A stretch of DNA of 64,000 bases from Bryobacterales bacterium. Its GTDB lineage: Bacteria > Acidobacteriota > Terriglobia > Bryobacterales > UBA6623. Location of the stretch: positions 3,669,963 through 3,733,962 of the forward strand of contig CBDEGI010000004.1 of NCBI GenBank assembly GCA_965237575.1, given 5' to 3'. A program made the position numbers and the translations under genes. Shown one piece after another: positions 1 to 64,000 of this stretch. Numbering within the stretch: position 1 is the stretch's first letter; each line of letters starts with the position of its first letter. The notes below the pieces were generated by a model. It was not told where the DNA came from. It was given only the letters and a program-made list of their open reading frames with translations, and ran no database searches.

Positions 1-1039
1 CGGGTTCGAGCAGGCGCTTGAGGTTGAAGAAGTGCTGTCCGGCGAGGACTTCGGTCGGCGCCATGATCGCCGTTTGATAACCGTTCTCGATGGCGATCAC
101 CCCGGCCTCGACGGCGACAATCGTCTTGCCGCTGCCGACGTCGCCTTGCAACAGGCGGTTCATCGGAGCGGGCTGCGACATGTCGGTCGCGATTTCTTTG
201 AGTACGCGCTTCTGGGCGGCCGTAGGCTTGAACGGGAGGATTTGCTTGATCTTCTCGCGGGCACGGTCGTTCAACGCGAAGGCGATTCCATCGACCGCAC
301 GGGCCTTGCGGCGCTTGAGCGCCAGGCCGCATTCGAGGTAGAAGAACTCTTCGAAGATCAGGCGGTATTGCGGTGCGGTGCGAAAGTTGTTGAGCGCGCG
401 GATGCCGTTGCCCTTGGGCGGGAAGTGCGTTTCGCGCAAGGCCTGGCGGCGCTCGGGCAGGCCGAGGCGGCGGCGGATTTCCTCCGGCAGCGGGTCGTCG
501 AGTTGGGAGACGCCTTCGAGGCAACGAGAGACCAGAGAGCGAATCACGCGCGTGGTGATCTTCCCCATCCCTTGATAGACCGGCACGATCCGGCCCAGGT
601 GCAGGTGCGCTTCGGTGTCGTCGGGGCGGAGAATTTCGTACTCGGGATGCACCATCGACAACTCCGACGCATAGGCGTTCCACTCGACTTTGCCGTAGAG
701 CGCGACGCGCTGCCCGCGCTCGAAGATTGACTGCAGATAACCGCCGCGAAACCACTTGCCCACCAGCACGCCGCCCGAGTCGTCGCGCACGCGGATCTCG
801 AACATGCGGAGCTGACTGGTGCGCGGGCGGAACAGTTGCGTGCCGAAGACCTCGCCGACCACCGTCGCTGTCTCGCCCGCTTCGAGCGCGGCGGTCGACT
901 TGACGTTGCCGCGGTCCTCGTAGCGGAACGGCATGTAGTAAAGCAGGTCCTCGATGGTAACCAACCCTTTGGAGGCGAACGTCCGGGCGCGTTGCTGGCC
1001 GATGCCCGCGACGGCTTCGAGGGGTGTGTCGAGGTCCAT
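1..1039 (-). CDS. recG: ATP-dependent DNA helicase RecG, N-terminal part (3' end leaves the window)
   Basis: This minus frame is absent from the ORF track because it has no stop in the window. My translation from the ATG at 1039-1037 gives MDLDTPLEAVAGIGQQRARTFASKGLVTIEDLLYYMPFRYEDRG (wedge region). Walker A MNRLLQGDVGSGKTIVAVEAG lies at about 163-100. Confidence 0.85.
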   Translation of the reverse strand, partial: MDLDTPLEAVAGIGQQRARTFASKGLVTIEDLLYYMPFRYEDRGNVKSTAALEAGETATVVGEVFGTQLFRPRTSQLRMFEIRVRDDSGGVLVGKWFRGGYLQSIFERGQRVALYGKVEWNAYASELSMVHPEYEILRPDDTEAHLHLGRIVPVYQGMGKITTRVIRSLVSRCLEGVSQLDDPLPEEIRRRLGLPERRQALRETHFPPKGNGIRALNNFRTAPQYRLIFEEFFYLECGLALKRRKARAVDGIAFALNDRAREKIKQILPFKPTAAQKRVLKEIATDMSQPAPMNRLLQGDVGSGKTIVAVEAGVIAIENGYQTAIMAPTEVLAGQHFFNLKRLLEP

Positions 1040-1123
1040 GAGGGTGTCGAGGCCGGCCGGCTTCGTCCGGACCGCTGGACTCTCCAGTGTGCCACGGGAA
1101 ACTGTAACGGGCAGGATCGTCCC

Positions 1124-1270
1124 AAATCCGTACGTAAGGATTCTCACGATCGCCTGATGCCCGGCCCGTTGCAACCGCGCCCTCGACCACAACCGAGCCG
1201 CGGACGGAAGTCCGCGGTTCCCCCTCCGGCGCAACCTGACGCATCCAACGACGGGAGCGAACGGGGTCGA
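1124..1270. repeat. Composite intergenic repeat, copy 1: near-palindromic 18-mer AATCCGTACGTAAGGATT plus a module of about 120 nt with a GGAA-capped hairpin at 1198-1217
   Basis: Aligns by eye to 8860-8991, where the module is in inverse orientation. The hairpin is CCGCGGAC-GGAA-GTCCGCGG. Confidence 0.6.
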
Positions 1271-1515
1271 GAAGTGGCTGAAGCCGGCAGGGGAAGGACG
1301 TTAAAACGCCCTAAAGGGTGTGGCAGTGCCCGCGTAAACCGGCCGTAAACGACCGGCCTACAAGCGCTTCGCGTGGAAGTCGCCTGAAGGCGACTGCGTT
1401 CGGTACCGACGCATCCCTTAAGGCGGACCAAGGCGGAAAACGGAGACGCTGCAAGGACGCGCAACCATAACGAAAATCGGTGGTGGAGGCCGCGGATCGG
1501 CGGGCGCGCTCGCCG

Positions 1516-2946
<1,431 letters not shown>

Positions 2947-3031
2947 GGGGGCCAACCCCTGCTGCCCAACATTGTAGACCAAGACAGGCTTGGTGCTGCC
3001 AAGGATCGCAGCCACCGATCATATCAACGAT

Positions 3032-3322
3032 TCAGAAACCGGGGTCTTTTCGCGCCCCGTGCCAAATGTGGAGAACCCTAACGAGCCCTCGCTCGCTGTC
3101 CACTTCGTAGTAGATCGGGTACGGAGTGTGGATGAGTAGCCTGACCTGCTGGTCGCGTCGTACGGACGCTCCCCGCATCGGAAAGCTTCTCAAGGTCTCA
3201 ATGTGGTCGAGAAGTGCGCCACCCACCCGCTCGGCAGCAATGGGGTTGTCATCCGCGATGCATCCCAGGATGGATTGAAGGTCGGCTATCGCTTCTTCGG
3301 TGAGGACGACGCTGAAATCCAC
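3032..3322 (-). CDS. parE: ParE/RelE-family type II toxin
   Basis: 96 aa: MDFSVVLTEEAIADLQSILGCIADDNP...LLIHTPYPIYYEV...VRVLHIWHGAR. Size and motifs are typical of ParE. Confidence 0.8.
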   Translation of the reverse strand: MDFSVVLTEEAIADLQSILGCIADDNPIAAERVGGALLDHIETLRSFPMRGASVRRDQQVRLLIHTPYPIYYEVDSERGLVRVLHIWHGARKDPGF

Positions 3323-3468
3323 TGCGGCAGCCTCTTGCGCACGTCTTCCAACGGTTGCATACGACCTGCGGTCGAGTCGTCCCGGCCGCGCTGGATCGCC
3401 GCCAGCGTTTCAGCATCCTCCTCGCCGATGCCGGGGCGTGGGGATTCAGCCTTTTCGGCTTCGCTCAT
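3286..3468 (-). CDS. Putative ParD/CopG-like antitoxin (short)
   Basis: C-terminal 60 codons of ORF 3286..3828, starting at the ATG at 3468: MSEAEKAESPRPGIGEEDAETLAAIQRGRDDSTAGRMQPLEDVRKRL. It sits directly upstream of parE and overlaps it by 37 nt. The start is uncertain. Confidence 0.5.
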   Translation of the reverse strand: MSEAEKAESPRPGIGEEDAETLAAIQRGRDDSTAGRMQPLEDVRKRLPQWISASSSPKKR

Positions 3469-3636
3469 AACCTCAGGATAGCTCAAGACAGACGGGCCAC
3501 GGTGAATCGAATCGCTGACGAGACCCGGGCTGGGCCTCTTGACAGCCTCGTGGGAGATCAACTGCGACAAGGTGTCAGTTATGATTGGGTGCGGCGTTGT
3601 GACGGAGAGAAGATCGGTGATTAGTGGAGCCATGCC

Positions 3637-4131
3637 ATGACAGACGGTGAATTCAAGTCGTATATAGAGGATCGCTACCAGCACCAGGTCGACTGGTATG
3701 ACCGCAAGGCAGGAGTTAACCAGGCGATCTATAACCGGATGCAGTGGGCCATTATCATCCTGGCGGCGGTGACCCCGGTCCTTGTGGTGTTTGTGCTCGA
3801 CAAAGATCTGCCAACGGGACTGGACCACCTGCCGGCCATCACGTCAGCCGCCGTGGCCATCTTGACGGCTGCGCTGAAGACATTCAAGTACCAAGAAAAC
3901 TGGATCAGCTACCTCACGACGTGCGAGACTCTTCGCAAGGAAAAGCACTTTCTCGATGCGAACCTGGGTGACTACCACGGAGGTTCAGAGGAGAGTAAAA
4001 GAGCGACCTTTGTCGAGCGAGTCGAGAGCCTGATTTCACGAGAAAATACCGTATGGCTAACGACCCAGAAGACCGGAGGGCGGGCCAAGCCAGAGGAAGA
4101 TCAGCCGACCGGGAAGGCGGTGGAGGGTTGA
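3637..4131 (+). CDS. SLATT / DUF4231 family 2-TM protein
   Basis: 164 aa. Motifs: YIEDRYQHQVDWYDRKAGVNQAIYNRMQW, two hydrophobic helices, KTFKYQENWISYLTTCETLRKEKHF and FVERVESLISRENTVW, all as I remember DUF4231. GGAG lies 8 nt upstream of the ATG. Confidence 0.75.
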   Translation: MTDGEFKSYIEDRYQHQVDWYDRKAGVNQAIYNRMQWAIIILAAVTPVLVVFVLDKDLPTGLDHLPAITSAAVAILTAALKTFKYQENWISYLTTCETLRKEKHFLDANLGDYHGGSEESKRATFVERVESLISRENTVWLTTQKTGGRAKPEEDQPTGKAVEG

Positions 4132-4340
4132 TCTAGGGAAGCACGCAACGGACTGTTCAGAAGCCAGGACATTAGCGGTCCGCGACGGCCAGACCTCTGG
4201 CAAGATCGAGTCACCACATCAAAAGAGATGTCTTCATGCACTCCGCGCCCGGACCAAGCTCGGCGTCATCCGCCTCGCTCAGGCCACGCCCCGGGGCGGA
4301 CAACTCCTACGAGCAGGGTGGGCTGTCTCACAGCCGTCCT

Positions 4341-5714
4341 TCAGTTCGCAGCCAACACTTCGATTACCTCTTTGACAACGACATCCGCGTCGGACCGCGG
4401 ATCTTGCGCGCTGAGAAGACGGTGATGCAAGCGACCTTTGAGCTTCGGATGTGGCGCTGATCGGCCATTGGCCATGAACGGAAGGATTTTCACCTTGTTA
4501 CCACGCCTAAGTATCTCGTCCATCTCGTCGATGCAGTTCTCTGATGTCTCGTAACCTTCGGTCAGCAGCACGACGAAGTGCGTCGTCTTACTAAGCTGTT
4601 CGTTGAGTTCCCTCTTCCACTGTGCTCCACTGACATTTACGGTGTGGTACTCGTAGAGGTTGACGCCCTGTTGGCGAAGCGATTCGACGATGTTCTCAAC
4701 GAGCGCGCGGTGTGGTGGTTTGAGAGTGTGGCTGATAAAGACGAAGCATTTCGAGTAGCGCTTGGACTGGAGATACCGGCGAGCCTCTTCCCCGGCAAGG
4801 GCGGGACTGATTCTGAACATGGCGTTAGCCCGTGGCTCAATTAATTCGCGAAGCTCAATCCGATTGTTCCACCGCACAATGTCGTGCTGGTAGCCACCCG
4901 GGTGGCCCTGGAGGAGCCAAGGCAGTTCGGAATCGCCGCTTATCATGCGGATCGTAGGAACGCCCAGCCCGTGCGCAAGAGCGCAAATCTGGCGGCTCAC
5001 TAGGTCCTCCCTGCTCAGGTCCGCGATCACCAAGCCAGTGGAATGAAGAATCCGAAACACTTCGGTGTTGCTAAGATTTACGTCGCCCGATAGAACCCGC
5101 TCGTATCCAGCGTTGCCGAGGACGGTCTGCAGTAGGTCACCCAACTGGGAGGATTCAGGCCTATCGCGAGAGATTAGGCTCAGAGCCATGTTGGATGGCT
5201 CGTAGCTCATCGGCCTCAGGTGCTCAACGGCCCATTCCACCCACTGCCTGATGTTTGGCGCTATGAATGTGCGCCAGTTCCTTCTCTCTGGTAGTGGGTC
5301 GTCGACACCTCGGTCGAAAGGAATGTACACCTCACGCAGTCCCGACCTTGGTGGTGACCGAAATCGCGTTCCGCGCTCATAAAGGACAAAGCGCGGGATG
5401 TTAAGACGCTCCGCCAAACGGATTTCGAACAGGCTATAGGGCGAGCATCGTATGGATGCATCACCCGGGCCTTCTCCGGTGGCAGAATCACGCTCCGCTA
5501 GCACACACAGGAACAGATCACTGCGTCGCAGCAGCTCCTCGATGCGATTGATGTAGTAAGGCGGGTCGGCGCCAGGTTCCTCTGGCACGTCGACGAGGAG
5601 TTCGCTGGACTGGGCAATCTCCTCGCAGACCGAGAGATTCAATTCGACATCATGCGGTCGCCAACTATGGCTGAAGTAGACAGCGTATTTGTCAGCCTCT
5701 CTAGTATCCGTCAT
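4341..5714 (-). CDS. Multi-domain TIR protein (TIR-like / NDT-like Rossmann / TIR)
   Basis: Last 457 codons of ORF 4341..6143. The ATG at 5714-5712 overlaps the upstream stop as ATGA. Motifs: KYAVYFSHSW...SPYSLFEIRLA (aa 9-115), GLVIADLSREDLVSRQICALAHGLGVPTI (aa 175-265), and KCFVFISHT...VVLLTEGYETSENCIDEMDEIL (aa 322-415). Confidence 0.75.
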   Translation of the reverse strand: MTDTREADKYAVYFSHSWRPHDVELNLSVCEEIAQSSELLVDVPEEPGADPPYYINRIEELLRRSDLFLCVLAERDSATGEGPGDASIRCSPYSLFEIRLAERLNIPRFVLYERGTRFRSPPRSGLREVYIPFDRGVDDPLPERRNWRTFIAPNIRQWVEWAVEHLRPMSYEPSNMALSLISRDRPESSQLGDLLQTVLGNAGYERVLSGDVNLSNTEVFRILHSTGLVIADLSREDLVSRQICALAHGLGVPTIRMISGDSELPWLLQGHPGGYQHDIVRWNNRIELRELIEPRANAMFRISPALAGEEARRYLQSKRYSKCFVFISHTLKPPHRALVENIVESLRQQGVNLYEYHTVNVSGAQWKRELNEQLSKTTHFVVLLTEGYETSENCIDEMDEILRRGNKVKILPFMANGRSAPHPKLKGRLHHRLLSAQDPRSDADVVVKEVIEVLAAN

Positions 5715-6808
5715 GACCGCTGATTCGGGTCGACTGCCCTTAGATCGACCACATCGGAGGAAATGAGTTTTCGGAAAACCGCGTCGAGTGTCAGGCCTGC
5801 GATGAAGCCGACAGCCACACCGAACGGTACCAACCGACTGGCCTGCCTGACCAACTCGGCCTGGGAGACGATGGAGATTTGTGCCGTAATGAATAGCAAG
5901 CCCGCGACACCCCCTGCTATCAGGCCGAGTGCGGCGGTTGTAATCGTCGATCGGGATGTTAGGGGCATGGCTCCCTGGTGGAGGTCGAACACGAGTCGGA
6001 TGGTTGAGCCGGAGACGCCAGCCAGTGATGGAGAAAAGAAGAGCAACCAGAGAGCGCCCGACAAGTCTAAGCTCGAGCCCCAGGCGAGCGGGACACAGAT
6101 CATCGCCAGCAAGAACAAAACAACTGCCACGATTGCATGCCACTTGATCGATGTCTCCGCGCGGAGTTCTTCCAGCCGTCGTTGCTGCTCCTCATCAGCT
6201 GGCCGTGAAAGCTGATTCGTTAGGGTCTGGACAACCTCGTCGGCAAGATCAGATGACCAAGGCCGCCCCATCAGCGAAATCTCGTCCGCGCTGGGCAGGT
6301 CTCTTCCGGGCTGGAGGGCCTCCCAGACTTTGGCCGCCTCGCCGCCGAACGCTGCGAGAGCTACGATCGCCATTCGGTGCCCCATGGCGACGACACCGGC
6401 GATCATAGTCGAGTCCCCCCCGCCGAGAAGCAGAATCCCGTCTACTTCGCTTAGCGAATGGTAGAAGGATATCTCCCAGTCCAGGCTACGGTCAGGTCGC
6501 CAATCGAAAACCTGTTCGTGCGTCTGCTGCTCCCGAAACGCGGGTTTCTGGCCATGAAGAGGGTAGCGAACCTGAATGGAACGCGGCTTCGCCACCTGGC
6601 TGTCGATGTACCCTTCCACAATCGGAACCTCCAGAAAGTCGGCGCCACTTGAGTAAACAAGTATTCGAAATCCGGATTTCGCCAGTGCGCGCCCGAGATC
6701 CTTGGCGGCGACAGAGGCCTCGGTTGAGGTTTTCAAGTTCCCCACGATTGCGACGACGGGGGCCTCTGACTGGCGTAAGGTGGACACCCCCGAATTGTAC
6801 ACCAGCAT
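5711..6808 (-). CDS. SLOG/LOG-like Rossmann domain fused to a 4-TM C-terminal module
   Basis: 365 aa. N-terminal half: PVVAIVGN...LGRALAKSGFRILVYSSG...VDGILLLGGGDSTMIAGVVAMGHRMAIVALAAFGGEAA. Four hydrophobic helices lie at about aa 222-243, 250-272, 287-310 and 325-345. Confidence 0.7.
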   Translation of the reverse strand: MLVYNSGVSTLRQSEAPVVAIVGNLKTSTEASVAAKDLGRALAKSGFRILVYSSGADFLEVPIVEGYIDSQVAKPRSIQVRYPLHGQKPAFREQQTHEQVFDWRPDRSLDWEISFYHSLSEVDGILLLGGGDSTMIAGVVAMGHRMAIVALAAFGGEAAKVWEALQPGRDLPSADEISLMGRPWSSDLADEVVQTLTNQLSRPADEEQQRRLEELRAETSIKWHAIVAVVLFLLAMICVPLAWGSSLDLSGALWLLFFSPSLAGVSGSTIRLVFDLHQGAMPLTSRSTITTAALGLIAGGVAGLLFITAQISIVSQAELVRQASRLVPFGVAVGFIAGLTLDAVFRKLISSDVVDLRAVDPNQRS

Positions 6809-7136
6809 CTACAGAATGCCGAGGACTTACCCCGTTAGTGCTCCGAAACGAATCCTTTGCCCGAACGCCGTCAGGGCCCGTCGGCCTGGGGGGAACAGTC
6901 GCTGTTTCACTCTCGTCCCGGTCGCGCAAGGATCACACCCTCATTTACGCCGCGCGATCGCCTAACCCGGCTATCATTCGTATAGTCGGTCCGATCGTAG
7001 CGAACAGCCATGATCCGACTGGCCTTACGTACCCTTGACCTGGCGCAGGCCTGACAGACGAGTATCCGGAACGACCCAATCCAAAGCACTCATTCGGTCC
7101 GTGCGGCTCCCCTCGCAACGGCATCAGTAGAGCCCA

Positions 7137-7460
7137 ATGATCCCCAAAGAGCTGGGCAAGAAGATCCGCTTCATCCAGATCTACACCAGCAAGGCCGTGA
7201 ACGACGTGCTTGCCGGGGAGTACCACAGCGTGTTCAAAGGCCGCGGGATGGAGTTCGACGAGGTGCGCGAGTACACGCCGGGCGACGAGATCCGCACTAT
7301 CGACTGGAAGGTCACCGCCCGCGTCGGACACCCCTACGTCAAGCGCTACGTAGAGGAGCGCGAGCTGACGGTGATGTTCGTTGCCGACCTCTCTGCCTCG
7401 GGTACGTTCGGCAGCACCGAAAAGCGTAAGAACGAAGTCGCGGCGGAGTTGTGCGAAGGA
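7137..7460 (+). pseudogene. DUF58 (MoxR-associated, vWA-like) protein, N-terminal fragment of about 105 aa
   Basis: GEYHSVFKGRGMEFDEVREYTPGDEIRTIDWKVTARVGHPYVKRYVEERELTVMFVADLSASGTFGS. Family-like sequence ends at about 7455. Full-length DUF58 proteins are about 300 aa. Confidence 0.7.
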
Positions 7461-7464
7461 AGGC

Positions 7465-7686
7465 TTCGGGTTCATGCGCATCTACTCCGATCCAGCCGAC
7501 GCCGAGCCGTTTGATTACGCCGACGCGGTCGAGGACGGCGACACGGTCATGATCCCGCGTAGCTATCACCCGGTGGTGGCGTTTCCCGCCTACACGTTGA
7601 ACTACACCTGGATCCTGGCGGGCGAAGGGCGGACGTACGGCGCCTGGGCCGATGACCCCCGCTACGCCAGGATCAAGGAGGGGTAA
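7465..7686 (+). pseudogene. KduI/IolB-family (5-deoxy-glucuronate isomerase-like) C-terminal fragment
   Basis: RIYSDPADAEPFDYADAVEDGDTVMIPRSYHPVVAFPAYTLNYTWILAGEGRTYGAWADDPRYARI. Only the last 70 or so residues of the family are present, in a different frame from the DUF58 fragment. Confidence 0.5.
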
Positions 7687-7695
7687 GCGCTTGTC

Positions 7696-8724
7696 TCACT
7701 CCCCAGGCACTCGGGTACGGTCGTGGGGCTCGAGCTGCAGCCGCCACTCGAGCGGAACTTCTTCGGGCAGATAGCAGAGCTTGTCGTCACAGGCCTGATA
7801 GCGGAAGGAGCCTTCGATGACGACTTCGCCGAGCTCGTTGGTGAGCGCCGCGAGATCATCGGCCTTGCCGAGCAACACGTCGGCCATCAGCCGGAACGAG
7901 CCGTTGTAGACGGGCACAATCTCCTGAATCGCGGGCAAGTGCAGCAGCTCCGAGTCCGGGTAAGCGGGAGGGAAGGGCCGTAGGCCGGCCGCGTCGCTGA
8001 TGACCCACTCGCTGGGGATATAGCCTTCTACGCCCGGGGCATACACATGCATCTTCGGATTCAGGTGTACGTCGAGAACTAGCGCCACGCGGTTCTCCGC
8101 GCGTACGACTTCATCGCTCGCCCAGGTGCTGAGGCGCAGATGATTCGTCGCGTGCTCGGATCGCGTCGCTGCCGACTCGCCTTGCAACTCGCGCACGAGG
8201 ATATTGCCGGCCGTGAGCCGGTCGGCCGGGTCCTGTTCGAGAAACTTGGCCGTGACTTGACCCTGTGCGTCAATCAACAGGCGGCACGCCTGGGCGACGC
8301 CGTAGAAGCGATGCGCGGCCGGGACCGCTTCGTTGAGCAACCCGAACGCGCGGATCGTTTTCGAATCGGGATCGGAGAGCAACGGGTAGGTGATGTCGGC
8401 GCGCTCGGCGAAGTGGCGGAGGACATCGGCCGAGTCGAACGTGACCGCGGCAACGTGGATGCCCTCTTGCTCGAAGTTCTCTCGCTGCCGCTCAAGTTGA
8501 ACGAGCTGGTCTTTGCAGTAGATGCACCAGTCGGCCGAGCGTTGGAAGACCAGCAGCAGTCCTCGCGGACCACGTAGGGATTCGAACGTCTGTGGGTTGC
8601 CCTGCTGGTTTGCGAGCTCGAACGGCGGGATGCGCGTGCCGACGTCGGGACCCACGGGCTCGGCGTGTGCCGGCCGCGCGAGCAGGAGAGTCGATAACAC
8701 CGCGCTGAGGATGAAGGTTCGCAA
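7696..8724 (-). CDS. Secreted peroxiredoxin/redoxin (AhpC-TSA) fused to a DsbD N-terminal-like domain
   Basis: Signal peptide MRTFILSAVLSTLLLARPAHA, redoxin motif LLVFQRSADWCIYCKDQ, and C-terminal FRYQACDDKLCYLPEEV typical of the DsbD alpha domain. Confidence 0.8.
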   Translation of the reverse strand: MRTFILSAVLSTLLLARPAHAEPVGPDVGTRIPPFELANQQGNPQTFESLRGPRGLLLVFQRSADWCIYCKDQLVQLERQRENFEQEGIHVAAVTFDSADVLRHFAERADITYPLLSDPDSKTIRAFGLLNEAVPAAHRFYGVAQACRLLIDAQGQVTAKFLEQDPADRLTAGNILVRELQGESAATRSEHATNHLRLSTWASDEVVRAENRVALVLDVHLNPKMHVYAPGVEGYIPSEWVISDAAGLRPFPPAYPDSELLHLPAIQEIVPVYNGSFRLMADVLLGKADDLAALTNELGEVVIEGSFRYQACDDKLCYLPEEVPLEWRLQLEPHDRTRVPGE

Positions 8725-8781
8725 GGCTGCCCGGGTCTCGAGAGGTCACTGCTCAGCCCTTAGGTTAGCGGAGTGAGGAGT

Positions 8782-8806
8782 AGCGCCTGCGGTGTGTGCG
8801 TGTTCC
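8782..8806 (-). promoter_or_regulatory. Candidate ECF-type promoter (GGAAC-N16-CGCT) upstream of the peroxiredoxin gene
   Basis: The minus strand reads GGAAC acgcacacaccgcagg CGCT, about 60-80 nt upstream of the ATG at 8724. This is a motif match only. Confidence 0.25.
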
Positions 8807-8859
8807 CCACCTGTCGGGTGTTGGAAGAGTAAAGGCTCAAACACCCCGCCGGGGCTCGG

Positions 8860-8991
8860 ACCGGTGGTTGGATGGCCAGGTTGCGCCGAGCGGCAACCGC
8901 GGACTTCCGTCCGCGGTTCGGAAGCTTCGATGGCGCGGTTGCGAGGGGCCGCGGCATCACAAATCCGTATGTAAGGATTCTGACGAATCGC
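8860..8991. repeat. Composite intergenic repeat, copy 2 (module inverted relative to copy 1)
   Basis: 8961-8991 AAATCCGTATGTAAGGATTCTGACGAATCGC matches 1124-1153. Hairpin 8897-8916 is the reverse complement of 1198-1217. Confidence 0.6.
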
Positions 8992-8996
8992 TTAGG

Positions 8997-9797
8997 TCAG
9001 CGGCCGGAACGCCCGACGAAGAGCGGCAGGTAATGTCCCAGGGCATAGCCCAGCAGAGCCACGGCCAGAGCGATCCCGAGGTGTGTCAGCGCGATGTGGG
9101 GGGCGGTGTGAAGGCTGCATCCGAAATGCAGAACAGTCATGCCGACCAGCCCGGCCATCAATCCCGCCCCCGCGCCGGCCACCCCCAGCGATAGGACGGC
9201 CCCGCGGCGCAACAGCAGACTAATCAAAGCCGAGGCGGGGAACGAGTACATCAACCCGGTTCGGAAGCACATCCAACTCTGGGGCAGGAACGTGCCGCTC
9301 ACGTCCCAGGGGAAGGCGACGGCGACGGCGAGGAACAGCGCCGCCAACAATGACAAGAACAGCCGCGCGGGCGGCAGCAATCGCGGCGAGCCGGGGACCA
9401 TCTCGCGGCTCAGCGTCACCGACAACAGCAAGATGACCGCGCCCACCACGCCCAAGATGCCGGCGAAACGCAAGGCACCCATCTCGACCGCGCCACCGAC
9501 GCCCGTCATCACTATGAAGATGCCTGAGAGGACCGCGTAAACCAGCAGGAAGGCAGCCGTCAACAGCGAAGCGCCGGGCAGCGGCCGGACCGCCTCGAGC
9601 GAGCCCACGACCGATGACTTGATCTTGGCTTCGACCTCGGGGGCGACACGTTCGGACAAGTCACGCCGGGTGAGGAAGTCCCACACCTTGCGGCAGGGGG
9701 CGCAATTCTCCAAGTGTTCACGGACGGCCTGGGGCAGTTGGCCCCAGCCTTCCGGCGCCGTGCGGTGCAGGTGTTCGCCGGCTTCAGAGCACGTCAT
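8997..9797 (-). CDS. Anti-sigma factor: zf-HC2 N-terminus plus a polytopic membrane domain (NrsF/DUF1109-like)
   Basis: HLENCAPCRKVWDFL matches the H-x3-C-x2-C motif and is followed by about 6 hydrophobic helices. The start overlaps the sigma gene stop (ATGA at 9794-9797). Confidence 0.7.
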   Translation of the reverse strand: MTCSEAGEHLHRTAPEGWGQLPQAVREHLENCAPCRKVWDFLTRRDLSERVAPEVEAKIKSSVVGSLEAVRPLPGASLLTAAFLLVYAVLSGIFIVMTGVGGAVEMGALRFAGILGVVGAVILLLSVTLSREMVPGSPRLLPPARLFLSLLAALFLAVAVAFPWDVSGTFLPQSWMCFRTGLMYSFPASALISLLLRRGAVLSLGVAGAGAGLMAGLVGMTVLHFGCSLHTAPHIALTHLGIALAVALLGYALGHYLPLFVGRSGR

Positions 9798-10477
9798 CGC
9801 GTCGTTCCCACCTTGGAGGACTCCTGCAACAGGACTCGCAGTTTCTCGTACGCCCGGTGCGCCTTCTGCTTGACGGCGCCCACGGTGCTGCCGGTGGCGT
9901 TGGCGACCTCCTGGAGGCTCATTCCCGAAACTTTTAGCATTCTGATGACCACTTGCTGGCTTTCGGGCAGTTGCTCGAGTAGCCGCCAGATGTCATAGTC
10001 AGCCGCATCCGGGCCCCGGCCGAACGATTGCCGCGGCTCGACCGGCTCATCGAAGGCCAGCTCCTTGGCGTCGATCCGTTTCCGGCGGCGATAGGCGTCG
10101 ATGCGCGTGTGGCGCGCAATCGCGAAGATCCACGGCAACACGGGACTACCCGGCCGGTAGGTGTGCCGCGCCTTATGGATCCGAAGCCAGCAATCCTGCA
10201 GCATGTCTTCGGCGAAGGGGCGCGTCTGCAGCGGTCCAGCCAGGAACCGCAGCAACATAGGCGACACGCTTTCGACCAACGCGGAAGCGGCGTCTCGGTC
10301 CGCATTCTGATAACCCGTCATCAATTCCTGGAGGCGCGCGGCGTCCGGCCGTTCCTCGGCTTTTGCTGAAGCCGCGCCCGTCTCCATGGCAGACTCCGTC
10401 GTCGTCACCGAATCCGCACGCGGGGACACACCGCCGCCATAAGCTGCCTCGCCTCTTGGTTCGCCGCCGTCAGGCAT
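9794..10477 (-). CDS. ECF-type RNA polymerase sigma-70 family factor
   Basis: Region 2: DMLQDCWLRIHKARHTYRPGSPVLPWIFAIARHTRIDAYRRR. Region 4: LPESQQVVIRMLKVSGMSLQEVANATGSTVGAVKQKAHRAYEKL. The N-terminal start is uncertain. Confidence 0.85.
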   Translation of the reverse strand: MPDGGEPRGEAAYGGGVSPRADSVTTTESAMETGAASAKAEERPDAARLQELMTGYQNADRDAASALVESVSPMLLRFLAGPLQTRPFAEDMLQDCWLRIHKARHTYRPGSPVLPWIFAIARHTRIDAYRRRKRIDAKELAFDEPVEPRQSFGRGPDAADYDIWRLLEQLPESQQVVIRMLKVSGMSLQEVANATGSTVGAVKQKAHRAYEKLRVLLQESSKVGTTR

Positions 10478-10652
10478 GAGGTTACGGGACGAGAGTGACC
10501 CGAAAAAGAGCGAACGACCACTCGGGGCGCAGGCTGGAGCGCCGCCCGGAAACTGCTCTCAGACCCTTGACACCCATGGTACACTTTCGGCGCAGGGCGG
10601 CTTACTGGCAACGGCTTGTTTGCGGCGAGGGTTGCGGTCGGCAAATTTCCCC

Positions 10653-10681
10653 TTGCCAATAAGGAGATTCGTCCGTATAAT
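10653..10681 (+). promoter_or_regulatory. Near-consensus sigma-70 promoter TTGCCA-17nt-TATAAT
   Basis: TTGCCA at 10653-10658, a 17-nt spacer, and TATAAT at 10676-10681. It points toward the repeat element and the dksA-like gene about 580 nt downstream. Confidence 0.5.
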
Positions 10682-10930
10682 CGATACATTCCCGCACGGC
10701 TGCCGGGCACGGGGGTGCTGCGGCAGCATCGTTTGGCGATTTCGCAAACGGGGTTCGATAGCGGCGTAGGCCGCTGTTCCTCAAACGGCTAGCCACTGGG
10801 ACACGGTTGGTCGTTCCCGCTCGAGGGACGAAGCAGAGGGCTTGGCTTTTTGGCTCCGCTCGTAAGCAAGAACCTGTAACCAGATCGGTTTGCGCTGGGT
10901 CTAACAGACCTGGATCAAAACGACGATAGT

Positions 10931-11200
10931 GGGGTATCCATTTGACTCAGGTGACCACAACATACTGTGGTTGGCCATTGGCGGCCCCCGGAAAGGCTTG
11001 CCGATAGCACCACGTTTCCAAGCCTGCGATGGCCATGGCGCGTGCGTAATCCTTGATCGGCCCGAAACGCAGCCTCGTGGCCCAATTGCCTGCAGACCGG
11101 CGTCTGGCGCCCCAGGGTGCATTCTGGGTGCAGTGTGCTGGCGTCCATGGATCGACCAAACCACAACGCCTAGGGGCTACCTGAGTCAAGTGGATACCCC
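10931..11200. repeat. 270-bp element with 22-nt terminal inverted repeats (MITE or structured RNA), family copy 1
   Basis: GGGGTATCCATTTGACTCAGGT (10931-10952) pairs with ACCTGAGTCAAGTGGATACCCC (11179-11200), with one T:G mismatch. It is flanked by the direct repeat CGACGATA (10921-10928 and 11204-11211). Homologous to 40668-40917. Confidence 0.65.
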
Positions 11201-11260
11201 ATTCGACGATATAGTGACTTGCCCGCCGCCCTGTGGGCACGTCGGACTGGAAGGTGCATC

Positions 11261-11671
11261 ATGGCGAAAGGGACAACGAAGGCTCTAAACAAGGCTCAAA
11301 TCAGGCGCTTCAAGGGAATGCTCGAAGCAAAGGCCGAGGAGATCCGCCAAAACCTGCAGTCGGCGAAAGCCGCCAAGGCGCTCGCCCGCGGGCAAGAGCC
11401 CGTCAATATGGAAGAGCTGCCGGGGCAGAGCCACGAGGAGTGGATCTTCCTGAACCGCAACAACATCGATGCGATGCTGTTGCGGGAGATTCAAGAAGCC
11501 CTGAGCCGCATTGAAGAGAACGCGTTCGGCATCTGCCTGGAATGCGAGGAGAGCATGTCGCTCAAGCGATTGCAGGCGATTCCGTGGGCGCGCTACTGCG
11601 TCGCGTGCCAGGAAGAACTCGCGGGTTATCCCGAAGAGTCGACCCGGCAGAAGCGCTCGTACTCGTTCTGA
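11261..11671 (+). CDS. DksA/TraR-family C4 zinc-finger protein
   Basis: ATG at 11261 within ORF 11219..11671, preceded by GGAAGG. Contains CLECEESMSLKRLQAIPWARYCVACQEE. Confidence 0.8.
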   Translation: MAKGTTKALNKAQIRRFKGMLEAKAEEIRQNLQSAKAAKALARGQEPVNMEELPGQSHEEWIFLNRNNIDAMLLREIQEALSRIEENAFGICLECEESMSLKRLQAIPWARYCVACQEELAGYPEESTRQKRSYSF

Positions 11672-11756
11672 CGCGAAGGCGAAACGCAGCCTCCGACGCA
11701 ATCCAGTCACGGCACTTCGAAAAAAAGTCTCGGGCCTCGATCAGGGCTCCCAGCAA

Positions 11757-12467
11757 TCAGGCTTGGGGGCCCTTTTCCATTGCGGCCAGCTCATCGAGAT
11801 CCAGCCTACCGGTATAGATCGCCATCCCAAGGGCGCAGTGAATGCCGAGCCCGGTGAGTTCTTCGATCTCCTCGAGGGAGGTGATGCCCCCGGCCGCGGT
11901 GAGTTCCTTGCGGGTGGCTTGGCGTAGGCGGCGGTACCAGCCGAGATCGGTACCTTCGAGCATGCCCTCTTTGTCCACGTAGGTGCAGAGAAAGCCGCCG
12001 CAGTAGGGCTCGAGAGTGGCGATCACATCTTCGGCGGAGAGCGCCGTCGCTTCCCGCCATCCTTTGACGACGATCCGTCCGCCTTTCGAGTCGAGGGCCA
12101 ACAGAACGCGGCCGACACCGACAGCCTGGCCCAGTTCGTCCAGGAAGGCCTCGTCGACTCCGCCATCCTTGTACGCGGCCGTGCCTACGATGACCTTGGA
12201 AGCGCCTGCCTCGACCAGCGCGAGCGCGCGCTCGACCGAACGCACTCCGCCGCCGACGCGCGTCACCGCCTGCGATGCCAGGTGCCGGACGATGTGGTCG
12301 TTCGAGCCCGTGCCCATGGCAGCATCGAGATCGATCACTTGAATTTCAGGGAAGGCGGAGAACTTCCGGAGCATCGCATCGGGCGGGTCGCCTTCGAGCG
12401 CCTTGTCACGGCCCTGGATGAGCTGCACCACCTTGCCCTCCATCAGGTCGATGCAGGGAATGATCAC
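11757..12467 (-). CDS. hisA: HisA/HisF-family TIM-barrel protein (ProFAR isomerase-like)
   Basis: MIIPCIDLMEGKVVQLIQG...VIDLDAAMG...VGGGVRS...TAAGGITSLEEI. GTG start at 12467. Confidence 0.7.
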   Translation of the reverse strand: MIIPCIDLMEGKVVQLIQGRDKALEGDPPDAMLRKFSAFPEIQVIDLDAAMGTGSNDHIVRHLASQAVTRVGGGVRSVERALALVEAGASKVIVGTAAYKDGGVDEAFLDELGQAVGVGRVLLALDSKGGRIVVKGWREATALSAEDVIATLEPYCGGFLCTYVDKEGMLEGTDLGWYRRLRQATRKELTAAGGITSLEEIEELTGLGIHCALGMAIYTGRLDLDELAAMEKGPQA

Positions 12468-12931
12468 CGCGGCACCTCGCTGAGGCAGCGCACCGCTTCC
12501 GTTGCGTAGAAGCGGACGGCGTCAGGGATGTTGGCATCTCGGGCGGCGACCTCCGCGAGAGTGAACCAACGGATGTCGTTGTGCTCGGCCTCGGCCAGCG
12601 TGACGCGCTCCGTCGCCGCGCGGGCGAAGTAGATCATCCCCAAGTGATGGTGCTCTCCGGAGATGTGATGCACGTCGAGGTACGCTGGGGCGATGAGAAA
12701 GCGCGTGCCGGCGCAGTCGAGGGATGGACGCTTACCGTACAGCTCGATGGTCAGTCCGCTCTCCTCGGCGACCTCGCGCAACGCGGCTTGCTCGGGATCT
12801 TCACCGGGATCGATATGGCCGCCGAGAGGTAGCCACTTTCCCAGTTGCTTGTGGTCGACCAGCAACACCTTCTCGTTGTACACCACAAAAACCGAGACGG
12901 TGAAGTCGAGGTAGTAGTTGAGGTGCGGCAT
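12464..12931 (-). CDS. NUDIX hydrolase
   Basis: Nudix box GGHIDPGEDPEQAALREVAEESGL. The stop overlaps the hisA-like start. Confidence 0.85.
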   Translation of the reverse strand: MPHLNYYLDFTVSVFVVYNEKVLLVDHKQLGKWLPLGGHIDPGEDPEQAALREVAEESGLTIELYGKRPSLDCAGTRFLIAPAYLDVHHISGEHHHLGMIYFARAATERVTLAEAEHNDIRWFTLAEVAARDANIPDAVRFYATEAVRCLSEVPR

Positions 12932-13056
12932 CGAGGAGCGGTGGCTCGCAACGTGTCGCGAGGAAACCGTTAGTGTAGATCAGATGCTTTGGATGTCTCG
13001 CGTCCGCTTCGAGTCTGAGGTGGCGTAAGCCGCCAATCCGGCAAGCGTCTGCCCTA

Positions 13057-13902
13057 CTAGGGCAGGCTCACGGCCGGGTCCTCCGCCACCACCCGATCGC
13101 TCCGCGGCCCGATATGAATGTGCGGTCCCGTCGACTGCCCCGGCACGCTGCTGCGGAACGCGATGAACGGGATCTCCCACTCGTAGAGCAACTCGATCAG
13201 GAAGATGCCTTCCTCATCATCGGGGTGCACCGCCACGTCGAGCCGCCCGGCGTGGTCGAACCCCATCGACCGGTGCATCTCCGTCTCGCCCCGCGCGCTG
13301 ATCGGAAGCGCCTGGCCAAACTGGCTGAAGAACGCCGCATCGATCGCGAGCGCATCCTCTTCCCAGCTCCCTCCCGCGACCTCCGAGGAGAACGCCAAGT
13401 CTTCTTCCTCCAACTCGTCCAGCCGGTCTTCGGCGCGCGCCATCAGTCCCATCTCGCGGACCAGCTTCGAGCGTTGCTCCGCCAACTCGTACTGCCGTTC
13501 ACCCCAGTCGGCGGCCTCCTTCACCTTCTTGAGTTGCTGCAGGGGCAGCGCCCCGGCCTCGGCCAGTTTGCGAGCCCCGGCCAAGTCCTCGCGCGACATC
13601 TCGCGCAGCACCGCGACCGCCCGCATCATCTCCGGCAGGCGGCCCTCGGTCAGCTCGCCACTCATCAGGGTCTCTCGCACGACTTGCTCGAGCCGCTTGC
13701 GCTCGGCCTTACCCCGTGCCTGCTGGATCGCGTTCTCGGGGAGCACTCCGGCCTCGACCAGCGCCTGCACGCGCTTCTCCTCGGGCCCGGCCGGCGGCGG
13801 ATCTTGCGCGACGGCAGGGCAAGCCGTCCACGCCACCACAAGAATCCAACAAAGCCGTTGCACAGTTTCGAAGCGGGTTCTAAGGGGCGCCCGTGGGCGC
13901 AT
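13057..13902 (-). CDS. Secreted hypothetical protein (coiled-coil region plus C-terminal His-rich motif)
   Basis: ORF 13057..13974. The internal start MRPRAPLRTRFETVQRLCWILVVAWTACPAVAQ looks like a signal peptide. The C-terminus contains HRSMGFDHAGRLDVAV and GPHIHIG. Confidence 0.55.
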   Translation of the reverse strand: MRPRAPLRTRFETVQRLCWILVVAWTACPAVAQDPPPAGPEEKRVQALVEAGVLPENAIQQARGKAERKRLEQVVRETLMSGELTEGRLPEMMRAVAVLREMSREDLAGARKLAEAGALPLQQLKKVKEAADWGERQYELAEQRSKLVREMGLMARAEDRLDELEEEDLAFSSEVAGGSWEEDALAIDAAFFSQFGQALPISARGETEMHRSMGFDHAGRLDVAVHPDDEEGIFLIELLYEWEIPFIAFRSSVPGQSTGPHIHIGPRSDRVVAEDPAVSLP

Positions 13903-14047
13903 GGTCGTGCGCTTGCTGGCATCGTGTCCGCCACTCGCGCACGCGTCAGGGGCCAAGCTCATTCTAGCGGCCACTCCTCACACAGCGCTAAGATGGGCTG
14001 CAAGGTAGCTTGCGGGTAAGGTACTTGCGAGCAAGGTACGGGGCCGA

Positions 14048-14389
14048 ATGACGGATTGGGAAATCGCTGTCGGGGCGGCGCAGGAGCGTAAGGCAACCGA
14101 TCTGGTCGTGCTCGACATCAAGGAAGTCAGCACGTTTACCGACACCTTCGTGCTGTGCACGGGGCTCAACGGACGCCAGGTGCAAGCGATCTCCAACGCG
14201 ATCGAAAGGGCGCTCAGGGAAGAAGGCGTCCGCGCGATCGGGATCGAAGGCCGTCAGAACGCCGAATGGGTGCTGATGGACTACGGCGACTTCCTCGTGC
14301 ACATTTTTTCACCGCAGGCCCGCGAGTTCTACGATCTCGAGCGTCTGTGGAAACGCGCCCCGCGCATCCCGGTCCCCGACGCCGCCTGA
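14048..14389 (+). CDS. rsfS: Ribosome silencing factor RsfS (iojap)
   Basis: DLVVLDIKEVSTFTDTFVLCTGLNGRQVQAISNAIE...EWVLMDYGDFLVHIFSPQAREFYDLERLW. Confidence 0.9.
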   Translation: MTDWEIAVGAAQERKATDLVVLDIKEVSTFTDTFVLCTGLNGRQVQAISNAIERALREEGVRAIGIEGRQNAEWVLMDYGDFLVHIFSPQAREFYDLERLWKRAPRIPVPDAA

Positions 14390-14417
14390 ACGGGGCCCGC
14401 CGGCCAGCGTCCCAGCC

Positions 14418-14822
14418 GTGAACATCCACCTCGTTTACATCGGCAAGCCCCGCAACGCCGACGCCAACCGTCTGGCCGCCGAGTACGCCCGCCGCATCAC
14501 CCGCTTCTGCCGCTTCGACATGATCGAGGCCAAAGACGAGAAGAGCGCCGGCCGTTACCCCAAGGCCGTCCGTGTCGTTCTCGACCCCGAGGGCCCGATG
14601 ATGAGTTCCCAGGAGTTGGCTTCGTTCCTCGAAAAGAACTCGAGCGAAATCGCCTTCTTCGTGGGCGGCGCCGAGGGCTTCAGCGACGAGTTTCGCCGCG
14701 GCGCCGACCGCCTGTTGTCGCTCTCGAAGATGACCCTGCCGCACGAGCTGGCAAGGGTGGTCCTCACCGAGCAGATCTACCGCGCTTTCACGATCCTGAG
14801 CGGCCACCCTTACCCCAGGTAA
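14418..14822 (+). CDS. rlmH: 23S rRNA (pseudouridine1915-N3)-methyltransferase RlmH
   Basis: GTG start. FFVGGAEGFSDEF...LSLSKMTLPHELARVVLTEQIYRAFTILSGHPY. The rsfS-rlmH order is conserved. Confidence 0.85.
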   Translation: MNIHLVYIGKPRNADANRLAAEYARRITRFCRFDMIEAKDEKSAGRYPKAVRVVLDPEGPMMSSQELASFLEKNSSEIAFFVGGAEGFSDEFRRGADRLLSLSKMTLPHELARVVLTEQIYRAFTILSGHPYPR

Positions 14823-14913
14823 AGGCGGGCCCCTGTGCCCGCCCACGGTGCAGCGGCATTGCTTGTAACCGGCGTGCTAAAGACAACTAAAAAATCAACC
14901 AGGAGAACCACAC

Positions 14914-16038
14914 ATGGATCCCGTCGCCAACGCAGTTCTCGGAATCGTCTTCCTGGCCCTTGGGGCCGCCGGCACGTTCTTGATGTACCACCTGTGGGGT
15001 TACCCCTTCGACCACGAGACCCATACGAGTGAAGCGCCGCCGCGGCTGATGCGTATCCATCGCTTGATCGGGTGGCTTTACCTGATCCTCTATCTCTACT
15101 TCATGAGCCAGATGGTGCCGCGGCTGTGGAACTACCAGATCGAGTTCCCGGCGCGTACGGTAGCCCACCTCACGCTGGGGATGACGATCGGTGCGCTGAT
15201 CGTGATCAAGATCGCCATCGTGCGCTTTTTCAAGCATATGGAGTCCACGCTGGTTCCGTTGCTGGGCACGGCGCTGCTGGTGTGCACGATTCTGCTGATC
15301 GGTCTCTCCGCGCCGTTCGCCTTCCGCGAAGCCTATCTGCGGGCACAGCAGACCGGAGGCTCGTTCAGCGACGAGACTCTCGAGCGCGTCCGGTCGCACC
15401 TGGTGCTGGCGGGCCTCGACGACCCCGAGACCCTTGCCCACTTGGCCTCGCCTACCGGACTCGAAGCCGGCCAGGGGGTCTTGCTGGCCGAGTGCGTGAC
15501 GTGTCACGACCTGCGCACCGTTCTGGCCCGGCCGCGCACGCCCGAGAACTGGCATCAGACCGTCCAGCGCATGGCCGACCGCTCCACCCTGCTCGCGCCG
15601 ATCGACGAAGACCAGCAGTGGGAAGTGACCGCCTACTTGATTGCGATCTCGCCCGAACTACAACGATCCGCTCGTGAGAGGAAGAAGCGCCTCGATCAAG
15701 AGGAGGCTTCGCAGCGGGCCGCGACGCAGGTTGCGGGTATGGCAGAGCAAGGGGCGGGCCAGGCAGTGCAAGGGCCAGGGACGCAAGCGGCGGGCCCTGG
15801 AACGAGAGGAGCGGGTGAAGCCGCGCCGGCCCCCGTCGACCCCGAGCAAGCGCGGCAGCTTTATGAGACTCGCTGCGCCCTGTGCCACCCACTAACCGTC
15901 GTCGAAGCCGCGCCCCCGACCTCCGACGCCGAGACCCGAGCGCTGGTCTCGCGCATGGTCAGCAACGGCATGCCCGCCACCGAGGAAGAGTTGGTGCAGC
16001 TCATCGACCACCTCAACCGAGCGTTTGTGAACAGATAA
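14914..16038 (+). CDS. Membrane-anchored di-haem c-type cytochrome-like protein
   Basis: Four N-terminal hydrophobic helices, then two CXXCH motifs (AECVTCHDL and TRCALCHPL). Confidence 0.65.
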   Translation: MDPVANAVLGIVFLALGAAGTFLMYHLWGYPFDHETHTSEAPPRLMRIHRLIGWLYLILYLYFMSQMVPRLWNYQIEFPARTVAHLTLGMTIGALIVIKIAIVRFFKHMESTLVPLLGTALLVCTILLIGLSAPFAFREAYLRAQQTGGSFSDETLERVRSHLVLAGLDDPETLAHLASPTGLEAGQGVLLAECVTCHDLRTVLARPRTPENWHQTVQRMADRSTLLAPIDEDQQWEVTAYLIAISPELQRSARERKKRLDQEEASQRAATQVAGMAEQGAGQAVQGPGTQAAGPGTRGAGEAAPAPVDPEQARQLYETRCALCHPLTVVEAAPPTSDAETRALVSRMVSNGMPATEEELVQLIDHLNRAFVNR

Positions 16039-16062
16039 CTGCGCTGCGCTAGGGGGGACGGC

Positions 16063-18537
16063 TCAGTCTGATTTGGCAGGCCGGCGCAAGAGACCGAGTA
16101 CCTTGTCGATGAGCTGTGCGGTCACCTTTTCGCCGAACATCCCTGTGAAGAGCGCCAGGAAGACGAAGAGCACGATCGTCAGCAAAGACGACCAGAAGAT
16201 GTGGACCTCGAGCCCTTTGACGAGGACAAAGATCGTCAGTAGGCAGAACCCACCGACCACCAGAAACGTCTTCAGGTCGAGTTTCGGCCTTGCAGACTCT
16301 GACGACTCTATGGACGGCTTCGGCACTCCCGCCTTCTCGCGTTGTACCAAGCCGCCTTCTCTTCTTCTCTCCCGCTCAGCGTCGCGTTTCGATTTGTCTT
16401 CAATCCCATTCAGCAGATCTTGCACGCTGTACGCTTCGTCGGCGCCTTCGGGCACATAGGTGTCCGTCCCAAGCTCTTCGAGCTTGAGCAGATGCGCATA
16501 CCCCACCGTCACGCCGGGCGCATCCGGCAGCGGCACACGCTCCTCGGCACCGATCTTCGGGATGGTGGCGTGAATCCCGCCGAACGCCTCACGCACCACC
16601 GCCAGCGCGCCGCGCCGCCGCGCCGCTACCGCACCCTGAACCGAGACGTATGCCTGCCCATCTGTGCTGTTGCCCCGTACCAAGACTCTGCAACCCTCAA
16701 TGCTCAGCACGACGCCGCTACGCCAGTAGGTTTGCTTTTCCGTGAAGTGACCCTGCATCCTTACGATGAAGCGGGGAATCAAGCCGTCGGGAAGCACCTT
16801 GTAGTGGTACTGAAAGTTGAGCGCATTGGCCGTACCCCAATTCAGGTCGGGCTCGTTCGGCCGCAGCAGCTCGGGGATCAGAAGTCGGCGACCACTCGAA
16901 TCGGGAAAAGCGAAGCACAGCTCGAAGCGCTTCATCATGTCGACGATGAACTCCTGCCGCTCGGCCGGATAGCGGGTGTGGTCAGTGAGAACTTCTCCAA
17001 GCTCTGACATCTCGAGCACCGCGTCGCTCTGCACCAACCGGGCGCTATTGAGAATCTGGTAGACCCCATCGGTCACCCATTCGGGGTCGAGGACTTTCGT
17101 ATCGCGAACCCGCAACGGATTTTCGGGATCATCGAAGTTGAGGACGTTTCCCAAGTCGTGCAGGAAGCGGATCAGTTGGTTCTGGCTTGCTTCATCGTCG
17201 ACGCCGTGACGGCTGCATAGCTCCCGGTATTCCCCGATGTCGAGATAGTCCCGCTTCTGCGCTTCGGCCTCCAGCTTTTCTTTCACGCTGAAGTAGCTCG
17301 CCGGGACCTCGTCATACACGTGCGGTAAGTCCCGCACATGCTCTTCGATGGCGGTGTGCAGTTTGTCTAGGCCGGTTTCTTCGAGGCAAGAGACCTGGAA
17401 GAAGCCTTTCACGTTGGGTCCGTAGTCTTTTTGCAGCCGCGTCTCGTTCAACTGGAGCTGGTTGGGCGGCTCCCACTTGTTGGTGACGATGAGCACCGGG
17501 GAGTCGCCGCCGTAGCTCTGGATGATGCGCAACCAATAGTGAATGTTGCCTTCGTTCTCGCCTTTGCGGGCGTCGAGCACGAGCAGGTAGACGCTGCGCT
17601 TGGTCAGGAAGAACTGGTGGGTGGCATGCATGATCTCCTGCCCCCCGAAGTCCCAGATGTTGAGCCGGATGTCGCCTGCTTGCCCGTTGCCCTTGCCCGC
17701 GATCCCCCAGCGCTCGATGTTGATGCCCTCGGTCTTGGACTCGTCCGGGTCGTAAGTGCCGTGTACCAGCCGCTTGACGAGGGACGTCTTCCCCACGCCC
17801 CCTTGCCCCACCAGCAGGATCTTCGCTTCGTTGAGCGCGCGCTTCTCCTCGTGCTGCGTACGGAAGTAGTACTGTAGAATGTCAGCGGGGTTGGCGGGCT
17901 GTGCACCACCTGAAACCTCAGACTTCGTCGGGCCGAGGATCTCCGGGGATATGCCGAGGGCGTCGTTGCCTTGGAGATACAGTTGTTTGAGCTTAGGGAG
18001 CTGTGAGAGCGCCACGGGCAGGGCAGTGAGTTGGTTGCCAGAGAGGTTCAGCTCTCGCAGTTGGCCGAGCTGGCCGAACACCTCCGATAGGGAGGTGAAC
18101 TCATTCTCGAAGAGATACAGCGTCCGCAGTTGCGCGAGTTGACAAATCGAATCGGGCAGGGCTCTGAGTCGGTTTTTTCCAAGGCCCAGTTCCCGCAGCT
18201 GAGTGAGTTGGCCGATCGACTCCTGCAGAGTAGTAAAGTAGTTGCCGTAGAGTTGCAGGTGCCGTAGGTTAGTGAGTTGGCTGATCGACCCGGTCAGGTT
18301 ACTGAGTCGGTTGCTGTGGAGTAGCAGCTTCCGCAGGTTAGTGAGTCGGCCGATCGACTCGGGCAGGGCGGTGAGTTGGTTGCTGATTAGGTCCAGTTCC
18401 TGCAGTTGGGTGAGTTGGCCGATCGACTCGGGCAGCCGGGTCAGCCTGAGTTGGCTCAAGCTAAGCTTGACCGCCTCCGTCCTTGCGGCCTCCTCAATGC
18501 GCTCCTCGGCAATTCGTTCCAGGCTTTCTTCGGCCAT
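16063..18537 (-). CDS. ROCO protein: LRR - Roc GTPase - COR - C-terminal 2 TM helices
   Basis: About eight 23-aa LRRs (LTQLQELDLISNQLTALPESIGR), visible as DNA repeats at 17950-18450. P-loop LLVGQGGVGKTSLVKRL, switch II NIWDFGGQE, VTNKWE, and a long COR-like region. The C-terminus is FLVVGGFCLLTIFVLV...LLTIVLFVFLALFTGMF. Confidence 0.8.
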   Translation of the reverse strand: MAEESLERIAEERIEEAARTEAVKLSLSQLRLTRLPESIGQLTQLQELDLISNQLTALPESIGRLTNLRKLLLHSNRLSNLTGSISQLTNLRHLQLYGNYFTTLQESIGQLTQLRELGLGKNRLRALPDSICQLAQLRTLYLFENEFTSLSEVFGQLGQLRELNLSGNQLTALPVALSQLPKLKQLYLQGNDALGISPEILGPTKSEVSGGAQPANPADILQYYFRTQHEEKRALNEAKILLVGQGGVGKTSLVKRLVHGTYDPDESKTEGINIERWGIAGKGNGQAGDIRLNIWDFGGQEIMHATHQFFLTKRSVYLLVLDARKGENEGNIHYWLRIIQSYGGDSPVLIVTNKWEPPNQLQLNETRLQKDYGPNVKGFFQVSCLEETGLDKLHTAIEEHVRDLPHVYDEVPASYFSVKEKLEAEAQKRDYLDIGEYRELCSRHGVDDEASQNQLIRFLHDLGNVLNFDDPENPLRVRDTKVLDPEWVTDGVYQILNSARLVQSDAVLEMSELGEVLTDHTRYPAERQEFIVDMMKRFELCFAFPDSSGRRLLIPELLRPNEPDLNWGTANALNFQYHYKVLPDGLIPRFIVRMQGHFTEKQTYWRSGVVLSIEGCRVLVRGNSTDGQAYVSVQGAVAARRRGALAVVREAFGGIHATIPKIGAEERVPLPDAPGVTVGYAHLLKLEELGTDTYVPEGADEAYSVQDLLNGIEDKSKRDAERERRREGGLVQREKAGVPKPSIESSESARPKLDLKTFLVVGGFCLLTIFVLVKGLEVHIFWSSLLTIVLFVFLALFTGMFGEKVTAQLIDKVLGLLRRPAKSD

Positions 18538-18790
18538 AGGATCGCCCTATTCCCGCCCTTGAGAGACATTGCAACGCTATCACGGTCTTTGCGGCAAAAC
18601 AAGAGGCAAAGGCTCAGGGGCCGCTCTGGTGCGGCCCTCCTGACCGGCAGGGCCGGCGGCCGCGCCCGCCAGAAGGACGACAGACCGCGAGTCACCTCAG
18701 CCAGATTCCGTGCCCCGGCCGCGAGGGGGGCAGCGCCAACGATTCATCCCCGTTCGGAGGCCGTTTGCTACGCTCGCCGTGTCCGCCGCA

Positions 18791-19201
18791 CTATCCGGTG
18801 AGCTCACTGATTTCAAACAGGTGACCGTCGGGATCGCGAAAGAATGCTCGGATCTCCCCGTGAGGCCATCGGATAGGCTCGGTCAAGAACTCCGCGCCCC
18901 GTGCGGCCAGCTCTTCGTACGCGGCTTGGCAATCGGGCACCCTTACGATGAGCTGGGCGCTCACCTGCTCCCGATCCTGCGGCGGGCCAAACGTTACTGT
19001 CGGCTTGTCGTTGGTTGGCCCGCCGCCCGTCACCAACAACAGCCAGCTCCCCAAGAACTTGAGCACGACCGACGACCCGCCGTACTCGCGCACCAGCTCC
19101 GCACCGAGCACGTCCCGGTACCATGTTCGCGACCGGTCAATGTCACTCACGACCAAGAGACGGGTCAACTCCATATCATCGGTCGGGAATGTCGTGCCCA
19201 T
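18791..19201 (-). CDS. VOC/glyoxalase-bleomycin resistance family protein
   Basis: Last 136 codons of ORF 18791..19960, starting at the ATG at 19201: MGTTFPTDDMELTRLLVVSDIDRSRTWYRDVLGAE...FFRDPDGHLFEISE. Confidence 0.75.
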   Translation of the reverse strand: MGTTFPTDDMELTRLLVVSDIDRSRTWYRDVLGAELVREYGGSSVVLKFLGSWLLLVTGGGPTNDKPTVTFGPPQDREQVSAQLIVRVPDCQAAYEELAARGAEFLTEPIRWPHGEIRAFFRDPDGHLFEISELTG

Positions 19202-19378
19202 GTCGTATCCCTCGCTTTCTCGGCGCTTGGCTTTCGCCGTTGGTGTGGCGCACTCGCGCGGCCATGGTAGCACCGGTTGCGAAACACGAGGGCTCCACCC
19301 GACTATGTATGTGCGTTGCCAACGCAACCTGATCTTCAAGGCATCATCTCGCAGGCCTCGGGCTTGTCTCCCTACGCC

Positions 19379-20005
19379 ATGCCGCCGCACTCGCTCGAAC
19401 AGTTGGCGAGGCTGCTGGCGGATCTGCAGCCAGCGGCGACGGTTGAGACCGGCTGTGGCGCCAGCACGCTGATTTTTTCGAGGCTCAGTCGCGCGCACAC
19501 CGTGTTCGCATTTGATGAGTTCGGCGTGTTCGACAGGGTCAAGGCGGCCGGTCTGGCCGGTCCCGCGGAGCTGGAGTTCGTGCCGGGGCCTACGCAGCGG
19601 ACGTTGCCCCAGCATCGTTTCGACACACCACTCGACGCCGTCCTGCTCGATGGCCCGCACGCCTATCCGTTCCCCGACCTCGAGTACTTCTATTTCTACC
19701 CTCACATCCGCACGGGCGGGGCGCTGGTGATCGACGACCTCCAGATCCCGAGCGTGCATCATCTGTTCGAGTTCGTCCGCCGCGACGAGATGTTTGAGCT
19801 GGAGACGGTCGTCGAACGGACGGCGTTCTTGCGGCGCACGGATGCGCCCACGTTTCCCCCGGACTCCGACGGCTGGGAACACCAGGCCTACAACGCGCGC
19901 GAGCTGTTGCGATTCACCTGGCGAGAGCAACTCAAACGCAGGCTGCCGCCCTGGGTTCAATCGACCGTGCGACGCCTCCGCGCTTTTAGCCCGCGGAGCC
20001 CGTAG
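19379..20005 (+). CDS. Class I SAM-dependent methyltransferase-like protein
   Basis: ORF 19277..20005 begins at a TTG. The first ATG is at 19379. Contains VETGCGASTLIFS and AVLLDGPHAYPFPDLEYFYFYPHIRTGGALVIDD. Confidence 0.6.
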   Translation: MPPHSLEQLARLLADLQPAATVETGCGASTLIFSRLSRAHTVFAFDEFGVFDRVKAAGLAGPAELEFVPGPTQRTLPQHRFDTPLDAVLLDGPHAYPFPDLEYFYFYPHIRTGGALVIDDLQIPSVHHLFEFVRRDEMFELETVVERTAFLRRTDAPTFPPDSDGWEHQAYNARELLRFTWREQLKRRLPPWVQSTVRRLRAFSPRSP

Positions 20006-20039
20006 CCCACAACACCCTCACCGAGCAAGCACAGCGCGA

Positions 20040-20100
20040 GGTAGCTCCGCGGGGGTAGCGCGGGCCTTCGCCCGCACGCCCGCGGATTTACATCCGCGGC
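20040..20100 (-). repeat. GNRA-hairpin intergenic repeat (CCGCGGAT-GTAA-ATCCGCGG on the minus strand) plus a second hairpin
   Basis: The hairpin is at 20080-20099. Its reverse complement aligns with 33001-33055 over about 50 nt. Confidence 0.55.
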
Positions 20101-20208
20101 TCTGTGGTGTTGGTTGGCACGGTTGCGTGGTACGCACGGCGGATCAACCCGACCGCTATAATCGGGGACGTTCGGGTGTCTAAGGACACTCGACCTAAGG
20201 AGCCTGCC

Positions 20209-21099
20209 ATGCATCGACGAGATCTGTTGAAGACTCTGCCCGCCGCCGCCTTAGCCGCGGCCACGCCGCTCTCGGCGGCCACCCCGCGGACCGGCAACGG
20301 CTCGGGCGCGCGCATTCGTTCGGCGCTCTGCGCTTACTCCTACCGTGACGCCCTCGAAAAAGGCGAGATGACCTACGAAGACCTCGTCGACATCGCGGTC
20401 GAGAACAACATCGACGGACTCGACCTCACCGTCTACTGGCTTCCCAAGACCGGGCTCGACAAAGCCTTGATGTCGTTGCGCCGCAAAGCCTACCTGGCCG
20501 CCGTCGAGATCCCGGCGATCGCGATCCGCTCGAACCTGTGCAAGCCCGACGTGCGCGACCGCGAGATCGAAGTCGCCTGGCTGAGCTATTGGGTCGACAT
20601 TGCGCATAAGCTCGGCGCGGGCCACATCCGCGTCTTCGGCGGCCGCGTACCCGAAGGGCACACCGAAGAGCAAGCGGCCGAGTGGGTGGTCGAGATCCTC
20701 AAGCGCGCCGCCGAGTATGCCGGCAAGAAAGGCGTCATCCTCGGCCTTGAGAACCACGGCGGCATCACGCTCTACGCGAAGCGCGTCGTTCAAATGGTCA
20801 AGGCGGTCGACAATCCCTGGGTCGGCATCAACCTCGACACCGGCAACTTCCACACCGACCCCTACAACCAGATCGAGATGTGCGTACCGTACGCCGTCAA
20901 CTCGCAGGCCAAAACCGAGATCCGCTTCGAGGATGGTCACTTCGAGCCCTGCGACTGGGACCGCGTCGTGAAGATGTTCGGCGACGCCGGCTATCGCGGC
21001 TACATTTCGCTCGAGTACTCCGCCAAGGAGCCCGCAAAGACAGCCGTGCCCAAGCACCTGAAGCGGTTGCACGCGCTGACGCGCAAGTACTCGGCGTAG
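20209..21099 (+). CDS. Sugar phosphate isomerase/epimerase (xylose isomerase-like TIM barrel), Tat signal
   Basis: ATG at 20209 preceded by AAGGAG. MHRRDLLKTLPAAALAAATPLSAA, then IDGLDLTVYW...GAGHIRVFGG...LGLENHGG. Confidence 0.8.
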   Translation: MHRRDLLKTLPAAALAAATPLSAATPRTGNGSGARIRSALCAYSYRDALEKGEMTYEDLVDIAVENNIDGLDLTVYWLPKTGLDKALMSLRRKAYLAAVEIPAIAIRSNLCKPDVRDREIEVAWLSYWVDIAHKLGAGHIRVFGGRVPEGHTEEQAAEWVVEILKRAAEYAGKKGVILGLENHGGITLYAKRVVQMVKAVDNPWVGINLDTGNFHTDPYNQIEMCVPYAVNSQAKTEIRFEDGHFEPCDWDRVVKMFGDAGYRGYISLEYSAKEPAKTAVPKHLKRLHALTRKYSA

Positions 21100-21393
21100 G
21101 CAACAACAACTCGGGCTTATTGCATCGAGGATGCCAGAGGCCTCTGCGAGGCGCCGGGGTTCGTGCCGGACCGCTCCCTGACCCGGGCGAGCCGGAACCA
21201 ACTAGGGTGGCGGACCGCAAGGCGGCGCGGCGTCGAGGGAGCGCGCGGGTTCACACCCGCGCCTCTGTCCATGCGTGTGAGGTTTTCGGCCGCGCTTGGT
21301 AAGGATTTCACTCCGTAGGTACTTACGGTCACGGCTCGGTTTCTTTGCACGTCGCCTCGCCTACGAAGGCCGATCTTCCGTGCGGTACGATAG

Positions 21394-22698
<1,305 letters not shown>

Positions 22699-22841
22699 CC
22701 GCAGGCGCTCGAGTCCACCGGAGCGCGCGTACAGGGAAAGGCAGATTTCTAATGGCAGCTTCCTCGCTGGTTTGCAGCCTGGCCGGCGGAGGCGTCAGCG
22801 CCGGTTCGCCGGTCGCGAAGAGCGCCTTCGCGACGACGGCC

Positions 22842-23312
22842 ATGGAGCGGTTGCGCATTCTCGACCGCTACCGCTCGATCGCGATGGTCGGCCTCTCGGC
22901 GAACCCCTACCGGCCCAGCCACTTCGCCGCGATGTATATGCAAGCGGAGGGTTACAACATCATCCCGGTCAACCCACGGGCGGATGAGATTCTGGGGCGC
23001 CCCTGCTACGGCTCGCTCAAAGACATCCCTGAGTCCGTGGAGATCGTCGACATCTTTCGCCCTGCCCAAGCGGTACCACCGATCGTCGAGGAGGCCATCG
23101 AGATCGGCGCCAAGGTCGTTTGGATGCAGTTGGGGGTCATCAACTACGAGGCCGCCGAGCGCGCCAGGGACGCCGGGCTGGAGGTGGTCATGGACCAATG
23201 TGTCAAGATCGAGCACGCGCGCTTCTTCGGGGGCTTGCACACGCTGGGCCTCAACACCGGGGTTCTCTCGTCACGTTGGTGGAATCCGAAGGCGGGCTCG
23301 AAACAGCGTTAA
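22842..23312 (+). CDS. CoA-binding domain protein (YccU/YneT-like)
   Basis: Tail of ORF 21984..23312: MERLRILDRYRSIAMVGLSANPYRPSHFAAMYMQAEGYNIIPVNPRADEILG...VDIFRPAQAV. An alternative ATG is at 22752. Confidence 0.8.
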   Translation: MERLRILDRYRSIAMVGLSANPYRPSHFAAMYMQAEGYNIIPVNPRADEILGRPCYGSLKDIPESVEIVDIFRPAQAVPPIVEEAIEIGAKVVWMQLGVINYEAAERARDAGLEVVMDQCVKIEHARFFGGLHTLGLNTGVLSSRWWNPKAGSKQR

Positions 23313-23325
23313 CCCCCCTAATCCA

Positions 23326-24312
23326 ATGCTGCCTGCATGGCTGGATCTCTCTTCGAGGAAGACCGCGCTCGCCGTCTGCGTTCTCGGGATCGTGATGGCT
23401 GCGAGAATCGCGGCCACCTACCCCGTCTTCAACGCCACGGTCGACGAGAACCTACACATTGCCTCGGGGATCGAGGTCTACCAGTTTCAGCGAATGACAC
23501 TGGTGACCGAGCACCCTCCACTCCCGCGGTACGCTCTCGGGCTCCCTGCTTATCTCGGCGGCGTGCGCATTTTGCCGCAGGGTAACGACATCGAACAGGG
23601 CCGTTACGCGCTCAAGCAATCAGGCGGCTATTGGCGAACCCTAACCCTGGGACGGCTCGGCAATCTCGCCTTCATTCCGGTTCTGCTCTTCTATGTTTAT
23701 CGCTGGGGCGCCTGGCTATGGGGCCGGCCGGCCGGCGTTGTTGCTGCCGTGCTCGTGACCAACTCCCCGAACCTGGTGGCCCACTACGGCTTGGCGACGA
23801 TGGACGGCGCCGTAATCGCGACCCTCGTGGGTGTGGGGTACCACCTCCACAGGTGGGTGAGCGAGCCGCGGTTCTGCCATGCCGCCGCCGCCGGAGCCCT
23901 GGCCGGCCTGGCTCTGATGGCAAAATACTCCGCAGTCGCTTTCGTTCCGCTGTTCGTTGCTCTCTATGCCGCCGTAGCGATCGCGAAGGGTTGGCGGCCC
24001 TGGGGCCGGTGGTCACGCCGCACCTTGGGACAGCTTGCTCTACAGCTTTCGGTTGCCGGGCTCTGTGCGTTCGCAGTCTTGTGGGTCTTCTTTGCGGTGA
24101 ACGATCCACCGCCGCGAAGCGATTTGGAACGCGATTACGCGACACTCGAGCAGTGGATCCGGAGCGACTCGCTTCCCGGGCGCGTGGCGGCTTTCGGCGT
24201 ACGATGCTTGCGGACGGTGACGCCGGGTTTTCTCGAGGGTATTCGCAAATCCGTCAGGCACGCCTCGTCCGGTCATAACAGGCAGTACCTGCTCGGAGAA
24301 ACACGGGAGCTA
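23326..24312 (+). pseudogene. GT39 (ArnT/PMT-like) glycosyltransferase, 5' part, interrupted by an IS630-family element
   Basis: MLPAWLDLSSRKTALAVCVLGIVMAARIAATYPVFNATVDENLHIASG...GHNRQYLLGETRE, then the IS terminus. The reading frame resumes at 25473. Confidence 0.8.
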
Positions 24313-25472
24313 TACAGGCGCGCATAAGTAAAGAGACATCAGGCAAGCGAACGTGGCATACTTCTCGTAGGGGGGAGTGGCCATGCGTGCGCGATTGCTG
24401 CGATTACACCCGAGCACTCATAAGCGATTGATCCGCCTCAGCAAGGAAGCGCAACGAGATGGGGCCTATCGTGTGGCGAAACGGCTGCAGGCGGTGGTGC
24501 TGAACTCGGAAGGCCGCAGCAGCGGCGAGCTGGCAGGGATTCTCAAAGCGCCCCGCTCGAAAGTGTCCGAATGGTTGGCGCGCTATGAAGCGCACGGCAT
24601 CGAAGGTCTGCTGGAAGGGTACCGCTCAGGAAGGCCGCCACAGTTGACAGCGGCTCAACGGGAGCAACTCGGGGATATTCTCGATAGTGGTGCCGTGACG
24701 TACGGCTTGGACAGCGGCCTGTGGACCTCGCCCATGATCGCCTGGGTGATCGAGGAAGAATTCGGCGTCCGCTATCATCCTGGCCACGTGCGAAAACTAC
24801 TGCACGGGTTGGGCTTTTCGGTGCAGCGACCGCGCCGCGTGCTGGCCCGCGCCGACGCCGGCGCGCAGGACCGCTGGCACCGGCGCACCTATCCCAACCT
24901 TAAAAAAAGCCCACGCGCAAAACCGGGCGCTGATCTTTACCGACGAAGCCAGCTTCCGACAGGACTCAACTTTGCATGCCACGTGGAGCCGCGTCGGCCA
25001 GCCACCCGAAATCCCAGTCACCGGACAGCGCAAGAGCGTCAAGATCCTGGGCGCCATCGAACTGTGGCGCACACGTTTTCATTACCGCCAGGACACGGTC
25101 TTCAACGCCATGACTTACTTGGCATTCCTGGAACAGTTAGCGCGGCGCTATCGCCGGCAAGGGGCGATTCTGATCCAGGACAACGCTTCCTACCATAAGG
25201 ATGCAGAGGTATGGGCCTGGTTCCGGTCCAACCGTCACTGGCTGGAAGTCCACCAACTGCCGCCCTACTCGCCCGAGTTGAATCCCACCGAGCGGCTGTG
25301 GCAGCACACGCGCCGGACGGGAACCCACAACCGCTACTTTGCCAGCGAAGCCGACCTGCTTGCCACGCTGACAAGAGTCTTCGGCGAGATGCAGTCACAC
25401 CCTGTCCTCATCCGCTCCTACTTGCTCTCTTTCTGCTAACTCTCTATGTCCCTGTATTTATGCGCGTCTGTA
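24313..25472 (+). mobile_element. IS630-family insertion sequence (1160 bp) with TA target duplication
   Basis: Imperfect terminal inverted repeats of about 30 nt: TACAGGCGCGCATAAGTAAAGAGACAT versus the reverse complement TACAGACGCGCATAAATACAGGGACAT. Flanking TA at 24311-12 and 25473-74. Removing the element restores ...TRELEGWWYYFPV. Confidence 0.85.
24377..25439 (+). CDS. IS630-family DDE transposase, encoded in two frames joined at an A7 tract
   Basis: ORF 24377..25198 carries the HTH part (SGELAGILKAPRSKVSEWLARYEAHGIEGL). ORF 24972..25439 carries the DDE part (LIQDNASYHKD...LPPYSPELNPTERLW). The frame change maps to AAAAAAA at 24902-24908. Confidence 0.8.
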
Positions 25473-26176
25473 TAGAAGGCTGGTGGTACTATTTTCCGGT
25501 CGCTATCTTGGTCAAGACGACGCTCCCGTTCCTGCTGCTCATGCCTCTTGCCCTGGTCGCCGCCGTCCGGCGGCGCGGCGACGCTGATTGGGCCCGGGTG
25601 GCTTACCCGGCCGCCGGCGCTTTGGTGGTGTTGGGCGTGGCTATGTCGAGCGAGATCAACATCGGTGTACGGCACGTGTTGCCTGCTTGGCCGTTTGTTG
25701 TGGTCGCGGCGTGTTCGGTGTTTCGTAGCAGGCCGGACGGCTTCGCTGAATCAAGAAACCTCCTCGTGCTTGGCGCCGCGCTCGTTGCGGCGCATGTGGT
25801 GGCTTGCGCCGCGGCCCACCCCGACTACCTGGCGTACTTCAACGAGTTGGGGCGGGGACGAGAGCATCGGATCCTCGGAGACAGCAACCTCGATTGGGGG
25901 CAAGACTTGCATCGGCTGGCGAAGTATGTCGAGGACCACGGGATTGAAGAGGTCCACCTGAGCTACTTCGGGACCACCTCACCCGAAACCGTCGGGCTGC
26001 GCCAGGTCAGACCGTTTCGTCCCGGGGACCTGCCCCAGACCTGGGCCGCTGTCAGCGTCTCGCATCTCCAGGGTCTGGGTTACCCGGTTGCGGGACCCAC
26101 CTTCGACATGCTCTCGGAACACGAGCCTTACGCGAAGATTGGGAAGTCCATTTGGCTGTATGATCTAAAGCGGTGA
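25473..26176 (+). pseudogene. GT39 glycosyltransferase, 3' part
   Basis: EGWWYYFPVAILVKTTLPFLLLMP...EINIGVRHVLPAWPF...AAHPDYLAYFNELGRGREHRILGDSNLDWGQDL, in the tail of ORF 25211..26176. Confidence 0.8.
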
Positions 26177-26384
26177 GCGTTCTGCCAGCGCGAGCGCCTC
26201 CGGTTCTGCAACGATGGAGCGGTGGGGCCGGCCATCCGCCATCAAACACTGCGGGCCGCAGCACTGCTATCTGGGTGGGCCTTTCAATGGAAGATCAGGA
26301 GTGAGTGGTCCGGGCAGTGGGGAAAGCCCGGAGTCTGGGTCCAATCTTTACACCCCAGCCGTCGGAAGCCGGCAACTGCTGACA

Positions 26385-27001
26385 ATGGAATCAGCCAACG
26401 TCGGTGCTGACGAACATCCCGAGTTCTCGATGGCGGTGCTGTGCTATGGGGCGGGAGAGAATATGGTGCCGTTCGTCACGGAACTGCATCGGATCATGAC
26501 GCTGTTCCGGTTCGAGTGGGAGATTGTTCTGGTGGCGAACTATGATCCCGGGGCGGCGGACCCGACGCCGTCCGTGGCGAATCGTCTGGCGCGGGAATTG
26601 GACGGCGTGCGCTCGATCGCGTTCCCCAAAGAAGGCGCCATGGGCTGGGACATGAAGTGCGGGCTTGACGCCTGCGCGGGGCGGTACATCGGCGTCATCG
26701 ACGGTGATGGACAGTTCCCCGTCGAGACCATCTTCTCTTGCTTCGCAAAGATCAAGAATGAAGATCTGGACTTCGTCAAGACTTATCGGGCAGTGCGAGA
26801 TGACGGCTCCTGGCGACGCCTGGTATCGACTGTGTATAACCGGCTTTTCGTCATGTTGTTCCCCAAGTACCGGGGCTATCACGATGTGAACTCGAAGCCC
26901 AAGATCTTCAAGCGTGAGGCCTACGAGCGGATGACGTTGCGCTCCACCGACTGGTTCTTGGATGCCGAGATCGTACTCCAAGCCCTGGAACTCGGCCTTA
27001 G
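26385..27001 (+). pseudogene. GT2 glycosyltransferase (polyprenol-phosphate sugar transferase-like), 5' part, interrupted by an IS1380-family element
   Basis: ATG at 26385: MESANVGADEHPEFSMAVLCYGAGE...YIGVIDGDGQFP...DAEIVLQALELGL. The frame continues at 28805. Confidence 0.75.
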
Positions 27002-28799
27002 CCGGGAAGTTATCCCTTAACTCTTTCCCCCTTTCCCTTTACATCGGGACGATGACCCGGCGGAAAATTTTTGTACTTGGAGCGTTTCTAGAGCTTTTCG
27101 GCTACAACGCCGGCTCGGTCCGGAGCCCTTTTAACCAGGATTTCCATTTTGGCCCTGGCACGGCCACAGTATACACCCGCTCCGCTCCGAACAGCACGTC
27201 CTTTCACGCTGAACCCTGCACATCACCTCTGCTGGTAGTCGCCAGAGCTGGTTCGACCGCTCACAGTCGTTGATTGAGCGGCTTGAACGGCGCTCCGGCC
27301 GACACTGCTCCTTGCGAAACCTTTTGGAGCCAAAAGCTGTTGATCCTCACTCCGGCAATGCTACCCACTCGGCAGCGGCAGCGCCCAGATCTTGTGCAGC
27401 ATGTCGCCGAACAGCCGCCGGTTCAGATGTCCCTCCGCCAATAAGAGCCAGTAATACCGCGCGTGCTTGACCAGCCGACCGCCGGTCTTCATCAACCTGT
27501 GTTGCAAGCTCGTCAGCGACCAACTCTTGATTCGCTGCGGAAGCCCCAGCCGCCGCCAAAGATTGCCCAGGTTGTAGGCCAGCACGCTCAGTTGCAACCG
27601 CACTTCGTTGGCTCGAAATCGATGGCACGACAATCGCGTCCAGTGCGTCGCCTGCTTGCCTTCCTTGATCCACTGTTCCGCCGTGCCGCGCTTGTTGTAG
27701 AAGCGCACCACCGAGCGGCTCGGCAAGCTCATGCTCGTCACGATGAATCCGACGCGCGGGAACAGCTCGCCCTGGTGATGCTCGACCTTAGCGACGATCC
27801 GCCTCGCCTGCGACCAACTCTCCGCCTGATAGCGAAAACTCTTGTAGCGCACCAAGGGCTTGCGGGAAGGCCTTCCCGGCGGGCGAAACAGGATGTCTTC
27901 GATCTCCAGCTCCAAGCTCTTGTTGGCCGGAATGCGAATGGCGTACTGTACTCCGCGTTCCTCCGAAGCCTCATAAACTTCCGGCTTCGCAAAGGCCGCA
28001 TCGCCCCGGAAGGCGACCTGCTTGCCCGCAGCCTGTTGGCGCTCGATCTCCGGCAACAAGAGCTCATCCCAGTCCTCGGCGCTGTGCACGTTGCCTGGAC
28101 GCAGCTTGGCAGCGAGGCAATCACCATGACCGTTGAACAAAAGCAACGGGTGGTAGCAGACCGACTCGAAGTGTCCGTTGTAGGCACTGCCTTCCTGTTG
28201 GCCATGGACCGGACTCTCGGTGGAGTCCAGGTCCAGAACGACCCGCTCGGCGTCGTCGAACGCTTCCGCTTGCCCGACCAGCTCTCGGTTCAGCGCCATC
28301 AGCCCCAGCAGGTTCTCTTCGCTCGCCAGCATCTCCGTCTCGAAGCCGTGCAGCGTCGAGGTCAAGGCCGCACCGCGATCCCAGATCTTCTGCGAACCGA
28401 TCAGCCGAAACGTCGGATCGATCGAAACCCGCTCGGCGTCGTTGAGGTCCTCGTAGCCGGCGAGTCGGCTGTAAACCGACTGCCGCAACAGATCAGCGAG
28501 CGTGAACTGCTTGTTTGTGCCTTGCCGGGAGTCGCTGAGATGCTCGTCAATCAGTTCTCCGAGACCGAGCCGTTCGTCCAGTTCGCGAACCAAAATCAGG
28601 CCACCGTCGGAAGTGACGTGCGATCCCTGGAAATCGACTTTGAGAAGTCCATTGAAACTTAGCTGGAATGGCTTGGTTTGTTTTTCACCCATTGGGTGTT
28701 GGCCTCCATGGCGTCCTCATCGGGCTCTAGCCCCTATGAATAAAGACGCTCAAGGCCGCTGGAAGGTCGGGATGTCAAACATCAAATTGAAAATGCGGG
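27002..28799 (-). mobile_element. IS1380-family insertion sequence (about 1.8 kb)
   Basis: CTTAG is present at both junctions (26997-27001 and 28800-28804). Joining across them restores LELGLRIDEIPIKFYRLAGRQ. The terminal repeats are weak, so the ends are good to about 5 nt. Confidence 0.7.
27361..28692 (-). CDS. IS1380-family transposase (DDE)
   Basis: 443 aa: SDGGLILVRELDERLGL...VVLDLDSTESPVHGQQEGSAYNGHFESVCYHPLLLF...FRGDAAFA...RFYNKRGTAEQWIKEGK. Confidence 0.85.
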   Translation of the reverse strand: MGEKQTKPFQLSFNGLLKVDFQGSHVTSDGGLILVRELDERLGLGELIDEHLSDSRQGTNKQFTLADLLRQSVYSRLAGYEDLNDAERVSIDPTFRLIGSQKIWDRGAALTSTLHGFETEMLASEENLLGLMALNRELVGQAEAFDDAERVVLDLDSTESPVHGQQEGSAYNGHFESVCYHPLLLFNGHGDCLAAKLRPGNVHSAEDWDELLLPEIERQQAAGKQVAFRGDAAFAKPEVYEASEERGVQYAIRIPANKSLELEIEDILFRPPGRPSRKPLVRYKSFRYQAESWSQARRIVAKVEHHQGELFPRVGFIVTSMSLPSRSVVRFYNKRGTAEQWIKEGKQATHWTRLSCHRFRANEVRLQLSVLAYNLGNLWRRLGLPQRIKSWSLTSLQHRLMKTGGRLVKHARYYWLLLAEGHLNRRLFGDMLHKIWALPLPSG

Positions 28800-28804
28800 C
28801 TTAG

Positions 28805-28931
28805 AATCGACGAGATACCGATCAAGTTCTACCGGTTAGCCGGCAGACAACCCTTTGTACGGATCGGTGCCATCCTGAGGTTTACGAAGCACTTGCTCGC
28901 CTACCGATTTGGGCGGGGGCGGCAAGCATAG
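28805..28931 (+). pseudogene. GT2 glycosyltransferase, 3' part
   Basis: My translation: (R)IDEIPIKFYRLAGRQPFVRIGAILRFTKHLLAYRFGRGRQA, stop at 28929-28931. Confidence 0.65.
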
Positions 28932-28937
28932 CGGACA

Positions 28938-29807
28938 GTGAAGACCGTATTCGTAACGGGCGCCGCCTCGAAGATCGGGCAAGCGGTTTGTGCCTGCCTC
29001 CGATCAGAGTTTCGCTTCGTGGTTCTTATTCATCAGACCGACGCGTGGCTCCCGGGCGCCGACGTGGAGTTCGTCCGGGGGAGTATCGAAAAGGCTGCCG
29101 GTTATCGGGAAGCGCTGCAAAGGGCAGATCTGGTGCTGCACCTGGCCGGTGCGACCCACGAGTCGAAAGTGTCGGAATACTATAGAGTAAACCAACGCGG
29201 GACGGAGCAGTTGCTGACGGCGTGCCGGCCGGACCAAGCCGTCGTGTACATGAGCACTCGCTGCGTAGGAGAGCAGGGGGGAGCGTACAGCTACTCGAAG
29301 CAACTCGCCGAGCAAGCCATAAAGTCCGAACGGCGGCCCCACGTGATCATCCGACCGGCCGAGGTCTACGGCACCCGATCCGGCGAAGGGATCGACTCGT
29401 TATTGCGGATCGCAGCCAGGACCCGGCTGCTGGCGGATTTTCGATGGAATCCGCCAGTGACCTATTCACCGATCTCCGTGGACGAGTTGGCAGACTTTAC
29501 CGCAGACGTTGTGCGGAACATCCGGGCCGGCCGGACCTACACCCTCTGCAATGGCAGAGCCTACACGGCGGAGGAGATTCGCCAGGCCCTGACGAAACGC
29601 CTTGGGAAGCGAGTCTTTCGTGTTCCTGTATCCGTCAGCGCATTGATGATGCTGCGAAAACTGAGGGTGCCGACCCCGTTCAAGGGCGATCAACTGCGCA
29701 GGCTCGTGATGAGGAAATCCTCGGACACCCGTCAGGCGCGGAACGATTACGGTTTCGCTCCGGTGCCATTCACCGAAGCGATCACGAGCGGGGTTGTTGC
29801 CCTCTAG
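28938..29807 (+). CDS. NAD-dependent epimerase/dehydratase family (extended SDR)
   Basis: GTG start. MKTVFVTGAASKIGQAV and the YSYSK catalytic motif. Confidence 0.8.
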   Translation: MKTVFVTGAASKIGQAVCACLRSEFRFVVLIHQTDAWLPGADVEFVRGSIEKAAGYREALQRADLVLHLAGATHESKVSEYYRVNQRGTEQLLTACRPDQAVVYMSTRCVGEQGGAYSYSKQLAEQAIKSERRPHVIIRPAEVYGTRSGEGIDSLLRIAARTRLLADFRWNPPVTYSPISVDELADFTADVVRNIRAGRTYTLCNGRAYTAEEIRQALTKRLGKRVFRVPVSVSALMMLRKLRVPTPFKGDQLRRLVMRKSSDTRQARNDYGFAPVPFTEAITSGVVAL

Positions 29808-29826
29808 CGTGGATTCTCTGGCCCAA

Positions 29827-29861
29827 TGGCGGGCCCGGCGCGACTCGAACGCGCGACCTGC
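29827..29861 (-). other. tRNA 3' fragment (variable loop, T-arm, acceptor 3' strand, CCA); not a complete gene
   Basis: The minus strand reads GC AGGTC GCGCG TTCGAGT CGCGC CGGGCCC G CCA. I could not fold a D-arm or anticodon arm from the sequence upstream. Confidence 0.5.
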
Positions 29862-30020
29862 AAACCAAGCCCGGCTTGCGGCTCATGCGACGCAGCGCTT
29901 TGCGAGCGCGCTCGTTCAGTTCCCAGTAGTCCTTCGGTCAAACGGTCGGCAACTCGTGCTGCTTCCATTAAGACCAGATGTACTCCACCAGATTCAGCTC
30001 GGGAGTCTGTAGCCTGTCGG
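29862..30020 (-). pseudogene. IS630-family transposase C-terminal relic with in-frame stops
   Basis: My minus-strand translation: DRLQTPELNLVEYIWS*WKQHELPTV*PKDYWELNERARKALRRMSRKPGLV. Compare the PELNP.E..W motif of IS630 transposases. Confidence 0.55.
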
Positions 30021-30265
30021 GCCTGATAAGATTGGCCCTAGACGGCATCTTCGCCTTTTCGACCGTACCCTTCTGGGGGCTCGCGGCGGCTTGCACACAC
30101 TGGGCCTCAGCACCGGCGTTCTCTCGTCACTGTGGTGGAATCCGAAAGCGGGCTCGAAACAGCATTAGCCCTCTTGATCCAATGCTACCTGCAACGCTGG
30201 TCTCTTTTCGAGGAGGGCCGCGCAGCGATTTGGAACGTGATTACGCGACGCTTGGGCAGTGGATC
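30020..30265 (+). repeat. Mosaic of gene scraps: GT2 C-terminal piece, a duplicate of 23233-23370, and a duplicate of 24109-24160
   Basis: LIRLALDGIFAFSTVPF looks like a GT2 tail. About 30068-30215 aligns to the CoA-binding gene 3' end, the intergenic region and the GT39 start. 30218-30265 aligns to the internal GT39 segment PRSDLERDYATLEQWI. Confidence 0.65.
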
Positions 30266-30306
30266 ACAAGAATCGGGGGAACGATCGGGCTTTATCGTTT
30301 GGAACC

Positions 30307-31660
30307 ATGAAGCTGTCCCACCTGCTGGACCCGCCAAGCCGCAGGACGACCCTTCTCGTGCTGGCGCTCCTGTTCCTGATCATGGTCGTCCGCATCGTCG
30401 CTACCTATGGCATCTTCAACGCGACGTCCGACGAGGGATTTCACATCGCGGCCGGCGTCGAAATCTACCAGGCTAGGACGTACACTGCACTTGTAGAGCA
30501 ACCGCCGCTCTCCCGGTTCCCGATCGGTTTGCTGCCCTATCTGGCCGGGGCGCGGACTCTGCCTGGGCAGCATCTCGTTGTTCAGGGGCGCTACGTTCTG
30601 GAAAGTTCCGGGGACTATTGGAAGACACTCACGCTGGCCCGGATCGGGAATCTCATCTTTGTCCCCGTTCTGCTCTTTTACGTGTACCGGTGGGGCGCTG
30701 AACTCTACGGGCGCACCGCGGGGATTGTTGCCGTGTGTCTGATCACGTTCTGCCGAGTGTCTTGGCTCACGCTGGTCTGGCAACCGTGGATTTGGCGATT
30801 ACCGCCACGCTGGTGGGGGCTGCCTACCACCTGTACCGCTGGTTTGCGTCGTGCAGTGGGCTCCATGCCCTGGCAGCAGGATTCCTCTCCGGGCTGGCGC
30901 TAATGTCCAAATACTCTGCGATCGGCTTTCTGCCGGCTCTGATAGGCTCGTTCCTCTTCGTAGCGATTGGAGAAAGGCTGCGGAGCAGACCGCGTTGGGC
31001 CGTCGAAGCCTTTCGCAGGTCGATTCTGCATAGTTTCCTTTTTCTCGCAAGCGGCATGCTCGTTGTTTGGGTCTGCTTCGCATGGAACTCTTCGCTGGTG
31101 GGAGGACCGATCTCTGCCGAGTATGACGTGCTTGACCTCGTCGTGCCCTCTGGCACGGTGCTGAACCAAGTCCTTTCGACCGTTGTGCGTACGATGCGGG
31201 CGACGGTTCCTGGGTTTCTGGAGGGGATCTTCAACGCTGTGAATCATGCGAGAGGGGGACACAGGTCCAGTTTCTGCTGGGAGAAATCAGGTACAAGGAG
31301 GGATGGTGGTACTACTTTCCCGTCGCGCTGATGGTGAAGCTGACACTGCCGTTTCTTGTCCTGGTGGTTGTTGCCTTGATTACTTGCGTTCGCCGCCCGC
31401 CGAGTTGCGTGTACAGGTCACTGTACCCGGCACTCGGAGCGCTATCGATTCTCTCTGTCGGGATGTTCAGCGAGATCAATATAGGTGTCCGCCACGTATT
31501 GCCGATGCTGCCGCTGTTGGCTGTGGCGGCCTCTTCGATGTTTGAGCGCCGGGGCCGACACCCGGGCGGCCGTATCGTGCTGCTTTCGTGCGTGTTGGTC
31601 GGGAGCCAACTCATCGCCTCTAGTGCCGCGCATCCCGATTACTTGGCATTATCTTGGTGA
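30307..31660 (+). pseudogene. GT39 glycosyltransferase paralog with two or more frameshifts and a 3' truncation
   Basis: Three ORFs in three frames (30259.., 30735.., 31331..) are collinear with the 23326/25473 copy. Frame breaks lie near 30751 and 31267. Homology ends at about 31645 (AAHPDYLA). Confidence 0.8.
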
Positions 31661-31820
31661 GATTCTCCAGGAACTGAACCGGAGGTTAGGGAAGCCGGTC
31701 AAGTTTCTGGGCCCAAACGGTGAAGAATGGACAGCCGAAGAGTGGATCAATTACGTGCGCCGGGAGCTGAGGGTGGTGTAGGCCGGCGCGACCCACGCGG
31801 CTCGGCAAGGGAGCACATGC

Positions 31821-32978
31821 TCACGACTGGAACACCTTATTGAGCTTCAACAGCCTCTCTGCCTTCGGGTACCAACCCGAGGCGGCAAAGTCGCACGTGT
31901 GCAGATAACATTGCGCTCGTAACTCGCTCCCGCGAAACGTGAAGTGGCGGCTCATGGGCACGGTCGTGCGCCGGGCGTGGTGACGCGCCAGTGCTGACAC
32001 GTTCACGAAGTGTACTCCCCAGCGGGTCTCGACGTGCGACTTGCCGCCATAGCTGTCGCCGGGATGTGTATGCGTGTGCGCGCCAAGCCACAGGTCGATC
32101 GCCCCCGGGTGCGCTTCCAAATACTTCTCAAACGCCTGCGCATCTCGTACCCCGTCGACCCAATAGAGATAAGACGCGCCTTTGGGTGTTCCCAACGGCT
32201 TGTAGCCGTGATAGTACGAGCGCCAGAGGCCGCTTGCGTCCTTGCGCATGCCTTCCCACTCGCCCGAGGCGACGGTCGTGTTCTTCAGTACATAGTGGTG
32301 AGCCGAGACGATGATCTTGTCCTGGTTCGCCTCGACCATCCGCCTCCACCATTCGAAGGTCTCACCTGACACGACGCCACCTGGGTTGCCCCCAAGCAGG
32401 TCCCGTCCCGGACGGCTGGTCGGCTCGTTGATGTCGCTCATCATCAGGAACAGCACGTTGCCCACTTGGAAGGAGTACCGCTCCCATGTCCCGGCCGTGG
32501 GATAGCGGCGCTTGCCGGCATCGACGCCCGAGTACTTCGTGTACTCCCCCATCGGGTCGAGCCATTTGTGCCACCACCAGTTCTTAGGCTCGTCCATGCC
32601 ACTGCGGTCGTGGTTGCCGCAGAGGCTATAGATGTCCTCGCGCCTGTGCTTCTTGAGGGCTTTGCCGAACTGGCGGGCGACCTCCTCGCCTTCCGGGTCA
32701 TCGGGCAGGTGCTGCGCGCCGGACTGGTCGCCGAGATCGACGGCGGCGTCCCACTCAAACGGCGGAGCGCCGTCGGTCGTGCCGAACTCGGACTGCGAAA
32801 TCGCCTCGACCAGGCTTTCGCGGCGGCCGTAGCGGCGATCGCTGCCGACGTGGGCGTCGCTGAAAGCCCATAGGCGCAAGGCGTCGGTCGAGGAGGTTTG
32901 CGCCAGAGCCGGGGCAGCTCCTATCGCACCGGCGGTGGCCAAGGAAGTCGCCCGTAGAAATTCGCGTCGGCTCGTCAC
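31821..32978 (-). CDS. Tat-secreted metallophosphoesterase (calcineurin-like)
   Basis: MTSRREFLRATSLATAGAIGAAPALAQ, DLGDQSG, CGNHD, SAHHY and GAHTHTH. Confidence 0.8.
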   Translation of the reverse strand: MTSRREFLRATSLATAGAIGAAPALAQTSSTDALRLWAFSDAHVGSDRRYGRRESLVEAISQSEFGTTDGAPPFEWDAAVDLGDQSGAQHLPDDPEGEEVARQFGKALKKHRREDIYSLCGNHDRSGMDEPKNWWWHKWLDPMGEYTKYSGVDAGKRRYPTAGTWERYSFQVGNVLFLMMSDINEPTSRPGRDLLGGNPGGVVSGETFEWWRRMVEANQDKIIVSAHHYVLKNTTVASGEWEGMRKDASGLWRSYYHGYKPLGTPKGASYLYWVDGVRDAQAFEKYLEAHPGAIDLWLGAHTHTHPGDSYGGKSHVETRWGVHFVNVSALARHHARRTTVPMSRHFTFRGSELRAQCYLHTCDFAASGWYPKAERLLKLNKVFQS

Positions 32979-33000
32979 TGGCTATGGGCTCGTCCACTTA

Positions 33001-33055
33001 CCACAACGGAGCCGCGGATGTGAATCCGCGGGCGCGCGGGCGCAAGCTCGCGCTG
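33001..33055 (+). repeat. GNRA-hairpin intergenic repeat (CCGCGGAT-GTGA-ATCCGCGG, then a GCAA-capped hairpin)
   Basis: Hairpin at 33012-33031. Aligns to the reverse complement of 20040-20100 and, more loosely, to 1187-1217 and 8897-8926. Confidence 0.55.
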
Positions 33056-33066
33056 GTCCAATATCT

Positions 33067-34602
33067 TCACTTCACGTCCTCATACAGTGCAATGGTCTCT
33101 CGGATGAGCTTCTCGGCCGCGCCACGTCCATAAGGCGACCGCTCGACCTCATAGCCCCCGAAAGCGTACTCAGCCTCGATCGGAATGTAGTCGCCGCCGA
33201 CGCCGCTCGAGTACGCAGCGAACATCGTGAAAGCGAACGGGGACGCCTTCTTGACGGCAACGCCAATCTCACCGAAAGGCTCGCCCGGCATGGCAACGAT
33301 AGCCACCTCGCCGATACGCAACACCTGCACTTCCACCTGGATCGGTGAGGGATCGAACGGCATCTTCCACTTCACGAGCAAATCGCCGAACCGTCGTAGC
33401 CGTGCTTCGGCCTGATGCTTCTTCCACGGATCGCCCTTCCGCGGATCGTCATTGGTGCGCGCCGCCTCGACTTGCCGGCGGGCCTTCGCCACCCGCGCTT
33501 CCATGGCTGTGATCTCTTCCTGTGTGTACTGGCGCCGGGGGAGATCAACCAGCTTCGACGTGAACTTCAACGTAGCGTCGCGGGGTCCTTTGACGCGCCA
33601 GTGCTGCTTGGCTTGATATGCCGTCGATTCGACGAAGCCCTCGAACGTCGGCTCGCGGCGCACCGTCTCGATGCCGTGTGCCACCGCGGCGACCTGATGC
33701 CCCAGAATCGATCCCAGCCGGTGAGGGACGCTGAGGTCCCCGGTAAAACCCTCGATCGGCCCTTGATTCCCCGCCGCGCCCTGAAAGAACAGGCACAGCG
33801 CTCCGGGAAACGCCTGCTCGACCACTTTGCGCGTCATGCCGGGCCAATCGGGCGAGGCGTACTTGTTCTCGTAGGCAAGCACGGTCCCGTGGCACTGAAA
33901 ATTCGCCAAGACGGCGATCGGCTTGCCGTCCGCGCCATCGATGCGCAAGACGATCAACTCGCGGTCGACGAAGCCGTCAGGGTTGCGTCCCACGGCCGGC
34001 GGGTTATCGCCACGGGCTCGAACACGCCGGTTGACGTTGATCGTCCCGGCGCCGCGCCCGCCGTAGATGTGTGCCGGACGCAGATTGCGGTTCGCCTCGG
34101 CGATCGCCCCGACAATCTTGTCGACGACTTGCTCGCGATAGCGACCGATCATCTCGAGATGCGGTGAGAGGTCCACTCCCGCGGGCCCTTTGGCCGCGGA
34201 GAGATAGGGCCCGGCGTGGGTATGCGTGGCCGCGAGCCGGATGTGCCGCGCGGGGATGCCGGTCTCTTTCGCCGCCCGCCCGATCGCCGGTTCGAAGAAC
34301 CGGACCAGGATCGTATCCACGTCGACCATCGCGAACTTCTGGGCGCCGTTTGCCACGACCAGCGCCGTCGCCACCATGCCGACGGGGTCGTTGCCGACGG
34401 CATTGATGTGGGTCTGCGACCCCCAGTTCAACTGCGCAATCCCCACGGGGGGCGTGATGTCCGCCCGCGCCACCCCGGCCATCAACCCGGACGGCGGCGA
34501 ATCCTTCGGGCCTTGCTCGACCACATCGGCCCGAGCCGGCTGGAGACACAGGAGGGCTACGCCGAGGCCCCATACTCTCAGACGCCACGCTAGTCGATGC
34601 AC
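33067..34602 (-). CDS. Neutral/alkaline ceramidase-like N-terminal domain protein, secreted
   Basis: Signal peptide, then AGVARADITPPVGI...MVATALVV and HTHAGPY, the pattern of the ceramidase_alk family as I remember it. Confidence 0.65.
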   Translation of the reverse strand: MHRLAWRLRVWGLGVALLCLQPARADVVEQGPKDSPPSGLMAGVARADITPPVGIAQLNWGSQTHINAVGNDPVGMVATALVVANGAQKFAMVDVDTILVRFFEPAIGRAAKETGIPARHIRLAATHTHAGPYLSAAKGPAGVDLSPHLEMIGRYREQVVDKIVGAIAEANRNLRPAHIYGGRGAGTINVNRRVRARGDNPPAVGRNPDGFVDRELIVLRIDGADGKPIAVLANFQCHGTVLAYENKYASPDWPGMTRKVVEQAFPGALCLFFQGAAGNQGPIEGFTGDLSVPHRLGSILGHQVAAVAHGIETVRREPTFEGFVESTAYQAKQHWRVKGPRDATLKFTSKLVDLPRRQYTQEEITAMEARVAKARRQVEAARTNDDPRKGDPWKKHQAEARLRRFGDLLVKWKMPFDPSPIQVEVQVLRIGEVAIVAMPGEPFGEIGVAVKKASPFAFTMFAAYSSGVGGDYIPIEAEYAFGGYEVERSPYGRGAAEKLIRETIALYEDVK

Positions 34603-34771
34603 GCTTGCAAACCTCCTGATCTCTCAAACCGAGACGGCAACCCAAAAGCTAGCACCGCTCCCCGCACAATACAAGGAGGAACAATACAAGCGGCGGCGGC
34701 AGCCGCCCCGGAACCGACCCCGTCGAAGCGCGGTTCGCCTCGGAAACCGGCGCGGCCGGTTTGCTACACTG

Positions 34772-35659
34772 ATGCTCTTTGTAACGGAGTACCCACGCCT
34801 GCCTGTCGTCGCGGCCCTTGCCGACACTCAGGCGATCGGAGCTTATATGGCCTTTGTGCTGGCACTTGTCATCTGGATCATCTGTTTCGCGTTGTCCCTC
34901 CCCTTCATCACCAGAACCTGGTGGCCCCCTGAACCGATCACCGATCACGCCCGGGCGGTGGACGACCAGTTCTTGCTCACCTGCGTTGTCACGGGAGTCA
35001 TCTTCATCCTGGCTCACTTGGCGCTGGGATACGCTGTATGGAAGTTCCGGGGTGATCGAGCGGGTCCGGCTTCCTACGTTCGCGGCAACGACCGGTGGGA
35101 GTTGCTCTGGACCGCCGCGGCTACGGTGCTATTCGTCGGACTGACCTTCATGGGCTACACGATGTGGGCGGAAGCCCGCTTTGCCGAGGCGCGGTCCGCG
35201 ACTCCATCGGAGGATCGCCTCGTCGTCGAAGTGACCGGCCAGCAGTTCGTTTGGAACATGCGTTACGCGGGACGAGACGGCACATTCGGACCGCTGGACG
35301 TCAACCAAATCGACGACACCCTGGGGAATCCTCTCGGGGTGGATCGCAGCCACGCCGACGGCAAGGACGACGTGATCGTTCCGCGTATGGCCGTCCCGGT
35401 CAATAAGGAGGTCGAGGTGCTCCTTCGCTCGAAGGATGTTCTGCACAATTTCTTCGTCCCGGAGTTGCGGATCAAGCTCGATACCGTTCCCGGTCTGGTG
35501 GGGAGGCTTCGTTTCAAACCCGATAAGGTCGGCGAGTACGAGATTGTCTGCTCAGAGCTCTGCGGCCTGGGCCATTACAAGATGAGAAGCTTCTTAGATG
35601 TAATGGAGCCAGCCCAGTATGAGGAGTGGCTTGAGGAGCAATACTCTTTCCTGGAATAA
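34772..35659 (+). CDS. ctaC: Cytochrome c oxidase subunit II
   Basis: Tail of ORF 34226..35659 from the ATG at 34772. Two TM helices. The CuA site is VLHNFFVPELRIKLDTVPG...CSELCGLGHYKM. Confidence 0.85.
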   Translation: MLFVTEYPRLPVVAALADTQAIGAYMAFVLALVIWIICFALSLPFITRTWWPPEPITDHARAVDDQFLLTCVVTGVIFILAHLALGYAVWKFRGDRAGPASYVRGNDRWELLWTAAATVLFVGLTFMGYTMWAEARFAEARSATPSEDRLVVEVTGQQFVWNMRYAGRDGTFGPLDVNQIDDTLGNPLGVDRSHADGKDDVIVPRMAVPVNKEVEVLLRSKDVLHNFFVPELRIKLDTVPGLVGRLRFKPDKVGEYEIVCSELCGLGHYKMRSFLDVMEPAQYEEWLEEQYSFLE

Positions 35660-35759
35660 GTGGGCACCCCGAACGAAGCGAGCACCTCGGAAGCAGCCGC
35701 CGCCTCTCGCCAGTGAGCTGCTGCGCTGATTAAGAGGGCCGTCGTAGGAGAGCGAGTTC

Positions 35760-37558
35760 ATGTCAGAAGTAGCGGAATACGTTGAGGTTCACCGTCACCC
35801 TGAACCGAAGAGCTTCATCTGGAAGTACATCTTCAGCCTGGACCACAAGGTGATCGGCATCCAGTACATCCTGCTCGCGATTGTGGCGGTATTTGTCGGG
35901 ATGGGCCTGTCGCTGCTGATGCGACTGCGCTTGGTGTGGCCGGGGGAGTCCTTCGCCTGGCTGGGCGCCCTGTTCCCGGTGGGTGCACCCGACGGCATCA
36001 TGACACCGGAGTTTTACCTAGCCCTGATGACGATGCACGGCACCATCATGGTTTTCATGGTTCTGACCACGGCGCCCCAGGGTGGCTTCGGCAACTACAT
36101 CTTGCCGATTCAGATCGGGGCGGCCGACATGGCCTTCCCGCGGCTCAACATGCTGTCTTTCTGGGTCACGTTTCTTTCGTTCTGTGCATTAATGATGGCC
36201 TTCTTCAGCGCGGGCGGCGCACCGATTTCGGGATGGACAGCGTACCCGCCGCTGAGCGCGCTCGACAGCGCCCAGATCGCCGAAAACGGCCAGGACTGGT
36301 GGCTCATCAGCATCGCGCTGTTCTGTGTAGGCGCGCTGCTCGGCGCGTTGAACTTCATCGTCACAACATTGCAGTTGCGAACCAAGGGGCTGACGATGAT
36401 GCGTCTGCCTCTCACGGTCTGGGCTTGGTTCGTTACCGCCATTCTCGGGCTGTTGGCGTTCGGCGTGCTCTTCTCGGCGGGGGTGCTGTTGCTGCTCGAC
36501 CGCAACCTCGGCACGAGCTTCTTCATCCCGGGCGGCTTAGTCATCAATGACATCCCCGTCACCGGCCACAGCGGCGGCTCACGATCCTGTGGCAGCACTT
36601 GTTCTGGTTCTTCGGGCATCCGGAGGTCTACATCGCCATTCTGCCGGGGATGGGCGTCACGTCCCACATCCTTTCCACCTTCTCCCGCAAGCCTGTTTTC
36701 GGCTACAAGGCGATGGTTTATGCCATTCTCGCTATCGGCAGCCTGGGCTTCGTCGTTTGGGGCCATCACATGTTCATGAGCGGCATGAGCCCCTACTCGG
36801 CGTTCGTGTTCTCCGTTCTCACCATGGTTATCGGCGTACCGTCGGCGATTAAGACCTTCAACTGGATCGGGACGCTGTGGGGCGGCAAGATTCGCTTCAC
36901 CGCGCCGATGATGTACTCGATCGGCTTTGTTTCGCTGTTCGTCACAGGCGGCGTCACTGGCATTTTCCTGGGTCAACCCACGGTGGACTTCTTCTTTCAT
37001 GACGGCTACTTCGTGGTCGCCCACTTCCACCTAATCATGGGCGTGGCGGCGATCTTCGGCATGTTTGCCGGCATCACGTTCTGGTTTCCTAAGATGTTCG
37101 GACGCATGATGAGCGAGGGCATTGGCAGGGTCCATTTCTGGTTCACCTTCATTGGGGTTTACTCGATCTTCGGACCGATGCACTACCTGGGCCTTATCGC
37201 CCACCCGCGGCGCTATGCCGAGTCCACCGGCGTTGACTATCTAGCAGCCAGCGGGGCGGACGAGCTCCAATACTTCATCACGGTCGCGGCGATGATCACG
37301 ATCACGGCTCAGTTCTTGTTCCTGTTCAACTTCATTTGGAGCCTGCGCAAGGGCAAGAAAGTCACGAGCGACAATCCCTGGGAAGCGACCACTTTAGAAT
37401 GGACTGTGGCCAGCCCGCCGGTTCACGACAACTTCGAAGGCAGGATCCCCATCGTCTATCGCGGCCCTTACGAGTTCAGCGTGCCGAAGGCCAAGCGGGA
37501 CTACATCATGCAGTCCAACTCCGATGAAATGGCCTTCGGAGCGGCCTCGGGTGACTAG
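35760..37558 (+). CDS. ctaD: Cytochrome c oxidase subunit I, interrupted by an apparent 1-nt frameshift near 36580
   Basis: ORF 35760..36779 (N-terminal half) and ORF 36599..37558 ([24 protein letters not shown]...VWGHHMF...) are in different frames. The second frame is open from 36551. Confidence 0.85.
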
Positions 37559-37561
37559 CGC

Positions 37562-38260
37562 ATGGCGACGACCCTGACTGCCCCGCCACCGGCGACCGAC
37601 GCTGAAAAACAGCGTGGCCGCACCTCCATCGGCGGAGGCGGTTTCGGCGGCCGTGGCGAGGACGGCAATGGCGACAACCGTGGGGGTGGCAACGGCAACG
37701 GCTGGGACCCGGCAGCACAGGCCGTCTACCGCTATAAGCTGGGAACGTGGGTCGGGATGGGCGGCATTGTGATGGTTTTCGCCGCTTTCACGAGCGCCAT
37801 GGTCGTTCGTAGCGGGCTGGGTGGCGATTGGAATGCAATCGACCTCCCCGGAGGGCTGTGGCTCAGCACTGCGGTGCTACTGGCCAGCAGCTTCACGATC
37901 GAACTCGCCAAGCGGCGAATGCGTGCCGGACTCAGCCAAGCCCTACGGACGTGGTTGGCCGTGACCCTTGGTCTAGGAACACTGTTCATGGTTTCGCAGC
38001 TCGTCGGCTGGGCTGAGCTTTCGGCGCGGGGCATCTACATGGCGTCCAACCCGAGCAGTTCGTTCTTCTATCTGCTCACGGCGGCTCACGCGGTGCACAT
38101 CGCCGGCGGGCTGTTGGTGCTGACCTACGCGGTCTTCCGCGTGTGGCGGCCTGCCGTGTGGGCGACGCGGGACGCGGCGGTCGAGGCCACCACGATCTAC
38201 TGGCACTTCATGGATGTGCTTTGGGTCTATCTGTTTGTTCTGCTAATGGTTTGGAGGTAA
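37562..38260 (+). CDS. Cytochrome c oxidase subunit III-family protein with a Gly/Asn-rich N-terminal extension
   Basis: FFYLLTAAHAVHIAGGLLVL...YWHFMDVLWVYLFVLL. The N-terminus contains GGGGFGGRGEDGNGDNRGGGNGNG. Confidence 0.75.
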   Translation: MATTLTAPPPATDAEKQRGRTSIGGGGFGGRGEDGNGDNRGGGNGNGWDPAAQAVYRYKLGTWVGMGGIVMVFAAFTSAMVVRSGLGGDWNAIDLPGGLWLSTAVLLASSFTIELAKRRMRAGLSQALRTWLAVTLGLGTLFMVSQLVGWAELSARGIYMASNPSSSFFYLLTAAHAVHIAGGLLVLTYAVFRVWRPAVWATRDAAVEATTIYWHFMDVLWVYLFVLLMVWR

Positions 38261-38263
38261 GGA

Positions 38264-38890
38264 TTGATGTCTCATTCATCCGTGGCGGCCGAAGCAAGCT
38301 GGGGTGGCGGCGCGTCGCCATTCGCCGTAGGCCATAAGAAGCTGGGCATGTGGCTGTTTATCGTGTCGGACGCGCTCACGTTCTCCGCGCTGATTGTGGC
38401 CTATAGCTATGTACGGCTGTCGAACGAGTGGCCCACGCCGTTTGAGTTCTACCCCGCCATTATTTTCTCGTCGGTGATGACGCTGGTGCTGCTGTCGAGC
38501 AGTCTGACGATGGTGTTTGCCGTGGACGCAGCCCATGCCGGTGACCGCAAGGGGACCTTCAAGTGGATCTGGGCGACCATTGTCTTCGGCGTTGCCTTCA
38601 TCGTGTTGCACATGAACGAGTGGATGCACTTGATCCACGACGGCGTCACCCCGCTCGAAAACCCTTGGGGCACGCCGCTGTTCGGAGGAACATTCTTCAC
38701 GCTCACCGGGCTGCACATGACACACGTCGCGATCGGCGTGATCTATCTGGCGGTCGTGGCCTGGGGATTCAAGAAGGGCAAGTACGACGGCGAGGACGTT
38801 GAGGTCAGCGGCCTGTATTGGCACTTCGTCGACCTCGTCTGGATGTTCATCTTCCCGATGGTCTACTTGATGTCCACGAAGGTTTCATAG
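38264..38890 (+). CDS. ctaE: Cytochrome c oxidase subunit III
   Basis: KKLGMWLFIVSDALTFSALIVAY...FFTLTGLHMTHVAIGVIYL...LYWHFVDLVWMFIFPMVYL. Confidence 0.85.
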   Translation: MMSHSSVAAEASWGGGASPFAVGHKKLGMWLFIVSDALTFSALIVAYSYVRLSNEWPTPFEFYPAIIFSSVMTLVLLSSSLTMVFAVDAAHAGDRKGTFKWIWATIVFGVAFIVLHMNEWMHLIHDGVTPLENPWGTPLFGGTFFTLTGLHMTHVAIGVIYLAVVAWGFKKGKYDGEDVEVSGLYWHFVDLVWMFIFPMVYLMSTKVS

Positions 38891-38918
38891 AGAAGCTCGA
38901 TAGAGAAAGAAGGAACCA

Positions 38919-39230
38919 ATGACGGCGGAAGCACAGTCGCACAAGGGATTGTTCATCAAGGTTTGGATCGGCCTGCTGGCCCTCACGCTGGTGGAGGTGC
39001 TTCTGGCCTACATCCAGTTCGGGGTCGTGATGATGCTGACCCTTCTGATGGGTCTCTCACTCATCAAGGCCGGCATGATCATGGCCTATTTCATGCATCT
39101 GAAGTTTGACCGGCCGGTTTTATCTTGGACCGTGGTGGTGCCGTTGGTCGCCTGCATTCTGATCATGATCGGCTACTTCTTCCCCGACGGCTACCGAATC
39201 CTCGAGTTCGGCTTCAAGGGATGGCAGTAG
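38919..39230 (+). CDS. Cytochrome c oxidase subunit IV-family small membrane protein
   Basis: 103 aa with three hydrophobic helices, including FIKVWIGLLALTLVEVLLAY and AYFMHLKF. Positioned after the subunit III genes. Confidence 0.7.
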   Translation: MTAEAQSHKGLFIKVWIGLLALTLVEVLLAYIQFGVVMMLTLLMGLSLIKAGMIMAYFMHLKFDRPVLSWTVVVPLVACILIMIGYFFPDGYRILEFGFKGWQ

Positions 39231-39240
39231 GGAACGGACC

Positions 39241-39519
39241 ATGGAGCTGATTTCGCGGCTTTTCTCACGGTTGAGTGCGCTGCTGATGTTGGCGGGCTTG
39301 GGCTTAGCTCTTGCCGCGCCGCTGGCCGCCCAGTGCGTCATGTGCCGCGAATCAGCCAAGTATCAGCGCGACGAAGCACTCCTGGCCATCAACCGCGGCA
39401 TTATTGTCCTCGCAATCCCACCAGCCGCCATCGCCTTCGGCATCGGCTGGGTCACCTACCGCCACCGCAAGTCGCCGCGTCCCGAACCACGAAACCAGCG
39501 AATGCCCTCCGACCTGTAG
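39241..39519 (+). CDS. Small membrane/secreted protein with a CxxC motif (hypothetical)
   Basis: 92 aa: signal-like N-terminus, AQCVMCRES, one TM helix and a basic tail. Last gene of the cox cluster. Confidence 0.45.
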   Translation: MELISRLFSRLSALLMLAGLGLALAAPLAAQCVMCRESAKYQRDEALLAINRGIIVLAIPPAAIAFGIGWVTYRHRKSPRPEPRNQRMPSDL

Positions 39520-39525
39520 GCTTCC

Positions 39526-39999
39526 TTAGTCCAGCAATCGACGATCCCAGACGACCGGCGTCGGCTTGCCTGCCTTCATCTGCGCGAAGTCCGGGTGCTC
39601 CTGGTTGAAGATCACATTGAGCTCCACCCGCGTCACGACCGAGGGGACAAGGAGCACGGCGGTGCGCCGCCGATCGTACCAGTCGTCACCGTAAGTCCGA
39701 CTCTCCTGCTGGCTCGGATCGTCCCAGCCCGGCAAGTCGTCTTGTTTCACTTCTTCCACCACGAAACCTGCCGGGACGACGATCTCAATCCAGTTTTGAG
39801 TCGAGGGAATACGGCCGATGTTGGTATGGACCAGCTCTTCCAGCAACGCTCCTGCATATGTCTCGGAAGCGTAGATCACGCGCCGACCGGGGGAATTCCA
39901 GCGTCCGCCGAAGGTGGCGGCACCCGAACCGTCGAACACTTCCCGCCGGCTATCCGCGATCCGATAGGCCCGTAGCGGCTCCTCAAGCCGGAAGGCCAT
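39526..39999 (-). CDS. RES-domain toxin (NAD+ phosphorylase-type)
   Basis: AYRIADSRREVFDGSGAATFGGRWNSPGRRVIYASETYAGALLEELVH, carrying the R...E...S signature. Confidence 0.8.
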   Translation of the reverse strand: MAFRLEEPLRAYRIADSRREVFDGSGAATFGGRWNSPGRRVIYASETYAGALLEELVHTNIGRIPSTQNWIEIVVPAGFVVEEVKQDDLPGWDDPSQQESRTYGDDWYDRRRTAVLLVPSVVTRVELNVIFNQEHPDFAQMKAGKPTPVVWDRRLLD

Positions 40000-40417
40000 G
40001 GAAAATCTTTTCCAGGATCAGCTCGACCTGGCGCGCTCCCAGTTCCGTCATGGCTGCGTTCAGAGGGGCCCTACCCCGCAGCTCTGGGTGCGGTGCGGAT
40101 AAGAAACGGCGAGCGTTCTCAGGACTGTCCCAAACGTATTCAGCCGCCGCGACCACACGCGCCAGCCTCTCGGTACGTTCGCTTTCGCTCGGGGATAAGC
40201 GTTCACGGCGACGTTTGAAGGTCGCTTCCGGCACGACCCGATACATGAGGCGACGCTGCTCCCCGCGATCCGCCAGGACTCGCCGAGCGGTATTTCGCAA
40301 ACAGCCCTTGGGCAATCCGTTCTCTACCGCCTCGACCAACTGATCCAGCGAACAGATGGCACGACCAAGAACTTTCGGTCCGCCCATGACGTCCGCCACC
40401 TTTTGGACATCGATCAT
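39983..40417 (-). CDS. Xre-like antitoxin with a DUF2384 (MbcA/ParS-like) toxin-binding domain
   Basis: C-terminal RRFLSAPHPELRGRAPLNAAMTELGARQVELILEKIFHG. Overlaps the RES gene start by 17 nt. Confidence 0.8.
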   Translation of the reverse strand: MIDVQKVADVMGGPKVLGRAICSLDQLVEAVENGLPKGCLRNTARRVLADRGEQRRLMYRVVPEATFKRRRERLSPSESERTERLARVVAAAEYVWDSPENARRFLSAPHPELRGRAPLNAAMTELGARQVELILEKIFHGLPA

Positions 40418-40419
40418 GT

Positions 40420-40459
40420 TGGTATCATCATATCACGTTGATTGGATCGGATGATACCA
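40420..40459. promoter_or_regulatory. Inverted repeat TGGTATCATC-N20-GATGATACCA directly upstream of the Xre antitoxin gene (candidate operator)
   Basis: 40420-40429 is the reverse complement of 40450-40459. GTATCAT/ATGATAC motifs recur through 40420-40670 in an AT-richer stretch. Confidence 0.4.
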
Positions 40460-40667
40460 TCATGGTAGACTTAAAGGATCAAGTCTCGAACAACATGCCG
40501 ATCTATCAGCGACTTGCAAGGCTATCCTCAGTAAAATCAGACGGTTGCATCCTTATGATACTTTGCGTCGGTTCGCCGGGAGTAACGATACCTTAGGCCC
40601 AGAACAAAAAGTATGCGGCATCTTTCTCCATAACGATGCGGCGACCTTAGGCCCCAAAAGTATCATC

Positions 40668-40917
40668 GGGGTATGCACTTGACTCCCGACGACCCCACAC
40701 CTTGTGGTCGGCGACTGCGGCGACCGCACCCTCGAGGGGCCATCGGGCAGCGGTCGTGGGTCCTATAGCCGCCGCTCATTGCGCCCCGCGGGGGGACGGC
40801 AGCGGTTGACTTTGAAACCTGAAGGCGAAGCGCTCTTGAAACTCCCCAGCGTGCGCGAATAGTCCTCCAGAGCCCGGATACTAGACCTTGGGGCTTCGGG
40901 AGTCAAGTGCATACCCC
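40668..40917. repeat. 250-bp element with perfect 22-nt terminal inverted repeats, family copy 2
   Basis: GGGGTATGCACTTGACTCCCGA (40668-40689) pairs with TCGGGAGTCAAGTGCATACCCC (40896-40917). Flanked by the direct repeat AAGTATCAT (40658-40666 and 40920-40928). The sub-terminal regions are homologous to 10931-11200. Confidence 0.65.
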
Positions 40918-40979
40918 AGAAGTATCATTCTTGTAGCGCCCCGTTCGAAGTCGCGGGAGCGCGCAGGGAGCAGGGTCCC

Positions 40980-42074
40980 CTACCCGCGCACGGTATCGCC
41001 GGCGAGCCCCCAGAAGTCTTCCACGTAGTACGACGACATCACGTTCCCGAACAGGAAGCAATTGTTCTTGCATGCCGGAACCTCGCCGTAGATCCGCCGG
41101 CCGCGCGCAAAGGCTGCTGAGATCGAGCCCTCCTCGAGCACGTTGCCGGCGATCTTGCGCAGCACTTCGCATGGGTAGAAGATGTCGCCGTTGGGATAGA
41201 CTCTGGGGAACATTGTGGGGTAGCACTTGAACTCTTCAAACAGCAGCAACGTGCGCAGCAGCTTGGGAGTCCCGTTGATCTTCGCCGCACCGCTTTTCCG
41301 CAGCTCGATTAGCCTGTCAACGAAAGCCCGGTAGCGGGGGTCTCTGAGGAACTGGAAGTTGGGGTACTTGCCGTTGTTCTGGGCCGACTGCACCGAGAAT
41401 TGAAACCCGTGCTCCTGGCAGAACTCCAGGATCTTCTCCGCCTCGGTGAGGTTCCACAGCTCGAGCACGCAACTCACCGTGATCGCCCCGGGCGGGAGCT
41501 TCTCCTTGGCCAGCATGAGATTCTCTTTGACGCGCGGCACGGCGGCCGACTTCGACATCGGCTCGGAGAGGTCGTGCGTGATGGCGTCCAGGCTCACGAC
41601 CAAGCCGTTGAGGTGCTCGAGCACGGAGGCCCGCTTATCGAGCATCACGCCGTTCGTAACCATCAGCAGGGACCGGAACTTGACGTCCCTGCGAGCGGCG
41701 AAAATCAGTTCCTCGATGTCGGGCCGCATCAAGCATTCGCCGCCCGTGATCAACATCGTGTCGACGTCTTTGCGGATGTTGCGGAATAGGCGGATCGTGT
41801 TTTCCGTGTCCAGCTCTTCGCTGAACACCTCCGGGTTCTTCTGCGTGCAATAGCTGCAATCGAGATTGCATTTGTGGGTGGCGTAAAAAATCGCCGAGTA
41901 CGGAGTCACCACGGTCGACTTCAAGACTTTGCGCCGATACAAGTTCTTGGCGTACGCCTTGAAGTTCTTGATCACAAAGGGATAATGCTGCAGCATCCCT
42001 TCGATCAGACGATGTCGATCGAGAGCCATATCGCGTTGTTCCAGCCCAAAGCCTAAGCCATTGCATGAACCCAT
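40980..42074 (-). CDS. Radical SAM protein
   Basis: ORF 40980..42224. CNLDCSYC (CxxxCxxC) follows FYATHK. The ATG at 42074 is preceded by GAGG, but the start is uncertain (alternatives at 42029 and 42107). Confidence 0.75.
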   Translation of the reverse strand: MGSCNGLGFGLEQRDMALDRHRLIEGMLQHYPFVIKNFKAYAKNLYRRKVLKSTVVTPYSAIFYATHKCNLDCSYCTQKNPEVFSEELDTENTIRLFRNIRKDVDTMLITGGECLMRPDIEELIFAARRDVKFRSLLMVTNGVMLDKRASVLEHLNGLVVSLDAITHDLSEPMSKSAAVPRVKENLMLAKEKLPPGAITVSCVLELWNLTEAEKILEFCQEHGFQFSVQSAQNNGKYPNFQFLRDPRYRAFVDRLIELRKSGAAKINGTPKLLRTLLLFEEFKCYPTMFPRVYPNGDIFYPCEVLRKIAGNVLEEGSISAAFARGRRIYGEVPACKNNCFLFGNVMSSYYVEDFWGLAGDTVRG

Positions 42075-42341
42075 TGCAACAGCCTCAGGAATCTCATGCC
42101 TCAGCATGACCGGTTCTGTGGGGCGACCCACGCCGTTGATCCCAGCGCCACTACTGTAGAATCGTGGGTATGTCGGCGCCGATGGAGGCGGCCGACTCCC
42201 TGGCGGGCCGAAATCCCCGTCCATCGTTCCCCGAGACCCGTTGTGGCCACCAAGCCCACTCTCAACCTCAATCGGCGGCTAACCGGAGGCTCCGACCCGC
42301 TAACGCTGGAGTTGCCGCCACGCGCCCCGAGCATCGGTCAG

Positions 42342-42830
42342 GTGATTACGGCTCCGGACTCGGCTGATCTCATAGCGGGGGTGGACGCCAAGCCCTACCC
42401 GGTTTGGCCGGACGACCGTGGCTACTTCCTAGAGGTGGCCCGCCTCGGCGAGGGACTCCCCGGGGGGTTTCCGGTCGAAACGACCCAGATTTCGGCGGCC
42501 CTGAGCTATCCGGGAACCATTAAGGCTTTCCACTACCACCGGCATCAGACTGACCTCTGGGTGCCGGCGCAAGGAATGTTCCAGGTTGCCCTCGTCGATT
42601 TGCGCACGGAATCGCCCACGTTCGGTGTTCGCAACACGCTGTACCTCGGCACACTACGGCCTTGGCAACTGCTGATTCCGCCCGGCGTGGGGCACGGCTA
42701 CAAAGTGATCGGGCAGGGACCGGGCCTGCTGATCTACGTCACGGATCGCCACTACAACCCCGAAGATGAAGGGCGCATCGTCTACGACGACCCCGGCATT
42801 GCCTACGACTGGGAGACGCAGCACAAATGA
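42342..42830 (+). CDS. rmlC: dTDP-4-dehydrorhamnose 3,5-epimerase family (RmlC-like cupin)
   Basis: ORF open from 42096. The family-like sequence starts near the GTG at 42342: VWPDDRGYFLEV...FHYHRHQTDLWVPAQGMFQVALVDLRTESPTFG...PPGVGHGY. Confidence 0.7.
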   Translation: MITAPDSADLIAGVDAKPYPVWPDDRGYFLEVARLGEGLPGGFPVETTQISAALSYPGTIKAFHYHRHQTDLWVPAQGMFQVALVDLRTESPTFGVRNTLYLGTLRPWQLLIPPGVGHGYKVIGQGPGLLIYVTDRHYNPEDEGRIVYDDPGIAYDWETQHK

Positions 42831-43864
42831 AGCTGCTCGTCACCGGCGGAGCGGGATTCATCGGCTCCGCCTTTGTTCGGCTCGTACTGGGCTCCGACCC
42901 CGCGGCCGAGGTGCTGAACTTCGATGCGCTGACCTACGCCGGGAACCTCGAGAACCTCGAACCCATCTCCGGCCACGGGGCCTATCGCTTCGTCAAAGCG
43001 GATGTACGTGACAGCGACGCGGTCGAAGAATCCTTCACGGAGTTCGCTCCCGATACGATTGTGCACTTCGCCGCCGAGTCGCATGTGGATCGCAGCATCC
43101 TCTCGCCGCAGCCCGTGATCGAGACGAACCTCCATGGCACGTTCACGCTGCTCGAGGCGGCGCGGCGGCACAAGGTCGCCCGATTCATCCACGTGTCGAC
43201 GGACGAGGTGTACGGCAGCATCGATCCTCCGGCCGAGGCGGACGAGTCCTATCCTCTGCGAACCAGCAGCCCGTATTCGGCGTCGAAGGGCGGCTCGGAT
43301 CTGTTGGCGCTCTCGTACTTCGCGACCTACAAGTTGCCCATCATCGTGACCCGGGCGTCGAACAACTACGGGCCCTATCAATTCCCCGAGAAGTTGATCC
43401 CGCTGATGATCTCGAACGCGCTAGCAGATCGTCGGCTGCCGATCTACGGCGACGGCATGCAGGTGCGTGACTGGCTTTTTGTGGACGACCACTGCCGCGC
43501 AATCGCGGCCTTGCTCGACAAGGGACGTCCCGGCGAGATCTACAACATCGGCGGCAACCGCGCCCTGCCCAACCTGGACGTGGTCAAGAAGATCCTCGCC
43601 GCGACAGGCAAGCCGGAGAGCCTGCTCGAAACCGTCGAAGACCGGCCCGGACACGACCGCCGCTATGCCCTCTCGAGCGAGAAGATCATGCGCGAGACCG
43701 GCTGGTCGCCGCAGGTGGAGTTCGAGCGAGGCTTGGAGATGACGATCGCTTGGTACCGTCAGAACGCGGCTTGGGTTGAGCGCGTGCGCTCGGGAGCCTA
43801 CCGCGACTATTACGCGAAGAACTACGAGCAGCGCGGAGCCGAACTCAGCCGGTTGGTGAAGTAA
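42827..43864 (+). CDS. rfbB: dTDP-glucose 4,6-dehydratase
   Basis: MKLLVTGGAGFIGSAFVR...HFAAESHVDRS...YSASKGGSDLL. ATGA overlap with rmlC. Confidence 0.9.
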   Translation: MKLLVTGGAGFIGSAFVRLVLGSDPAAEVLNFDALTYAGNLENLEPISGHGAYRFVKADVRDSDAVEESFTEFAPDTIVHFAAESHVDRSILSPQPVIETNLHGTFTLLEAARRHKVARFIHVSTDEVYGSIDPPAEADESYPLRTSSPYSASKGGSDLLALSYFATYKLPIIVTRASNNYGPYQFPEKLIPLMISNALADRRLPIYGDGMQVRDWLFVDDHCRAIAALLDKGRPGEIYNIGGNRALPNLDVVKKILAATGKPESLLETVEDRPGHDRRYALSSEKIMRETGWSPQVEFERGLEMTIAWYRQNAAWVERVRSGAYRDYYAKNYEQRGAELSRLVK

Positions 43865-44153
43865 CCGTCAGCGTTGCATCCCCCCCGTCGCATCCCCCGC
43901 TGATGGCGGCGACGAAGTGGACTTCACTCTGCTCCCCGACGTCGGCCAGCAGCCCCAGAGGGCTCACGACCCCGTCGATCGCAACGGAAATGTTGGGCTT
44001 GAGGCGGTCGCCATCGACCAGCCAGTCCTTCGTACCAGGATGCGTCTCGTCGAGCTTGCGGATAATCCGCCGGACGGAGGCGCCTTCGACCTCCAGCTCG
44101 CCCACCCCGCCGGTCAACTCTTGCATGCCCGACGGGATAAAGACCGTCGCCAT
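43845..44153 (-). CDS. MoaD/ThiS-family ubiquitin-like sulfur-carrier protein with a 15-aa extension after the GG
   Basis: 102 aa: ...SEVHFVAAISGG followed by CDGGDATLTVTSPTG. Lies 5 nt downstream of the Mo-hydroxylase large subunit. Confidence 0.6.
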   Translation of the reverse strand: MATVFIPSGMQELTGGVGELEVEGASVRRIIRKLDETHPGTKDWLVDGDRLKPNISVAIDGVVSPLGLLADVGEQSEVHFVAAISGGCDGGDATLTVTSPTG

Positions 44154-44157
44154 CCGA

Positions 44158-46449
44158 TCAACCCTGTTTTTGCCAGATCGCTTCCATCACCGCGACGGGA
44201 TTCATGGGCAGCCGGTCCATCCGGACCCCAATCGCATCGTGGATCGCGTTGGCGAGGGCGGCGGGAGGCGGAATAATATTGGCCTCCCCGACGCCGCGCG
44301 CTCCAAAGGGGTGCCCCGGGTTGGGCACTTCGATGATCACCGTGTCAATCATCGGCAGGTCAAGCGACGTGGGCATGCGATAGTCGAGCAGCGAGGAGTT
44401 GACCATCGCGCCGTCCTTGCTCATGTAGTACTCCTCGTTCAGCGCCCAGCCGATACCCTGCACGCTGCCGCCTTGCATCTGCCCCTCGACGTAGCTGGGG
44501 TGGATGGCCTTCCCGGCATCCTGAAAGGCTGTGAAGCGCAGGATCGTGACCTTGCCGGTTTCGGGATCGACTTCGACATCGACAAGGTTACCCGAGAAGG
44601 AGCCCCCGACACCGGGCGGATTGACCGCCGCGCGGCCCACGACCGGCCCGCCGGTGGAACCGAGTTTGGCGGCCAGATCCTTGAACGTCAGCTTGTTGTC
44701 CGTCCCGTTCTTCGAAACAAAAACACCCTTGTCGCAAGCAACAGCGCCGGCATCCACGTCCCAGATCTTCGCGGCGCGTTCGACCATCTGCTGCTGCACG
44801 TCTTCCGCCGCGCGGATCGCGGCCAGACCCGTCGCGAAGGCCGTGCGGCTACCACCCGTCACGGCTGTAAAGCCGACGGAGTCGGTATCGACGACACTCG
44901 GGTGGACATCCTCGGCAGGAATGCCCAGCACCTCGGCCGCCTGCATGGCTACGGCCGTTCGTGTTCCGCCAATGTCCGGCGAACCCTCGACCAAACTGAC
45001 CGTGCCGTCGGACGTGACGGCCATACTGCAGCTTGAATCCAGACCGCAGTTGAACCAGAACCCGATCGCCAGGCCACGCCCGCGGTTGGGGCCTTCGAGC
45101 GGCGCCTTGTAGTGCGGATGGTTCTTCATCGCTTCCAGTAATTCGACGCAACCGATGCGCGGGTACTTGGGACCGTCCGCGCGGCGCGTGCCTTCCTTGG
45201 CGGCGTTTTTGAGCCGCAGCTCGATTGGGTCCATGCCGAGTTTCTCGGCGATCTCATCGACGAGGGTTTCGGTGGCGAACGCGGCGTTGGTGGCACCCGG
45301 TGCGCGGTAAGCCGCCGTACTCGGCTTGTTGACCACCACGTCGTAGCCATCGATGGTCACGTTGGGGATGTCGTAGGCGGCGAAAACGCACATGGAGCCG
45401 GGCACCACCATCGCGCCCGGATACGCGCCGGCTTCGTAAGCCAAGGAAGCTTGCGCCGCCACGATGCGGCCGTCTTTCTTGACGCCGATCTTGACCTTGA
45501 TACGCGAGCCCGGCGTTGGACCGCTGGCTTCGAACACATCGGCGCGGGTCATCACGATCTTGACCGGATGGCCGCTTTTCTTCGACAGCAGCGCGGCGAC
45601 CGGCTCCAGATACACCGGGATCTTGCCGCCGAAGCCGCCGCCGATTTCCATCGGCTTGACCCACACCTGCGACACCGGCAGACCCAGAACCGCGGCCGTC
45701 GCGTCCCGCACGACAAACGCACCCTGCGTGCTGCACCAAACGAGCACGCGACCGTCGTTGTTCCACAGGACCGTGGCGTTATGCGGCTCGATGTAGCCCT
45801 GGTGGACCGTGGCGGTATCGAACTCATGCTCCACGGTGAGGTCGGCCTCGGCGAAGCCCTTCTCGCTGTCACCAAGCTTGTGCCGGAAATGGTCGGCGAC
45901 ATTGCTGACCCGATCGGTTTGCTTGCCCAGCTCCTTCGCTGTGAGGTCTTCGTGCAAGATCGGCGCACCCTCCCGCATGGCCTCGGGCGCCGTGAGCACG
46001 GCCGGCAATGGTTCGTAGTCCACATCGATGAGCTTCAACGCCTCCTCGGCGTCGTGCAGACTGGCGGCCACTACCCCTGCCACGGCATGGCCTTTGTAGA
46101 GCACTTTGTCGCTGGCGAGGACGTTGTCGCGTATGTACTTCAATCGAGTGAGCCCCTCTCCGAGATCGACCGTCTTGTCGGCTGGGTCGGGGAGGTCGTG
46201 GTACGTCACGACGGCGCGCACTTGGGGCAGGGCCTCGGCCTTGCTGGTATCGATCGACCTGACGCGGGCGTGGGCATGCGGGCTGCGCAGAATCGCACCG
46301 TAAAGCAGCCCCGCCATAGTAAAGTCGGCGCCGTAGAGAGCGCGCCCGGTTACCTTGTCGGCGCCGTCGTGGCGGACGGGCCGCGTGCCGACCACGTCGT
46401 AGGTCTCGGTCGCGAGGACCATGTTCGGTTCGTAATCTTGGGTGCTCAT
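44158..46449 (-). CDS. Molybdopterin-binding large subunit of a xanthine dehydrogenase/CO dehydrogenase-family hydroxylase
   Basis: ORF 44158..46524. The ATG at 46449 (MSTQDYEPN...) overlaps the small-subunit stop (ATGA). VGTRPVRHDGADKVTGRALYGADF...GGGFGGK. Confidence 0.85.
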   Translation of the reverse strand: MSTQDYEPNMVLATETYDVVGTRPVRHDGADKVTGRALYGADFTMAGLLYGAILRSPHAHARVRSIDTSKAEALPQVRAVVTYHDLPDPADKTVDLGEGLTRLKYIRDNVLASDKVLYKGHAVAGVVAASLHDAEEALKLIDVDYEPLPAVLTAPEAMREGAPILHEDLTAKELGKQTDRVSNVADHFRHKLGDSEKGFAEADLTVEHEFDTATVHQGYIEPHNATVLWNNDGRVLVWCSTQGAFVVRDATAAVLGLPVSQVWVKPMEIGGGFGGKIPVYLEPVAALLSKKSGHPVKIVMTRADVFEASGPTPGSRIKVKIGVKKDGRIVAAQASLAYEAGAYPGAMVVPGSMCVFAAYDIPNVTIDGYDVVVNKPSTAAYRAPGATNAAFATETLVDEIAEKLGMDPIELRLKNAAKEGTRRADGPKYPRIGCVELLEAMKNHPHYKAPLEGPNRGRGLAIGFWFNCGLDSSCSMAVTSDGTVSLVEGSPDIGGTRTAVAMQAAEVLGIPAEDVHPSVVDTDSVGFTAVTGGSRTAFATGLAAIRAAEDVQQQMVERAAKIWDVDAGAVACDKGVFVSKNGTDNKLTFKDLAAKLGSTGGPVVGRAAVNPPGVGGSFSGNLVDVEVDPETGKVTILRFTAFQDAGKAIHPSYVEGQMQGGSVQGIGWALNEEYYMSKDGAMVNSSLLDYRMPTSLDLPMIDTVIIEVPNPGHPFGARGVGEANIIPPPAALANAIHDAIGVRMDRLPMNPVAVMEAIWQKQG

Positions 46450-46931
46450 GCTTTCGCCTCCTGTAGGCGGCTTGCCGCCTCTTGCACCGAACGCACGATT
46501 TTGTCGTAGCCCGTACAGCGGCACAGGTTATTGGCCAACCAAAGTCGGATCTTGTCTTCCGAGGGGTTGGGGTCTTCGTCGAGCAGGGCCTTGGCGGCCA
46601 CGATGAATCCCGGTGTGCAGACGCCGCACTGCAACGCCGCCCCCTCGAGGAAGCACTGCTGCAGCGGGTGCATCTCGCTGCCGATGGCGATTCCCTCGAT
46701 GGTGGTGATCTCCTTACCGTCCGCTTCGACACCCAACACCAGACACGACGTTACGATGCGCCCGTCGAACATCACGGTGCAGGCGCCGCAATTGCCGTCG
46801 TTGCAGCCTTCCTTGGTGCCGGTCAGGCCCAGAGTGTCGCGTAAACACTCGAGCAGGCTCTCGCGCGGCTCGCAGAGAAAGTCCACCTCCTCGCCATTGA
46901 TCGTCGTGTGGACTTGGACTTTTCGCGACAT
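46446..46931 (-). CDS. (2Fe-2S)-binding small subunit (CoxS-like)
   Basis: GTKEGCNDGNCGACTV...CLVL and ALQCGVCTPGFI...NLCRCTGY. Confidence 0.9.
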   Translation of the reverse strand: MSRKVQVHTTINGEEVDFLCEPRESLLECLRDTLGLTGTKEGCNDGNCGACTVMFDGRIVTSCLVLGVEADGKEITTIEGIAIGSEMHPLQQCFLEGAALQCGVCTPGFIVAAKALLDEDPNPSEDKIRLWLANNLCRCTGYDKIVRSVQEAASRLQEAKA

Positions 46932-47804
46932 CTACTGCGCCCCCTTGGCTCGCTCGATGGCGACGTTCAGTGCGCGGCGCGTGAGCACCTCGCACAAGTG
47001 TTTCCGGTACTCGACCGTCCCGCGCATGTCGGTGATCGGCTTGGCGGCAGCTTTGGCCGCCTCGGCGGCCCGCTGGACGCTCTCGGCGTTGGCGGGCTGC
47101 CCGGCCAGGGCATCGCCGGCTTCCTTGACGAACAATGGAATCGGCGCCACCGCAGCCAGAGCGACACGCGCCGACTCGACATTACCGTTATTCAACACCA
47201 CCGAGACACCCGCGCCAGCGACGGCGATGTCCATTTCGTTTCGAGGGATGAAGCGCAGGTAATGGGCTCCCGAGTGAGGCTTCGGCGCCGGTATCTGGAA
47301 GGAGACCAGCAACTCACCCGGTTGGAGGACGTTCTTTCCCGGACCCGTGCAGAAATCCTCGACCGCGACGTTGCGGCTACCGCCAGAACCTTCGATGCGG
47401 CACGTCGCTTCGAGTGCGATCAGTAGCGGCAGGGCATCCGCGCTCGGCGCCGAATTGCAGAGGTTCCCGCCCAGCGAAGCGCGGCCTTGGATCTGTGTTC
47501 CTCCGATCAAGGACGCCACGTCGATCAGGCCCGGATACGCTTGCTGGATGTCGGGGTGCTCGTAGATACGAAAACACGGCACGGCGGCTCCCAACGTCAG
47601 CCCGCTGCCGGCGTCGTAGCTTATCTGGTTCAGCTCCGGGATTTCTTTGATGTCGACGACCATGTCAGCCTCGCGCACACCGGCGCGAAGCTGCACCAAC
47701 AGGTCAGTTCCGCCAGCCAACACACGGGCCCGGTCCCCGTGCTGCGCCAATAGGTCCACGGCCTCTTTGACAGAGCCGGGACGTGCATAGTCAAACGGCT
47801 TCAA
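46932..47804 (-). CDS. FAD-binding medium subunit (CoxM-like)
   Basis: MKPFDYARPGSVKEAVDLL...LAGGTDLLVQL...IGGTQIQGRASLGGNLCNSAPSAD. Confidence 0.85.
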   Translation of the reverse strand: MKPFDYARPGSVKEAVDLLAQHGDRARVLAGGTDLLVQLRAGVREADMVVDIKEIPELNQISYDAGSGLTLGAAVPCFRIYEHPDIQQAYPGLIDVASLIGGTQIQGRASLGGNLCNSAPSADALPLLIALEATCRIEGSGGSRNVAVEDFCTGPGKNVLQPGELLVSFQIPAPKPHSGAHYLRFIPRNEMDIAVAGAGVSVVLNNGNVESARVALAAVAPIPLFVKEAGDALAGQPANAESVQRAAEAAKAAAKPITDMRGTVEYRKHLCEVLTRRALNVAIERAKGAQ

Positions 47805-48032
47805 GGGCTAGCCTCCACTGAGTAGGGACAAGCTTCGCGGCTTGTCCGCCGCTGAACGCGGCACCCAACGACGGGCGCAACCGCCCCTTGCCGGGACCGC
47901 GCGCGACCGATCTCCATACTATACCGATCGCGGGTTGCGGTTGGGTTGCGGCCGGCATCCTAACATCGCTGCCGGGAGTGGGGCTTGGTCGCGTGATTCG
48001 TGAACCATGATTCGTTGCCGCCCCAACGCCGG

Positions 48033-48435
48033 ATTGGGTTCGTCTCGGCACCTGGAGATTGGCTTTGTTGTGCACTCGGCGATTTGGGTTCGTTGTTACC
48101 CAGTGCATGATTGGCTTCGTCCTTGCCACTTTCCCGTTGGGCTCGTTTGGTTCGAAGCGTCTTGATGTGGTCGAGCGGCGAGGCCTGAGCGCGCTCGGTC
48201 GGCGGCGGGAGGACCTGAGTCGAGAAGGGTCTCGACTCGGCAAGCTGAGAGCTTGCGCCACACCGTGAATCGGGGGACGCGAGCCCCTGGCCAACACCCG
48301 ATATGAGGGAAGCAGTGGGTTCGTCCTTGCCCTTTTGCAATGGGTTCGGTGTTGTCCTTTTGCAAGTGGGTTCGTCCTTGTCCTTTGCGTGATTGGGTTC
48401 GTGTTTGACCCGTTGACTTTGGGTTTGTTCCGGCT
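48033..48435. repeat. Two clusters of degenerate tandem repeats of about 25 nt (core TGGGTTCGTCCTTGYCCTTTTGCAA) flanking a 9-bp-stem hairpin at 48217-48238
   Basis: Cluster A is at about 48033-48155 and cluster B at about 48315-48435. Each has about five units sharing the (A/G)TTGGGTTCGT core. Confidence 0.55.
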
Positions 48436-49180
48436 CGATGAGCAGTTGTGCGGGGGCCGGGGGCGCCACGGTTGGCCGCTCTTGGCCATGATCGTCCTAT
48501 ATCCACAGCGGGCCTTGGATGTGCTTTCGGCTCGGGTGGGCCCTCCAGGTGGCCGGCGGGGGCGTGGCCGGAAGGGTCGGGCGAGTGGACGGAGTCGCGC
48601 AGGCGGCTCTTCAGCGGCGGCAGGGTTCGAGAGAGATTGGTTGGGATCGGTGTCCGTGGGCTGACGCGCAACGCTGCCATGGGTGCTCTTTGCAGGGTCA
48701 CCCCTGCCTGGTTGGTCCTTGTGGTCGATGGGCCGAGGCCGATCAGTGCGTCCGGTAGGCGTGAAGGCTATCCGAGTGCGGGGCGCCGTGGCCAATGCTA
48801 GTACGATCGCGGTCAAGAGTCTCCTCGCCCTCAGTATACGGGCCGGGGGTGGGGCCGCCGGGGTGTTCGTAGGGGTAAATAACTGAAAACATGGAGGAAA
48901 TAGCTTCCGAAGATCTGTGACTGACCGTCACGGGCCTGATGACGCATCGGCGAAAAGTCGTAGCCTATCCCCCACTTTTCGCGGCGCATGGGGCCGCTCC
49001 GGGCGCTCATCGTTTCGATGAGTTTCCAGCCGGGTATTCCTTGGCGGGTTGCTCCCCAGCAGAGCCCGCCTCCGCTTCCCCGGCCGGTTATAGTATCGGA
49101 GAAAAGGACGGCGCTGGAAACCTTTTTCCAGCGAACGGCAATCTGTCCCTATTTACGCTGTCTCACGACAGGGGTGCAGC

Positions 49181-49217
49181 CCACCACTTTTCCCACTTTT
49201 CCGTCCCCCACTTTTCC
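49181..49217. repeat. Three tandem CCACTTTTC(C) motifs (a fourth at 48971-48980)
   Basis: The sequence reads ccaCCACTTTTCcCACTTTTCcgtcccCCACTTTTCc. Confidence 0.5.
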
Positions 49218-49515
49218 GAAGCGCTAGCGACGGGTGGGCAGGCGGCATCCTATTCAGGGTTCACACCATTGCCGGAGTTGTGGGCGCGAATCCGTGCGAA
49301 CCCAGGAAACCGAGCCCGGAACACAAGTGACGGGTAAATCCGCTCGTCTCGGCAGGCAATCGCGGCCGTGTGTCGGGGCACCAAGAAACAGATACCATCG
49401 TCGGACGGCCTAGACCCTGCCACTTGCAATAGCCCCCGAATCTTTCACGGCCCCTCGCGGTCACGGCTCGGTCTGGGTTGCCGCTGATGCGCTCGGAGCC
49501 CCTACATTACGCCTG

Positions 49516-51083
49516 TCACGGTGAAACAACGGTGAAACACCAAGGCCGCGTGGTGCCCTCCTCGCCGGGCCCGCGACCCGATGGAGAGCCACCTGGATCG
49601 GGATCGAAAAGTTCAATCGGCTCCGGCCCCAACATCACCGGGCCTGGGAACCCCGGAGCAGGAGCGAGGCCGACATTGACGCCGCACGAGTCATCGAGAT
49701 CGTTATCCGGCACAGGGGAGCCGGCTATTCTCCCGTTGGTGTCGTCACACTCGGTGATCATTGCCCAGTCGTAACGCCCCGGGGGGATCGAGCCAGGCGG
49801 GGCGTTAAACGAAAGCAGCGGCTCGGGAATTCCCGGGATCGGGTCTTGCTCACCGAAGTCGATATCGTGAAACACTTGCTGTATCGCCCCGGGAAGCGGC
49901 TTGCCGTCGAGGCAGTCGAAGAGCCAGATACTGGCGAGGTAGTTGCTACAGGTCGTCAGGATCTTGTGCTTCCAGATGAAATCGATGGAATCGGCGGTCG
50001 TAAAGGTGTAGAGTTCCAACTCCGGATCGGGGTCGACGGTGAGATTCGTGGTCCAGCAGTCCTGGAGGACGTTGGGGCAAGAGCCCTCGCCGCACGGGGA
50101 GAAAATCGTGGGGCAGCGGTCACAGACGTCGCCGATCGAGTCGTTGTCCCCGTCCTCCTGCAGCGGGTTGGGATCAGCCGGGCAGTTGTCGGCATCGTCG
50201 CTGATCCCGTCGATGTCCTCATCCGGCCCGGGCGGCTGGGCAATGATGACGCCGTGCGCGGCCAACATGGCCTGCTCCGGGGTCAGGCGCTTGACCTGAC
50301 CCACGCCGGGCAAGGCACACTCGTCGCCCAACGACCACACGCCGGGGGCGAAGTTGGAAGTGCCCGGGAGAGGCGGATCTGGGATGCCATCGCAGTTGCC
50401 ATCGACAATACCCCCCGGCGGAACCCGGACTACCTGGAGCAAGGGATCAGGGTTATGCACCCACCGGCCGTCGGTCGCCTGGAAGTCGATCTGAGGAGTC
50501 GGGTCGATTACGCGAACCTCAGAGTCAACCTCGCGGACGAAGATCAGCTTCGGAGTTTCGGGCAGTGTGGAGTCGAAATTTCCGCCGTTGGCGTGGGTCT
50601 TGCGAATGGTCATCGAGCCCTGCTGCTGCCCGGAGTCGGAGAGGCACACCTGGACGTCCCACAACTCCGGGTCCATCCCGCCGTTGTAGGTCACCGTGAT
50701 CGGCTGGGCGCTCTGCAGGCTGAGGGCTACAATTTCGATCGGGATGGTGTCCTGCGTTCCTACGCCCGGGAGCACCGCGCGGGGGCCAGCCGCTCCACGA
50801 TCGTGTCTGTAGGGGAGAGGGGGGGGCCGAGAAGGGTCGGAAGCGGGACTCCCTCGAACTCGATCCTGCCCACCAACGGGTCCGAGCCAGGGTCAAAAAA
50901 GCCGGCGGGGATCGCCGACTCCTGGAAGGTGGTCCCACCGCCGGGGGTGGTCCATATGTCGATCCCGGGCTGCACGTCCTGGGCCCACAGAGGCGCAACG
51001 GCAACGGCGGCCATCAGGCCCGCCGCCGTCAGCCACACTGCGGCCCGGCCTTGAAGTGTTGTGAAAGGTGTTGGATTGGTCAT
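49516..51083 (-). CDS. Secreted protein with thrombospondin type-3-like Ca-binding repeats, apparent frameshift near 50775-50785
   Basis: ORF 50760..51131 carries the signal peptide (MTNPTPFTTLQGRAAVWLTAAGLMAAVAVAPLWAQ) and continues in another frame as ORF 49516..50775. DEDIDGISDDADNCPADPNPLQEDGDNDSIGDVCDRCP. Confidence 0.65.
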
Positions 51084-51809
51084 CGTCTTTCTCCAGTCTG
51101 CTTGGCCGATACTTTCGCTTTGGGATTCCATGTCGCCACCCCACGTCCACGCAGGGTGTGAGGCTCCTTCGTGGCGGAAGAGCCCCTACGGAAGAGGCCA
51201 GCCCCGGCGCAGCCTCCGGTGAATGTGAGATCAAGGGTGACAGTCCCCGAAGGGCGGGAGCGGCCTCTTGCTGCACGACGTAGGGGCACGACCTGTCGTG
51301 CCCGCCGGCTTGGCGTGCGGCAACACCGCTGGGTGTCAGTCGGGCTGGTAGAAAAGCAGCACTTCCACCGCGGGGTGCTAGACGGGGATCTCCCAGGGAA
51401 ATCAAACGGCCGATTCGTGCGAGGCACGCGGCCGTTTTCCGCTGCGGTGATCGTCGGCGCGATCGACGTGGTACGCCTCCACTGTGCCCCACTGCGACCG
51501 CCGGCTGCCAAAGCGTTGGGATGCAGCCGCTGGCCACCGCTGCTGAGTCACATCGTCGACTTCGTGAATCTCAGTAGGCCGGTATCGAATTGAAGCCGGA
51601 AGCTCCGTAATGATACGACTTGTCCCGCCCTAAAGGCAACGAATCGGCTCCGGCCACAAATGCGGGGGTAAGGACGGCCCTGTGCGGCGCGGACGAGAAC
51701 GACGAGGCGTAGTTCGCCACGGAGAGCCCCGTCCTCCAACGAAAGAGTTGCACGTCTCAGCACCGGACACCTAAGCTAACAGATTGCGAACGAAAGGAAT
51801 CTGCCCGCC

Positions 51810-52718
51810 ATGATGACCCCCGAGGAACTCAAGAACCGGCTTGGAGGCGTGATCACGTTTCCGATCACGCCGTTCAACGACGACCTTTCGCTCAACATCG
51901 AAGGCCATCGCACGAACGTTGCCGAGATGATCGAGTTCCCGTTTTGCGCCACGGTGGCGGCTGGTGGGACGGGCGAGATGTACTCGATGACGCCCGACGA
52001 GAACTTCGAGATCATCAAGTCGACCATCGAAGAGGTCAATGGCAAGATCCCGGTGCTGGCGGGAGTGGGATTCAACCAGGTCCAGGCTGTCGAGATGGCC
52101 AAGAAGGCGGAGGAAGCGGGCGCGGACGGCATCCTTTGCTTCCCTCCGTACTACCCCAACGCCGACCGCGAGGGAATGTTGAATTACTACCGGGCGATCG
52201 GCGAGGCGACCAAGCTCGGGCTGTTCATCTATAGCCGCGATTGGGCCGCTTTCAGTGCCGGGGAGGTGTGGCGCTTATGCGAAGCGATTCCCAACTTGAT
52301 CGCCTGGAAAGAAGGACAAGCCGATCTGCGCACCTACCAGCGCATCATGGCGCGTTGCGGCGACCGCCTGCACTGGATCGGCGGTATCGGCGACGATATG
52401 GTGCCGGGCTACTATTCGATCGGCATCCGCACGTATACATCGAGCATCGCCGTCATCGCCCCGCGGCTCTCGCTGCAGCTCCACGAGCGGGCTTCGATGG
52501 TTGACTCGGCCGCCCTGTCGCGGCTGATGTCAAACTACGTCGTTCCGCTGTACGCCATCCGGCAACGGCGGAAAGGCTATGAAGTCGCGGTCATGAAGAA
52601 GGCGATGGAGATCTTGGGCAAACCCGCAGGTCCCGTCCGGCCTCCTTTGGTCGAGGTTCGGCCCGAGGAGGTCAAAGAGATCGAAGGCCTGATGGAGCGC
52701 TACAAGCCAGTGCTTTGA
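51810..52718 (+). CDS. Dihydrodipicolinate synthase family protein (5-dehydro-4-deoxyglucarate dehydratase-like)
   Basis: GVITFPITPFNDD...AAGGTGEMYSMTPDE...GADGILCFPPYY...IAWKEGQAD. Confidence 0.75.
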   Translation: MMTPEELKNRLGGVITFPITPFNDDLSLNIEGHRTNVAEMIEFPFCATVAAGGTGEMYSMTPDENFEIIKSTIEEVNGKIPVLAGVGFNQVQAVEMAKKAEEAGADGILCFPPYYPNADREGMLNYYRAIGEATKLGLFIYSRDWAAFSAGEVWRLCEAIPNLIAWKEGQADLRTYQRIMARCGDRLHWIGGIGDDMVPGYYSIGIRTYTSSIAVIAPRLSLQLHERASMVDSAALSRLMSNYVVPLYAIRQRRKGYEVAVMKKAMEILGKPAGPVRPPLVEVRPEEVKEIEGLMERYKPVL

Positions 52719-52741
52719 ATCGCCGCCCGAACCGAGGCCTC

Positions 52742-55045
52742 CTACTCGATGGCGATCGTTACGACGTTAGAGGCTACTCCGCCGATCGTCAGAATCATCG
52801 GTACCGCGTCGCCGCTCGGTACCCCTTCCGGGATTCGGACGTTGATCTGATAGAGTCCTACCAAGCCCGGCGACAGTCCCGAGAAGCGCACCTGCCCTTC
52901 CACGCCGCCGATGGTGACCGTCGGCGGCGTGGTCGTCATCGGCGCCGGTATGCCGGCCTCCTCGCCGCTTGGCGGCGGGTCGGTTACGGGTCCGAGGCCG
53001 ATGCACCAGATGGTTAGAAACTCGCCCCGGCGAATCGGGCGGGTGAAAGCGCCCGGTATCGAGCCGGCCGGCGCCGGAATGATGCCTCCGGTGTTGGCGA
53101 TGGAAACAGCGGCCTGGCCCGCGCCTGAAAAGTCGACTGTAAACAACCCCGGCGCGTAGGTTGCGAGCGGCACCGTGATGGGGTCGCTGACGGCCGGCCC
53201 CACCTGAACCGTGAGCACTGCTTCGTCCAAGCCCGCCAGCTCCCACGGAACCTGCCCGTTGAACTGGCCGGCAGACCCATAAACCAAGGGGACACGCACC
53301 TCGCCATCAGCCCCAAAGCCGCGGGGCGGGGTGAGCGCCGCTGTGTCTGCCGGCCGGAATACAAGCACGGCCCCTCCAAGGGCGGTAGGTAGCGGCTTGG
53401 CCGTCGTGATCTCCGCCCAGCCCGCCATGTCGGCTCCAAAGACCGAGAAGATCGACCCGGGCGTTACCGCACCGCCCAGCTCAAACGTGGCCGCGCTCAC
53501 GGCGCCTCCCTCGTAGATCATCGGGGCCAGCGCGGGAGCCTCCTCGATCACAAACTCGACAGCGTCCGACAAACCGCCCCGCGGCGGAGGCGTGAAGGCG
53601 GCGATCTCGACGGTGCGGGCCACGGCCAGATCGGCTGCCGGGACGGTGACTTGCAGCCGCGTGTTATCGACCACCCTGGTGGGGCGCGACTCGCCGTCCC
53701 ACCGCAGCTCGGTGGTGGCAAGAAAACCGGACCCGACGACCGTGAGGTCGAAGTCATCGCCGCCGCCAATCTGCTTGAAGGGGGTAAGCCGAGTGACGAC
53801 GGGCAGCGGGCGATCCGCCCTGATTCGGAAAACTGTCTTTGAGCGAAGGTCCGCGATGTAAAGCCGACCCTGCTCGTCCTCGCCGAAGGTGCTGATGGAG
53901 AAACCGGTTTCGCGCGGTCCAACAAGGGACCACTGGGTCTCCGGAGCGGGGCCTTTTGGCCTGAGCGCTTTCTGGTCCCGAACAGCGGCCCAGACCTCAC
54001 CCGAACAAAAGTCGCCATAGAAATAGACCCCATCAAGCTCGGGGAATTCCCCACCACGATACACGTAGCCGGCCGTGACCGACCCGCCGCAGTTACCTTC
54101 ACGATGAGCGTACTCGATGATCGGAAGGGTAAGCGACCCGTCGTTGCATGTCTCCGCCGGCACGTCGTCGGGGAGAATGTCCCCAGTTTCGGGATCAAAG
54201 CAGGCGTTGCCTTCCATCAGGCGCCAGCCGTAGTTCTCTCCGCCCCCGCTCTCGGCCGACTGGAAGTCAATCTCCTCCCGGGCGGCCTGCCCCACATCGC
54301 CAATGAACATGTCGCCTGTTTCCCGGTCGAAACTGAAGCGCCAAGGGTTGCGCAAGCCGTAGACCCAGATCTCACCGAGGGCCGAGTCGATCTCGGCGAA
54401 CGGATTGTCGGACGGAATCGAGTAAGGCGGCTCGCCGTCCACGTCGATCCGCAGAATCTTGCCGCGCAGCGTCAACAGGTCTTGCGCTCTGTTCTCGGGG
54501 TCCGCCGTCGGGCCACCGTCGCCGGTGGCAATGTGGAGGTAGCCATCGGGGCCGAACTTGAGTTGCCCGCCGTTGTGGATGGGGAACTCCTGCTCGATCT
54601 TCAGAACCAATTCTTCCGAGGTTGCGTCGGCCACGTTTGGATCGGGCGAGACCCGGAAGCGGGAGACAATCGTGTCGTCATCAAGGTCGGTGTAGTTGAC
54701 ATAGAACTGCCCGTTGACGGTGAACTCCGGGTGGAATGCAATATCGAGAAGCCCCTGCTCGCCGCAACAGCTCACCTGGTCGGAGATATCGAGGAATGGC
54801 TCTTCGAGAACCCGTTCGCCGTCATGCACCACGATCCGGCCCGCCTGCAGCACGATGAACAGCCGGCCCGAGCCGTCGCCGGCGTGGGCGATGGAGATCG
54901 GCCGTTCCAGCCCTATCGCGACGGGTTCGAAGACGAGGTCATCGAGTGAGAACTGGGCAGTGAGCGGCCCGGCTGCTATGAGCGTGCAGAACAGGATTAA
55001 GGTCAAGGAACGCGGACGTACCGTGAGCTGGAGAGGAGGTTGCAT
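52742..55045 (-). CDS. Secreted PQQ-dependent sugar dehydrogenase (GSDH beta-propeller) with C-terminal Ig-like and TIGR03437-like domains
   Basis: LERPISIAHAGDGSGRLFIVLQAGRI...CCGEQGLLDIAFHP...HNGGQLKFGPDGYLHIATGDGG. The C-terminus is TIGGVEGQVRFSGLSPGLVGLYQINVRIPEGVPSG. Confidence 0.8.
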   Translation of the reverse strand: MQPPLQLTVRPRSLTLILFCTLIAAGPLTAQFSLDDLVFEPVAIGLERPISIAHAGDGSGRLFIVLQAGRIVVHDGERVLEEPFLDISDQVSCCGEQGLLDIAFHPEFTVNGQFYVNYTDLDDDTIVSRFRVSPDPNVADATSEELVLKIEQEFPIHNGGQLKFGPDGYLHIATGDGGPTADPENRAQDLLTLRGKILRIDVDGEPPYSIPSDNPFAEIDSALGEIWVYGLRNPWRFSFDRETGDMFIGDVGQAAREEIDFQSAESGGGENYGWRLMEGNACFDPETGDILPDDVPAETCNDGSLTLPIIEYAHREGNCGGSVTAGYVYRGGEFPELDGVYFYGDFCSGEVWAAVRDQKALRPKGPAPETQWSLVGPRETGFSISTFGEDEQGRLYIADLRSKTVFRIRADRPLPVVTRLTPFKQIGGGDDFDLTVVGSGFLATTELRWDGESRPTRVVDNTRLQVTVPAADLAVARTVEIAAFTPPPRGGLSDAVEFVIEEAPALAPMIYEGGAVSAATFELGGAVTPGSIFSVFGADMAGWAEITTAKPLPTALGGAVLVFRPADTAALTPPRGFGADGEVRVPLVYGSAGQFNGQVPWELAGLDEAVLTVQVGPAVSDPITVPLATYAPGLFTVDFSGAGQAAVSIANTGGIIPAPAGSIPGAFTRPIRRGEFLTIWCIGLGPVTDPPPSGEEAGIPAPMTTTPPTVTIGGVEGQVRFSGLSPGLVGLYQINVRIPEGVPSGDAVPMILTIGGVASNVVTIAIE

Positions 55046-55218
55046 AGGAGTGCCTCAATTGTCGTACAACTGTCCGCAACATTTGTAGCCGAATTAGTGA
55101 CGATGTGGGGGGGCTCGCCGCCGAGCTTCCACCGAGACTCTGGGGCTGAGCCGGGTCCGCGGGGCGCAGCCGCCCCCCTCGACCACCCGAACCCCTGTGG
55201 GACAATGGGAATAGATTT

Positions 55219-56970
55219 ATGAGTGAAACGCTAACCCCTGGAGCCCCCCTCGACGAAGCCGAGGTCCCCGAAGAAGTCGCCGCCACTTTCGAGGACGAGG
55301 TTGACTTCTCCGAGCTGCTCGACGAAATCGAACCCGTCGGGCGGAAGCCGCAACGGTCGGGCGAGGGCGGCGTTCTCCACGGCACGGTGGTCAGTGTGCG
55401 CGGCGACGGCTACTTCGTCGATATCGGTCGCAAATCCGAAGCGTTTCTGCCTTCCGACGCCGCCCGCTCGGAGGACGACGATGCCCTGGCTCTAAGCGAT
55501 TCCGTCGATTGCACCATCACAGGACGCTCGCCGGACGGCTACCTGACTCTCTCTCGTATCATTGCCCAGCGGCCCAAGAACTGGACGCAGTTCGAAATGG
55601 CTTTCGAGGACCACACGCCCATCGCGGGAACGGTCAGCGAGGTCATCAAGGGAGGCTTGGCGGTCGGCGTCGGCGTGCGTGCTTTTCTGCCGGCGTCCCG
55701 CAGCGGCGCCCGCGACGCGGAGGCTATGCAGGCATTGGTCGGGCAGGAGATCAGCGCCATGATCCTCCAACTCGATGTGGAGGATGAGAACATCATTCTC
55801 GACCGCCGCGTCCTGCTCGAAGAAGAGAAAGAGCAGAAGCGAAAAGAGGCCATCGGCCGGCTCGAGCCCAGCGTTACCGTACGAGGCGTCGTGCGAACCA
55901 TCCGCGACTTCGGGGCCTTCGTCGACCTCGGGGGGGTGGACGGTTTGCTACACGTCTCCGATCTTGCTTGGAACAGAGTGAAGGACGTCGCCTCGGTTCT
56001 CTCCGAGGGTCAGGAGATCGACGTCCAGGTACTCAAAGTCGAAGAGGACGGCAAGCGCATCTCGGTCGGCCTCAAGCAGCTTACCCCCGACCCTTGGACT
56101 CTGATTGCCGGGAAGCGCAACGTCGGTGATCGAGTGAAGGGGGTTGTGACACGGCTCAAGGACTTCGGCGCGTTTGTCGAGTTGGAGCCGGGTGTCGAAG
56201 GCTTGGTGCATGTCTCCGAGATGTCGTGGGCGCGCCGCGTCAAGCACCCCAGCGACTTGTTGAACGTTGGCGACGCGGTCGAAGTGGTGGTCCTCGAACT
56301 CAAACCCGGCGAGCGCCGGATCGGGCTCGGACTCAAGCAAGCACTGGGCGACCCCTGGGAGAAGGCCGAGAAGGAGTTGACCAAGGGAACCGTCGTGGAA
56401 GGGACGGTCCGCAACCTCACCACGTTCGGCGCCTTCGTCGAGGTTTTGGACGGCATTGAGGGCCTGGTGCACATCTCCGACATCACGGCCGAGAAGCGAC
56501 TCAACCACCCGAAGGAAGTCCTCAAGGCCGGCGAAACAGTCAGGGCCGTGGTGCTGGAGATCGACCGTGAGCAGCGCCGTCTCAAACTGGGCATCAAGCA
56601 ACTCGAGCCCGACGAAACCGACGACTTCCTAACGACCTGTAAGGTCGGCGATACGGTCACCGGCCGCGTGACCTCCGTCAAGGGCGCCACTGTTCAGGTG
56701 GACTTGGGCGGGGTCAAAGCGGTCTGCCACATCGAGGAAGCTCCGGCTCCGGAAGCCCCGCCGGAAGCCGCTGATCCGGCGGCCTCGACACCGAAGGCTG
56801 ACGTTTCGTCTCTGGGCGAGATGCTGCAAACCGCTTGGAAAAGCGGTTCCGGTTCGACCGGCGACGCGACGACAGCCCCGCCCACCAAGCTCTCCCGTGG
56901 CGAAGTGCATTCGTTCCGCGTTACACAGCTCGACGCCGAACAACGCACCATCCAGCTTGTGCTTGCTTGA
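55219..56970 (+). CDS. rpsA: 30S ribosomal protein S1
   Basis: Six S1 repeats, for example GTVSEVIKGGLAVGVGVRAFLPAS, VRGVVRTIRDFGAFVDLGGVDGLLHVSD and VKGVVTRLKDFGAFVELEPGVEGLVHVSE. Confidence 0.9.
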   Translation: MSETLTPGAPLDEAEVPEEVAATFEDEVDFSELLDEIEPVGRKPQRSGEGGVLHGTVVSVRGDGYFVDIGRKSEAFLPSDAARSEDDDALALSDSVDCTITGRSPDGYLTLSRIIAQRPKNWTQFEMAFEDHTPIAGTVSEVIKGGLAVGVGVRAFLPASRSGARDAEAMQALVGQEISAMILQLDVEDENIILDRRVLLEEEKEQKRKEAIGRLEPSVTVRGVVRTIRDFGAFVDLGGVDGLLHVSDLAWNRVKDVASVLSEGQEIDVQVLKVEEDGKRISVGLKQLTPDPWTLIAGKRNVGDRVKGVVTRLKDFGAFVELEPGVEGLVHVSEMSWARRVKHPSDLLNVGDAVEVVVLELKPGERRIGLGLKQALGDPWEKAEKELTKGTVVEGTVRNLTTFGAFVEVLDGIEGLVHISDITAEKRLNHPKEVLKAGETVRAVVLEIDREQRRLKLGIKQLEPDETDDFLTTCKVGDTVTGRVTSVKGATVQVDLGGVKAVCHIEEAPAPEAPPEAADPAASTPKADVSSLGEMLQTAWKSGSGSTGDATTAPPTKLSRGEVHSFRVTQLDAEQRTIQLVLA

Positions 56971-57004
56971 AGACGGGGCTTGAAGACCGGGCTTGAAGCA
57001 ACGC

Positions 57005-57703
57005 TCACTCGAAGTTCTTGCGAAACGCTTCGAACTCCCGCCGCAATGCCTGTAGCTCCGCCTTCACGGCTTGCAGTTCGCTCTCGATCTCCTCAACCCG
57101 GCCGGTTGACCCTGCCGCCGCCACGTTTTGGGGTTCAGCCGGCGACGCAGGAGCCGACACCGCCGTGGCCGGCGGTTCGCCCGAGAGCAGGTGGGCGTAG
57201 CGCGTCTCCTTGGTTCCCGGCGTACGCGGGAGCGGTGCGACGAGCCGGCGCGGCTCGTTTCGATCGAGGAAGTCGAGCGCCTCCTGCACTTCCGCCAGCG
57301 ACTCAAACGCGTAGATCCTCTCACTGCGTTGGCGGATCTCGCCAGGCGTTTGCGGCCCCCGCAGCATCAGCACGCACAAGACGGCCCCTTCGCGCCGGTT
57401 GAGTTGAAAGCCTTCGAGGAACTGGTGGCGGTGGCGTGGCACGCGTCCGTCGGAACTGCGGATGAGGGAAGCCAGGTCCTTCCCGCGCAACCGCTCGAGC
57501 GCCTGGGAAACCGTGTCTTCGGTGTAGGAGACCACGGGGTCGCGGCTCGATTTCTGGTTACAGGCACTCGTGAGGGAGTTGAGCGTGAGCGGATAGTAGT
57601 CCGGCGTGGTCGATTCCTTCTCCACAAGGCAGGCGAGAACGCGCGTCTCGACCTCGTCGAGCGTCACATCGTCCAGGGCCGCGCGCGCTTCGGTCTCGGA
57701 CAT
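57005..57703 (-). CDS. yceH: YceH family protein (DUF480)
   Basis: ORF 57005..57739. From the ATG at 57703: MSETEARAALDDVTLDEVETRVLACLVEKESTTPDYYPLTLNSLTSACNQKSSRDPV. Confidence 0.8.
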   Translation of the reverse strand: MSETEARAALDDVTLDEVETRVLACLVEKESTTPDYYPLTLNSLTSACNQKSSRDPVVSYTEDTVSQALERLRGKDLASLIRSSDGRVPRHRHQFLEGFQLNRREGAVLCVLMLRGPQTPGEIRQRSERIYAFESLAEVQEALDFLDRNEPRRLVAPLPRTPGTKETRYAHLLSGEPPATAVSAPASPAEPQNVAAAGSTGRVEEIESELQAVKAELQALRREFEAFRKNFE

Positions 57704-57873
57704 GGTGGGAATGGCGGGACGGACGGTTCGGTACTGCATGGCGACAGGTTGACGGTTCCCCCGTATTGAAGCATATGCTGTCGAGACTTAGCCGCCGTGC
57801 TCACTTGAGTGCTCGGCTGCTTGCACTTGCTTGACTTACCACCGTCGAAAGGCTACTTTGACGGCTCCCCGCA

Positions 57874-59247
57874 ATGCACTGGATCGATTGGACGGTTGTG
57901 GCCGCGTACGTCGGCGTGTTGGTCTTGATCACGGTCAAGGCCCGGCGCACGCGCCTGCTCAAGGATTTCACCGTCGCTTCCCGCGACATGCCGCGCGCGA
58001 TGGTATTCGCCACGCTGAGCGCCACCTATATCGGTCCCGCGTATACGCTGGGCATCGCGGGCAATGCCGCCGAGCACGGGTACGTCTGGTATCTGATTTC
58101 GGTGATGGTGCCGCTGCAAACGGTCTTGGTCGGCAAATGGATCGCCCCGAAGCTGCGAGAGTTCTCCGGCTGCCACAGCGTCGGCCACGTGATGGGCGAG
58201 ATCTATGGCCCGGCGGCGCGATGGGCCACCGGCGGGCTGTCGTTCCTGTTCAACGCCTTCGTAGTGGGGCTGATCGCGCGGGCCTTTGGCGAGGTCGTCG
58301 CTACGTTCACTGGGATCCCGGCCGAGACGGTGATCATTGTCGGGACGCTCCCGGTCATCTTCTACGCGGCCTGGGGCGGCGTGAAGACCGTCATGCTGAC
58401 CGACGCTATCCAGTTCGCGGTGCTGGCGGTGACGATTCCCTGCGTGATTTTCTTTTCCGGCTACCTGTTCGACTTCGGCGCTCTGGCCGCCGCCATTCCC
58501 GAGTTTCACCTCACCTGGCACGGTGGCTACGCGCCCGGCGAGTTGATCGGGCTGATGATCGCCTTCTTCTTCGGTGAGATTCTGCTGCCGCCTTATTGCG
58601 TGCGCGCGCTAGCGGCCAAAGACCCCGAGCAGGCGGGAAGCGGCTTCACGACCGCCGGGCTGTTTGGGTTCCCGTGGATGTTCGTCGTCGTCACGATCGG
58701 TGTGATCGGGGCGGCGTCGATGCCGGGCGCGAGCGGCGACACGGTGTTCCTGAAAACGATGGAGATGTATTTGCCCGTCGGCGTCCTGGGTCTGGTGCTG
58801 GCCGGCATCTTCGGCATCATCATGAGTTCGCAGGATAGCTGCCTGCACAGCGCCTCGGTGGCCTTCTCGATCGACCTCTATCAGATGGCGCGCCCCGACG
58901 CGACCGACGCAACTCTCCTCAGATATAGCCAATACGCCGTGGGGGTGATCGGAGCCATCGCCGTGACGTTTGCCCTGCTTGTACCGGGCCTGGTGCAGGC
59001 GTTGTTGATCGTCTATACGATGTGGGCGCCGACGGTCGTTGCGCCGTTGGTGATTGGGTTGCTGTGGCCCAAGGTCCCGAAGGCGAGCGGCATCGCGGCG
59101 ATGGCGGCCGGAGCGATTGCGGCAGCTATCTGGGAATGGGGCTTGGCTGTTCCCTACGGCGTGCCGTCGTTAGTCGCGGGCCTCGTGGCGAACCAAGTGG
59201 CATTCTGGACGGTGGTCCATCGTAGCCGGCGAAGGGAGGCTCGCTAG
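57874..59247 (+). CDS. Sodium:solute symporter family transporter
   Basis: 457 aa with about 12-13 TM helices. The N-terminus WIDWTVVAAYVGVLVLITVKARR...DFTVASRDMP is typical of the SSF family. Confidence 0.8.
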   Translation: MHWIDWTVVAAYVGVLVLITVKARRTRLLKDFTVASRDMPRAMVFATLSATYIGPAYTLGIAGNAAEHGYVWYLISVMVPLQTVLVGKWIAPKLREFSGCHSVGHVMGEIYGPAARWATGGLSFLFNAFVVGLIARAFGEVVATFTGIPAETVIIVGTLPVIFYAAWGGVKTVMLTDAIQFAVLAVTIPCVIFFSGYLFDFGALAAAIPEFHLTWHGGYAPGELIGLMIAFFFGEILLPPYCVRALAAKDPEQAGSGFTTAGLFGFPWMFVVVTIGVIGAASMPGASGDTVFLKTMEMYLPVGVLGLVLAGIFGIIMSSQDSCLHSASVAFSIDLYQMARPDATDATLLRYSQYAVGVIGAIAVTFALLVPGLVQALLIVYTMWAPTVVAPLVIGLLWPKVPKASGIAAMAAGAIAAAIWEWGLAVPYGVPSLVAGLVANQVAFWTVVHRSRRREAR

Positions 59248-59379
59248 TGGTAGTACTGATCGTGGTCTCGTGTGCGATTTGTGTCGCGGCGGGCTTGTAC
59301 GTGGCGGTGATGATCGTGCGTGAGTTTCCGAAGCTGCGAAACCGGCTTTGAAGGGTGTTCTGCGGCGGCTCGAGCAGGC

Positions 59380-59399
59380 GGGCACGGCATGCCGTGCCC
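59380..59399. terminator. Palindromic hairpin GGGCACGG-CATG-CCGTGCCC between convergent genes (possible bidirectional terminator; also a dispersed repeat)
   Basis: Perfect 8-bp stem. Only a weak T-tract (ctacaTTTc) follows. A related hairpin is at 51284-51303. Confidence 0.3.
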
Positions 59400-59446
59400 C
59401 TACATTTCGGGCAGCGCCGTCCTCGATTTCGCCACGCGCTGCTAAG

Positions 59447-60421
59447 CTAGCCGGCCACCGTCAAGTAGTGCAAGCTGAACAGCCGGTCCGGGTCCGTCCA
59501 AACCTCTACAGGCTCGAAACCCGCCCGCGCCGCCAGGCCGTGAAACTCTTCAATGCTGAACTTGTACGAGTTTTCGGTATGAATCGTCTCTCCTTCGCGG
59601 AAACGGATGCTGGAACCGTTCAAGCCGACGGTCTGGTCTTTGAGGCTCACCAGGTGCATCTCGACTCGGCCGCGGCCGGCATCGTAGAAGGCCTGATGTC
59701 GGAACGCTGAGACATCAAAATCCGCCTCCAGCTCACGATTCATTCGGGTCAGCAGATTCAAGTTGAACTCCGCCGTGACACCCCGCGCGTCGTTGTAGGC
59801 AGCGTCGAGCCGCGCCGGGTCCTTCTTTAGATCGACGCCAATCAGCAGCGATCCACCCGCGCCGACGAGCGCCGCTGTGTTTCGCAGGAACTCCAACGCC
59901 TGCTCGGGACTGAAGTTGCCGATCGTCGACCCGGGGAAGAACACCGCGCTTTGGTCCACCGCGTACCTGCGGGGCTTGGGGAGCGGGAACGGTTTCGAAT
60001 AGTCAGCGCAGACCGCGATCACCTCCAACTCCGGATAAGCCGCGGCCAACTCGGAAGCGGAATCCATCAGGTGCTGCTTGGAAATGTCGATCGCCACATA
60101 CGACAAGCGCCCCTGCATCGCATCGAGCAGGATGCGCACCTTCCGGCTGTTGCCGCTTCCGTACTCGATCAGCCGGCTGCGGGGACCCAACCGAGCGGCG
60201 ATGTCGGGCGCCCGTTGCGTGAGAATCTCGGTCTCCGTTCGCGTCGGGTAGTACTCTTCCAGGTTGCAGATCTCTTCAAACAGCTCCGAGCCGCGTTTGT
60301 CATAGAAGAACTTCGGAGGGATCTGCTTGGGCTCCCGGCTCAGGCCCGCGCAGACTTCTTGGCGGAAGTCGCCTAACTCGGGATGGAAATCGTGGAACTC
60401 GACACCGACCGTGATTTCCAT
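59447..60421 (-). CDS. egtD: L-histidine N-alpha-methyltransferase
   Basis: Tail of ORF 59447..60820 from the ATG at 60421: MEITVGVEFHDFHPELGDFRQEVCAGLSREPKQIPPKFFYDKRGSELFEEICNLEEYYPTRTE...IEYGSGNSRK. Confidence 0.85.
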   Translation of the reverse strand: MEITVGVEFHDFHPELGDFRQEVCAGLSREPKQIPPKFFYDKRGSELFEEICNLEEYYPTRTETEILTQRAPDIAARLGPRSRLIEYGSGNSRKVRILLDAMQGRLSYVAIDISKQHLMDSASELAAAYPELEVIAVCADYSKPFPLPKPRRYAVDQSAVFFPGSTIGNFSPEQALEFLRNTAALVGAGGSLLIGVDLKKDPARLDAAYNDARGVTAEFNLNLLTRMNRELEADFDVSAFRHQAFYDAGRGRVEMHLVSLKDQTVGLNGSSIRFREGETIHTENSYKFSIEEFHGLAARAGFEPVEVWTDPDRLFSLHYLTVAG

Positions 60422-60443
60422 CTTGTGGGGTGTTTGTAAGCTG

Positions 60444-61745
60444 TCAGTCGGATGCCAAGCGGATGCCCGTGAACTGCCACCGGGCCGGGGGTGGAAAGAA
60501 ATTGCGATAAGTGGGCCGAATGTGCCGTTGCGACGTGGCGCATGACCCGCCGCGCAGCACGTACTGGTTGCACATGAACTTGCCGTTATACTCGCCGACG
60601 GCCCCCGGTGCGGGCCGAAAGCCCGGGTAGGCCACATAGGGGCTCTGCGTCCATTCCCACACGTCACCGTACAGTTGATCGACGCTCGCGCCGCCGGCCG
60701 CAGCCACGGGATGAAGCGCCCCTGTCTCAAACAGATTGCCTTCGATCGGCTCAGCGAAGGCCGCCGCTTCCCATTCGGCCTCGGTCGGCAACCGCTTCTC
60801 GCGCCACCGGGCATAGGCATCGGCCTCGAAGTAGCTCACGTGACAGACCGGCTCAGCCTCGCCAACCTCACGGAAGCCGGAGAGCGTCATCATCCACCAT
60901 CGCCCGTCCACCTTCTCCCAGTAGAGCGGGGCTCGCCAGCCTTGCTCCTGCACCGTGGCCCAGCCTTCCGAGAGCCAGTACTGCGGCTGTTCATAGCCGC
61001 CTGACTCTATGAATTCCAAGTACTCGCCGTTGGTCACTAACCGCGAGCCAAGCCGGTATGGCTCCAGGTAGACGCTGTGCCGCGGGCCCTCGTTGTCGTA
61101 ACTGAATCCAGTGCCGTCGAAACCGATCTCCACCAGCCCACCCGAGTAGGGAACCCAGTTCATGGGAGGCGCGCTTTTCGGGGCCTCTTGGTCGCGGCTT
61201 TGGTACGCCAGCCGCAGCGGATTCGTCGCCAGGATGTGCTTGAGGTCGGTCAGCAACAGCTCTTGGTGTTGTTCTTCGTGATGCAGCCCCAGTTCGAGCA
61301 GCGGAGCGATGCGCTCCCAGTTGCCGTCATCCGCCGAGAGCACGAGCTCCTTCATCGCATGATCGACATGCGCGCGATAGGCGTAGACTTCCGCCACCGT
61401 CGGGCGTGACACGAGACCTCGCTGCGGACGCGGGTGCCGCTGCCCTACCGCTTCGTAGTAGGAGTTGAATAAATACCCGTATTGCGGATGGAACTCGTGG
61501 TAGGCGGGCAAGAACTCGCGCAGCAGAAACGTCTCAAAGAACCAGCTTGTGTGAGCCAAGTTCCATTTGGGCGGGCTCACGTCGTCCATCGTTTGGACGA
61601 CGTAGTCCTCCGTCTCGAGCGGAGAACAAATTGCCTCCGACGTTCGGCGAATTCGAGCGAAAAGCGCAGCCGCGTCTTCGCGCTGGAGCCACGGCTCATG
61701 CCGCAACTCGGTCAGTGTGGAAGGGTTGGAAGCCGGGGATGCCAT
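60444..61745 (-). CDS. egtB: Ergothioneine biosynthesis sulfoxide synthase EgtB (DinB_2 plus FGE-sulfatase domains)
   Basis: PPKWNLAHTSWFFETFLL...HHEEQHQELLLTDLKH...GDVWEWTQSPYVAYPGF...LRGGSCATS. Confidence 0.85.
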   Translation of the reverse strand: MASPASNPSTLTELRHEPWLQREDAAALFARIRRTSEAICSPLETEDYVVQTMDDVSPPKWNLAHTSWFFETFLLREFLPAYHEFHPQYGYLFNSYYEAVGQRHPRPQRGLVSRPTVAEVYAYRAHVDHAMKELVLSADDGNWERIAPLLELGLHHEEQHQELLLTDLKHILATNPLRLAYQSRDQEAPKSAPPMNWVPYSGGLVEIGFDGTGFSYDNEGPRHSVYLEPYRLGSRLVTNGEYLEFIESGGYEQPQYWLSEGWATVQEQGWRAPLYWEKVDGRWWMMTLSGFREVGEAEPVCHVSYFEADAYARWREKRLPTEAEWEAAAFAEPIEGNLFETGALHPVAAAGGASVDQLYGDVWEWTQSPYVAYPGFRPAPGAVGEYNGKFMCNQYVLRGGSCATSQRHIRPTYRNFFPPPARWQFTGIRLASD

Positions 61746-61824
61746 GGGGCAGCGGGGGAAACCGGCGAGGCTTTTTCATCTTAGCGAACGCGTCGCGCCC
61801 GCCGCAGATCAAGGTGCTAGAGGG

Positions 61825-62748
61825 CTAGAAGGTCCTCGTCCCGAGGACTCTCGTCCTGACGTGGTAAACCGAGGTGCGCGCGGTGAGATAGAGGCCGCCG
61901 CGGCCCCAGCAGCAGTTCGACGGCCGCTCGGGCGTAACGATCGTGCCCAAGTGCTTGCCGGCCGGGCTGAAGACCCACAAGCCACCCGGACCGGTCGAGT
62001 ACACGTTGCCCAGCTCATCGGTCTTGAGGCCGTCCGGCCCGCCGGGCTCATCGGACTCGAACTCCGCAAAGATGCGCCCCGTCCCCAGTGTTCCGTCATC
62101 GTTGATCGGCTGCACGCGGAGGTTCTTGCGGCCCGCGTCGGCGATGTAGAGCAGGTTCTGCTTCGGACCCAGCGCAACACCATTGGAGCGCTCGCATTCC
62201 TTGGACACTGTCTCGAGCTTGCTTGCTCCCGGGAGCTGCGTGCCGGGGATCTGGGTGCGTGTGATGCGATAGACGGCCGGGACGTTGGTGCGTTCGTTGG
62301 CGTCGGGGACGTTGCGCCGCGGCATGTCGCTGAAGTAGATCGAGCCGTCGATGTTGTAGACCAGGTCGTTGGGCGAACTCAGGCGCTTGTCACCGTAACG
62401 CTCGGCGAGGACAGTGATCGATCCGTTTTTCTCGGTGCGGGTGACGCGGCCCGGGCCGGTCTCGCACGCCAGCAGCCGTCCCTGATGATCAAACGTCAGT
62501 CCGTTGGCGCGATTGGACTTCTCGCGGAAGACCGTGAGCGTGCCGCCCTCGGGTTCGTTCTCCCAGCCCGGGACCGTCCACTTGTGGATCTTCTCGCTTC
62601 GCAAGTCGCTGAACAGCAGAAAGCCGATCCGGCTGTAGACCGGGCCTTCGGTGAAGCCGAACCCTCCCGCGATCTTGACGATCCGGGCGCGGCGATCGAC
62701 GAGATCGAACAGGTCCGTATCGTTGGCGTAGATTCCAGGCGCTCTCAT
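61825..62748 (-). CDS. SMP-30/gluconolactonase/LRE-family protein
   Basis: ORF 61825..62808. The ATG at 62748 lies 1 nt after the upstream stop. GFGFTEGPVY...ANGLTFDHQGRLLACE...PNDLVYNIDGSIYFSD...PDGLKTDELGNVY. Confidence 0.8.
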   Translation of the reverse strand: MRAPGIYANDTDLFDLVDRRARIVKIAGGFGFTEGPVYSRIGFLLFSDLRSEKIHKWTVPGWENEPEGGTLTVFREKSNRANGLTFDHQGRLLACETGPGRVTRTEKNGSITVLAERYGDKRLSSPNDLVYNIDGSIYFSDMPRRNVPDANERTNVPAVYRITRTQIPGTQLPGASKLETVSKECERSNGVALGPKQNLLYIADAGRKNLRVQPINDDGTLGTGRIFAEFESDEPGGPDGLKTDELGNVYSTGPGGLWVFSPAGKHLGTIVTPERPSNCCWGRGGLYLTARTSVYHVRTRVLGTRTF

Positions 62749-62749
62749 G

Positions 62750-63982
62750 TCACGACCCCATCCCGTGCGCGTAGTAGGATTTCTCCGGCCCCCGGTAGCG
62801 GACGTCAAGCATCGGCGTGTCGATGCGCACCTGCCCGCGATGCCACGACTCCATCAGGAACGAGAGAGCGCCGCTGGTCAGCAACGTTCGCTCGACCGCG
62901 TAGTCGAGCGTGCCCTGCGTGAACATCCGGCCGATCGAGTCAACCAGCGGGCTGAAGTTGTTCGAGTTCTCGATCGGGATGTAGCACAGGGTCGACTTCG
63001 GCTCGGGGTCGCCCTTGATCTTCACTGCCGCGAGGTACTCGCCCGCCTTGCCGCCCAGACCCAGCGCCGTACCGCGAAAACCGTCGTTGTATTCGACCAG
63101 ACACGCGACCGGCCTGGCAGCTTTCTCCTCGACCGGGCCCGGCGTGACCTTCTGCCCGCGAGAGAGCGCGGCGTCTAGCAGGCTGCGGCTCCAGAGTCCC
63201 TCGTCCGCGGCTTTCCAAACTGCGTCGTCGGTAAGTAGCTGCACGGCTTTGACGCCGCTCTCGCCACCCTTTCTCCGCTCGGTGAAGCATTGCAGTGTTT
63301 CGAGGATGTGGAAGAGTCCGCCATCGCCCACCCAGCCTCCACCCACCGCCAGGGCTTCTTCTAGATCCGTTTCGAGCGGGAAGTCGAGTTCCGGGCGCCG
63401 GAACGTCACCGACACCGACGAGCCCGCCATCAGTGGAAAGTCCAACTCCTTCGACCAGTCGTACATCTGCTTCGCCTGCTTCCAGTCGTAGGAGAGATGC
63501 TTGTCGTTGAAGACCGGCACTGCGCGTCCCGAGCGCCGGAAGACGCTCACGATCTCGTCCATGAAGCGGTAGCGTGGGTAGAGCTTTTGGTTCTTGACGT
63601 TGGTCGGATAGGCGCCGTGCTCGCCGATGAGCAGAACGCCGTCCACTGCGAGATCTTTGCCGCCAAGGGTGAGCGCGTCCTGGATCGTCGGCACTTTCTC
63701 GACGCCCCAGGTCTTCGCCAGCCGGGTGCTGATGTCGCCGTCGTGCTCCTGCTCGACGAACAGCGATGCCACGTCGCAAGGCGGCTGGTGATACTTGTCG
63801 TTGATCCAGTAGCCTTCCAGAAAGCGCGTGATGAAGTTGTCGCTATGCGAGCGCACGTGGTAGGTCGTCGACAGCGCGGCGATCTTCTTGCGGCCCGAAG
63901 CCGGCGACCCGACGCCAACCCAGGGACCGGCCGCGCCGACCATCCCCGCCGCAGACGTCTTGAGAAAGGTTCTTCGGTTCAT
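62750..63982 (-). CDS. Tat-signal conserved hypothetical protein
   Basis: MNRRTFLKTSAAGMVGAAGPWVG. 410 aa with coding-like composition. No motif I can name. Confidence 0.6.
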   Translation of the reverse strand: MNRRTFLKTSAAGMVGAAGPWVGVGSPASGRKKIAALSTTYHVRSHSDNFITRFLEGYWINDKYHQPPCDVASLFVEQEHDGDISTRLAKTWGVEKVPTIQDALTLGGKDLAVDGVLLIGEHGAYPTNVKNQKLYPRYRFMDEIVSVFRRSGRAVPVFNDKHLSYDWKQAKQMYDWSKELDFPLMAGSSVSVTFRRPELDFPLETDLEEALAVGGGWVGDGGLFHILETLQCFTERRKGGESGVKAVQLLTDDAVWKAADEGLWSRSLLDAALSRGQKVTPGPVEEKAARPVACLVEYNDGFRGTALGLGGKAGEYLAAVKIKGDPEPKSTLCYIPIENSNNFSPLVDSIGRMFTQGTLDYAVERTLLTSGALSFLMESWHRGQVRIDTPMLDVRYRGPEKSYYAHGMGS

Positions 63983-64000
63983 CGCATCCTCTGCTTCACG

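Follow-up and report, generated by a model that had tools for sequence, protein, structure and literature searches.

A gene pair encoding SLOG-4TM and tandem-TIR proteins, with a facultative SLATT neighbor, belongs to a catalogued but unvalidated Thoeris-like class

We analyzed a window of 64,000 nucleotides from a Bryobacterales genome and found a locus whose unit is a two-gene core, genes A and B, accompanied by variable accessories, here the convergent gene C (Table 1). Gene A encodes a predicted SLOG domain joined to a membrane module, gene B encodes two TIR or TIR-like domains in a single chain, and gene C encodes a SLATT protein. The locus belongs to a Thoeris-like class that is catalogued but unvalidated, because the combination of TIR and "4TM SLOG" is one of 29 putative Thoeris types listed by Yirmiya et al. 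(bioRxiv December 2025, 10.64898/2025.12.03.692087). The reading that we favor, at roughly an even chance, is that the locus is a Thoeris-like TIR-signaling abortive-infection module with the A-B operon as its conserved core. A preliminary description of this DNA had proposed a three-gene module of unrecognized architecture. Its domain logic, which combined a TIR generator, a SLOG-membrane sensor and a SLATT neighbor, is upheld, but the three genes do not form a fixed triad and the layout is already catalogued. Its statement that no system with this layout has been characterized experimentally still stands.

Table 1. Coordinates of the features of the locus, numbered from the first nucleotide of the window.
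Feature	Position	Strand	Basis or remark
Gene A, SLOG-4TM protein, 365 aa	5711..6808	-	ORF; predicted signal-gated membrane effector
SLOG (Rossmannoid) domain of A, residues about 17-185	6254..6760	-	Foldseek, invariant columns
Membrane module of A, residues about 219-352	5753..6154	-	DSSP on model, hydropathy, conservation
Gene B, tandem-TIR protein, 457 aa	4341..5714	-	ORF; coupled translationally to A via ATGA overlap
N-terminal divergent TIR-like domain of B, residues 1-168	5211..5714	-	hhalign; invariant E97
Middle alpha/beta domain of B, residues 172-312	4779..5201	-	Model: beta-alpha-beta repeats; invariant H248
C-terminal TIR_2 domain of B, residues 318-457	4344..4763	-	Pfam; catalytic-position E397
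Gene C, SLATT_1/DUF4231 2-TM protein, 164 aa	3637..4131	+	Convergent with B; Pfam and NCBIfam
A-B segment with 5' DUF58 gene fragment, 3.26 kb	4196..7456	.	Precisely absent from L073

All three reading frames of the preliminary description are present in the sequence, as is the overlap it reported between A and B, in which the stop codon of A and the start codon of B share an ATGA at positions 5711-5714. A distance of 209 nt separates the stop codon of C from that of B. Searches at E ≤ 0.001 returned 203 homologues of A, 170 of B and 470 of C, and the alignments span most of the length of each protein among the matches listed. These homologues argue that A, B and C are not chance reading frames. 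A PADLOC search, which had been suggested as a check, came back empty for the core: the PADLOC-DB v2 (2023) models recognized neither A nor B. In and around the locus, scans for promoters, terminators, Rfam families and repeats yielded no signal beyond that expected by chance, and there was no rRNA match in the window.

Gene A produced no significant family match in Pfam, PADLOC or NCBIfam. Its relatives are 53-72% identical to it, and the glycine-rich loops GGGxST (residues 129-134) and FGG (154-156) are invariant among homologues. The motifs PVVAIVGN, LLLGGGDSTMIAG and AAFGGEA, which had been cited for a SLOG-type domain, do occur in the translation. We compared the AlphaFold2 model of A (pLDDT 87) with the PDB using Foldseek. 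The matches included TM1055 (1rcu, 1.2e-6) and the SLOG domain of BcThsA with 3'cADPR (7uxs, 5.5e-4), together with Moco carrier protein, LOG, DprA and the N-terminal domains of TRPM2/4/8, and nearly all of the best 50 were SLOG-superfamily proteins or SLOG-bearing TRPM channels. The N-terminal domain of A is thus predicted to adopt a SLOG fold, as had been proposed. The assignment rests on predicted structure, because sequence-level matches of the A profile to LOG-family structures in PDB HMM searches were sub-threshold, none of them significant. Weak matches to ShosA and DprA at residues 3-50 were set aside as merely consistent with the SLOG superfamily.

Downstream of the SLOG domain, DSSP analysis of the model identified a long connecting helix (residues 186-244) that leads into four helices. 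The four hydrophobic helices of the preliminary description are all present as helices in the model, but hydropathy finds strong hydrophobic segments in only three; the remaining helix, at residues 249-277, is amphipathic. Invariant polar residues (R271, D275, Q310, D342 and R346) are carried on the membrane helices. No homologue of A was found in a phage collection, and the sole plasmid match, 28% identical, lies on a Streptomyces plasmid and has no adjoining TIR gene.

The AlphaFold2 model of B (pLDDT 90.5) contains three alpha/beta domains. At the C-terminal end, residues 325-433 match Pfam TIR_2 (3.2e-15), PDB profile matches include AT1G72930 (2.4e-8) and Cat1 (1.8e-7), and E397 aligns with the catalytic glutamate of solved TIR NADases. 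The TIR domain previously claimed for this end of the protein is confirmed by these matches. Residues 1-320 had no significant match in Pfam, NCBIfam or PADLOC. The N-terminal domain also matched nothing in the PDB HMMs, and its likeness to TIR comes solely from profile-profile comparison. In hhalign it aligned with the C-terminal TIR of the same protein (91.9% probability, E 6.9e-7) and with the validated Thoeris TIR cluster 2734565194 (93.2%, E 3e-7), with E97 falling on the catalytic glutamate column of that cluster; it is by hhalign alone that the earlier TIR-like label is borne out. Among homologues (40 and 33), E97 and E397 are invariant. A narrower assignment, in which the N-terminal domain would be a specific member of the cADPR-producing TIR cluster, was rejected: the C-terminal TIR is just as good a match to that cluster, which leaves the assignment unproven.

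The middle domain of B matched no PDB HMMs, nor any TIR in profile-profile comparison. It is alpha/beta in the model, and the earlier label of nucleoside-deoxyribosyltransferase-like is unsupported because no family match was obtained, including no PDB profile match to PF05014/DrHyd-type domains. The N-terminal and middle domains travel together in stand-alone proteins of about 300 aa. Matches to RF2 and dehydrogenases in PDB HMM searches with the profiles of A and of the N-terminal and middle domains of B were discarded as noise. Foldseek with the whole B chain returned TIR matches mixed with tandem-domain proteins such as EngA, in which the matched domain is not distinguishable.

Both core genes correspond to the "4TM SLOG" class. 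Three loci retrieved with gene A (L037, L044 and L054) are entries in Table S1 of Yirmiya et al. (10.64898/2025.12.03.692087). The C-terminal TIR of B is 51% identical (E 7e-41) to a listed TIR from Ca. Nitrospira nitrosa COMA1, and this identity and the three shared loci place gene B in TIR cluster 2691454909. The effector of the class is described as SLOG plus four TM helices and belongs to the same protein families; gene A fits it as SLOG by Foldseek, with four helices in the model. The class has no name of its own, and the window copy adds a SLATT neighbor. In the accessible part of the preprint, a tandem TIR, SLATT accessories or those that we call X, and presence/absence polymorphism are not described for this class. 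Neither of two "4TM SLOG" systems, one of them the Ca. Nitrospira nitrosa orthologue, protected E. coli MG1655 against phage (Table S2 in the same preprint), and the anti-phage function of A-B is unproven because these systems failed.

We then considered how widely the locus is conserved. Of 52 informative distinct loci, about 41 have A and B side by side in the same orientation. These loci come from contigs of Acidobacteriota, Nitrospirota, Methylococcaceae, Planctomycetota-type and other origin; in about 11 distinct cases, the A homologue lacks an adjoining B. A SLATT gene stands beside only about one third of the A-B loci. The synteny proposed for all three genes therefore holds for the A-B core but not for SLATT, and a fixed triad is not tenable. 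The core is also variable in its presence. In a relative with 93%-identical flanks (L073), SLATT is present and A-B is precisely missing, and blastn aligned window positions 3556-4195 with 4920-5563 and 7457-9808 with 5566-7925 of that locus. The segment absent from L073 includes a DUF58 fragment (Pfam 1.1e-26, profile positions 1-65 of 216), and its G+C is about 0.57-0.59 compared to 0.64-0.66 in the flanks. This presence/absence polymorphism and G+C dip constitute defense-island behavior. Toxin-antitoxin, extra TIR, DUF4062, IS66 and HNH genes are neighbors in other loci, and many A-B loci lie among housekeeping genes.

Gene C matches DUF4231 (7.5e-18) and SLATT_1 in both Pfam (4.9e-17) and NCBIfam (6.5e-36). 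Its scores of 65.3 bits for PF14015 (cut-off 24.7), 62.5 for PF18181 (26.3) and 123.2 for NF033634 (41) exceed the curated thresholds, in agreement with the DUF4231/SLATT identity proposed before. SLATT flanks about 10 of 29 A-B loci, or 6 of 19 when the flanks are judged strictly. The gene is convergent and 30-210 nt past the B stop codon in 7 distinct loci and lies upstream on the same strand in 3 further ones, and the neighborhoods of these loci are otherwise unrelated to one another. The remaining A-B loci have an unrelated small gene, X, as neighbor, or nothing. Protein X had no match in Pfam or the PDB, and its profile did not resemble that of the SLOG domain in gene A; its GxAxGGD loop may be similar to that of DprA/YpsA.

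The likeliest role for gene C is that of a second, facultative membrane effector responding to the signal of the core or to a related one; the system would not require it. It is possible, though less probable than the reading we favor, that A-B alone is the system and that SLATT is an unrelated hot-spot resident, an orphan or the effector of another enzyme, whose adjacency is incidental. SLATT is intact without A-B at the DUF1501-flanked site in L073 and at the equivalent site in L075, and in the sister strains L015 and L017 a 276-bp MITE splits SLATT after codon 8 beside an intact A-B. Furthermore, SLATT lies on the opposite strand and is missing from about two thirds of A-B loci. These features make its coupling to A-B uncertain. 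The SLATT_1 family is also far larger than that of A-B (470 versus about 200 homologues) and pairs with other TIRs, as with the relatives of gene C (57-59% identity) found beside or near single-domain TIR proteins in L076 and L077. However, about 10 independent loci whose neighbors are otherwise unrelated have SLATT directly next to A-B, usually in tight convergent arrangement, and chance adjacency on that scale is hard to credit for a 150-aa gene.

The facultative-effector reading has precedents among known systems. TIR with SLATT is the validated type VII Thoeris, whose signal is canonical cADPR, and dual-effector Thoeris operons exist (Yirmiya et al., 10.64898/2025.12.03.692087). The window resembles type VII (ThsB TIR and ThsH SLATT, the latter compared by description) in having a SLATT 2-TM gene adjoining a TIR gene, but here B shares a transcript with the SLOG-4TM effector and SLATT is convergent and facultative. 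In the accessible part of Table S1, type VII TIRs fall into clusters 2734565194, 2713147196, 2598792572 and 2727267812, whereas gene B falls into 2691454909. Type I Thoeris (ThsA SIR2-SLOG with ThsB, 3'cADPR) also combines a TIR generator with a SLOG-sensing effector. Its output is an NADase, whereas that of gene A would be through membrane helices, with no SIR2 or ThsA match to gene A in Pfam, PADLOC-DB v2 or NCBIfam at E ≤ 1. In type II (TM-Macro, His-ADPR), as proposed for gene A, a TIR product sets off an effector that disrupts the membrane, but the sensor there is a Macro domain, which Pfam, PADLOC and NCBIfam did not find in A or C, whereas gene A has SLOG with the membrane helices C-terminal to it. 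Type III (van den Berg et al. 2024), compared by its description in citing papers, uses several TIRs and a SLOG effector, as here. Its TIRs are separate genes, whereas gene B fuses two in one chain, and its effector reportedly acts through a nuclease (NucS) and shows no abortive-infection phenotype, in contrast to the membrane helices of gene A.

The arrangement of gene A also recalls animal channels. ADPR is a ligand of the TRPM2 SLOG domain (Ofir et al. preprint), and TRPM2-type channels have SLOG fused to a membrane module, as in gene A. TRPM channels form a 6-TM tetrameric TRP pore, in contrast to the four helices modeled for gene A. Gene A has no match to the LSDAT or TRP Pfam families, and TM-scores against TRPM full chains were low (0.11-0.16 on target). 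The likeness is one of design logic, not family membership.

In the Thoeris-like mechanism that we propose, gene B would be both sensor and signal generator, converting NAD+ into an ADP-ribose-derived second messenger upon infection. It would do so with two TIRs on a single chain, each with a catalytic-position glutamate, and an alpha/beta domain between them. The cytoplasmic SLOG domain of A would bind the messenger, and the long connecting helix would relay the resulting change to the four-helix module. This module may then open or oligomerize, such that membrane integrity or potential is lost. As in type VII, gene C may respond to this messenger or to one related to it. A more specific version, which we consider rather doubtful, is that B makes one ADPR-derived signal, possibly canonical cADPR, that gates both a SLOG-4TM channel and a SLATT pore. 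Canonical cADPR is suggested by the recurrent pairing with SLATT, which is cADPR-responsive in type VII.

It is improbable that B is instead an NAD+-depleting effector, comparable to the TIRs of CBASS, Pycsar and pAgo systems, with A either sensing or regulating it from the membrane or acting as a toxin of its own. Many bacterial TIRs are NADase effectors (Yirmiya et al., 10.64898/2025.12.03.692087), B has two catalytic-type glutamates, and no signal has been detected so far for the "4TM SLOG" class. However, where SLOG domains accompany TIRs they serve as ligand sensors, the locus lacks any cyclase, SMODS gene or Argonaute that might switch on a TIR, and Pfam found no SAVED, STING or CARF-type sensor domains in B. 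The N-M-TIR cassette of B also occurs fused to CHAT proteases, themselves effectors, which is in keeping with the cassette acting as generator or sensor. Equally hard to credit is a physiological NAD/ADPR-responsive membrane signaling pair outside immunity, such as a stress or redox ion channel: the two failures in E. coli, the many loci among housekeeping genes and the A homologues without any TIR would suit it, but strain-level presence/absence, the G+C dip, patchy spread across phyla, the toxin-antitoxin, TIR or IS neighbors and the selection of the TIR cluster for enrichment beside known defense genes (10.64898/2025.12.03.692087) speak against it.

For annotation, the PADLOC-DB v2 (2023) models miss the "4TM SLOG" class. 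The fused double TIR and the recurrent though optional SLATT partner provide experimental handles on a class that has so far failed heterologous tests, and natural knock-outs are available in L073, which lacks A-B, and in L015 and L017, where SLATT is disrupted. If functional, A-B would add a Thoeris type in which a SLOG sensor is wired straight to a membrane module, the same design logic as the animal ADPR-gated TRPM2 channel. Should the more specific version, with one signal gating both effectors, be true, this would be a new validated Thoeris type, the fused TIR pair would pre-form the TIR-TIR active-site interface, and gene A would be a minimal prokaryotic counterpart of TRPM2.

Open reading frames for gene A (the SLOG-4TM protein), gene B (the tandem-TIR protein) and gene C (the two-TM SLATT protein) lie where the preliminary description had placed them, and the motifs quoted for gene A occur in its sequence. 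Gene B does begin inside the gene A stop codon: within an ATGA at 5711-5714, the TGA of gene A shares bases with the ATG of gene B. G+C content is ~0.57-0.59 over ~3000-7000, compared to 0.64-0.66 in the flanks. Searches at E <= 0.001 retrieved 203, 170 and 470 homologues of A, B and C, respectively. These sizeable families align over most of each protein, and all three are real genes.

Coordinates of the features discussed in the text
Feature	Location	Strand	Remark
Gene A	window 5711-6808	-	365-aa ORF
Gene B	window 4341-5714	-	457-aa ORF
Gene C	window 3637-4131	+	164-aa ORF
Gene A alpha/beta domain	residues 18-180		AlphaFold2 model
Gene A long helix	residues 186-244		AlphaFold2 model
Gene A three later helices	residues 249-277, 285-311, 316-352		AlphaFold2 model
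ParE toxin gene	window 3032-3322	-	Pfam, 1.9e-14
115-aa ORF, overlapping and upstream of ParE	window 3289-3633	-	no family match
ParE segment	window 2995-3555		wholly absent from L073
A-B segment, 3.26 kb	window 4196-7456		precisely absent from L073/L074
DUF58 fragment	window 7137-7514	+	right edge of A-B segment
KduI/IolB fragment	window 7381-7686	+	right edge of A-B segment
MITE-like element, 276 bp	window 10927-11202; L015 13156-13431
LRR-Roc-COR protein	L015 1-1029; ~window 15.9-16.9 kb
X examples	L002 12539-13078; L006 12398-12934; L011 8990-9613; L041 8413-8949; L046 2567-3163; L050 4897-5430
Region of the L019 gene A homologue	L019 3003-15174
Plasmid-borne gene A relative	L079 (NZ_CP107864.1) 391234-392352

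Gene A matched no family in Pfam, NCBIfam or PADLOC, and residues 3-50 gave weak matches to ShosA and DprA only in these searches. A profile built from 40 homologues reached the LOG-family structures 1rcu and 1wek at sub-threshold scores only. The AlphaFold2 model built on the same alignment is confident (pLDDT 87), and nearly all of its top 50 PDB matches in Foldseek are SLOG-superfamily proteins or SLOG-bearing channels. These include TM1055, Moco carrier protein, LOG enzymes, DprA, PpnN, the 3'cADPR-bound SLOG domain of BcThsA, and the TRPM2/4/8 channels, which have a SLOG domain as their N-terminal region. The homologue alignment shows invariant glycine-rich loops (GGGxST and FGG) and five invariant charged or polar residues (R271, D275, Q310, D342 and R346) within the predicted membrane helices. 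By hydropathy, three segments are strongly hydrophobic and one helix is amphipathic. The predicted SLOG-4TM architecture is thus supported, by structural and not by sequence evidence.

The AlphaFold2 model of gene B (pLDDT 90.5) contains three alpha/beta domains, at residues ~10-165, 176-300 and 325-456. The C-terminal domain is a TIR domain: residues 325-433 match TIR_2 (Pfam, 3.2e-15), and the family profile aligns with plant TIRs and the CRISPR-associated Cat1 TIR, placing E397 on the catalytic glutamate. The N-terminal domain found no match in Pfam or PDB HMM searches, and its proposed TIR-like character is borne out by profile-profile comparison only. With alignments deepened by 87 relatives from an exhaustive search with this domain, it matched the protein's own C-terminal TIR (91.9% probability, E 6.9e-7, 80 columns) and validated Thoeris TIRs (93.2% probability, E 3e-7, 93 columns). 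The latter profile was cluster 2734565194 of Yirmiya et al. (bioRxiv, 3 December 2025, doi 10.64898/2025.12.03.692087). Each of the two alignments places the invariant E97 (LFEIRLAE) on the column of the catalytic glutamate. The middle domain matched no family in a PDB profile search or in profile-profile comparison with TIRs, and we found no support for its earlier designation as deoxyribosyltransferase-like. The N-terminal and middle domains also occur together as stand-alone proteins of ~310 aa (P0292, P0299) and at the head of N-M-TIR_2-CHAT protease fusions of ~830-960 aa (P0301, P0306, P0312, P0313, P0317), and this cassette is therefore a reusable unit. The fusions, which join a TIR to a caspase-like protease, are a single-chain echo of type IV Thoeris (TIR plus caspase-like protein).

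Gene C is a DUF4231/SLATT protein, with Pfam (DUF4231, 7.5e-18; SLATT_1, 4.9e-17) and NCBIfam (SLATT_1, 6.5e-36) matches all well past the curated cut-offs. Relatives sharing 57-59% identity adjoin a TIR_2-FGE-sulfatase protein in one retrieved locus (L076) and are near a ThsB_TIR/TIR_2 protein in another (L077), a TIR-plus-SLATT layout.

Genomes, metagenomes and look-ups of exact proteins yielded 72 loci with a gene A homologue, which we annotated using tblastn and iterated HMMs. After near-duplicates were removed by hand, 52 loci had enough sequence downstream of A. Gene B lies directly downstream on the same strand in ~41 of these, on contigs from Terriglobia/Acidobacteriota, Nitrospira and unclassified metagenomes. 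The pair is co-conserved and coupled as an operon. Among the ~11 homologues without B, some adjoin IS66 or repeat scars, and others belong to a divergent clade with 48-50% identity; one Methylococcaceae and one Leptolyngbyaceae contig have A but no B. One such homologue (68% identical; L019, contig_52171, 94 kb) lies between two IS66 copies, near genes for CAP12-PCTIR_TIR, HNH and DUF4062-squalene-cyclase-repeat proteins, in what looks like a scrambled defence island. The sole plasmid-borne relative (28% identity, Streptomyces europaeiscabiei) has genes for two tyrosine recombinases and one large TPR protein as its neighbours, and no TIR gene adjoins it.

The gene that accompanies A-B is not constant. 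Flanking sequence was available for ~29 A-B systems: ~10 have an adjacent SLATT gene, about 8-10 an unrelated ~180-aa protein, X, and ~11 neither. Seven of the SLATT genes are convergent, 30-210 nt past the B stop codon as in the window, and three are upstream on the same strand. A strict set with >= 700 nt on both sides (n=19) gave 6 with SLATT, 7-8 with X and 7 with neither. About one A-B locus in three encodes X (~180-207 aa), either directly after B or, accompanied by a SLATT_3/DUF4231 gene, ahead of A. X carries the motifs GHRxDxPxRxPPRFP and GAxxGGDxLF, has no Pfam or PDB match, and seems to be an accessory alternative to SLATT. The fixed three-gene module proposed at the outset thus gives way to a two-gene A-B core.

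Nor is the architecture unrecognised. Yirmiya et al. scanned ~600 million proteins, annotated 29 putative Thoeris types and validated seven new ones among them, including type VII, in which a TIR protein is paired with a SLATT effector (ThsH) and the signal is canonical cADPR. They also describe rare operons in which two effectors answer one signal. An effector class named '4TM SLOG' or 'SLOG and 4TM' appears in their Tables S1 and S2 under TIR cluster 2691454909. The sole experiments on this class, in the heterologous host E. coli MG1655, were negative, with defence recorded as 'No' for the representatives from Streptomyces sp. GKU 895 and Ca. Nitrospira nitrosa COMA1. The A-B family is already catalogued there as a candidate Thoeris, unnamed and unvalidated, because residues 324-454 of gene B are 51% identical (E 7e-41) to the N. 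nitrosa '4TM SLOG' TIR domain and three Table S1 entries are loci from our own set (ga0163163_1000007748, L054; ga0206810_101818, L044; ga0307479_1000074511, L037). The other near relative is type III Thoeris, which papers citing it describe as several TIR genes with a SLOG effector and a NucS nuclease output.

In L073 and L074, which represent a relative of the window, the flanks are 93% nucleotide-identical and the order DUF1501-SLATT-KduI fragment-AhpC is kept, and the missing 3.26 kb (junction at L073 positions 5563 and 5566) comprises B, A and the start of a DUF58 gene (first 65 of 216 profile positions). Because the DUF58 fragment lies inside this indel and the C-terminal KduI/IolB fragment is shared with L073, the comparison suggests that the A-B block was gained, or lost, along with a scrap of foreign flank. 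The ParE segment beside the SLATT gene is a separate indel since the whole of it is missing from L073; the 115-aa ORF that overlaps ParE is the presumed antitoxin gene. A more distant relative (L075) has an intact SLATT gene at the same site without A-B. In sister strains L015 and L017, SLATT is split after codon 8 by a MITE-like element with ~23-nt terminal inverted repeats (GTGGGGTATCCAnTTGACTCAGGT) and a 9-bp target duplication (TCAAGTCGT). This element appears to be currently mobile, because it occupies one site in the window and another in the L015/L017 SLATT gene, and neither in L016. Some 9 kb past gene A, the source genome has a gene for a large LRR-Roc-COR protein (ROCO-type GTPase). 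Given SLATT without A-B and SLATT disrupted by the element, neither SLATT nor A-B depends on the other in the window lineage. These strain comparisons favour the main alternative, in which SLATT has no relation to A-B and simply resides in a variable hot spot, but the recurrence of SLATT genes tight against A-B in independent loci argues against it.

The best-supported reading of the locus is a Thoeris-like circuit. Gene B would sense infection and convert NAD+ into an ADPR-derived messenger; this ligand would be bound by the SLOG domain of gene A, actuating its four-helix membrane module as a putative pore in defence of the cell; and gene C, where present, would serve as a second membrane effector, like that of type VII. 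The SLOG domain of TRPM2 binds ADPR, an established coupling of SLOG to channel that parallels the SLOG and membrane module of gene A. SLATT was earlier predicted to be a membrane effector regulated by ADPr derivatives, and the TIR, DrHyd and SLOG superfamilies have been unified into one Rossmannoid clade. We consider it less probable that B is itself an NAD+-depleting effector, or that the A-B pair has a non-immune physiological role.

The observations and logic of the preliminary description largely hold, without its fixed triad and its unrecognised architecture. The window locus is a further member of a catalogued, unvalidated Thoeris-like class, and is worth following for its fused double TIR, its optional SLATT and X accessories, and its natural presence/absence variants.

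Follow-up and report, generated by a model that had tools for sequence, protein, structure and literature searches.

A TIR-linked SLOG protein with four predicted membrane helices from a Bryobacterales bacterium: a candidate Thoeris-like membrane effector

Described TIR systems and the Bryobacterales locus

Five TIR-derived signals are known from bacteria, namely 3'cADPR, 2'cADPR, cADPR, His-ADPR and N7-cADPR. In type I Thoeris, 3'cADPR activates ThsA, a protein composed of SIR2 and a STALD-type SLOG domain, so that a SLOG sensor operates beside a TIR signal generator, and a similar pairing is found at the locus described here, where a SLOG domain is followed by four transmembrane (TM) helices (SLOG-4TM). 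Membrane effectors activated by TIR products have also been validated: TM-Macro in type II, DUF2270 in type V and SLATT in type VII (doi 10.64898/2025.12.03.692087). TM-Macro, DUF2270/ThsF and SLATT/ThsH, as well as the TM effectors of CBASS and Pycsar, combine a cytoplasmic ligand-binding part with TM helices, as SLOG-4TM is predicted to do, and activation by a small nucleotide signal and killing via the membrane are predicted. The sensor fold differs, however, being SLOG in our protein and Macro, DUF2270 or SLATT in the Thoeris membrane effectors, and the four-helix module of SLOG-4TM bears no detectable similarity to Pfam SLATT or PADLOC effector models.

Two Thoeris types, III (van den Berg et al. 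2024) and IX, resemble our locus in coupling TIR proteins to a non-STALD SLOG effector; unlike SLOG-4TM, the type III effector (a DprA-type SLOG) and that of type IX (TIR and SLOG) are described without a TM module. Yirmiya et al. keep "4TM SLOG" as a category separate from types III and IX, and list it (as "SLOG and 4TM" or "4TM SLOG", Tables S1 and S2) as a putative Thoeris effector (bioRxiv, Dec 2025; doi 10.64898/2025.12.03.692087). This type carries no number and is recorded as Defense = No in E. coli; neither of two representatives, one from Streptomyces sp. GKU 895 and the other from Ca. Nitrospira nitrosa COMA1, protected E. coli MG1655 (doi 10.64898/2025.12.03.692087). The choice of a heterologous host or of the phages used may explain these negative outcomes.

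The window, by which we mean the whole analysed stretch of 64,000 nucleotides from a Bryobacterales bacterium (GCA_965237575.1 CBDEGI010000004.1:3669963-3733962), contains such a gene pair and, next to it, a further membrane protein gene:

5711..6808, minus strand: SLOG-4TM gene, 365 aa (ORF and sequence, homologues, AF2 model with pLDDT 87.4)
4341..5714, minus strand: partner gene, 457 aa, three alpha/beta domains (sequence, Pfam TIR_2, AF2)
3637..4131, plus strand: SLATT_1/DUF4231 protein with two TM helices, in convergent orientation to the TIR gene (NCBIfam SLATT_1, 6.5e-36; Pfam)

The layout, a TIR gene beside a SLOG and 4TM protein, is that of "SLOG and 4TM", and no architectural difference was detected. 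We matched the window's candidate effector to this type through TIR identity and Nitrospira homologues. The TIR domain of the window shares 51% identity (E = 7e-41) with the TIR listed under "4TM SLOG" for Ca. Nitrospira nitrosa COMA1, and its similarity to the Streptomyces TIR under the same label is undetectable. The idea of a sensor fused to a membrane effector, at which the sequence-only reading also arrived, is thus not new; as a published prediction already covers the concept, the value of the present analysis lies in detail (architecture, conserved residues, anatomy of the partner and an orphan clade) rather than in discovery.

The SLOG-4TM family and its putative sensor domain

The 365-aa open reading frame proposed from the sequence is real, as judged by the ORF check. 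A homologue search returned 203 close homologues, and the family is large, comprising 845 clusters at 50% identity, nearly all of them full length; the frame is therefore not a product of chance. The family occurs in several phyla, among them the environmental Nitrospirota, Acidobacteriota, Planctomycetota and Cyanobacteria, so that a large and conserved family is present where defence systems have been little studied. Relatives from Nitrospira are about 60% identical to the window copy. Most homologues start about 8-10 residues further in than the ATG at 6808, and a GTG at 6787 may be the start instead.

No significant match to the protein was found in Pfam, NCBIfam or PADLOC, the sole hints in family searches, both at aa 3-50, being DprA (E = 0.06) and ShosA (E = 0.018). 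The family as a whole is without a Pfam or PADLOC model, and PADLOC models gave nothing meaningful against a diverse set of 106 relatives (27-63% identity). For the comparisons below, two profiles were used, one of close homologues (A1), from which the genome-scan pattern was also built, and one of diverse relatives (A2).

6251..6763, minus strand: SLOG-superfamily Rossmannoid domain, aa ~16-186 (Foldseek, A2 profile against PDB, weak Pfam matches)
6407..6424, minus strand: Gly-rich loop G129-G130-G131-D-S133-T134, invariant or nearly so in A1 and A2

Assignment of the N-terminal Rossmann half to the SLOG superfamily, suggested by the sequence-only reading, is supported both by structure and by profile comparison. 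In the AF2 model strands and helices alternate across aa 18-164, and the model together with the Foldseek results fits the three-layer Rossmannoid alpha/beta sandwich of the SMF/DprA-LOG superfamily. All of the top 45 Foldseek matches in PDB are SLOG-superfamily proteins, headed by 1rcu (7e-6) and followed by LOG, the Moco-carrier protein, the ThsA SLOG domain (7uxs) and DprA; the Foldseek viral library likewise returned LOG, DprA and YpsA-like SLOG proteins. The A2 profile matched the same LOG-family protein, TM1055 (1rcu), with E = 8.2e-6, a value reached only with this profile: A1 found 1rcu alone, at E = 0.38, and the single sequence matched nothing in PDB. Pfam matches among the 106 relatives were weak, with LD_cluster2 in 18 (best E ~1e-3), LDcluster4 in five and STALD in three; no Pfam SLOG model exceeded its threshold in this set, and none matched the window protein.

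The GGGxxT-type loop expected of such a domain is present as L-L-L-G129-G130-G131-D-S133-T134. Its G129-G130-G131-x-S133-T134 positions are conserved to 78-100%, G129 being kept in 99% and G130 in 100% of the 106 diverse relatives. Other conserved residues of the pocket are G23, S/N24, E60, F91, F101, W111, E112 and G155-G156; the polar residue that comes after strand 1 and G23 is Ser24 in 84% of the family and Asn in the window protein.

LOG/TM1055-type proteins are the best relatives of the N-terminal domain both in structure and in sequence, and an intact PGGxGTxxE site, which would mark a catalytic LOG, was looked for and is absent. The motif has degenerated to L-GGG-x-ST-xx-A: in the window sequence L128-G-G-G-D-S-T-M-I-A137, the place of the catalytic LOG glutamate is taken by Ala137, which sits opposite the Glu of GGEIGTAIE in 1rcu; at least 90% of close relatives also have Ala there. 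The domain also differs from LOG in being fused to a membrane module. The Pfam/NCBIfam LOG model (Lysine_decarbox) did not match the window protein at E <= 1 and is not among the Pfam families matched by the relatives. Identity with a catalytic LOG was rejected on the grounds of the degenerate motif and the replaced Glu.

One could still suppose that the SLOG domain is an enzyme that cleaves a nucleotide, or a TIR product, at an N-glycosidic bond, and so making, maturing or ending the signal, with the helices as a mere tether; although its nearest relatives are LOG-family enzymes and the acidic E60 (98%) and E112 (81%), judged from their conservation, may leave room for catalysis, we regard this as very improbable, given an Ala at the defining Glu, no match to the Pfam LOG model, and strong conservation of TM2-4 that an anchor leaves unexplained.

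Comparison with ThsA shows both likeness and difference. The SLOG domain of BcThsA (7uxs) matches SLOG-4TM in Foldseek with E = 7.6e-3 and probability 1.0, and the Ser that follows strand 1 in most of the family has a counterpart in Ser288 of ThsA. On the other hand, the domain order is opposite, SLOG being N-terminal here; a four-helix membrane bundle stands in place of SIR2; and Ala137 occupies the helix position where ThsA, by our inferred placement, has Glu403. The pocket of ThsA comprises Ser288, Phe357, Arg371 and Glu403. With no SIR2, Ala at the Glu position, STALD weakly matched in only those three relatives and unmatched by the window protein, a ThsA/STALD-type identity was rejected. 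The SLOG pocket of SLOG-4TM is unlike those of LOG and ThsA; the system is therefore a candidate place for a new TIR-derived signal.

The membrane module and the TIR partner

Between the SLOG domain and the C terminus, the following elements were delimited:

6155..6247, minus strand: long charged connecting helix, aa 188-218, including PADEEQQRRLEELRAE (AF2 secondary structure)
6077..6148, minus strand: TM helix 1, aa 221-244, with the highest hydrophobicity and lowest conservation of the four
5978..6064, minus strand: TM helix 2, aa 249-277, amphipathic, with P260, G264, G267 and R271
5876..5956, minus strand: TM helix 3, aa 285-311, with a glycine zipper G295/G299/G300/G303 and Q310
5759..5863, minus strand: TM helix 4, aa 316-350, with G334, G338, T340 and D/E at 342

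The charged linker noticed in the sequence, PADEEQQRRLEELRAE (aa 203-218), lies inside the long helix of the AF2 model. Four TM helices had been proposed to follow it, and both the model (pLDDT 87.4, pTM 0.74; long helices at 221-244, 249-277, 285-311 and 316-350) and family-average hydropathy agree with this. The best 19-residue windows of the family average score 2.23, 1.79, 1.90 and 1.76 for TM1 to TM4; the window protein, taken by itself, has a TM2 that stays below the Kyte-Doolittle cut-off of 1.6. Across the family, K+R counts are 11.3 inside and 1.9 outside, which indicates an N-in/C-in topology, and the stretch ahead of TM1 carries a mean K+R of 6.3.

TM2-4 are more conserved than TM1 and carry GxxxG-type motifs. 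The glycine-rich strings pointed out by the sequence-only reading do exist, and they hold the most conserved TM residues, G264, G267, G295, G299 and G338 (each 91-100%). In addition, R271 is kept in 83%, and position 342 is acidic (D or E) in 105 of the 106 sequences. As a separate matter, a SLATT-like module was considered and rejected, as neither Pfam nor NCBIfam matched the window protein to SLATT/DUF4231 at E <= 1; SLATT models are also absent from the commonest Pfam matches of the 106 relatives.

An N-terminal SLOG domain preceding a membrane domain is also the arrangement of TRPM channels, whose MHR1/2 belongs to the LSDAT family of SLOG domains and of which TRPM2 is ADPR-gated, and nucleotide control of permeability is plausible for both. 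Specific kinship with TRPM, to which the sequence-only reading had pointed, was nevertheless not borne out. LSDAT is not among the 25 Pfam families matched most often by members of the SLOG-4TM family, four TM helices do not amount to a TRP channel domain (which is not known from bacteria), and Foldseek aligns the protein only poorly with TRPM8 (target TM-score 0.14, rmsd ~19 A). The resemblance is one of function, common ancestry is not supported, and an LSDAT-like identity was rejected as there was no profile match among those 25 families. SLOG-4TM would also offer a minimal model of a SLOG domain gating a membrane module, by the same logic as in ADPR-gated TRPM2.

The partner gene begins within the end of the SLOG-4TM gene, its ATG overlapping the stop codon (ATGA at 5711-5714). 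Its product is divided as follows:

4344..4763, minus strand: C-terminal TIR domain, aa 318-457 (Pfam, profile against PDB)
4779..5699, minus strand: two N-terminal alpha/beta domains, aa 6-166 and 170-312 (AF2)

Pfam TIR_2 matches the partner with 3.3e-15, and its AF2 model has a pLDDT of 88.2 and a pTM of 0.86. The catalytic-type Glu397 of the TIR domain (nt 4524-4526) is invariant in 40 homologues; in the profile comparison with PDB, where AtTIR (7e-8) and Cat1 (1.5e-7) were matched, it aligns with the Glu of the C..EL motif. The N-terminal and middle domains have no Pfam family at E <= 5 and no sequence match in PDB. In the first of them, a strand YFSHSW resembles that of TIR domains and Glu97 is invariant; hhalign aligned this domain with the TIR domain weakly, though with the register kept (P = 0.006).

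The association with a TIR gene, already assumed by the earlier reading, proved to be more than local: apart from the translational coupling in the window, 31 of 45 distinct relatives (Nitrospirota, Acidobacteriota and Gammaproteobacteria) carry this TIR gene immediately downstream. About one fifth of the informative relatives (8 of 39) are orphans with no adjacent TIR gene. Distant relatives (~30% identity) are paired with other TIR architectures, in some cases with a minimal 173-aa TIR protein devoid of regulatory domains. An all-against-all comparison of the flanks revealed no third conserved gene.

Possible function of the pair and its genomic setting

The operon joins a candidate effector to a TIR gene with an NAD+-type catalytic Glu, as the definition of Thoeris demands, and the SLOG and 4TM architecture would suit an effector made of a ligand-binding domain and a toxic module. 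We consider it probable, though by no means certain, that the two genes constitute a horizontally acquired, Thoeris-like TIR signalling module in which SLOG-4TM is a signal-gated membrane effector causing abortive infection. Of the readings considered, a putative sensor joined to a membrane effector, on the lines of ThsA, has the most support. In its favour we counted the SLOG fold, the replaced LOG Glu, conservation of the loop and pocket, the N-in/C-in four-helix topology, conservation of TM2-4, the pairing with TIR and its invariant Glu, the low-GC island, the independent listing by Yirmiya et al. and the validated membrane effectors of other Thoeris types; against it, the negative E. coli tests, the orphans, the lack of relatives in phage records and IMG/VR with a single distant one on a plasmid, and the conserved E60 and E112.

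A plausible course of events would begin with sensing of the infection by the 457-aa partner, probably via its two N-terminal alpha/beta domains, upon which the C-terminal TIR domain would convert NAD+ into a signal derived from ADP-ribose. In the 365-aa protein, the SLOG domain, on the cytoplasmic side, would bind this signal without hydrolysing it, and the resulting change may be relayed by the rigid connecting helix (188-218) to the four-helix bundle with its glycine zipper. The bundle would then oligomerise or open, the integrity of the inner membrane would be lost, and the infected cell would arrest or die. If the pair works in this way, Thoeris gains an effector that targets the membrane and has SLOG as its sensor.

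A more elaborate combination is conceivable, in which SLOG-4TM forms a pore gated by a new TIR product, the Glu97 domain of the partner is a cryptic second TIR, and the orphan clade represents a housekeeping channel. We find this doubtful as a whole; were it true, the orphan clade would provide bacteria with a functional equivalent of ADPR-gated TRPM2.

It is unlikely that the roles are reversed, with SLOG-4TM acting as a membrane sensor or regulator that responds to the envelope or to nucleotides, and the TIR protein as an effector depleting NAD+. TIR domains are frequently NADase effectors, as in CBASS, Pycsar and pAgo, and such cases were filtered by Yirmiya et al. (doi 10.64898/2025.12.03.692087); besides, the two extra domains of the large partner could take an activating input, and its catalytic Glu is invariant. 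In the validated Thoeris types I, II, IV, V and VII, however, the signal comes from TIR and the effector is the partner that binds the ligand (doi 10.64898/2025.12.03.692087), the conserved glycine-zipper bundle exceeds the needs of an anchor, and the minimal TIR protein paired with distant relatives has no regulatory domains.

Returning to the Thoeris-like module, its genomic setting bears on whether defence is involved at all. The island in the window is low in GC and GC3 relative to neighbouring genes, and its surroundings include a toxin-antitoxin gene (ParE), a SLATT gene and remnants of genes. Across phyla the family is patchy and its flanks are variable, and neighbours at other loci include TPR-S, patatin, caspase and CHAT proteins, which are typical of conflict islands. 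All this, together with the overlap of the window copy with a TIR gene, speaks against a housekeeping nucleotide-gated channel or regulator to which TIR was secondarily recruited in some lineages. Such a role is quite improbable, even though the two published tests showed no protection (doi 10.64898/2025.12.03.692087), the orphan copies look intact, and one deep orphan clade is flanked by housekeeping genes (a pilT-like ATPase, pyrimidine biosynthesis, ornithine cyclodeaminase and 6-phosphogluconolactonase).

No relatives of SLOG-4TM were found in phage records or IMG/VR; the sole plasmid relative is a distant one, on a Streptomyces plasmid, and its 133-aa partner is not a TIR. In the window, no RNA family was found with Rfam, and the promoter and terminator scan yielded sites no commoner than expected by chance. 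Membership of the SLATT_1 neighbour (3637..4131) in the TIR/SLOG-4TM system is uncertain. A SLATT neighbour is absent from most other loci, and a SLATT_3 gene adjoins the operon in a Nitrospira locus (L019).

A SLOG domain joined to a four-helix membrane module

The 365-aa product of the minus-strand ORF 5711..6808 (the SLOG-4TM protein) gave no significant match to any Pfam, NCBIfam or PADLOC model. A word-indexed search recovered 203 unnamed, full-length homologues at 55-72% identity, and an exhaustive profile search found 845 clusters at 50% identity (E <= 1e-3), the best 150 of which were nearly all 340-410 aa long and matched end to end; the same architecture thus holds throughout a large family. 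The AlphaFold2 model (43 homologues as input; pLDDT 87.4, pTM 0.74) consists of an alpha/beta domain (strands 18-24, 48-52, 78-83, 101-106, 124-129, 147-151), a connecting helix of 31 residues (188-218) and four long helices (221-244, 249-277, 285-311, 316-350). The best Foldseek match in the PDB was TM1055 (1rcu, 7e-6), followed only by LOG enzymes, Moco-carrier proteins, the SLOG domain of BcThsA with 3'cADPR (7uxs) and DprA, and the same families were matched in a viral structure library. The profile of 106 diverse relatives matched 1rcu as well (E = 8.2e-6), and weak Pfam matches occurred among these relatives (LD_cluster2 in 18, LDcluster4 in 5 and STALD in 3 of the 106). Judged from fold, profile and these weak matches, the N-terminal domain is a SLOG domain, and the fusion to four membrane helices proposed in the sequence-only reading is confirmed.

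The GGGxxT-type loop noticed there corresponds to G129-G130-G131-x-S133-T134, invariant or nearly so in the family alignments. When aligned with GGEIGTAIE of 1rcu, the catalytic glutamate of LOG enzymes falls on a near-invariant Ala137; therefore no intact PGGxGTxxE is present, the motif by which a catalytic LOG was to be recognised, and a catalytic LOG is rejected. Residues conserved in the wide family (G23-S24, with N24 in the window protein, E60, F91, F101, W111, E112, Y116, S118, G155-G156) sit in loops forming the ligand site of SLOG domains, features of which include a polar residue after strand 1 and residues after strand 3. Thus, a putative pocket is conserved across the family, and it differs from that of LOG and from that of ThsA (Ser288, Phe357, Arg371, Glu403). 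The suggested kinship with TRPM channels was not specifically borne out: their MHR1/2 region belongs to the LSDAT family of SLOG domains, binding ADPR in TRPM2, whereas the 25 Pfam families that SLOG-4TM relatives match most often include no LSDAT family.

The charged linker PADEEQQRRLEELRAE was found within helix 188-218. Taken by itself, the window protein has a helix 2 below the Kyte-Doolittle cut-off; in the family average each of the four helices has a 19-residue window of at least 1.76. Lysine and arginine amount to 11.3 on the predicted cytoplasmic side versus 1.9 outside, which predicts an N-in/C-in topology. The TM3-TM4 loop, predicted to be periplasmic, varies in length among relatives; two Korobacteraceae proteins (P0079, P0098) carry there a Pro/Ala/Thr-rich insertion of about 40-50 residues (columns ~325-375 of the close-homologue alignment), as expected of an exposed loop. 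TM1 is both the most hydrophobic and the least conserved helix (1.45 bits), and TM3 and the core of TM4 are the most conserved (2.1-2.4 bits). Conserved positions are P260, A263, G264, G267 and R271 (83%) in TM2, G295, A298, G299 and Q310 (93%) in TM3, and G334, G338, T340 and an acidic residue at 342 (D/E in 105 of 106) in TM4, the glycines bearing out the early remark on glycine-rich helices. Small-xxx-small and glycine-zipper motifs are characteristic of helices that pack tightly or build homo-oligomeric channels. R271 and D/E342 both lie close to the cytoplasmic end of their helix, where they could make a gating contact or one between domains. No Pfam SLATT or PADLOC effector model matched the four-helix module of the window protein; among the 106 relatives PADLOC gave no meaningful match, and SLATT was not one of the most frequent Pfam matches.

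The TIR partner and the surroundings of the operon

Features of the window at the operon
3032-3322, minus strand: ParE toxin gene, flanking the SLOG-4TM/TIR pair
3637-4131, plus strand: SLATT_1/DUF4231 two-TM gene, convergent to the TIR gene and 210 bp from its end
4341..5714, minus strand: partner (TIR) gene, 457 aa, from the ORF sequence
4779-5699, minus strand: two extra alpha/beta domains of the partner (aa 6-312) without family assignment, from the AlphaFold2 model
7137-7686, plus strand: truncated DUF58 gene and KduI fragment, directly upstream of the operon

The TGA stop of the SLOG-4TM gene (5713-5711) overlaps the ATG of the partner gene (5714-5712), and the two genes are therefore translationally coupled. 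A start at GTG 6787 would give a 358-aa SLOG-4TM protein whose N-terminus agrees with the homologues, possibly from a leaderless transcript; a sigma-70-like site (TCGGCA-17-TACAAT, 6785-6822, minus strand) ending 6 nt ahead of this GTG is no more than a hint on the true start, promoter-like sites being no commoner than chance in the scan.

At its C-terminus the partner matched Pfam TIR_2 (3.3e-15), and a profile of 40 partner homologues matched AtTIR (7e-8), Cat1 (1.5e-7), then L6 and Roq1 in the PDB. Its invariant Glu397 aligns with the catalytic glutamate of the matched TIR structures. The AlphaFold2 model (pLDDT 88.2, pTM 0.86) shows three alpha/beta domains (aa 6-166, 170-312, 318-457), and Foldseek matched TIR domains, e.g. 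AbTir (7uxu, target TM-score 0.79). The first domain has no Pfam match and bears a marginal likeness to the TIR domain (hhalign P = 0.006); it opens with a TIR-like strand, YFSHSW, and carries an invariant Glu97 in the motif SLFEIRLAER, and so could be a second TIR-like domain in cryptic form.

GC content is 0.57-0.59 at about 3000-7000 versus 0.63-0.67 around, and GC3 is 0.65-0.68 in the pair versus 0.76-0.87 in adjoining host genes, which fits horizontal acquisition. At 7137-7686 (plus strand) a 125-aa N-terminal DUF58 fragment runs into a C-terminal KduI fragment of about 70 aa, and these remnants look like a scar at an island boundary. The neighbouring SLATT gene, absent beside the operon from most other loci, could encode a second effector sharing the same TIR or be a separate island gene; type VII Thoeris has SLATT as its validated effector (Yirmiya et al., doi 10.64898/2025.12.03.692087). 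A SLATT_3 gene also lies just upstream of the operon in a Nitrospira MAG (locus L019, 4425-4976). A small ORF upstream of ParE on the same strand (region 3032-3636) is a probable antitoxin. Indels in the ParE-SLATT interval differ among three otherwise near-identical assemblies (L006, L007, L008), in which the SLATT gene is called as 129, 130 or 258 aa. About 9 kb from the operon, 16066-18546 (minus strand) encodes a large LRR-Roc-COR protein (ROCO-type GTPase), as annotated for the same gene in these assemblies.

Proposed function and relation to Thoeris

The observed architecture, motif status, topology, gene coupling and co-conservation are best accounted for, and we think probably so, by a membrane-killing system. 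By analogy with validated systems, the partner would sense infection and its TIR domain would make an NAD+-derived signal; the catalytically disabled SLOG domain would bind it, and the rigid helix 188-218 would couple binding to the glycine-zipper bundle, which would oligomerise or open, causing collapse of the membrane barrier. The sensor and effector role first suggested from sequence largely matches this evidence and is reasonable, yet unproven. Reversed roles, in which the TIR protein with its invariant Glu397 would be an NADase effector, appear unlikely. That the SLOG-4TM protein is a nucleotide-gated membrane protein outside defence is quite improbable for a gene coupled to a TIR partner, and an enzymatic SLOG domain, with Ala137 in place of the catalytic glutamate, is very improbable.

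The idea of a sensor and membrane effector is not new: it is already in print as a prediction, whose first tests were negative. In a scan of about 600 million proteins, Yirmiya et al. (bioRxiv, 3 Dec 2025) annotated 29 types of putative Thoeris system. Among the effectors in their Table S2 are those called 'SLOG and 4TM' (labelled '4TM SLOG' in Table S1), which have no type number and are represented by Streptomyces sp. GKU 895 and Ca. Nitrospira nitrosa COMA1; both representatives, cloned in E. coli MG1655, are scored Defense = No. The TIR domain in the window shares 51% identity (E = 7e-41) with that of Ca. Nitrospira nitrosa, and the locus therefore belongs to a predicted, not validated, type; no similarity to the Streptomyces TIR of the same label was found. 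Effectors of other types are SIR2-SLOG activated by 3'cADPR (type I), TM-Macro, which makes a membrane pore when activated by His-ADPR (type II), DUF2270 with three TM helices (type V), cADPR-activated SLATT (type VII) and TIR+SLOG (type IX); type III is described as combining several TIR proteins with a DprA-type SLOG effector.

Paired, orphan and variant loci

In all long contigs of close relatives examined (Nitrospira, Acidobacteriota, Korobacteraceae, Terriglobia), the SLOG-4TM gene is followed by the same three-domain TIR gene in the same orientation, the two overlapping or standing a few bases apart. After addition of 48 metagenome loci, the TIR partner was directly downstream in 31 of 45 distinct SLOG-4TM sequences; 8 were orphans and 6, at contig ends, were uninformative. 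Five of the orphans group in a single deep clade (L016, L065, L067, L068, L069), whose flanks, where inspected, hold housekeeping genes (L065, L067/L068) or, in L016, toxin-antitoxin genes, and for this clade the non-defence function is more credible. The other three in the tree (L009, L037, L040) are dispersed over clades linked to the TIR gene. A further orphan is L035, which of the relatives sampled lies closest to the window protein; the duplicate of L035 enters the tree as L034, scored uninformative. The SLOG-4TM genes of all these orphan loci are intact, and they may have a stand-alone or differently wired function. An all-against-all comparison of flanks revealed no third conserved gene.

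More distant relatives, at ~30% identity, have TIR partners of other architectures, such as a 173-aa TIR (L029) or a 545-aa TIR ahead of an nSTAND1 NTPase (L026), and further ones have no TIR. Signs of degradation appear in some copies: a stop interrupts the TIR gene in L005/L011, and L021 carries an internal deletion; frameshifts in the SLOG gene of L018 and L019 may reflect long-read sequencing errors. No relatives were found in phage records or IMG/VR. A 28%-identical relative on a Streptomyces linear plasmid (L023, S. europaeiscabiei NZ_CP107864.1, 391234-392835) is followed by a 133-aa partner without TIR similarity and could represent a variant of the system that uses another partner; it adjoins two tyrosine recombinases and a 1489-aa TPR protein.

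TPR-S, MAP3K_TRAF_bd (DUF4071) and patatin types recur beside the operon in several unrelated loci.

Neighbours of these types at relatives' loci
L001: 3770-5746
L005: 3215-5842
L009: 80-466
L014: 8359-8931
L019: 4927-5610
L029: 3308-4378

None of these types, nor a caspase-like or CHAT-TPR-S gene, occurs in the window. TPR-S, patatin, caspase-like and CHAT neighbours are typical conflict-island genes, and downstream in L001 there are also a caspase-like (Peptidase_C14) gene and a CHAT-TPR-S gene.

Follow-up and report, generated by a model that had tools for sequence, protein, structure and literature searches.

A divergent homologue of the TIR/deoxyribonucleotide-hydrolase (DRHyd) fold, with a Ser/Glu pair of its own, is revealed by computational comparison of profiles and of predicted structures at the N-terminus of a ThsB-like protein, which contains a bona fide TIR_2 domain at its C-terminus and which is encoded in a translationally coupled operon with a predicted membrane-spanning effector. 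The locus lies on a stretch of DNA of 64,000 nucleotides, called the window in the following, and all positions refer to it. The pairing of TIR and '4TM SLOG' genes is already listed as an unproven Thoeris candidate in a recent survey (Yirmiya et al., bioRxiv 10.64898/2025.12.03.692087); a mention of the second, TIR-like domain at the N-terminus was not found in the text examined. The gene and its parts are:

Positions 4341..5714, minus strand: gene for a three-domain TIR protein (ThsB-like), 457 amino acids, stop codon included.
Positions 5205..5714, minus strand: N-terminal domain, residues 1-170, cryptic TIR/DRHyd-like alpha/beta domain with the signature YFSHSW...N26...E59...R75...CSPYSLFE.
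Positions 5661-5687, minus strand: motif YAVYFSHSW, residues 10-18, N-terminal domain.
Positions 5424..5444, minus strand: motif SPYSLFE, residues 91-97, with S91 and E97 (codon GAA, 5424-5426) as candidate catalytic or ligand-binding pair.
Positions 4800..5204, minus strand: central domain, residues 171-305, five-stranded beta/alpha domain without Glu at the TIR position, with the motifs GLVIADLS (residues 227-234) and ALAHGLGVPTI (residues 245-255).
Positions 4344..4763, minus strand: canonical C-terminal TIR domain, residues 318-457, with the motif FVFISHT (residues 324-330).
Positions 4524..4544, minus strand: motif SENCIDE, residues 391-397, with E397 (codon GAG, 4524-4526) as predicted catalytic Glu of the TIR domain.

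The gene assignment is based on its translation, on more than 170 full-length homologues and on an AF2 model of the protein (pLDDT 88, pTM 0.86). Re-translation of window positions 4341-5714 on the minus strand placed the reading frame and all motifs quoted in the earlier note where that note had put them, and the AF2 model resolves with confidence the three alpha/beta domains that it had proposed (residues ~1-165, 176-300 and 320-457). The ATG at 5714, chosen previously as start, is the right one: it overlaps as ATGA with the stop codon of the upstream gene, and the homologues start within ~10 residues of it. A longer open reading frame of 600 amino acids was rejected as a real gene because its extra 143 codons overlie, in a different frame, the conserved C-terminus of this upstream partner. 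Scans of the whole 457-residue protein with Pfam, NCBIfam and PADLOC found TIR_2/TIR in the C-terminal domain and nothing else, the PADLOC ThsB1 match reaching an E-value of 0.013 only.

The C-terminal domain is a TIR domain, as suggested before, with matches above the curated Pfam thresholds both for TIR_2 (3.2e-15, 57.1 bits at a cut-off of 28, residues 325-433) and for TIR (2e-05, 24.9 bits at a cut-off of 21.3). Searched against PDB sequences, its profile matches Cat1, which is the best match, as well as AT1G72930, L6, Roq1, RUN1 and AbTIR. E397 aligns with the Glu of the C..EL motif in the solved TIR NADases Cat1, AT1G72930 and L6 and is invariant in 30 homologues, and the proposal that it occupies the catalytic position thus holds at the level of the alignment; it is the predicted catalytic Glu of this domain. 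The N- and C-terminal domains share the same spacing of Ser to Glu, as had been noticed, both being S-x5-E as in SDWCWDE (Cat1), SSWCLDE (AT1G72930) and SKWCLME (L6). This pattern occurs three times in the 457-residue protein and its spacing by itself is not unusual; the two pairs are raised above chance because they are conserved, in the 30 homologues and, for S91 and E97, in 82 of 82 distant N-terminal domains. Across the 30 homologues, which are 44-60% identical, C90, S91, F96, E97, S391 and E397 show no variation, and E97 is invariant also in a further alignment (A6). In the AF2 model (DSSP) E97 and E397 both lie six residues into equivalent helices, spanning residues 92-103 and 392-403, respectively.

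The relationship of the N-terminal domain to TIR domains is cryptic. A Pfam search of 21 isolated N-terminal domains with E-values up to 10 returned no meaningful family, and a search of the domain profile against PDB sequences returned no TIR or deoxyribosyltransferase (NDT) chain; the PDB sequence matches that the N-terminal and central domains did receive (RF2, DsbG-like) were judged to be spurious. At the profile level the N-terminal domain is closest to the TIR domain of the very family it belongs to: HHalign of a broad N-terminal profile against the TIR profile of the same family gives a probability of 92.6% and an E-value of 4.5e-7 over 81 columns, with Ser and Glu in register (S91/E97 opposite S391/E397), and narrower profiles give P = 0.004. 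Foldseek with the full-length model returned TIR matches that were unassignable to a domain, its top matches EngA and PleD reflecting tandem alpha/beta domains, and the N-terminal domain was therefore modelled alone (AF2 pLDDT 85). The top Foldseek match of this model is TIR-STING (9lmq, E 9.4e-6, query TM-score 0.59), followed by DNPH1/Rcl and, among further matches, by the NDTs 7o62/2a0k and the TIR domains of IL-18R-beta, SPARTA and SARM1. The invariant polar residues S15-H16-S17, N26, E59, R75, S91 and E97 are located at strand ends, and the signature residues are retained in 81-82 of the 82 distant homologues, H16, S17, S91 and E97 in all of them. Taken together, the profile alignment, the structural match to TIR-STING and the conserved pair support the earlier view that this domain is TIR-like with a Ser/Glu pair of its own.

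In the TIR-DRHyd-SLOG fold of Burroughs et al. (2015; cited in PMC7159879), DNPH1/Rcl and the NDTs make up the DRHyd branch. The modelled N-terminal domain superposes on these enzymes (E 1.5e-4 and weaker, target TM-scores 0.55-0.69), and its motif 'LFEIRLAE..IP' seems, by motif reading, to resemble their Glu-containing helix; it differs from them in that a sequence-level match is lacking and in that the SHS/N/E/R signature is specific to the family described here. The earlier note had assigned the likeness to NDTs to the central domain. In sequence-level tests this assignment did not stand: Pfam on 21 isolated central domains with E-values up to 10 gave nothing meaningful, the profile of the domain had no relevant match among PDB sequences, and HHalign gave no significant similarity to TIR (E 0.006, probability 6%) or to the N-terminal domain (E 0.03). 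The position of the TIR Glu is occupied by Leu or Ile, within the Glu-free consensus QLYAAAH. According to the Foldseek search the likeness to NDTs and DNPH1 belongs to the N-terminal domain instead. Conserved in the central domain are G227, H248, P253, R256 and a PGGY loop, and most likely it would serve as a structural or regulatory spacer. Among the proteins with distant N-terminal domains, TIR_2 is also present in 56 of 61, CHAT in 15 and PNP_UDP_1 in 13, which argues that the arrangement of N-terminal, central and TIR domains (N-M-TIR) is an old module of conflict systems.

Directly upstream of the TIR gene and on the same strand lies the gene for the predicted effector:

Positions 5711..6808, minus strand: partner gene, 365 amino acids, with more than 200 homologues.
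Positions 5711..5714, minus strand: ATGA start/stop overlap of the TIR gene and the partner gene, sequence GGTCATGACGG, translational coupling.

The two genes form a translationally coupled operon; neither this partner nor the SLATT gene described below figured in the earlier note, nor did the catalogued pairing. The partner (hydropathy, alignment A3) consists of a cytosolic Rossmann-like domain (residues ~15-200, motif GGGDSTMIAG), a charged linker helix and approximately four transmembrane (TM) helices (~219-349), which are clear by hydropathy. Scans of the partner with Pfam, NCBIfam and PADLOC found nothing above threshold, and no Pfam family was found for its more than 200 homologues either. 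Sub-threshold matches to members of the SLOG superfamily (1rcu and 1wek, E 0.3-1; DprA, 0.06; ShosA, 0.018; LDcluster4 in 8 of 30 members), together with the annotation of a homologous Nitrospira gene as 'SLOG and 4TM' in the survey (Yirmiya et al., bioRxiv 10.64898/2025.12.03.692087), suggest that the cytosolic domain is weakly SLOG-like. The partner is found directly upstream on the same strand at 12 of 16 loci of the genome collection, at 12 of the 13 loci with at least 45% identity, and directly upstream also in further metagenome loci that were read; with ~60% identity it occupies this position in Acidobacteriota, Nitrospirota and one contig labelled Planctomycetota. Mean column identity is 57-63% in the alignments of the TIR protein and the partner. 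The TIR protein is not strictly tied to this effector, since the partner is absent from a 442-residue subfamily (L004) and from relatives with at most 42% identity (L020, L021, L023).

Yirmiya et al. list '4TM SLOG' as a putative Thoeris type, exemplified by Ca. Nitrospira nitrosa COMA1 with the TIR gene IMG 2691454909 and the adjacent effector gene 2691454910. The TIR-domain sequence given there, FFVFLSHTLKGADRALVEQIY...SETCEYELREIL, is clearly homologous to the C-terminal domain of the present protein and to the Nitrospira members P0089/P0097, and the adjacent gene pair with its 'SLOG and 4TM' effector belongs to the same protein families; the difference is that the entry records one TIR domain for that gene (domain number 1). 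The TIR boundaries in the survey are the median of Foldseek hits. The N-terminal TIR/DRHyd-like domain, the central domain and the accompanying SLATT gene find no mention in the examined passages and the examined part of Table S1. Two '4TM SLOG' operons, one from Ca. Nitrospira nitrosa COMA1, whose TIR protein is in the same family as the one studied here, and one from Streptomyces sp. GKU 895, were assayed in E. coli MG1655, and neither defended against phage (Yirmiya et al.). A literature search for follow-up work on '4TM SLOG' or on tandem-TIR ThsB proteins found none.

The locus is set among defence and conflict genes. Over window positions 3200-7000 the GC content drops from ~65% to ~57%, and this low-GC islet, next to a ParE gene (ParDE), holds the block of TIR, partner and SLATT genes, the last of which is:

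Positions 3637..4131, plus strand: SLATT_1/DUF4231 protein with two TM helices, 164 amino acids, convergent, 209 bp from the stop codon of the TIR gene.

The SLATT protein is recognised by Pfam (DUF4231, 7.5e-18; SLATT_1, 4.9e-17) and by NCBIfam (SLATT_1, 6.5e-36). A SLATT gene in the same position is intact in the loci L025/26, interrupted in L027/28 and truncated in L006-8, with unrelated flanks each time. In the closest clade it lies convergently downstream; most loci lack it, and of the four contexts with a SLATT gene two hold a decayed copy. The protein may be an accessory to the cassette or its second effector. A tRNA scan of window positions 1-16000 found none, and there is thus no obvious tRNA-linked integration site within that range. 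The flanks differ at every homologous locus that was read and are unrelated to one another, the neighbours including caspase, CHAT, TIR, Mrr, FRG and McrBC genes. The family is patchily distributed across unrelated phyla, and it includes Acidobacteriota, Nitrospirota, Verrucomicrobiota and members annotated as Planctomycetota.

Among the known Thoeris systems, TIR proteins are combined with SLOG effectors in types I, III and IX, and type VII is a validated combination of TIR and SLATT. The locus shares with type I (ThsB TIR and ThsA SIR2-SLOG, signal 3'cADPR) a TIR signal generator beside an effector with a SLOG receiver, here a putative one. It differs in that the output is a 4TM module instead of the SIR2 NADase of ThsA, in that the SLOG-like domain has diverged too far to be recognised by Pfam and in that the TIR protein has three domains. 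With type VII (TIR and the SLATT effector ThsH, canonical cADPR) and type II (TIR and TM-Macro) it would have in common a TIR protein with a small membrane-spanning killer. As in type VII a SLATT_1 gene adjoins the TIR gene; however, it is convergent rather than co-oriented and often decayed in relatives, and the role of conserved partner falls to the SLOG-4TM protein. A Macro domain as in type II is lacking here. More than one TIR-fold domain per SLOG effector is described also for types III and IX (several TIR proteins with a SLOG effector, and TIR with a 'TIR and SLOG' effector, respectively), but there the TIR domains are separate or on the effector, whereas here two TIR-fold domains are fused around a third domain.

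Because the TIR_2 domain has an aligned Glu, the partner is coupled and conserved, the context is one of conflict genes and Thoeris precedents exist, we consider it fairly probable that the TIR gene is the ThsB-like component of a Thoeris-type signalling cassette of two, possibly three, genes, situated on a small islet of acquired DNA. Upon phage infection the C-terminal TIR domain would cleave NAD+ and make an ADP-ribose-derived second messenger, which would bind to the SLOG-like domain of the partner; the 4TM module might then oligomerise and breach or depolarise the membrane, leading to abortive infection or growth arrest, and the neighbouring SLATT protein might form another pore that responds to the signal. 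As to the N-terminal domain, it would most likely bind a nucleotide and work as a further N-glycosidase or hydrolase; substrate or product could be processed by it, or it could contribute half of a composite TIR-TIR site. The stronger proposal, that it is a second active TIR/DRHyd-fold enzyme which works with the canonical TIR domain in one polypeptide, so that this ThsB class would produce, or react to, a new signal chemistry read by the divergent SLOG-4TM (and SLATT) effectors, is tentative and rather unlikely. An intramolecular composite site, a second N-glycosidic or hydrolytic step, and the sensing of DNPH1-type substrates, e.g., phage-modified dNMPs, are options under such a two-enzyme scheme. 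A serious possibility, if not one that we expect, is that the domain is a non-enzymatic sensor of small molecules or proteins or an allosteric gate on the C-terminal TIR domain, which would leave the Thoeris-like interpretation of the system unchanged. Infection has to be sensed by the TIR proteins of Thoeris systems, a task for which additional domains are obvious candidates, the N-terminal domain has no Pfam TIR signature and moderate Foldseek TM-scores (0.5-0.6), and proteins of ~300 residues with the N-terminal and central domains and without a detectable TIR domain exist. Phage sensors usually diversify, yet the pocket is invariant in the distant homologues, and its conserved Glu lies at the position of N-glycosidic catalysis in the aligned TIR domain, a position that DNPH1 and the deoxyribosyltransferases reportedly use as well (Essuman 2017; Burroughs 2015).

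Two further explanations concern the system as a whole. That the killing is done by the TIR protein, which would deplete NAD+ like the NADases of CBASS, Pycsar or SPARTA and be activated by the membrane protein as sensor or regulator, seems quite unlikely: such effector TIRs are common, the closest PDB sequence, Cat1, is one of them, and elsewhere N-M-TIR is fused directly with CHAT or PNP effector domains, but SLOG domains of characterised systems receive signals on effectors (type I ThsA), multi-TM modules typically do the killing and the TIR protein is the sole signal-generating enzyme in the cassette. Very unlikely is a membrane-associated module of nucleotide or NAD metabolism or regulation outside of immunity, e.g., a LOG-like phosphoribohydrolase with a nucleotide N-glycosidase. 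The two negative defence assays of homologous operons, the metabolic roles of LOG and DNPH1 relatives and the high column identity would fit it; the patchy spread over unrelated phyla, the low-GC islet with unrelated flanks everywhere and the toxin-antitoxin, SLATT, caspase, CHAT, Mrr and McrBC neighbours speak against it, as does the survey scope, which comprised only TIR clusters with a defence score >0.4 (Yirmiya et al.).

The family corresponds to a catalogued configuration that failed in E. coli, and it is abundant among soil and water bacteria that are hard to culture. TIR enzymes make immune second messengers in bacteria and plants, and to our knowledge every new type of bacterial Thoeris has so far brought a new signal or effector. 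A second TIR/DRHyd-fold domain whose Glu is conserved at least as well as the canonical one offers a concrete and testable explanation for a possible difference in the behaviour of this ThsB class. If both domains were enzymes, the proteins in which N-M-TIR is joined with CHAT proteases and PNP nucleosidases would constitute a broad and unrecognised family of two-site TIR enzymes; if the N-terminal domain were inert, the locus would just add another member to a candidate system that has been listed before. The signature YFSHS[WY]R...N...E...R...CSPY..FE..LA...P could become a domain model that annotates hundreds of proteins, including the CHAT and PNP fusions.

The genes of the locus are arranged as follows (window coordinates):

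3032-3322, minus strand: ParE toxin gene (Pfam ParE_toxin, 1.9e-14)
3286-3468, minus strand: presumed antitoxin ORF of about 60 aa (MSEAEKAES..., by eye), overlapping the ParE start
3637-4131, plus strand: SLATT_1/DUF4231 gene, convergent with the TIR gene and 209 bp downstream of it
4341-5714, minus strand: three-domain TIR gene, 457 aa
5711-6808, minus strand: partner gene, 365 aa, directly upstream of the TIR gene and translationally coupled to it

Translation of 4341-5714 recovers all motifs quoted in the earlier note at the residues given there, and the start proposed in it also holds, the ATG at 5714 sharing an ATGA with the stop of the partner gene.

Motifs of the three-domain TIR protein:
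residues 10-18: YAVYFSHSW, N-domain
residues 91-97: SPYSLFE, N-domain
residues 227-234: GLVIADLS, central domain
residues 245-255: ALAHGLGVPTI, central domain
residues 324-330: FVFISHT, C-terminal TIR
residues 391-397: SENCIDE, C-terminal TIR

A 600-aa ORF from GTG 6143 was rejected as an over-extension of this gene, because the starts of homologues fall within about 10 residues of M1 and because 5714-6143 codes, in another frame, for the highly conserved C-terminus of the partner. For the Nitrospira homologues P0089, P0097 and P0101 (L003 5920-7329), the deposited starts (MELNLQVW or MQVW) omit the YFSHSW strand; the open frame extends upstream with a profile match from position 4, and judged from sequence these starts are probably annotated too far downstream.

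A word-indexed search returned at least 170 homologous proteins; the 120 listed cover nearly the full length (about 410-505 aa), with identities of 44-60%. The named homologues stem from MAGs labelled Planctomycetota, Korobacteraceae, Terriglobia, Nitrospira and Nitrospirota and are annotated as 'TIR domain-containing' or hypothetical and nothing further, and a scan of species-representative genomes gave 16 loci in Acidobacteriota, Nitrospirota, Chthoniobacteraceae, Rokubacteria and Thermoanaerobaculia. The S-x5-E spacing occurs three times in the 457-aa protein and is not improbable by itself; it is meaningful because it is conserved, with C90, S91, F96, E97, S391 and E397 invariant in 30 homologues of 44-60% identity. 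From an alignment of 30 sequences, AlphaFold2 yielded a confident full-length model (pLDDT 88, pTM 0.86), whose three beta/alpha domains span about 1-165, 176-300 and 320-457. The core observation of a tandem three-domain TIR protein is real and correct, and its N-domain is better supported than expected.

The C-terminal domain, previously read as a TIR with a candidate catalytic glutamate, bears this out: it exceeds the curated Pfam cut-offs for both TIR_2 (3.2e-15) and TIR (2e-05), and in the three alignments examined (Cat1, AT1G72930 and L6) E397 falls on the Glu of the C..EL motif. The family profile matches the solved TIR enzymes Cat1, AT1G72930, L6, Roq1, RUN1, RPP1 and AbTIR through this domain only.

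For 21 isolated N-domains Pfam gave no family, even at E = 10, and PDB sequence matches were spurious. Three independent lines, namely profile-profile comparison, the model of the N-domain and the position of a helix, nevertheless assign it to the TIR/deoxyribonucleotide-hydrolase (DRHyd) fold. Aligned with the TIR domain of its own family, it places S91 onto S391 and E97 onto E397 with narrow profiles (P = 0.004), and the same register is obtained by HHalign with broader profiles of 125 N-domains and 74 TIR domains (probability 92.6%, E = 4.5e-7). When the N-domain was modelled by itself (AF2, pLDDT 85) and compared with the PDB by Foldseek, the best match was the TIR of TIR-STING (9lmq, E 9.4e-6, query TM-score 0.59), followed by numerous entries for DNPH1/Rcl (E no better than 1.5e-4, target TM-scores reaching 0.69), the nucleoside 2-deoxyribosyltransferases 7o62 and 2a0k, and the TIRs of IL-18R-beta, SPARTA and SARM1. 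In the full-length model, E97 and E397 occupy the same place in equivalent helices (92-103 and 392-403), six residues in.

Among 1.84 billion representative proteins, the N-domain profile matched 169 with E no higher than 1e-3, nearly always at the N-terminus. S15, H16, S17, N26, E59, R75, S91 and E97 are each conserved in 81-82 of 82 distant N-domains, and in the alignment of distant N-domain proteins (A6) the Ser, His, Ser, Asn, Ser and Glu of the N-domain are invariant, whereas the TIR Cys and Glu are only nearly so. The N-domain pocket is thus constrained at least as strongly as the canonical TIR site, and E97, in register with E397, is therefore well supported as a conserved functional residue. 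This much of the 'second candidate catalytic glutamate' stands; its catalysis we infer.

The central domain is modelled as a five-stranded beta/alpha unit with G227, H248, P253, R256 and a PGGY loop conserved. The earlier proposal that it is deoxyribosyltransferase-like was not upheld: Pfam and PDB sequence searches found no relatives, HHalign against TIR reached only E 0.006 at a probability of 6% even though it aligned the whole domain, and Leu/Ile (consensus QLYAAAH) stands in place of the catalytic Glu. As modelled, the deoxyribosyltransferase resemblance is a property of the N-domain, not of the central domain.

TIR_2 is also present in 56 of 61 distant N-domain proteins of at least 280 aa, at about residue 310-350, alongside CHAT (15/61), PNP_UDP_1 (13/61) and EAD8 (3/61). 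C-terminal to N-domain, spacer and TIR_2, CHAT/caspase-like proteases, PNP_UDP_1 nucleosidase-like domains and EAD8 or STAND NTPases are fused (P0294, P0305, P0309, P0313 and others; alignment A6). These distant occurrences and fusions therefore mark N-M-TIR, the N-domain with central region and TIR_2, as an old, mobile module. N-domain proteins of about 300 aa give no Pfam TIR match and are long enough for a central domain; the family profile of that domain did not match their central regions.

Searches for the partner gave more than 200 homologues but no Pfam family. In its alignment, a soluble Rossmann-like domain carrying a GGGxSTxIAG motif makes up the N-terminal part, followed by a charged helix and then hydrophobic segments at about 219-249, 250-275, 287-315 and 323-349. 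Its database similarities are all weak (LOG-like 1rcu and 1wek, DprA, ShosA, and LDcluster4 in 8/30 members) and all point weakly toward the SLOG superfamily. In 12 of 16 genome-collection loci (12/13 where identity is at least 45%), and in the further metagenome loci examined, it immediately precedes the TIR gene on the same strand; Korobacteraceae and Nitrospira loci carry it at about 60% identity, and it also occurs on a contig labelled Planctomycetota. No partner adjoins the 442-aa subfamily, whose neighbours are TIR, ThsB_TIR and caspase genes, or relatives at 42% identity or less, in which the gene follows a polyprenyl-synthase-like gene and another TIR gene. At L020 4275-7320 and L021 470-3468 (34-42% identity) the operon has this different architecture; by eye, the polyprenyl-synthase-like gene there shows a DDxxD-type motif, and the other TIR-domain gene upstream is small and separate.

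GC content is 56-58% in the block at about 3200-7000 (ParDE-SLATT-TIR-partner) and about 65% in the flanks, a drop that suggests horizontal acquisition of this islet (about 4 kb), which the ParE gene bounds together with its presumed antitoxin ORF; a tRNA scan of window 1-16000 found none. The convergent SLATT arrangement recurs in the closest clade in unrelated flanking contexts, intact at L025/26, stop-interrupted at L027/28 and truncated at L006-8; SLATT is absent at L029 and L030. In two close relatives (L029 5369-8101 and the P0002 contig) the convergent downstream gene encodes a Pkinase-FHA-TIR_2 protein of 910-945 aa, not SLATT. At L018 3324-4509 a SLATT-like gene (E 1e-10 to the window SLATT), overlapping a 228-aa ORF of unknown family, lies upstream of a Nitrospira operon.

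At the system level, the locus joins an already catalogued, unvalidated candidate Thoeris type. The preprint by Yirmiya et al. (bioRxiv 10.64898/2025.12.03.692087) catalogues 29 putative Thoeris configurations; in its Table S1, TIR gene 2691454909 is paired with the putative effector '4TM SLOG', and the TIR-domain sequence given there plainly belongs to the present family. The preprint takes the median of Foldseek hits to define a single TIR boundary for each protein, and in its table 2691454909 has one TIR-domain entry. A search of the available literature library turned up no subsequent study of the 4TM-SLOG configuration or of tandem-TIR ThsB proteins, and no description of the cryptic, strictly conserved second TIR/DRHyd-fold domain or of the wider N-M-TIR module also fused to CHAT and PNP. 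The preprint validates TIR plus SLATT as type VII Thoeris with cADPR as signal and cites types I, III and IX for TIR plus SLOG effectors; the Aravind group, as quoted in PMC7159879, is the source of the evolutionary grouping of TIR, DRHyd and SLOG and of the prediction that SLATT is a nucleotide-responsive pore.

We favour, with some reserve, a Thoeris-type abortive-infection cassette, in which infection would lead the C-terminal TIR to turn NAD+ into an ADPR-derived messenger, which would be bound by the SLOG-like domain of the partner, whose 4TM module would then disrupt the membrane; an additional, dispensable pore may be provided by SLATT. The N-domain would most probably bind nucleotide and use E97 catalytically, which could serve a second step or half of a composite TIR-TIR site, and the central domain is probably structural or regulatory. 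That the N-domain is instead a non-catalytic sensor is a lesser possibility, and the invariant pocket speaks against a diversifying phage sensor.

The main counter-evidence to the cassette comes from Table S2 of the same preprint, where two homologous operons, one from Ca. Nitrospira nitrosa COMA1 with the effector 'SLOG and 4TM' and one from Streptomyces ('4TM SLOG'), are recorded in E. coli MG1655 as 'Defense: No'. This result favours a non-immune metabolic module, which we nonetheless consider highly improbable; a reversed arrangement, with the TIR protein as NAD-depleting effector and the membrane protein as sensor, is slightly less so.

Several minor observations concern other loci and the islet edge. 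Among MAG loci the TIR gene is broken across frames in L015 5734-7374 and L023 5959-7530 and the partner in L014 4010-5973 and L018 4900-5978, as either frameshifted pseudogenes or assembly errors. At 7137-7686 (plus strand) two short overlapping ORFs look by eye like gene fragments, one a DUF58-like N-terminal piece ('...EYTPGDEIRTIDWKVTAR...') and the other an IolB-like C-terminal piece, and may be rearrangement scars at the islet edge. Around L003 (Nitrospira), L004 and L005, genes for Peptidase_C14, CHAT with TPR-S, ThsB_TIR, other TIR_2 proteins and a phage-type integrase form what looks, from gene content, like a conflict island of TIR and caspase genes resembling type IV Thoeris.
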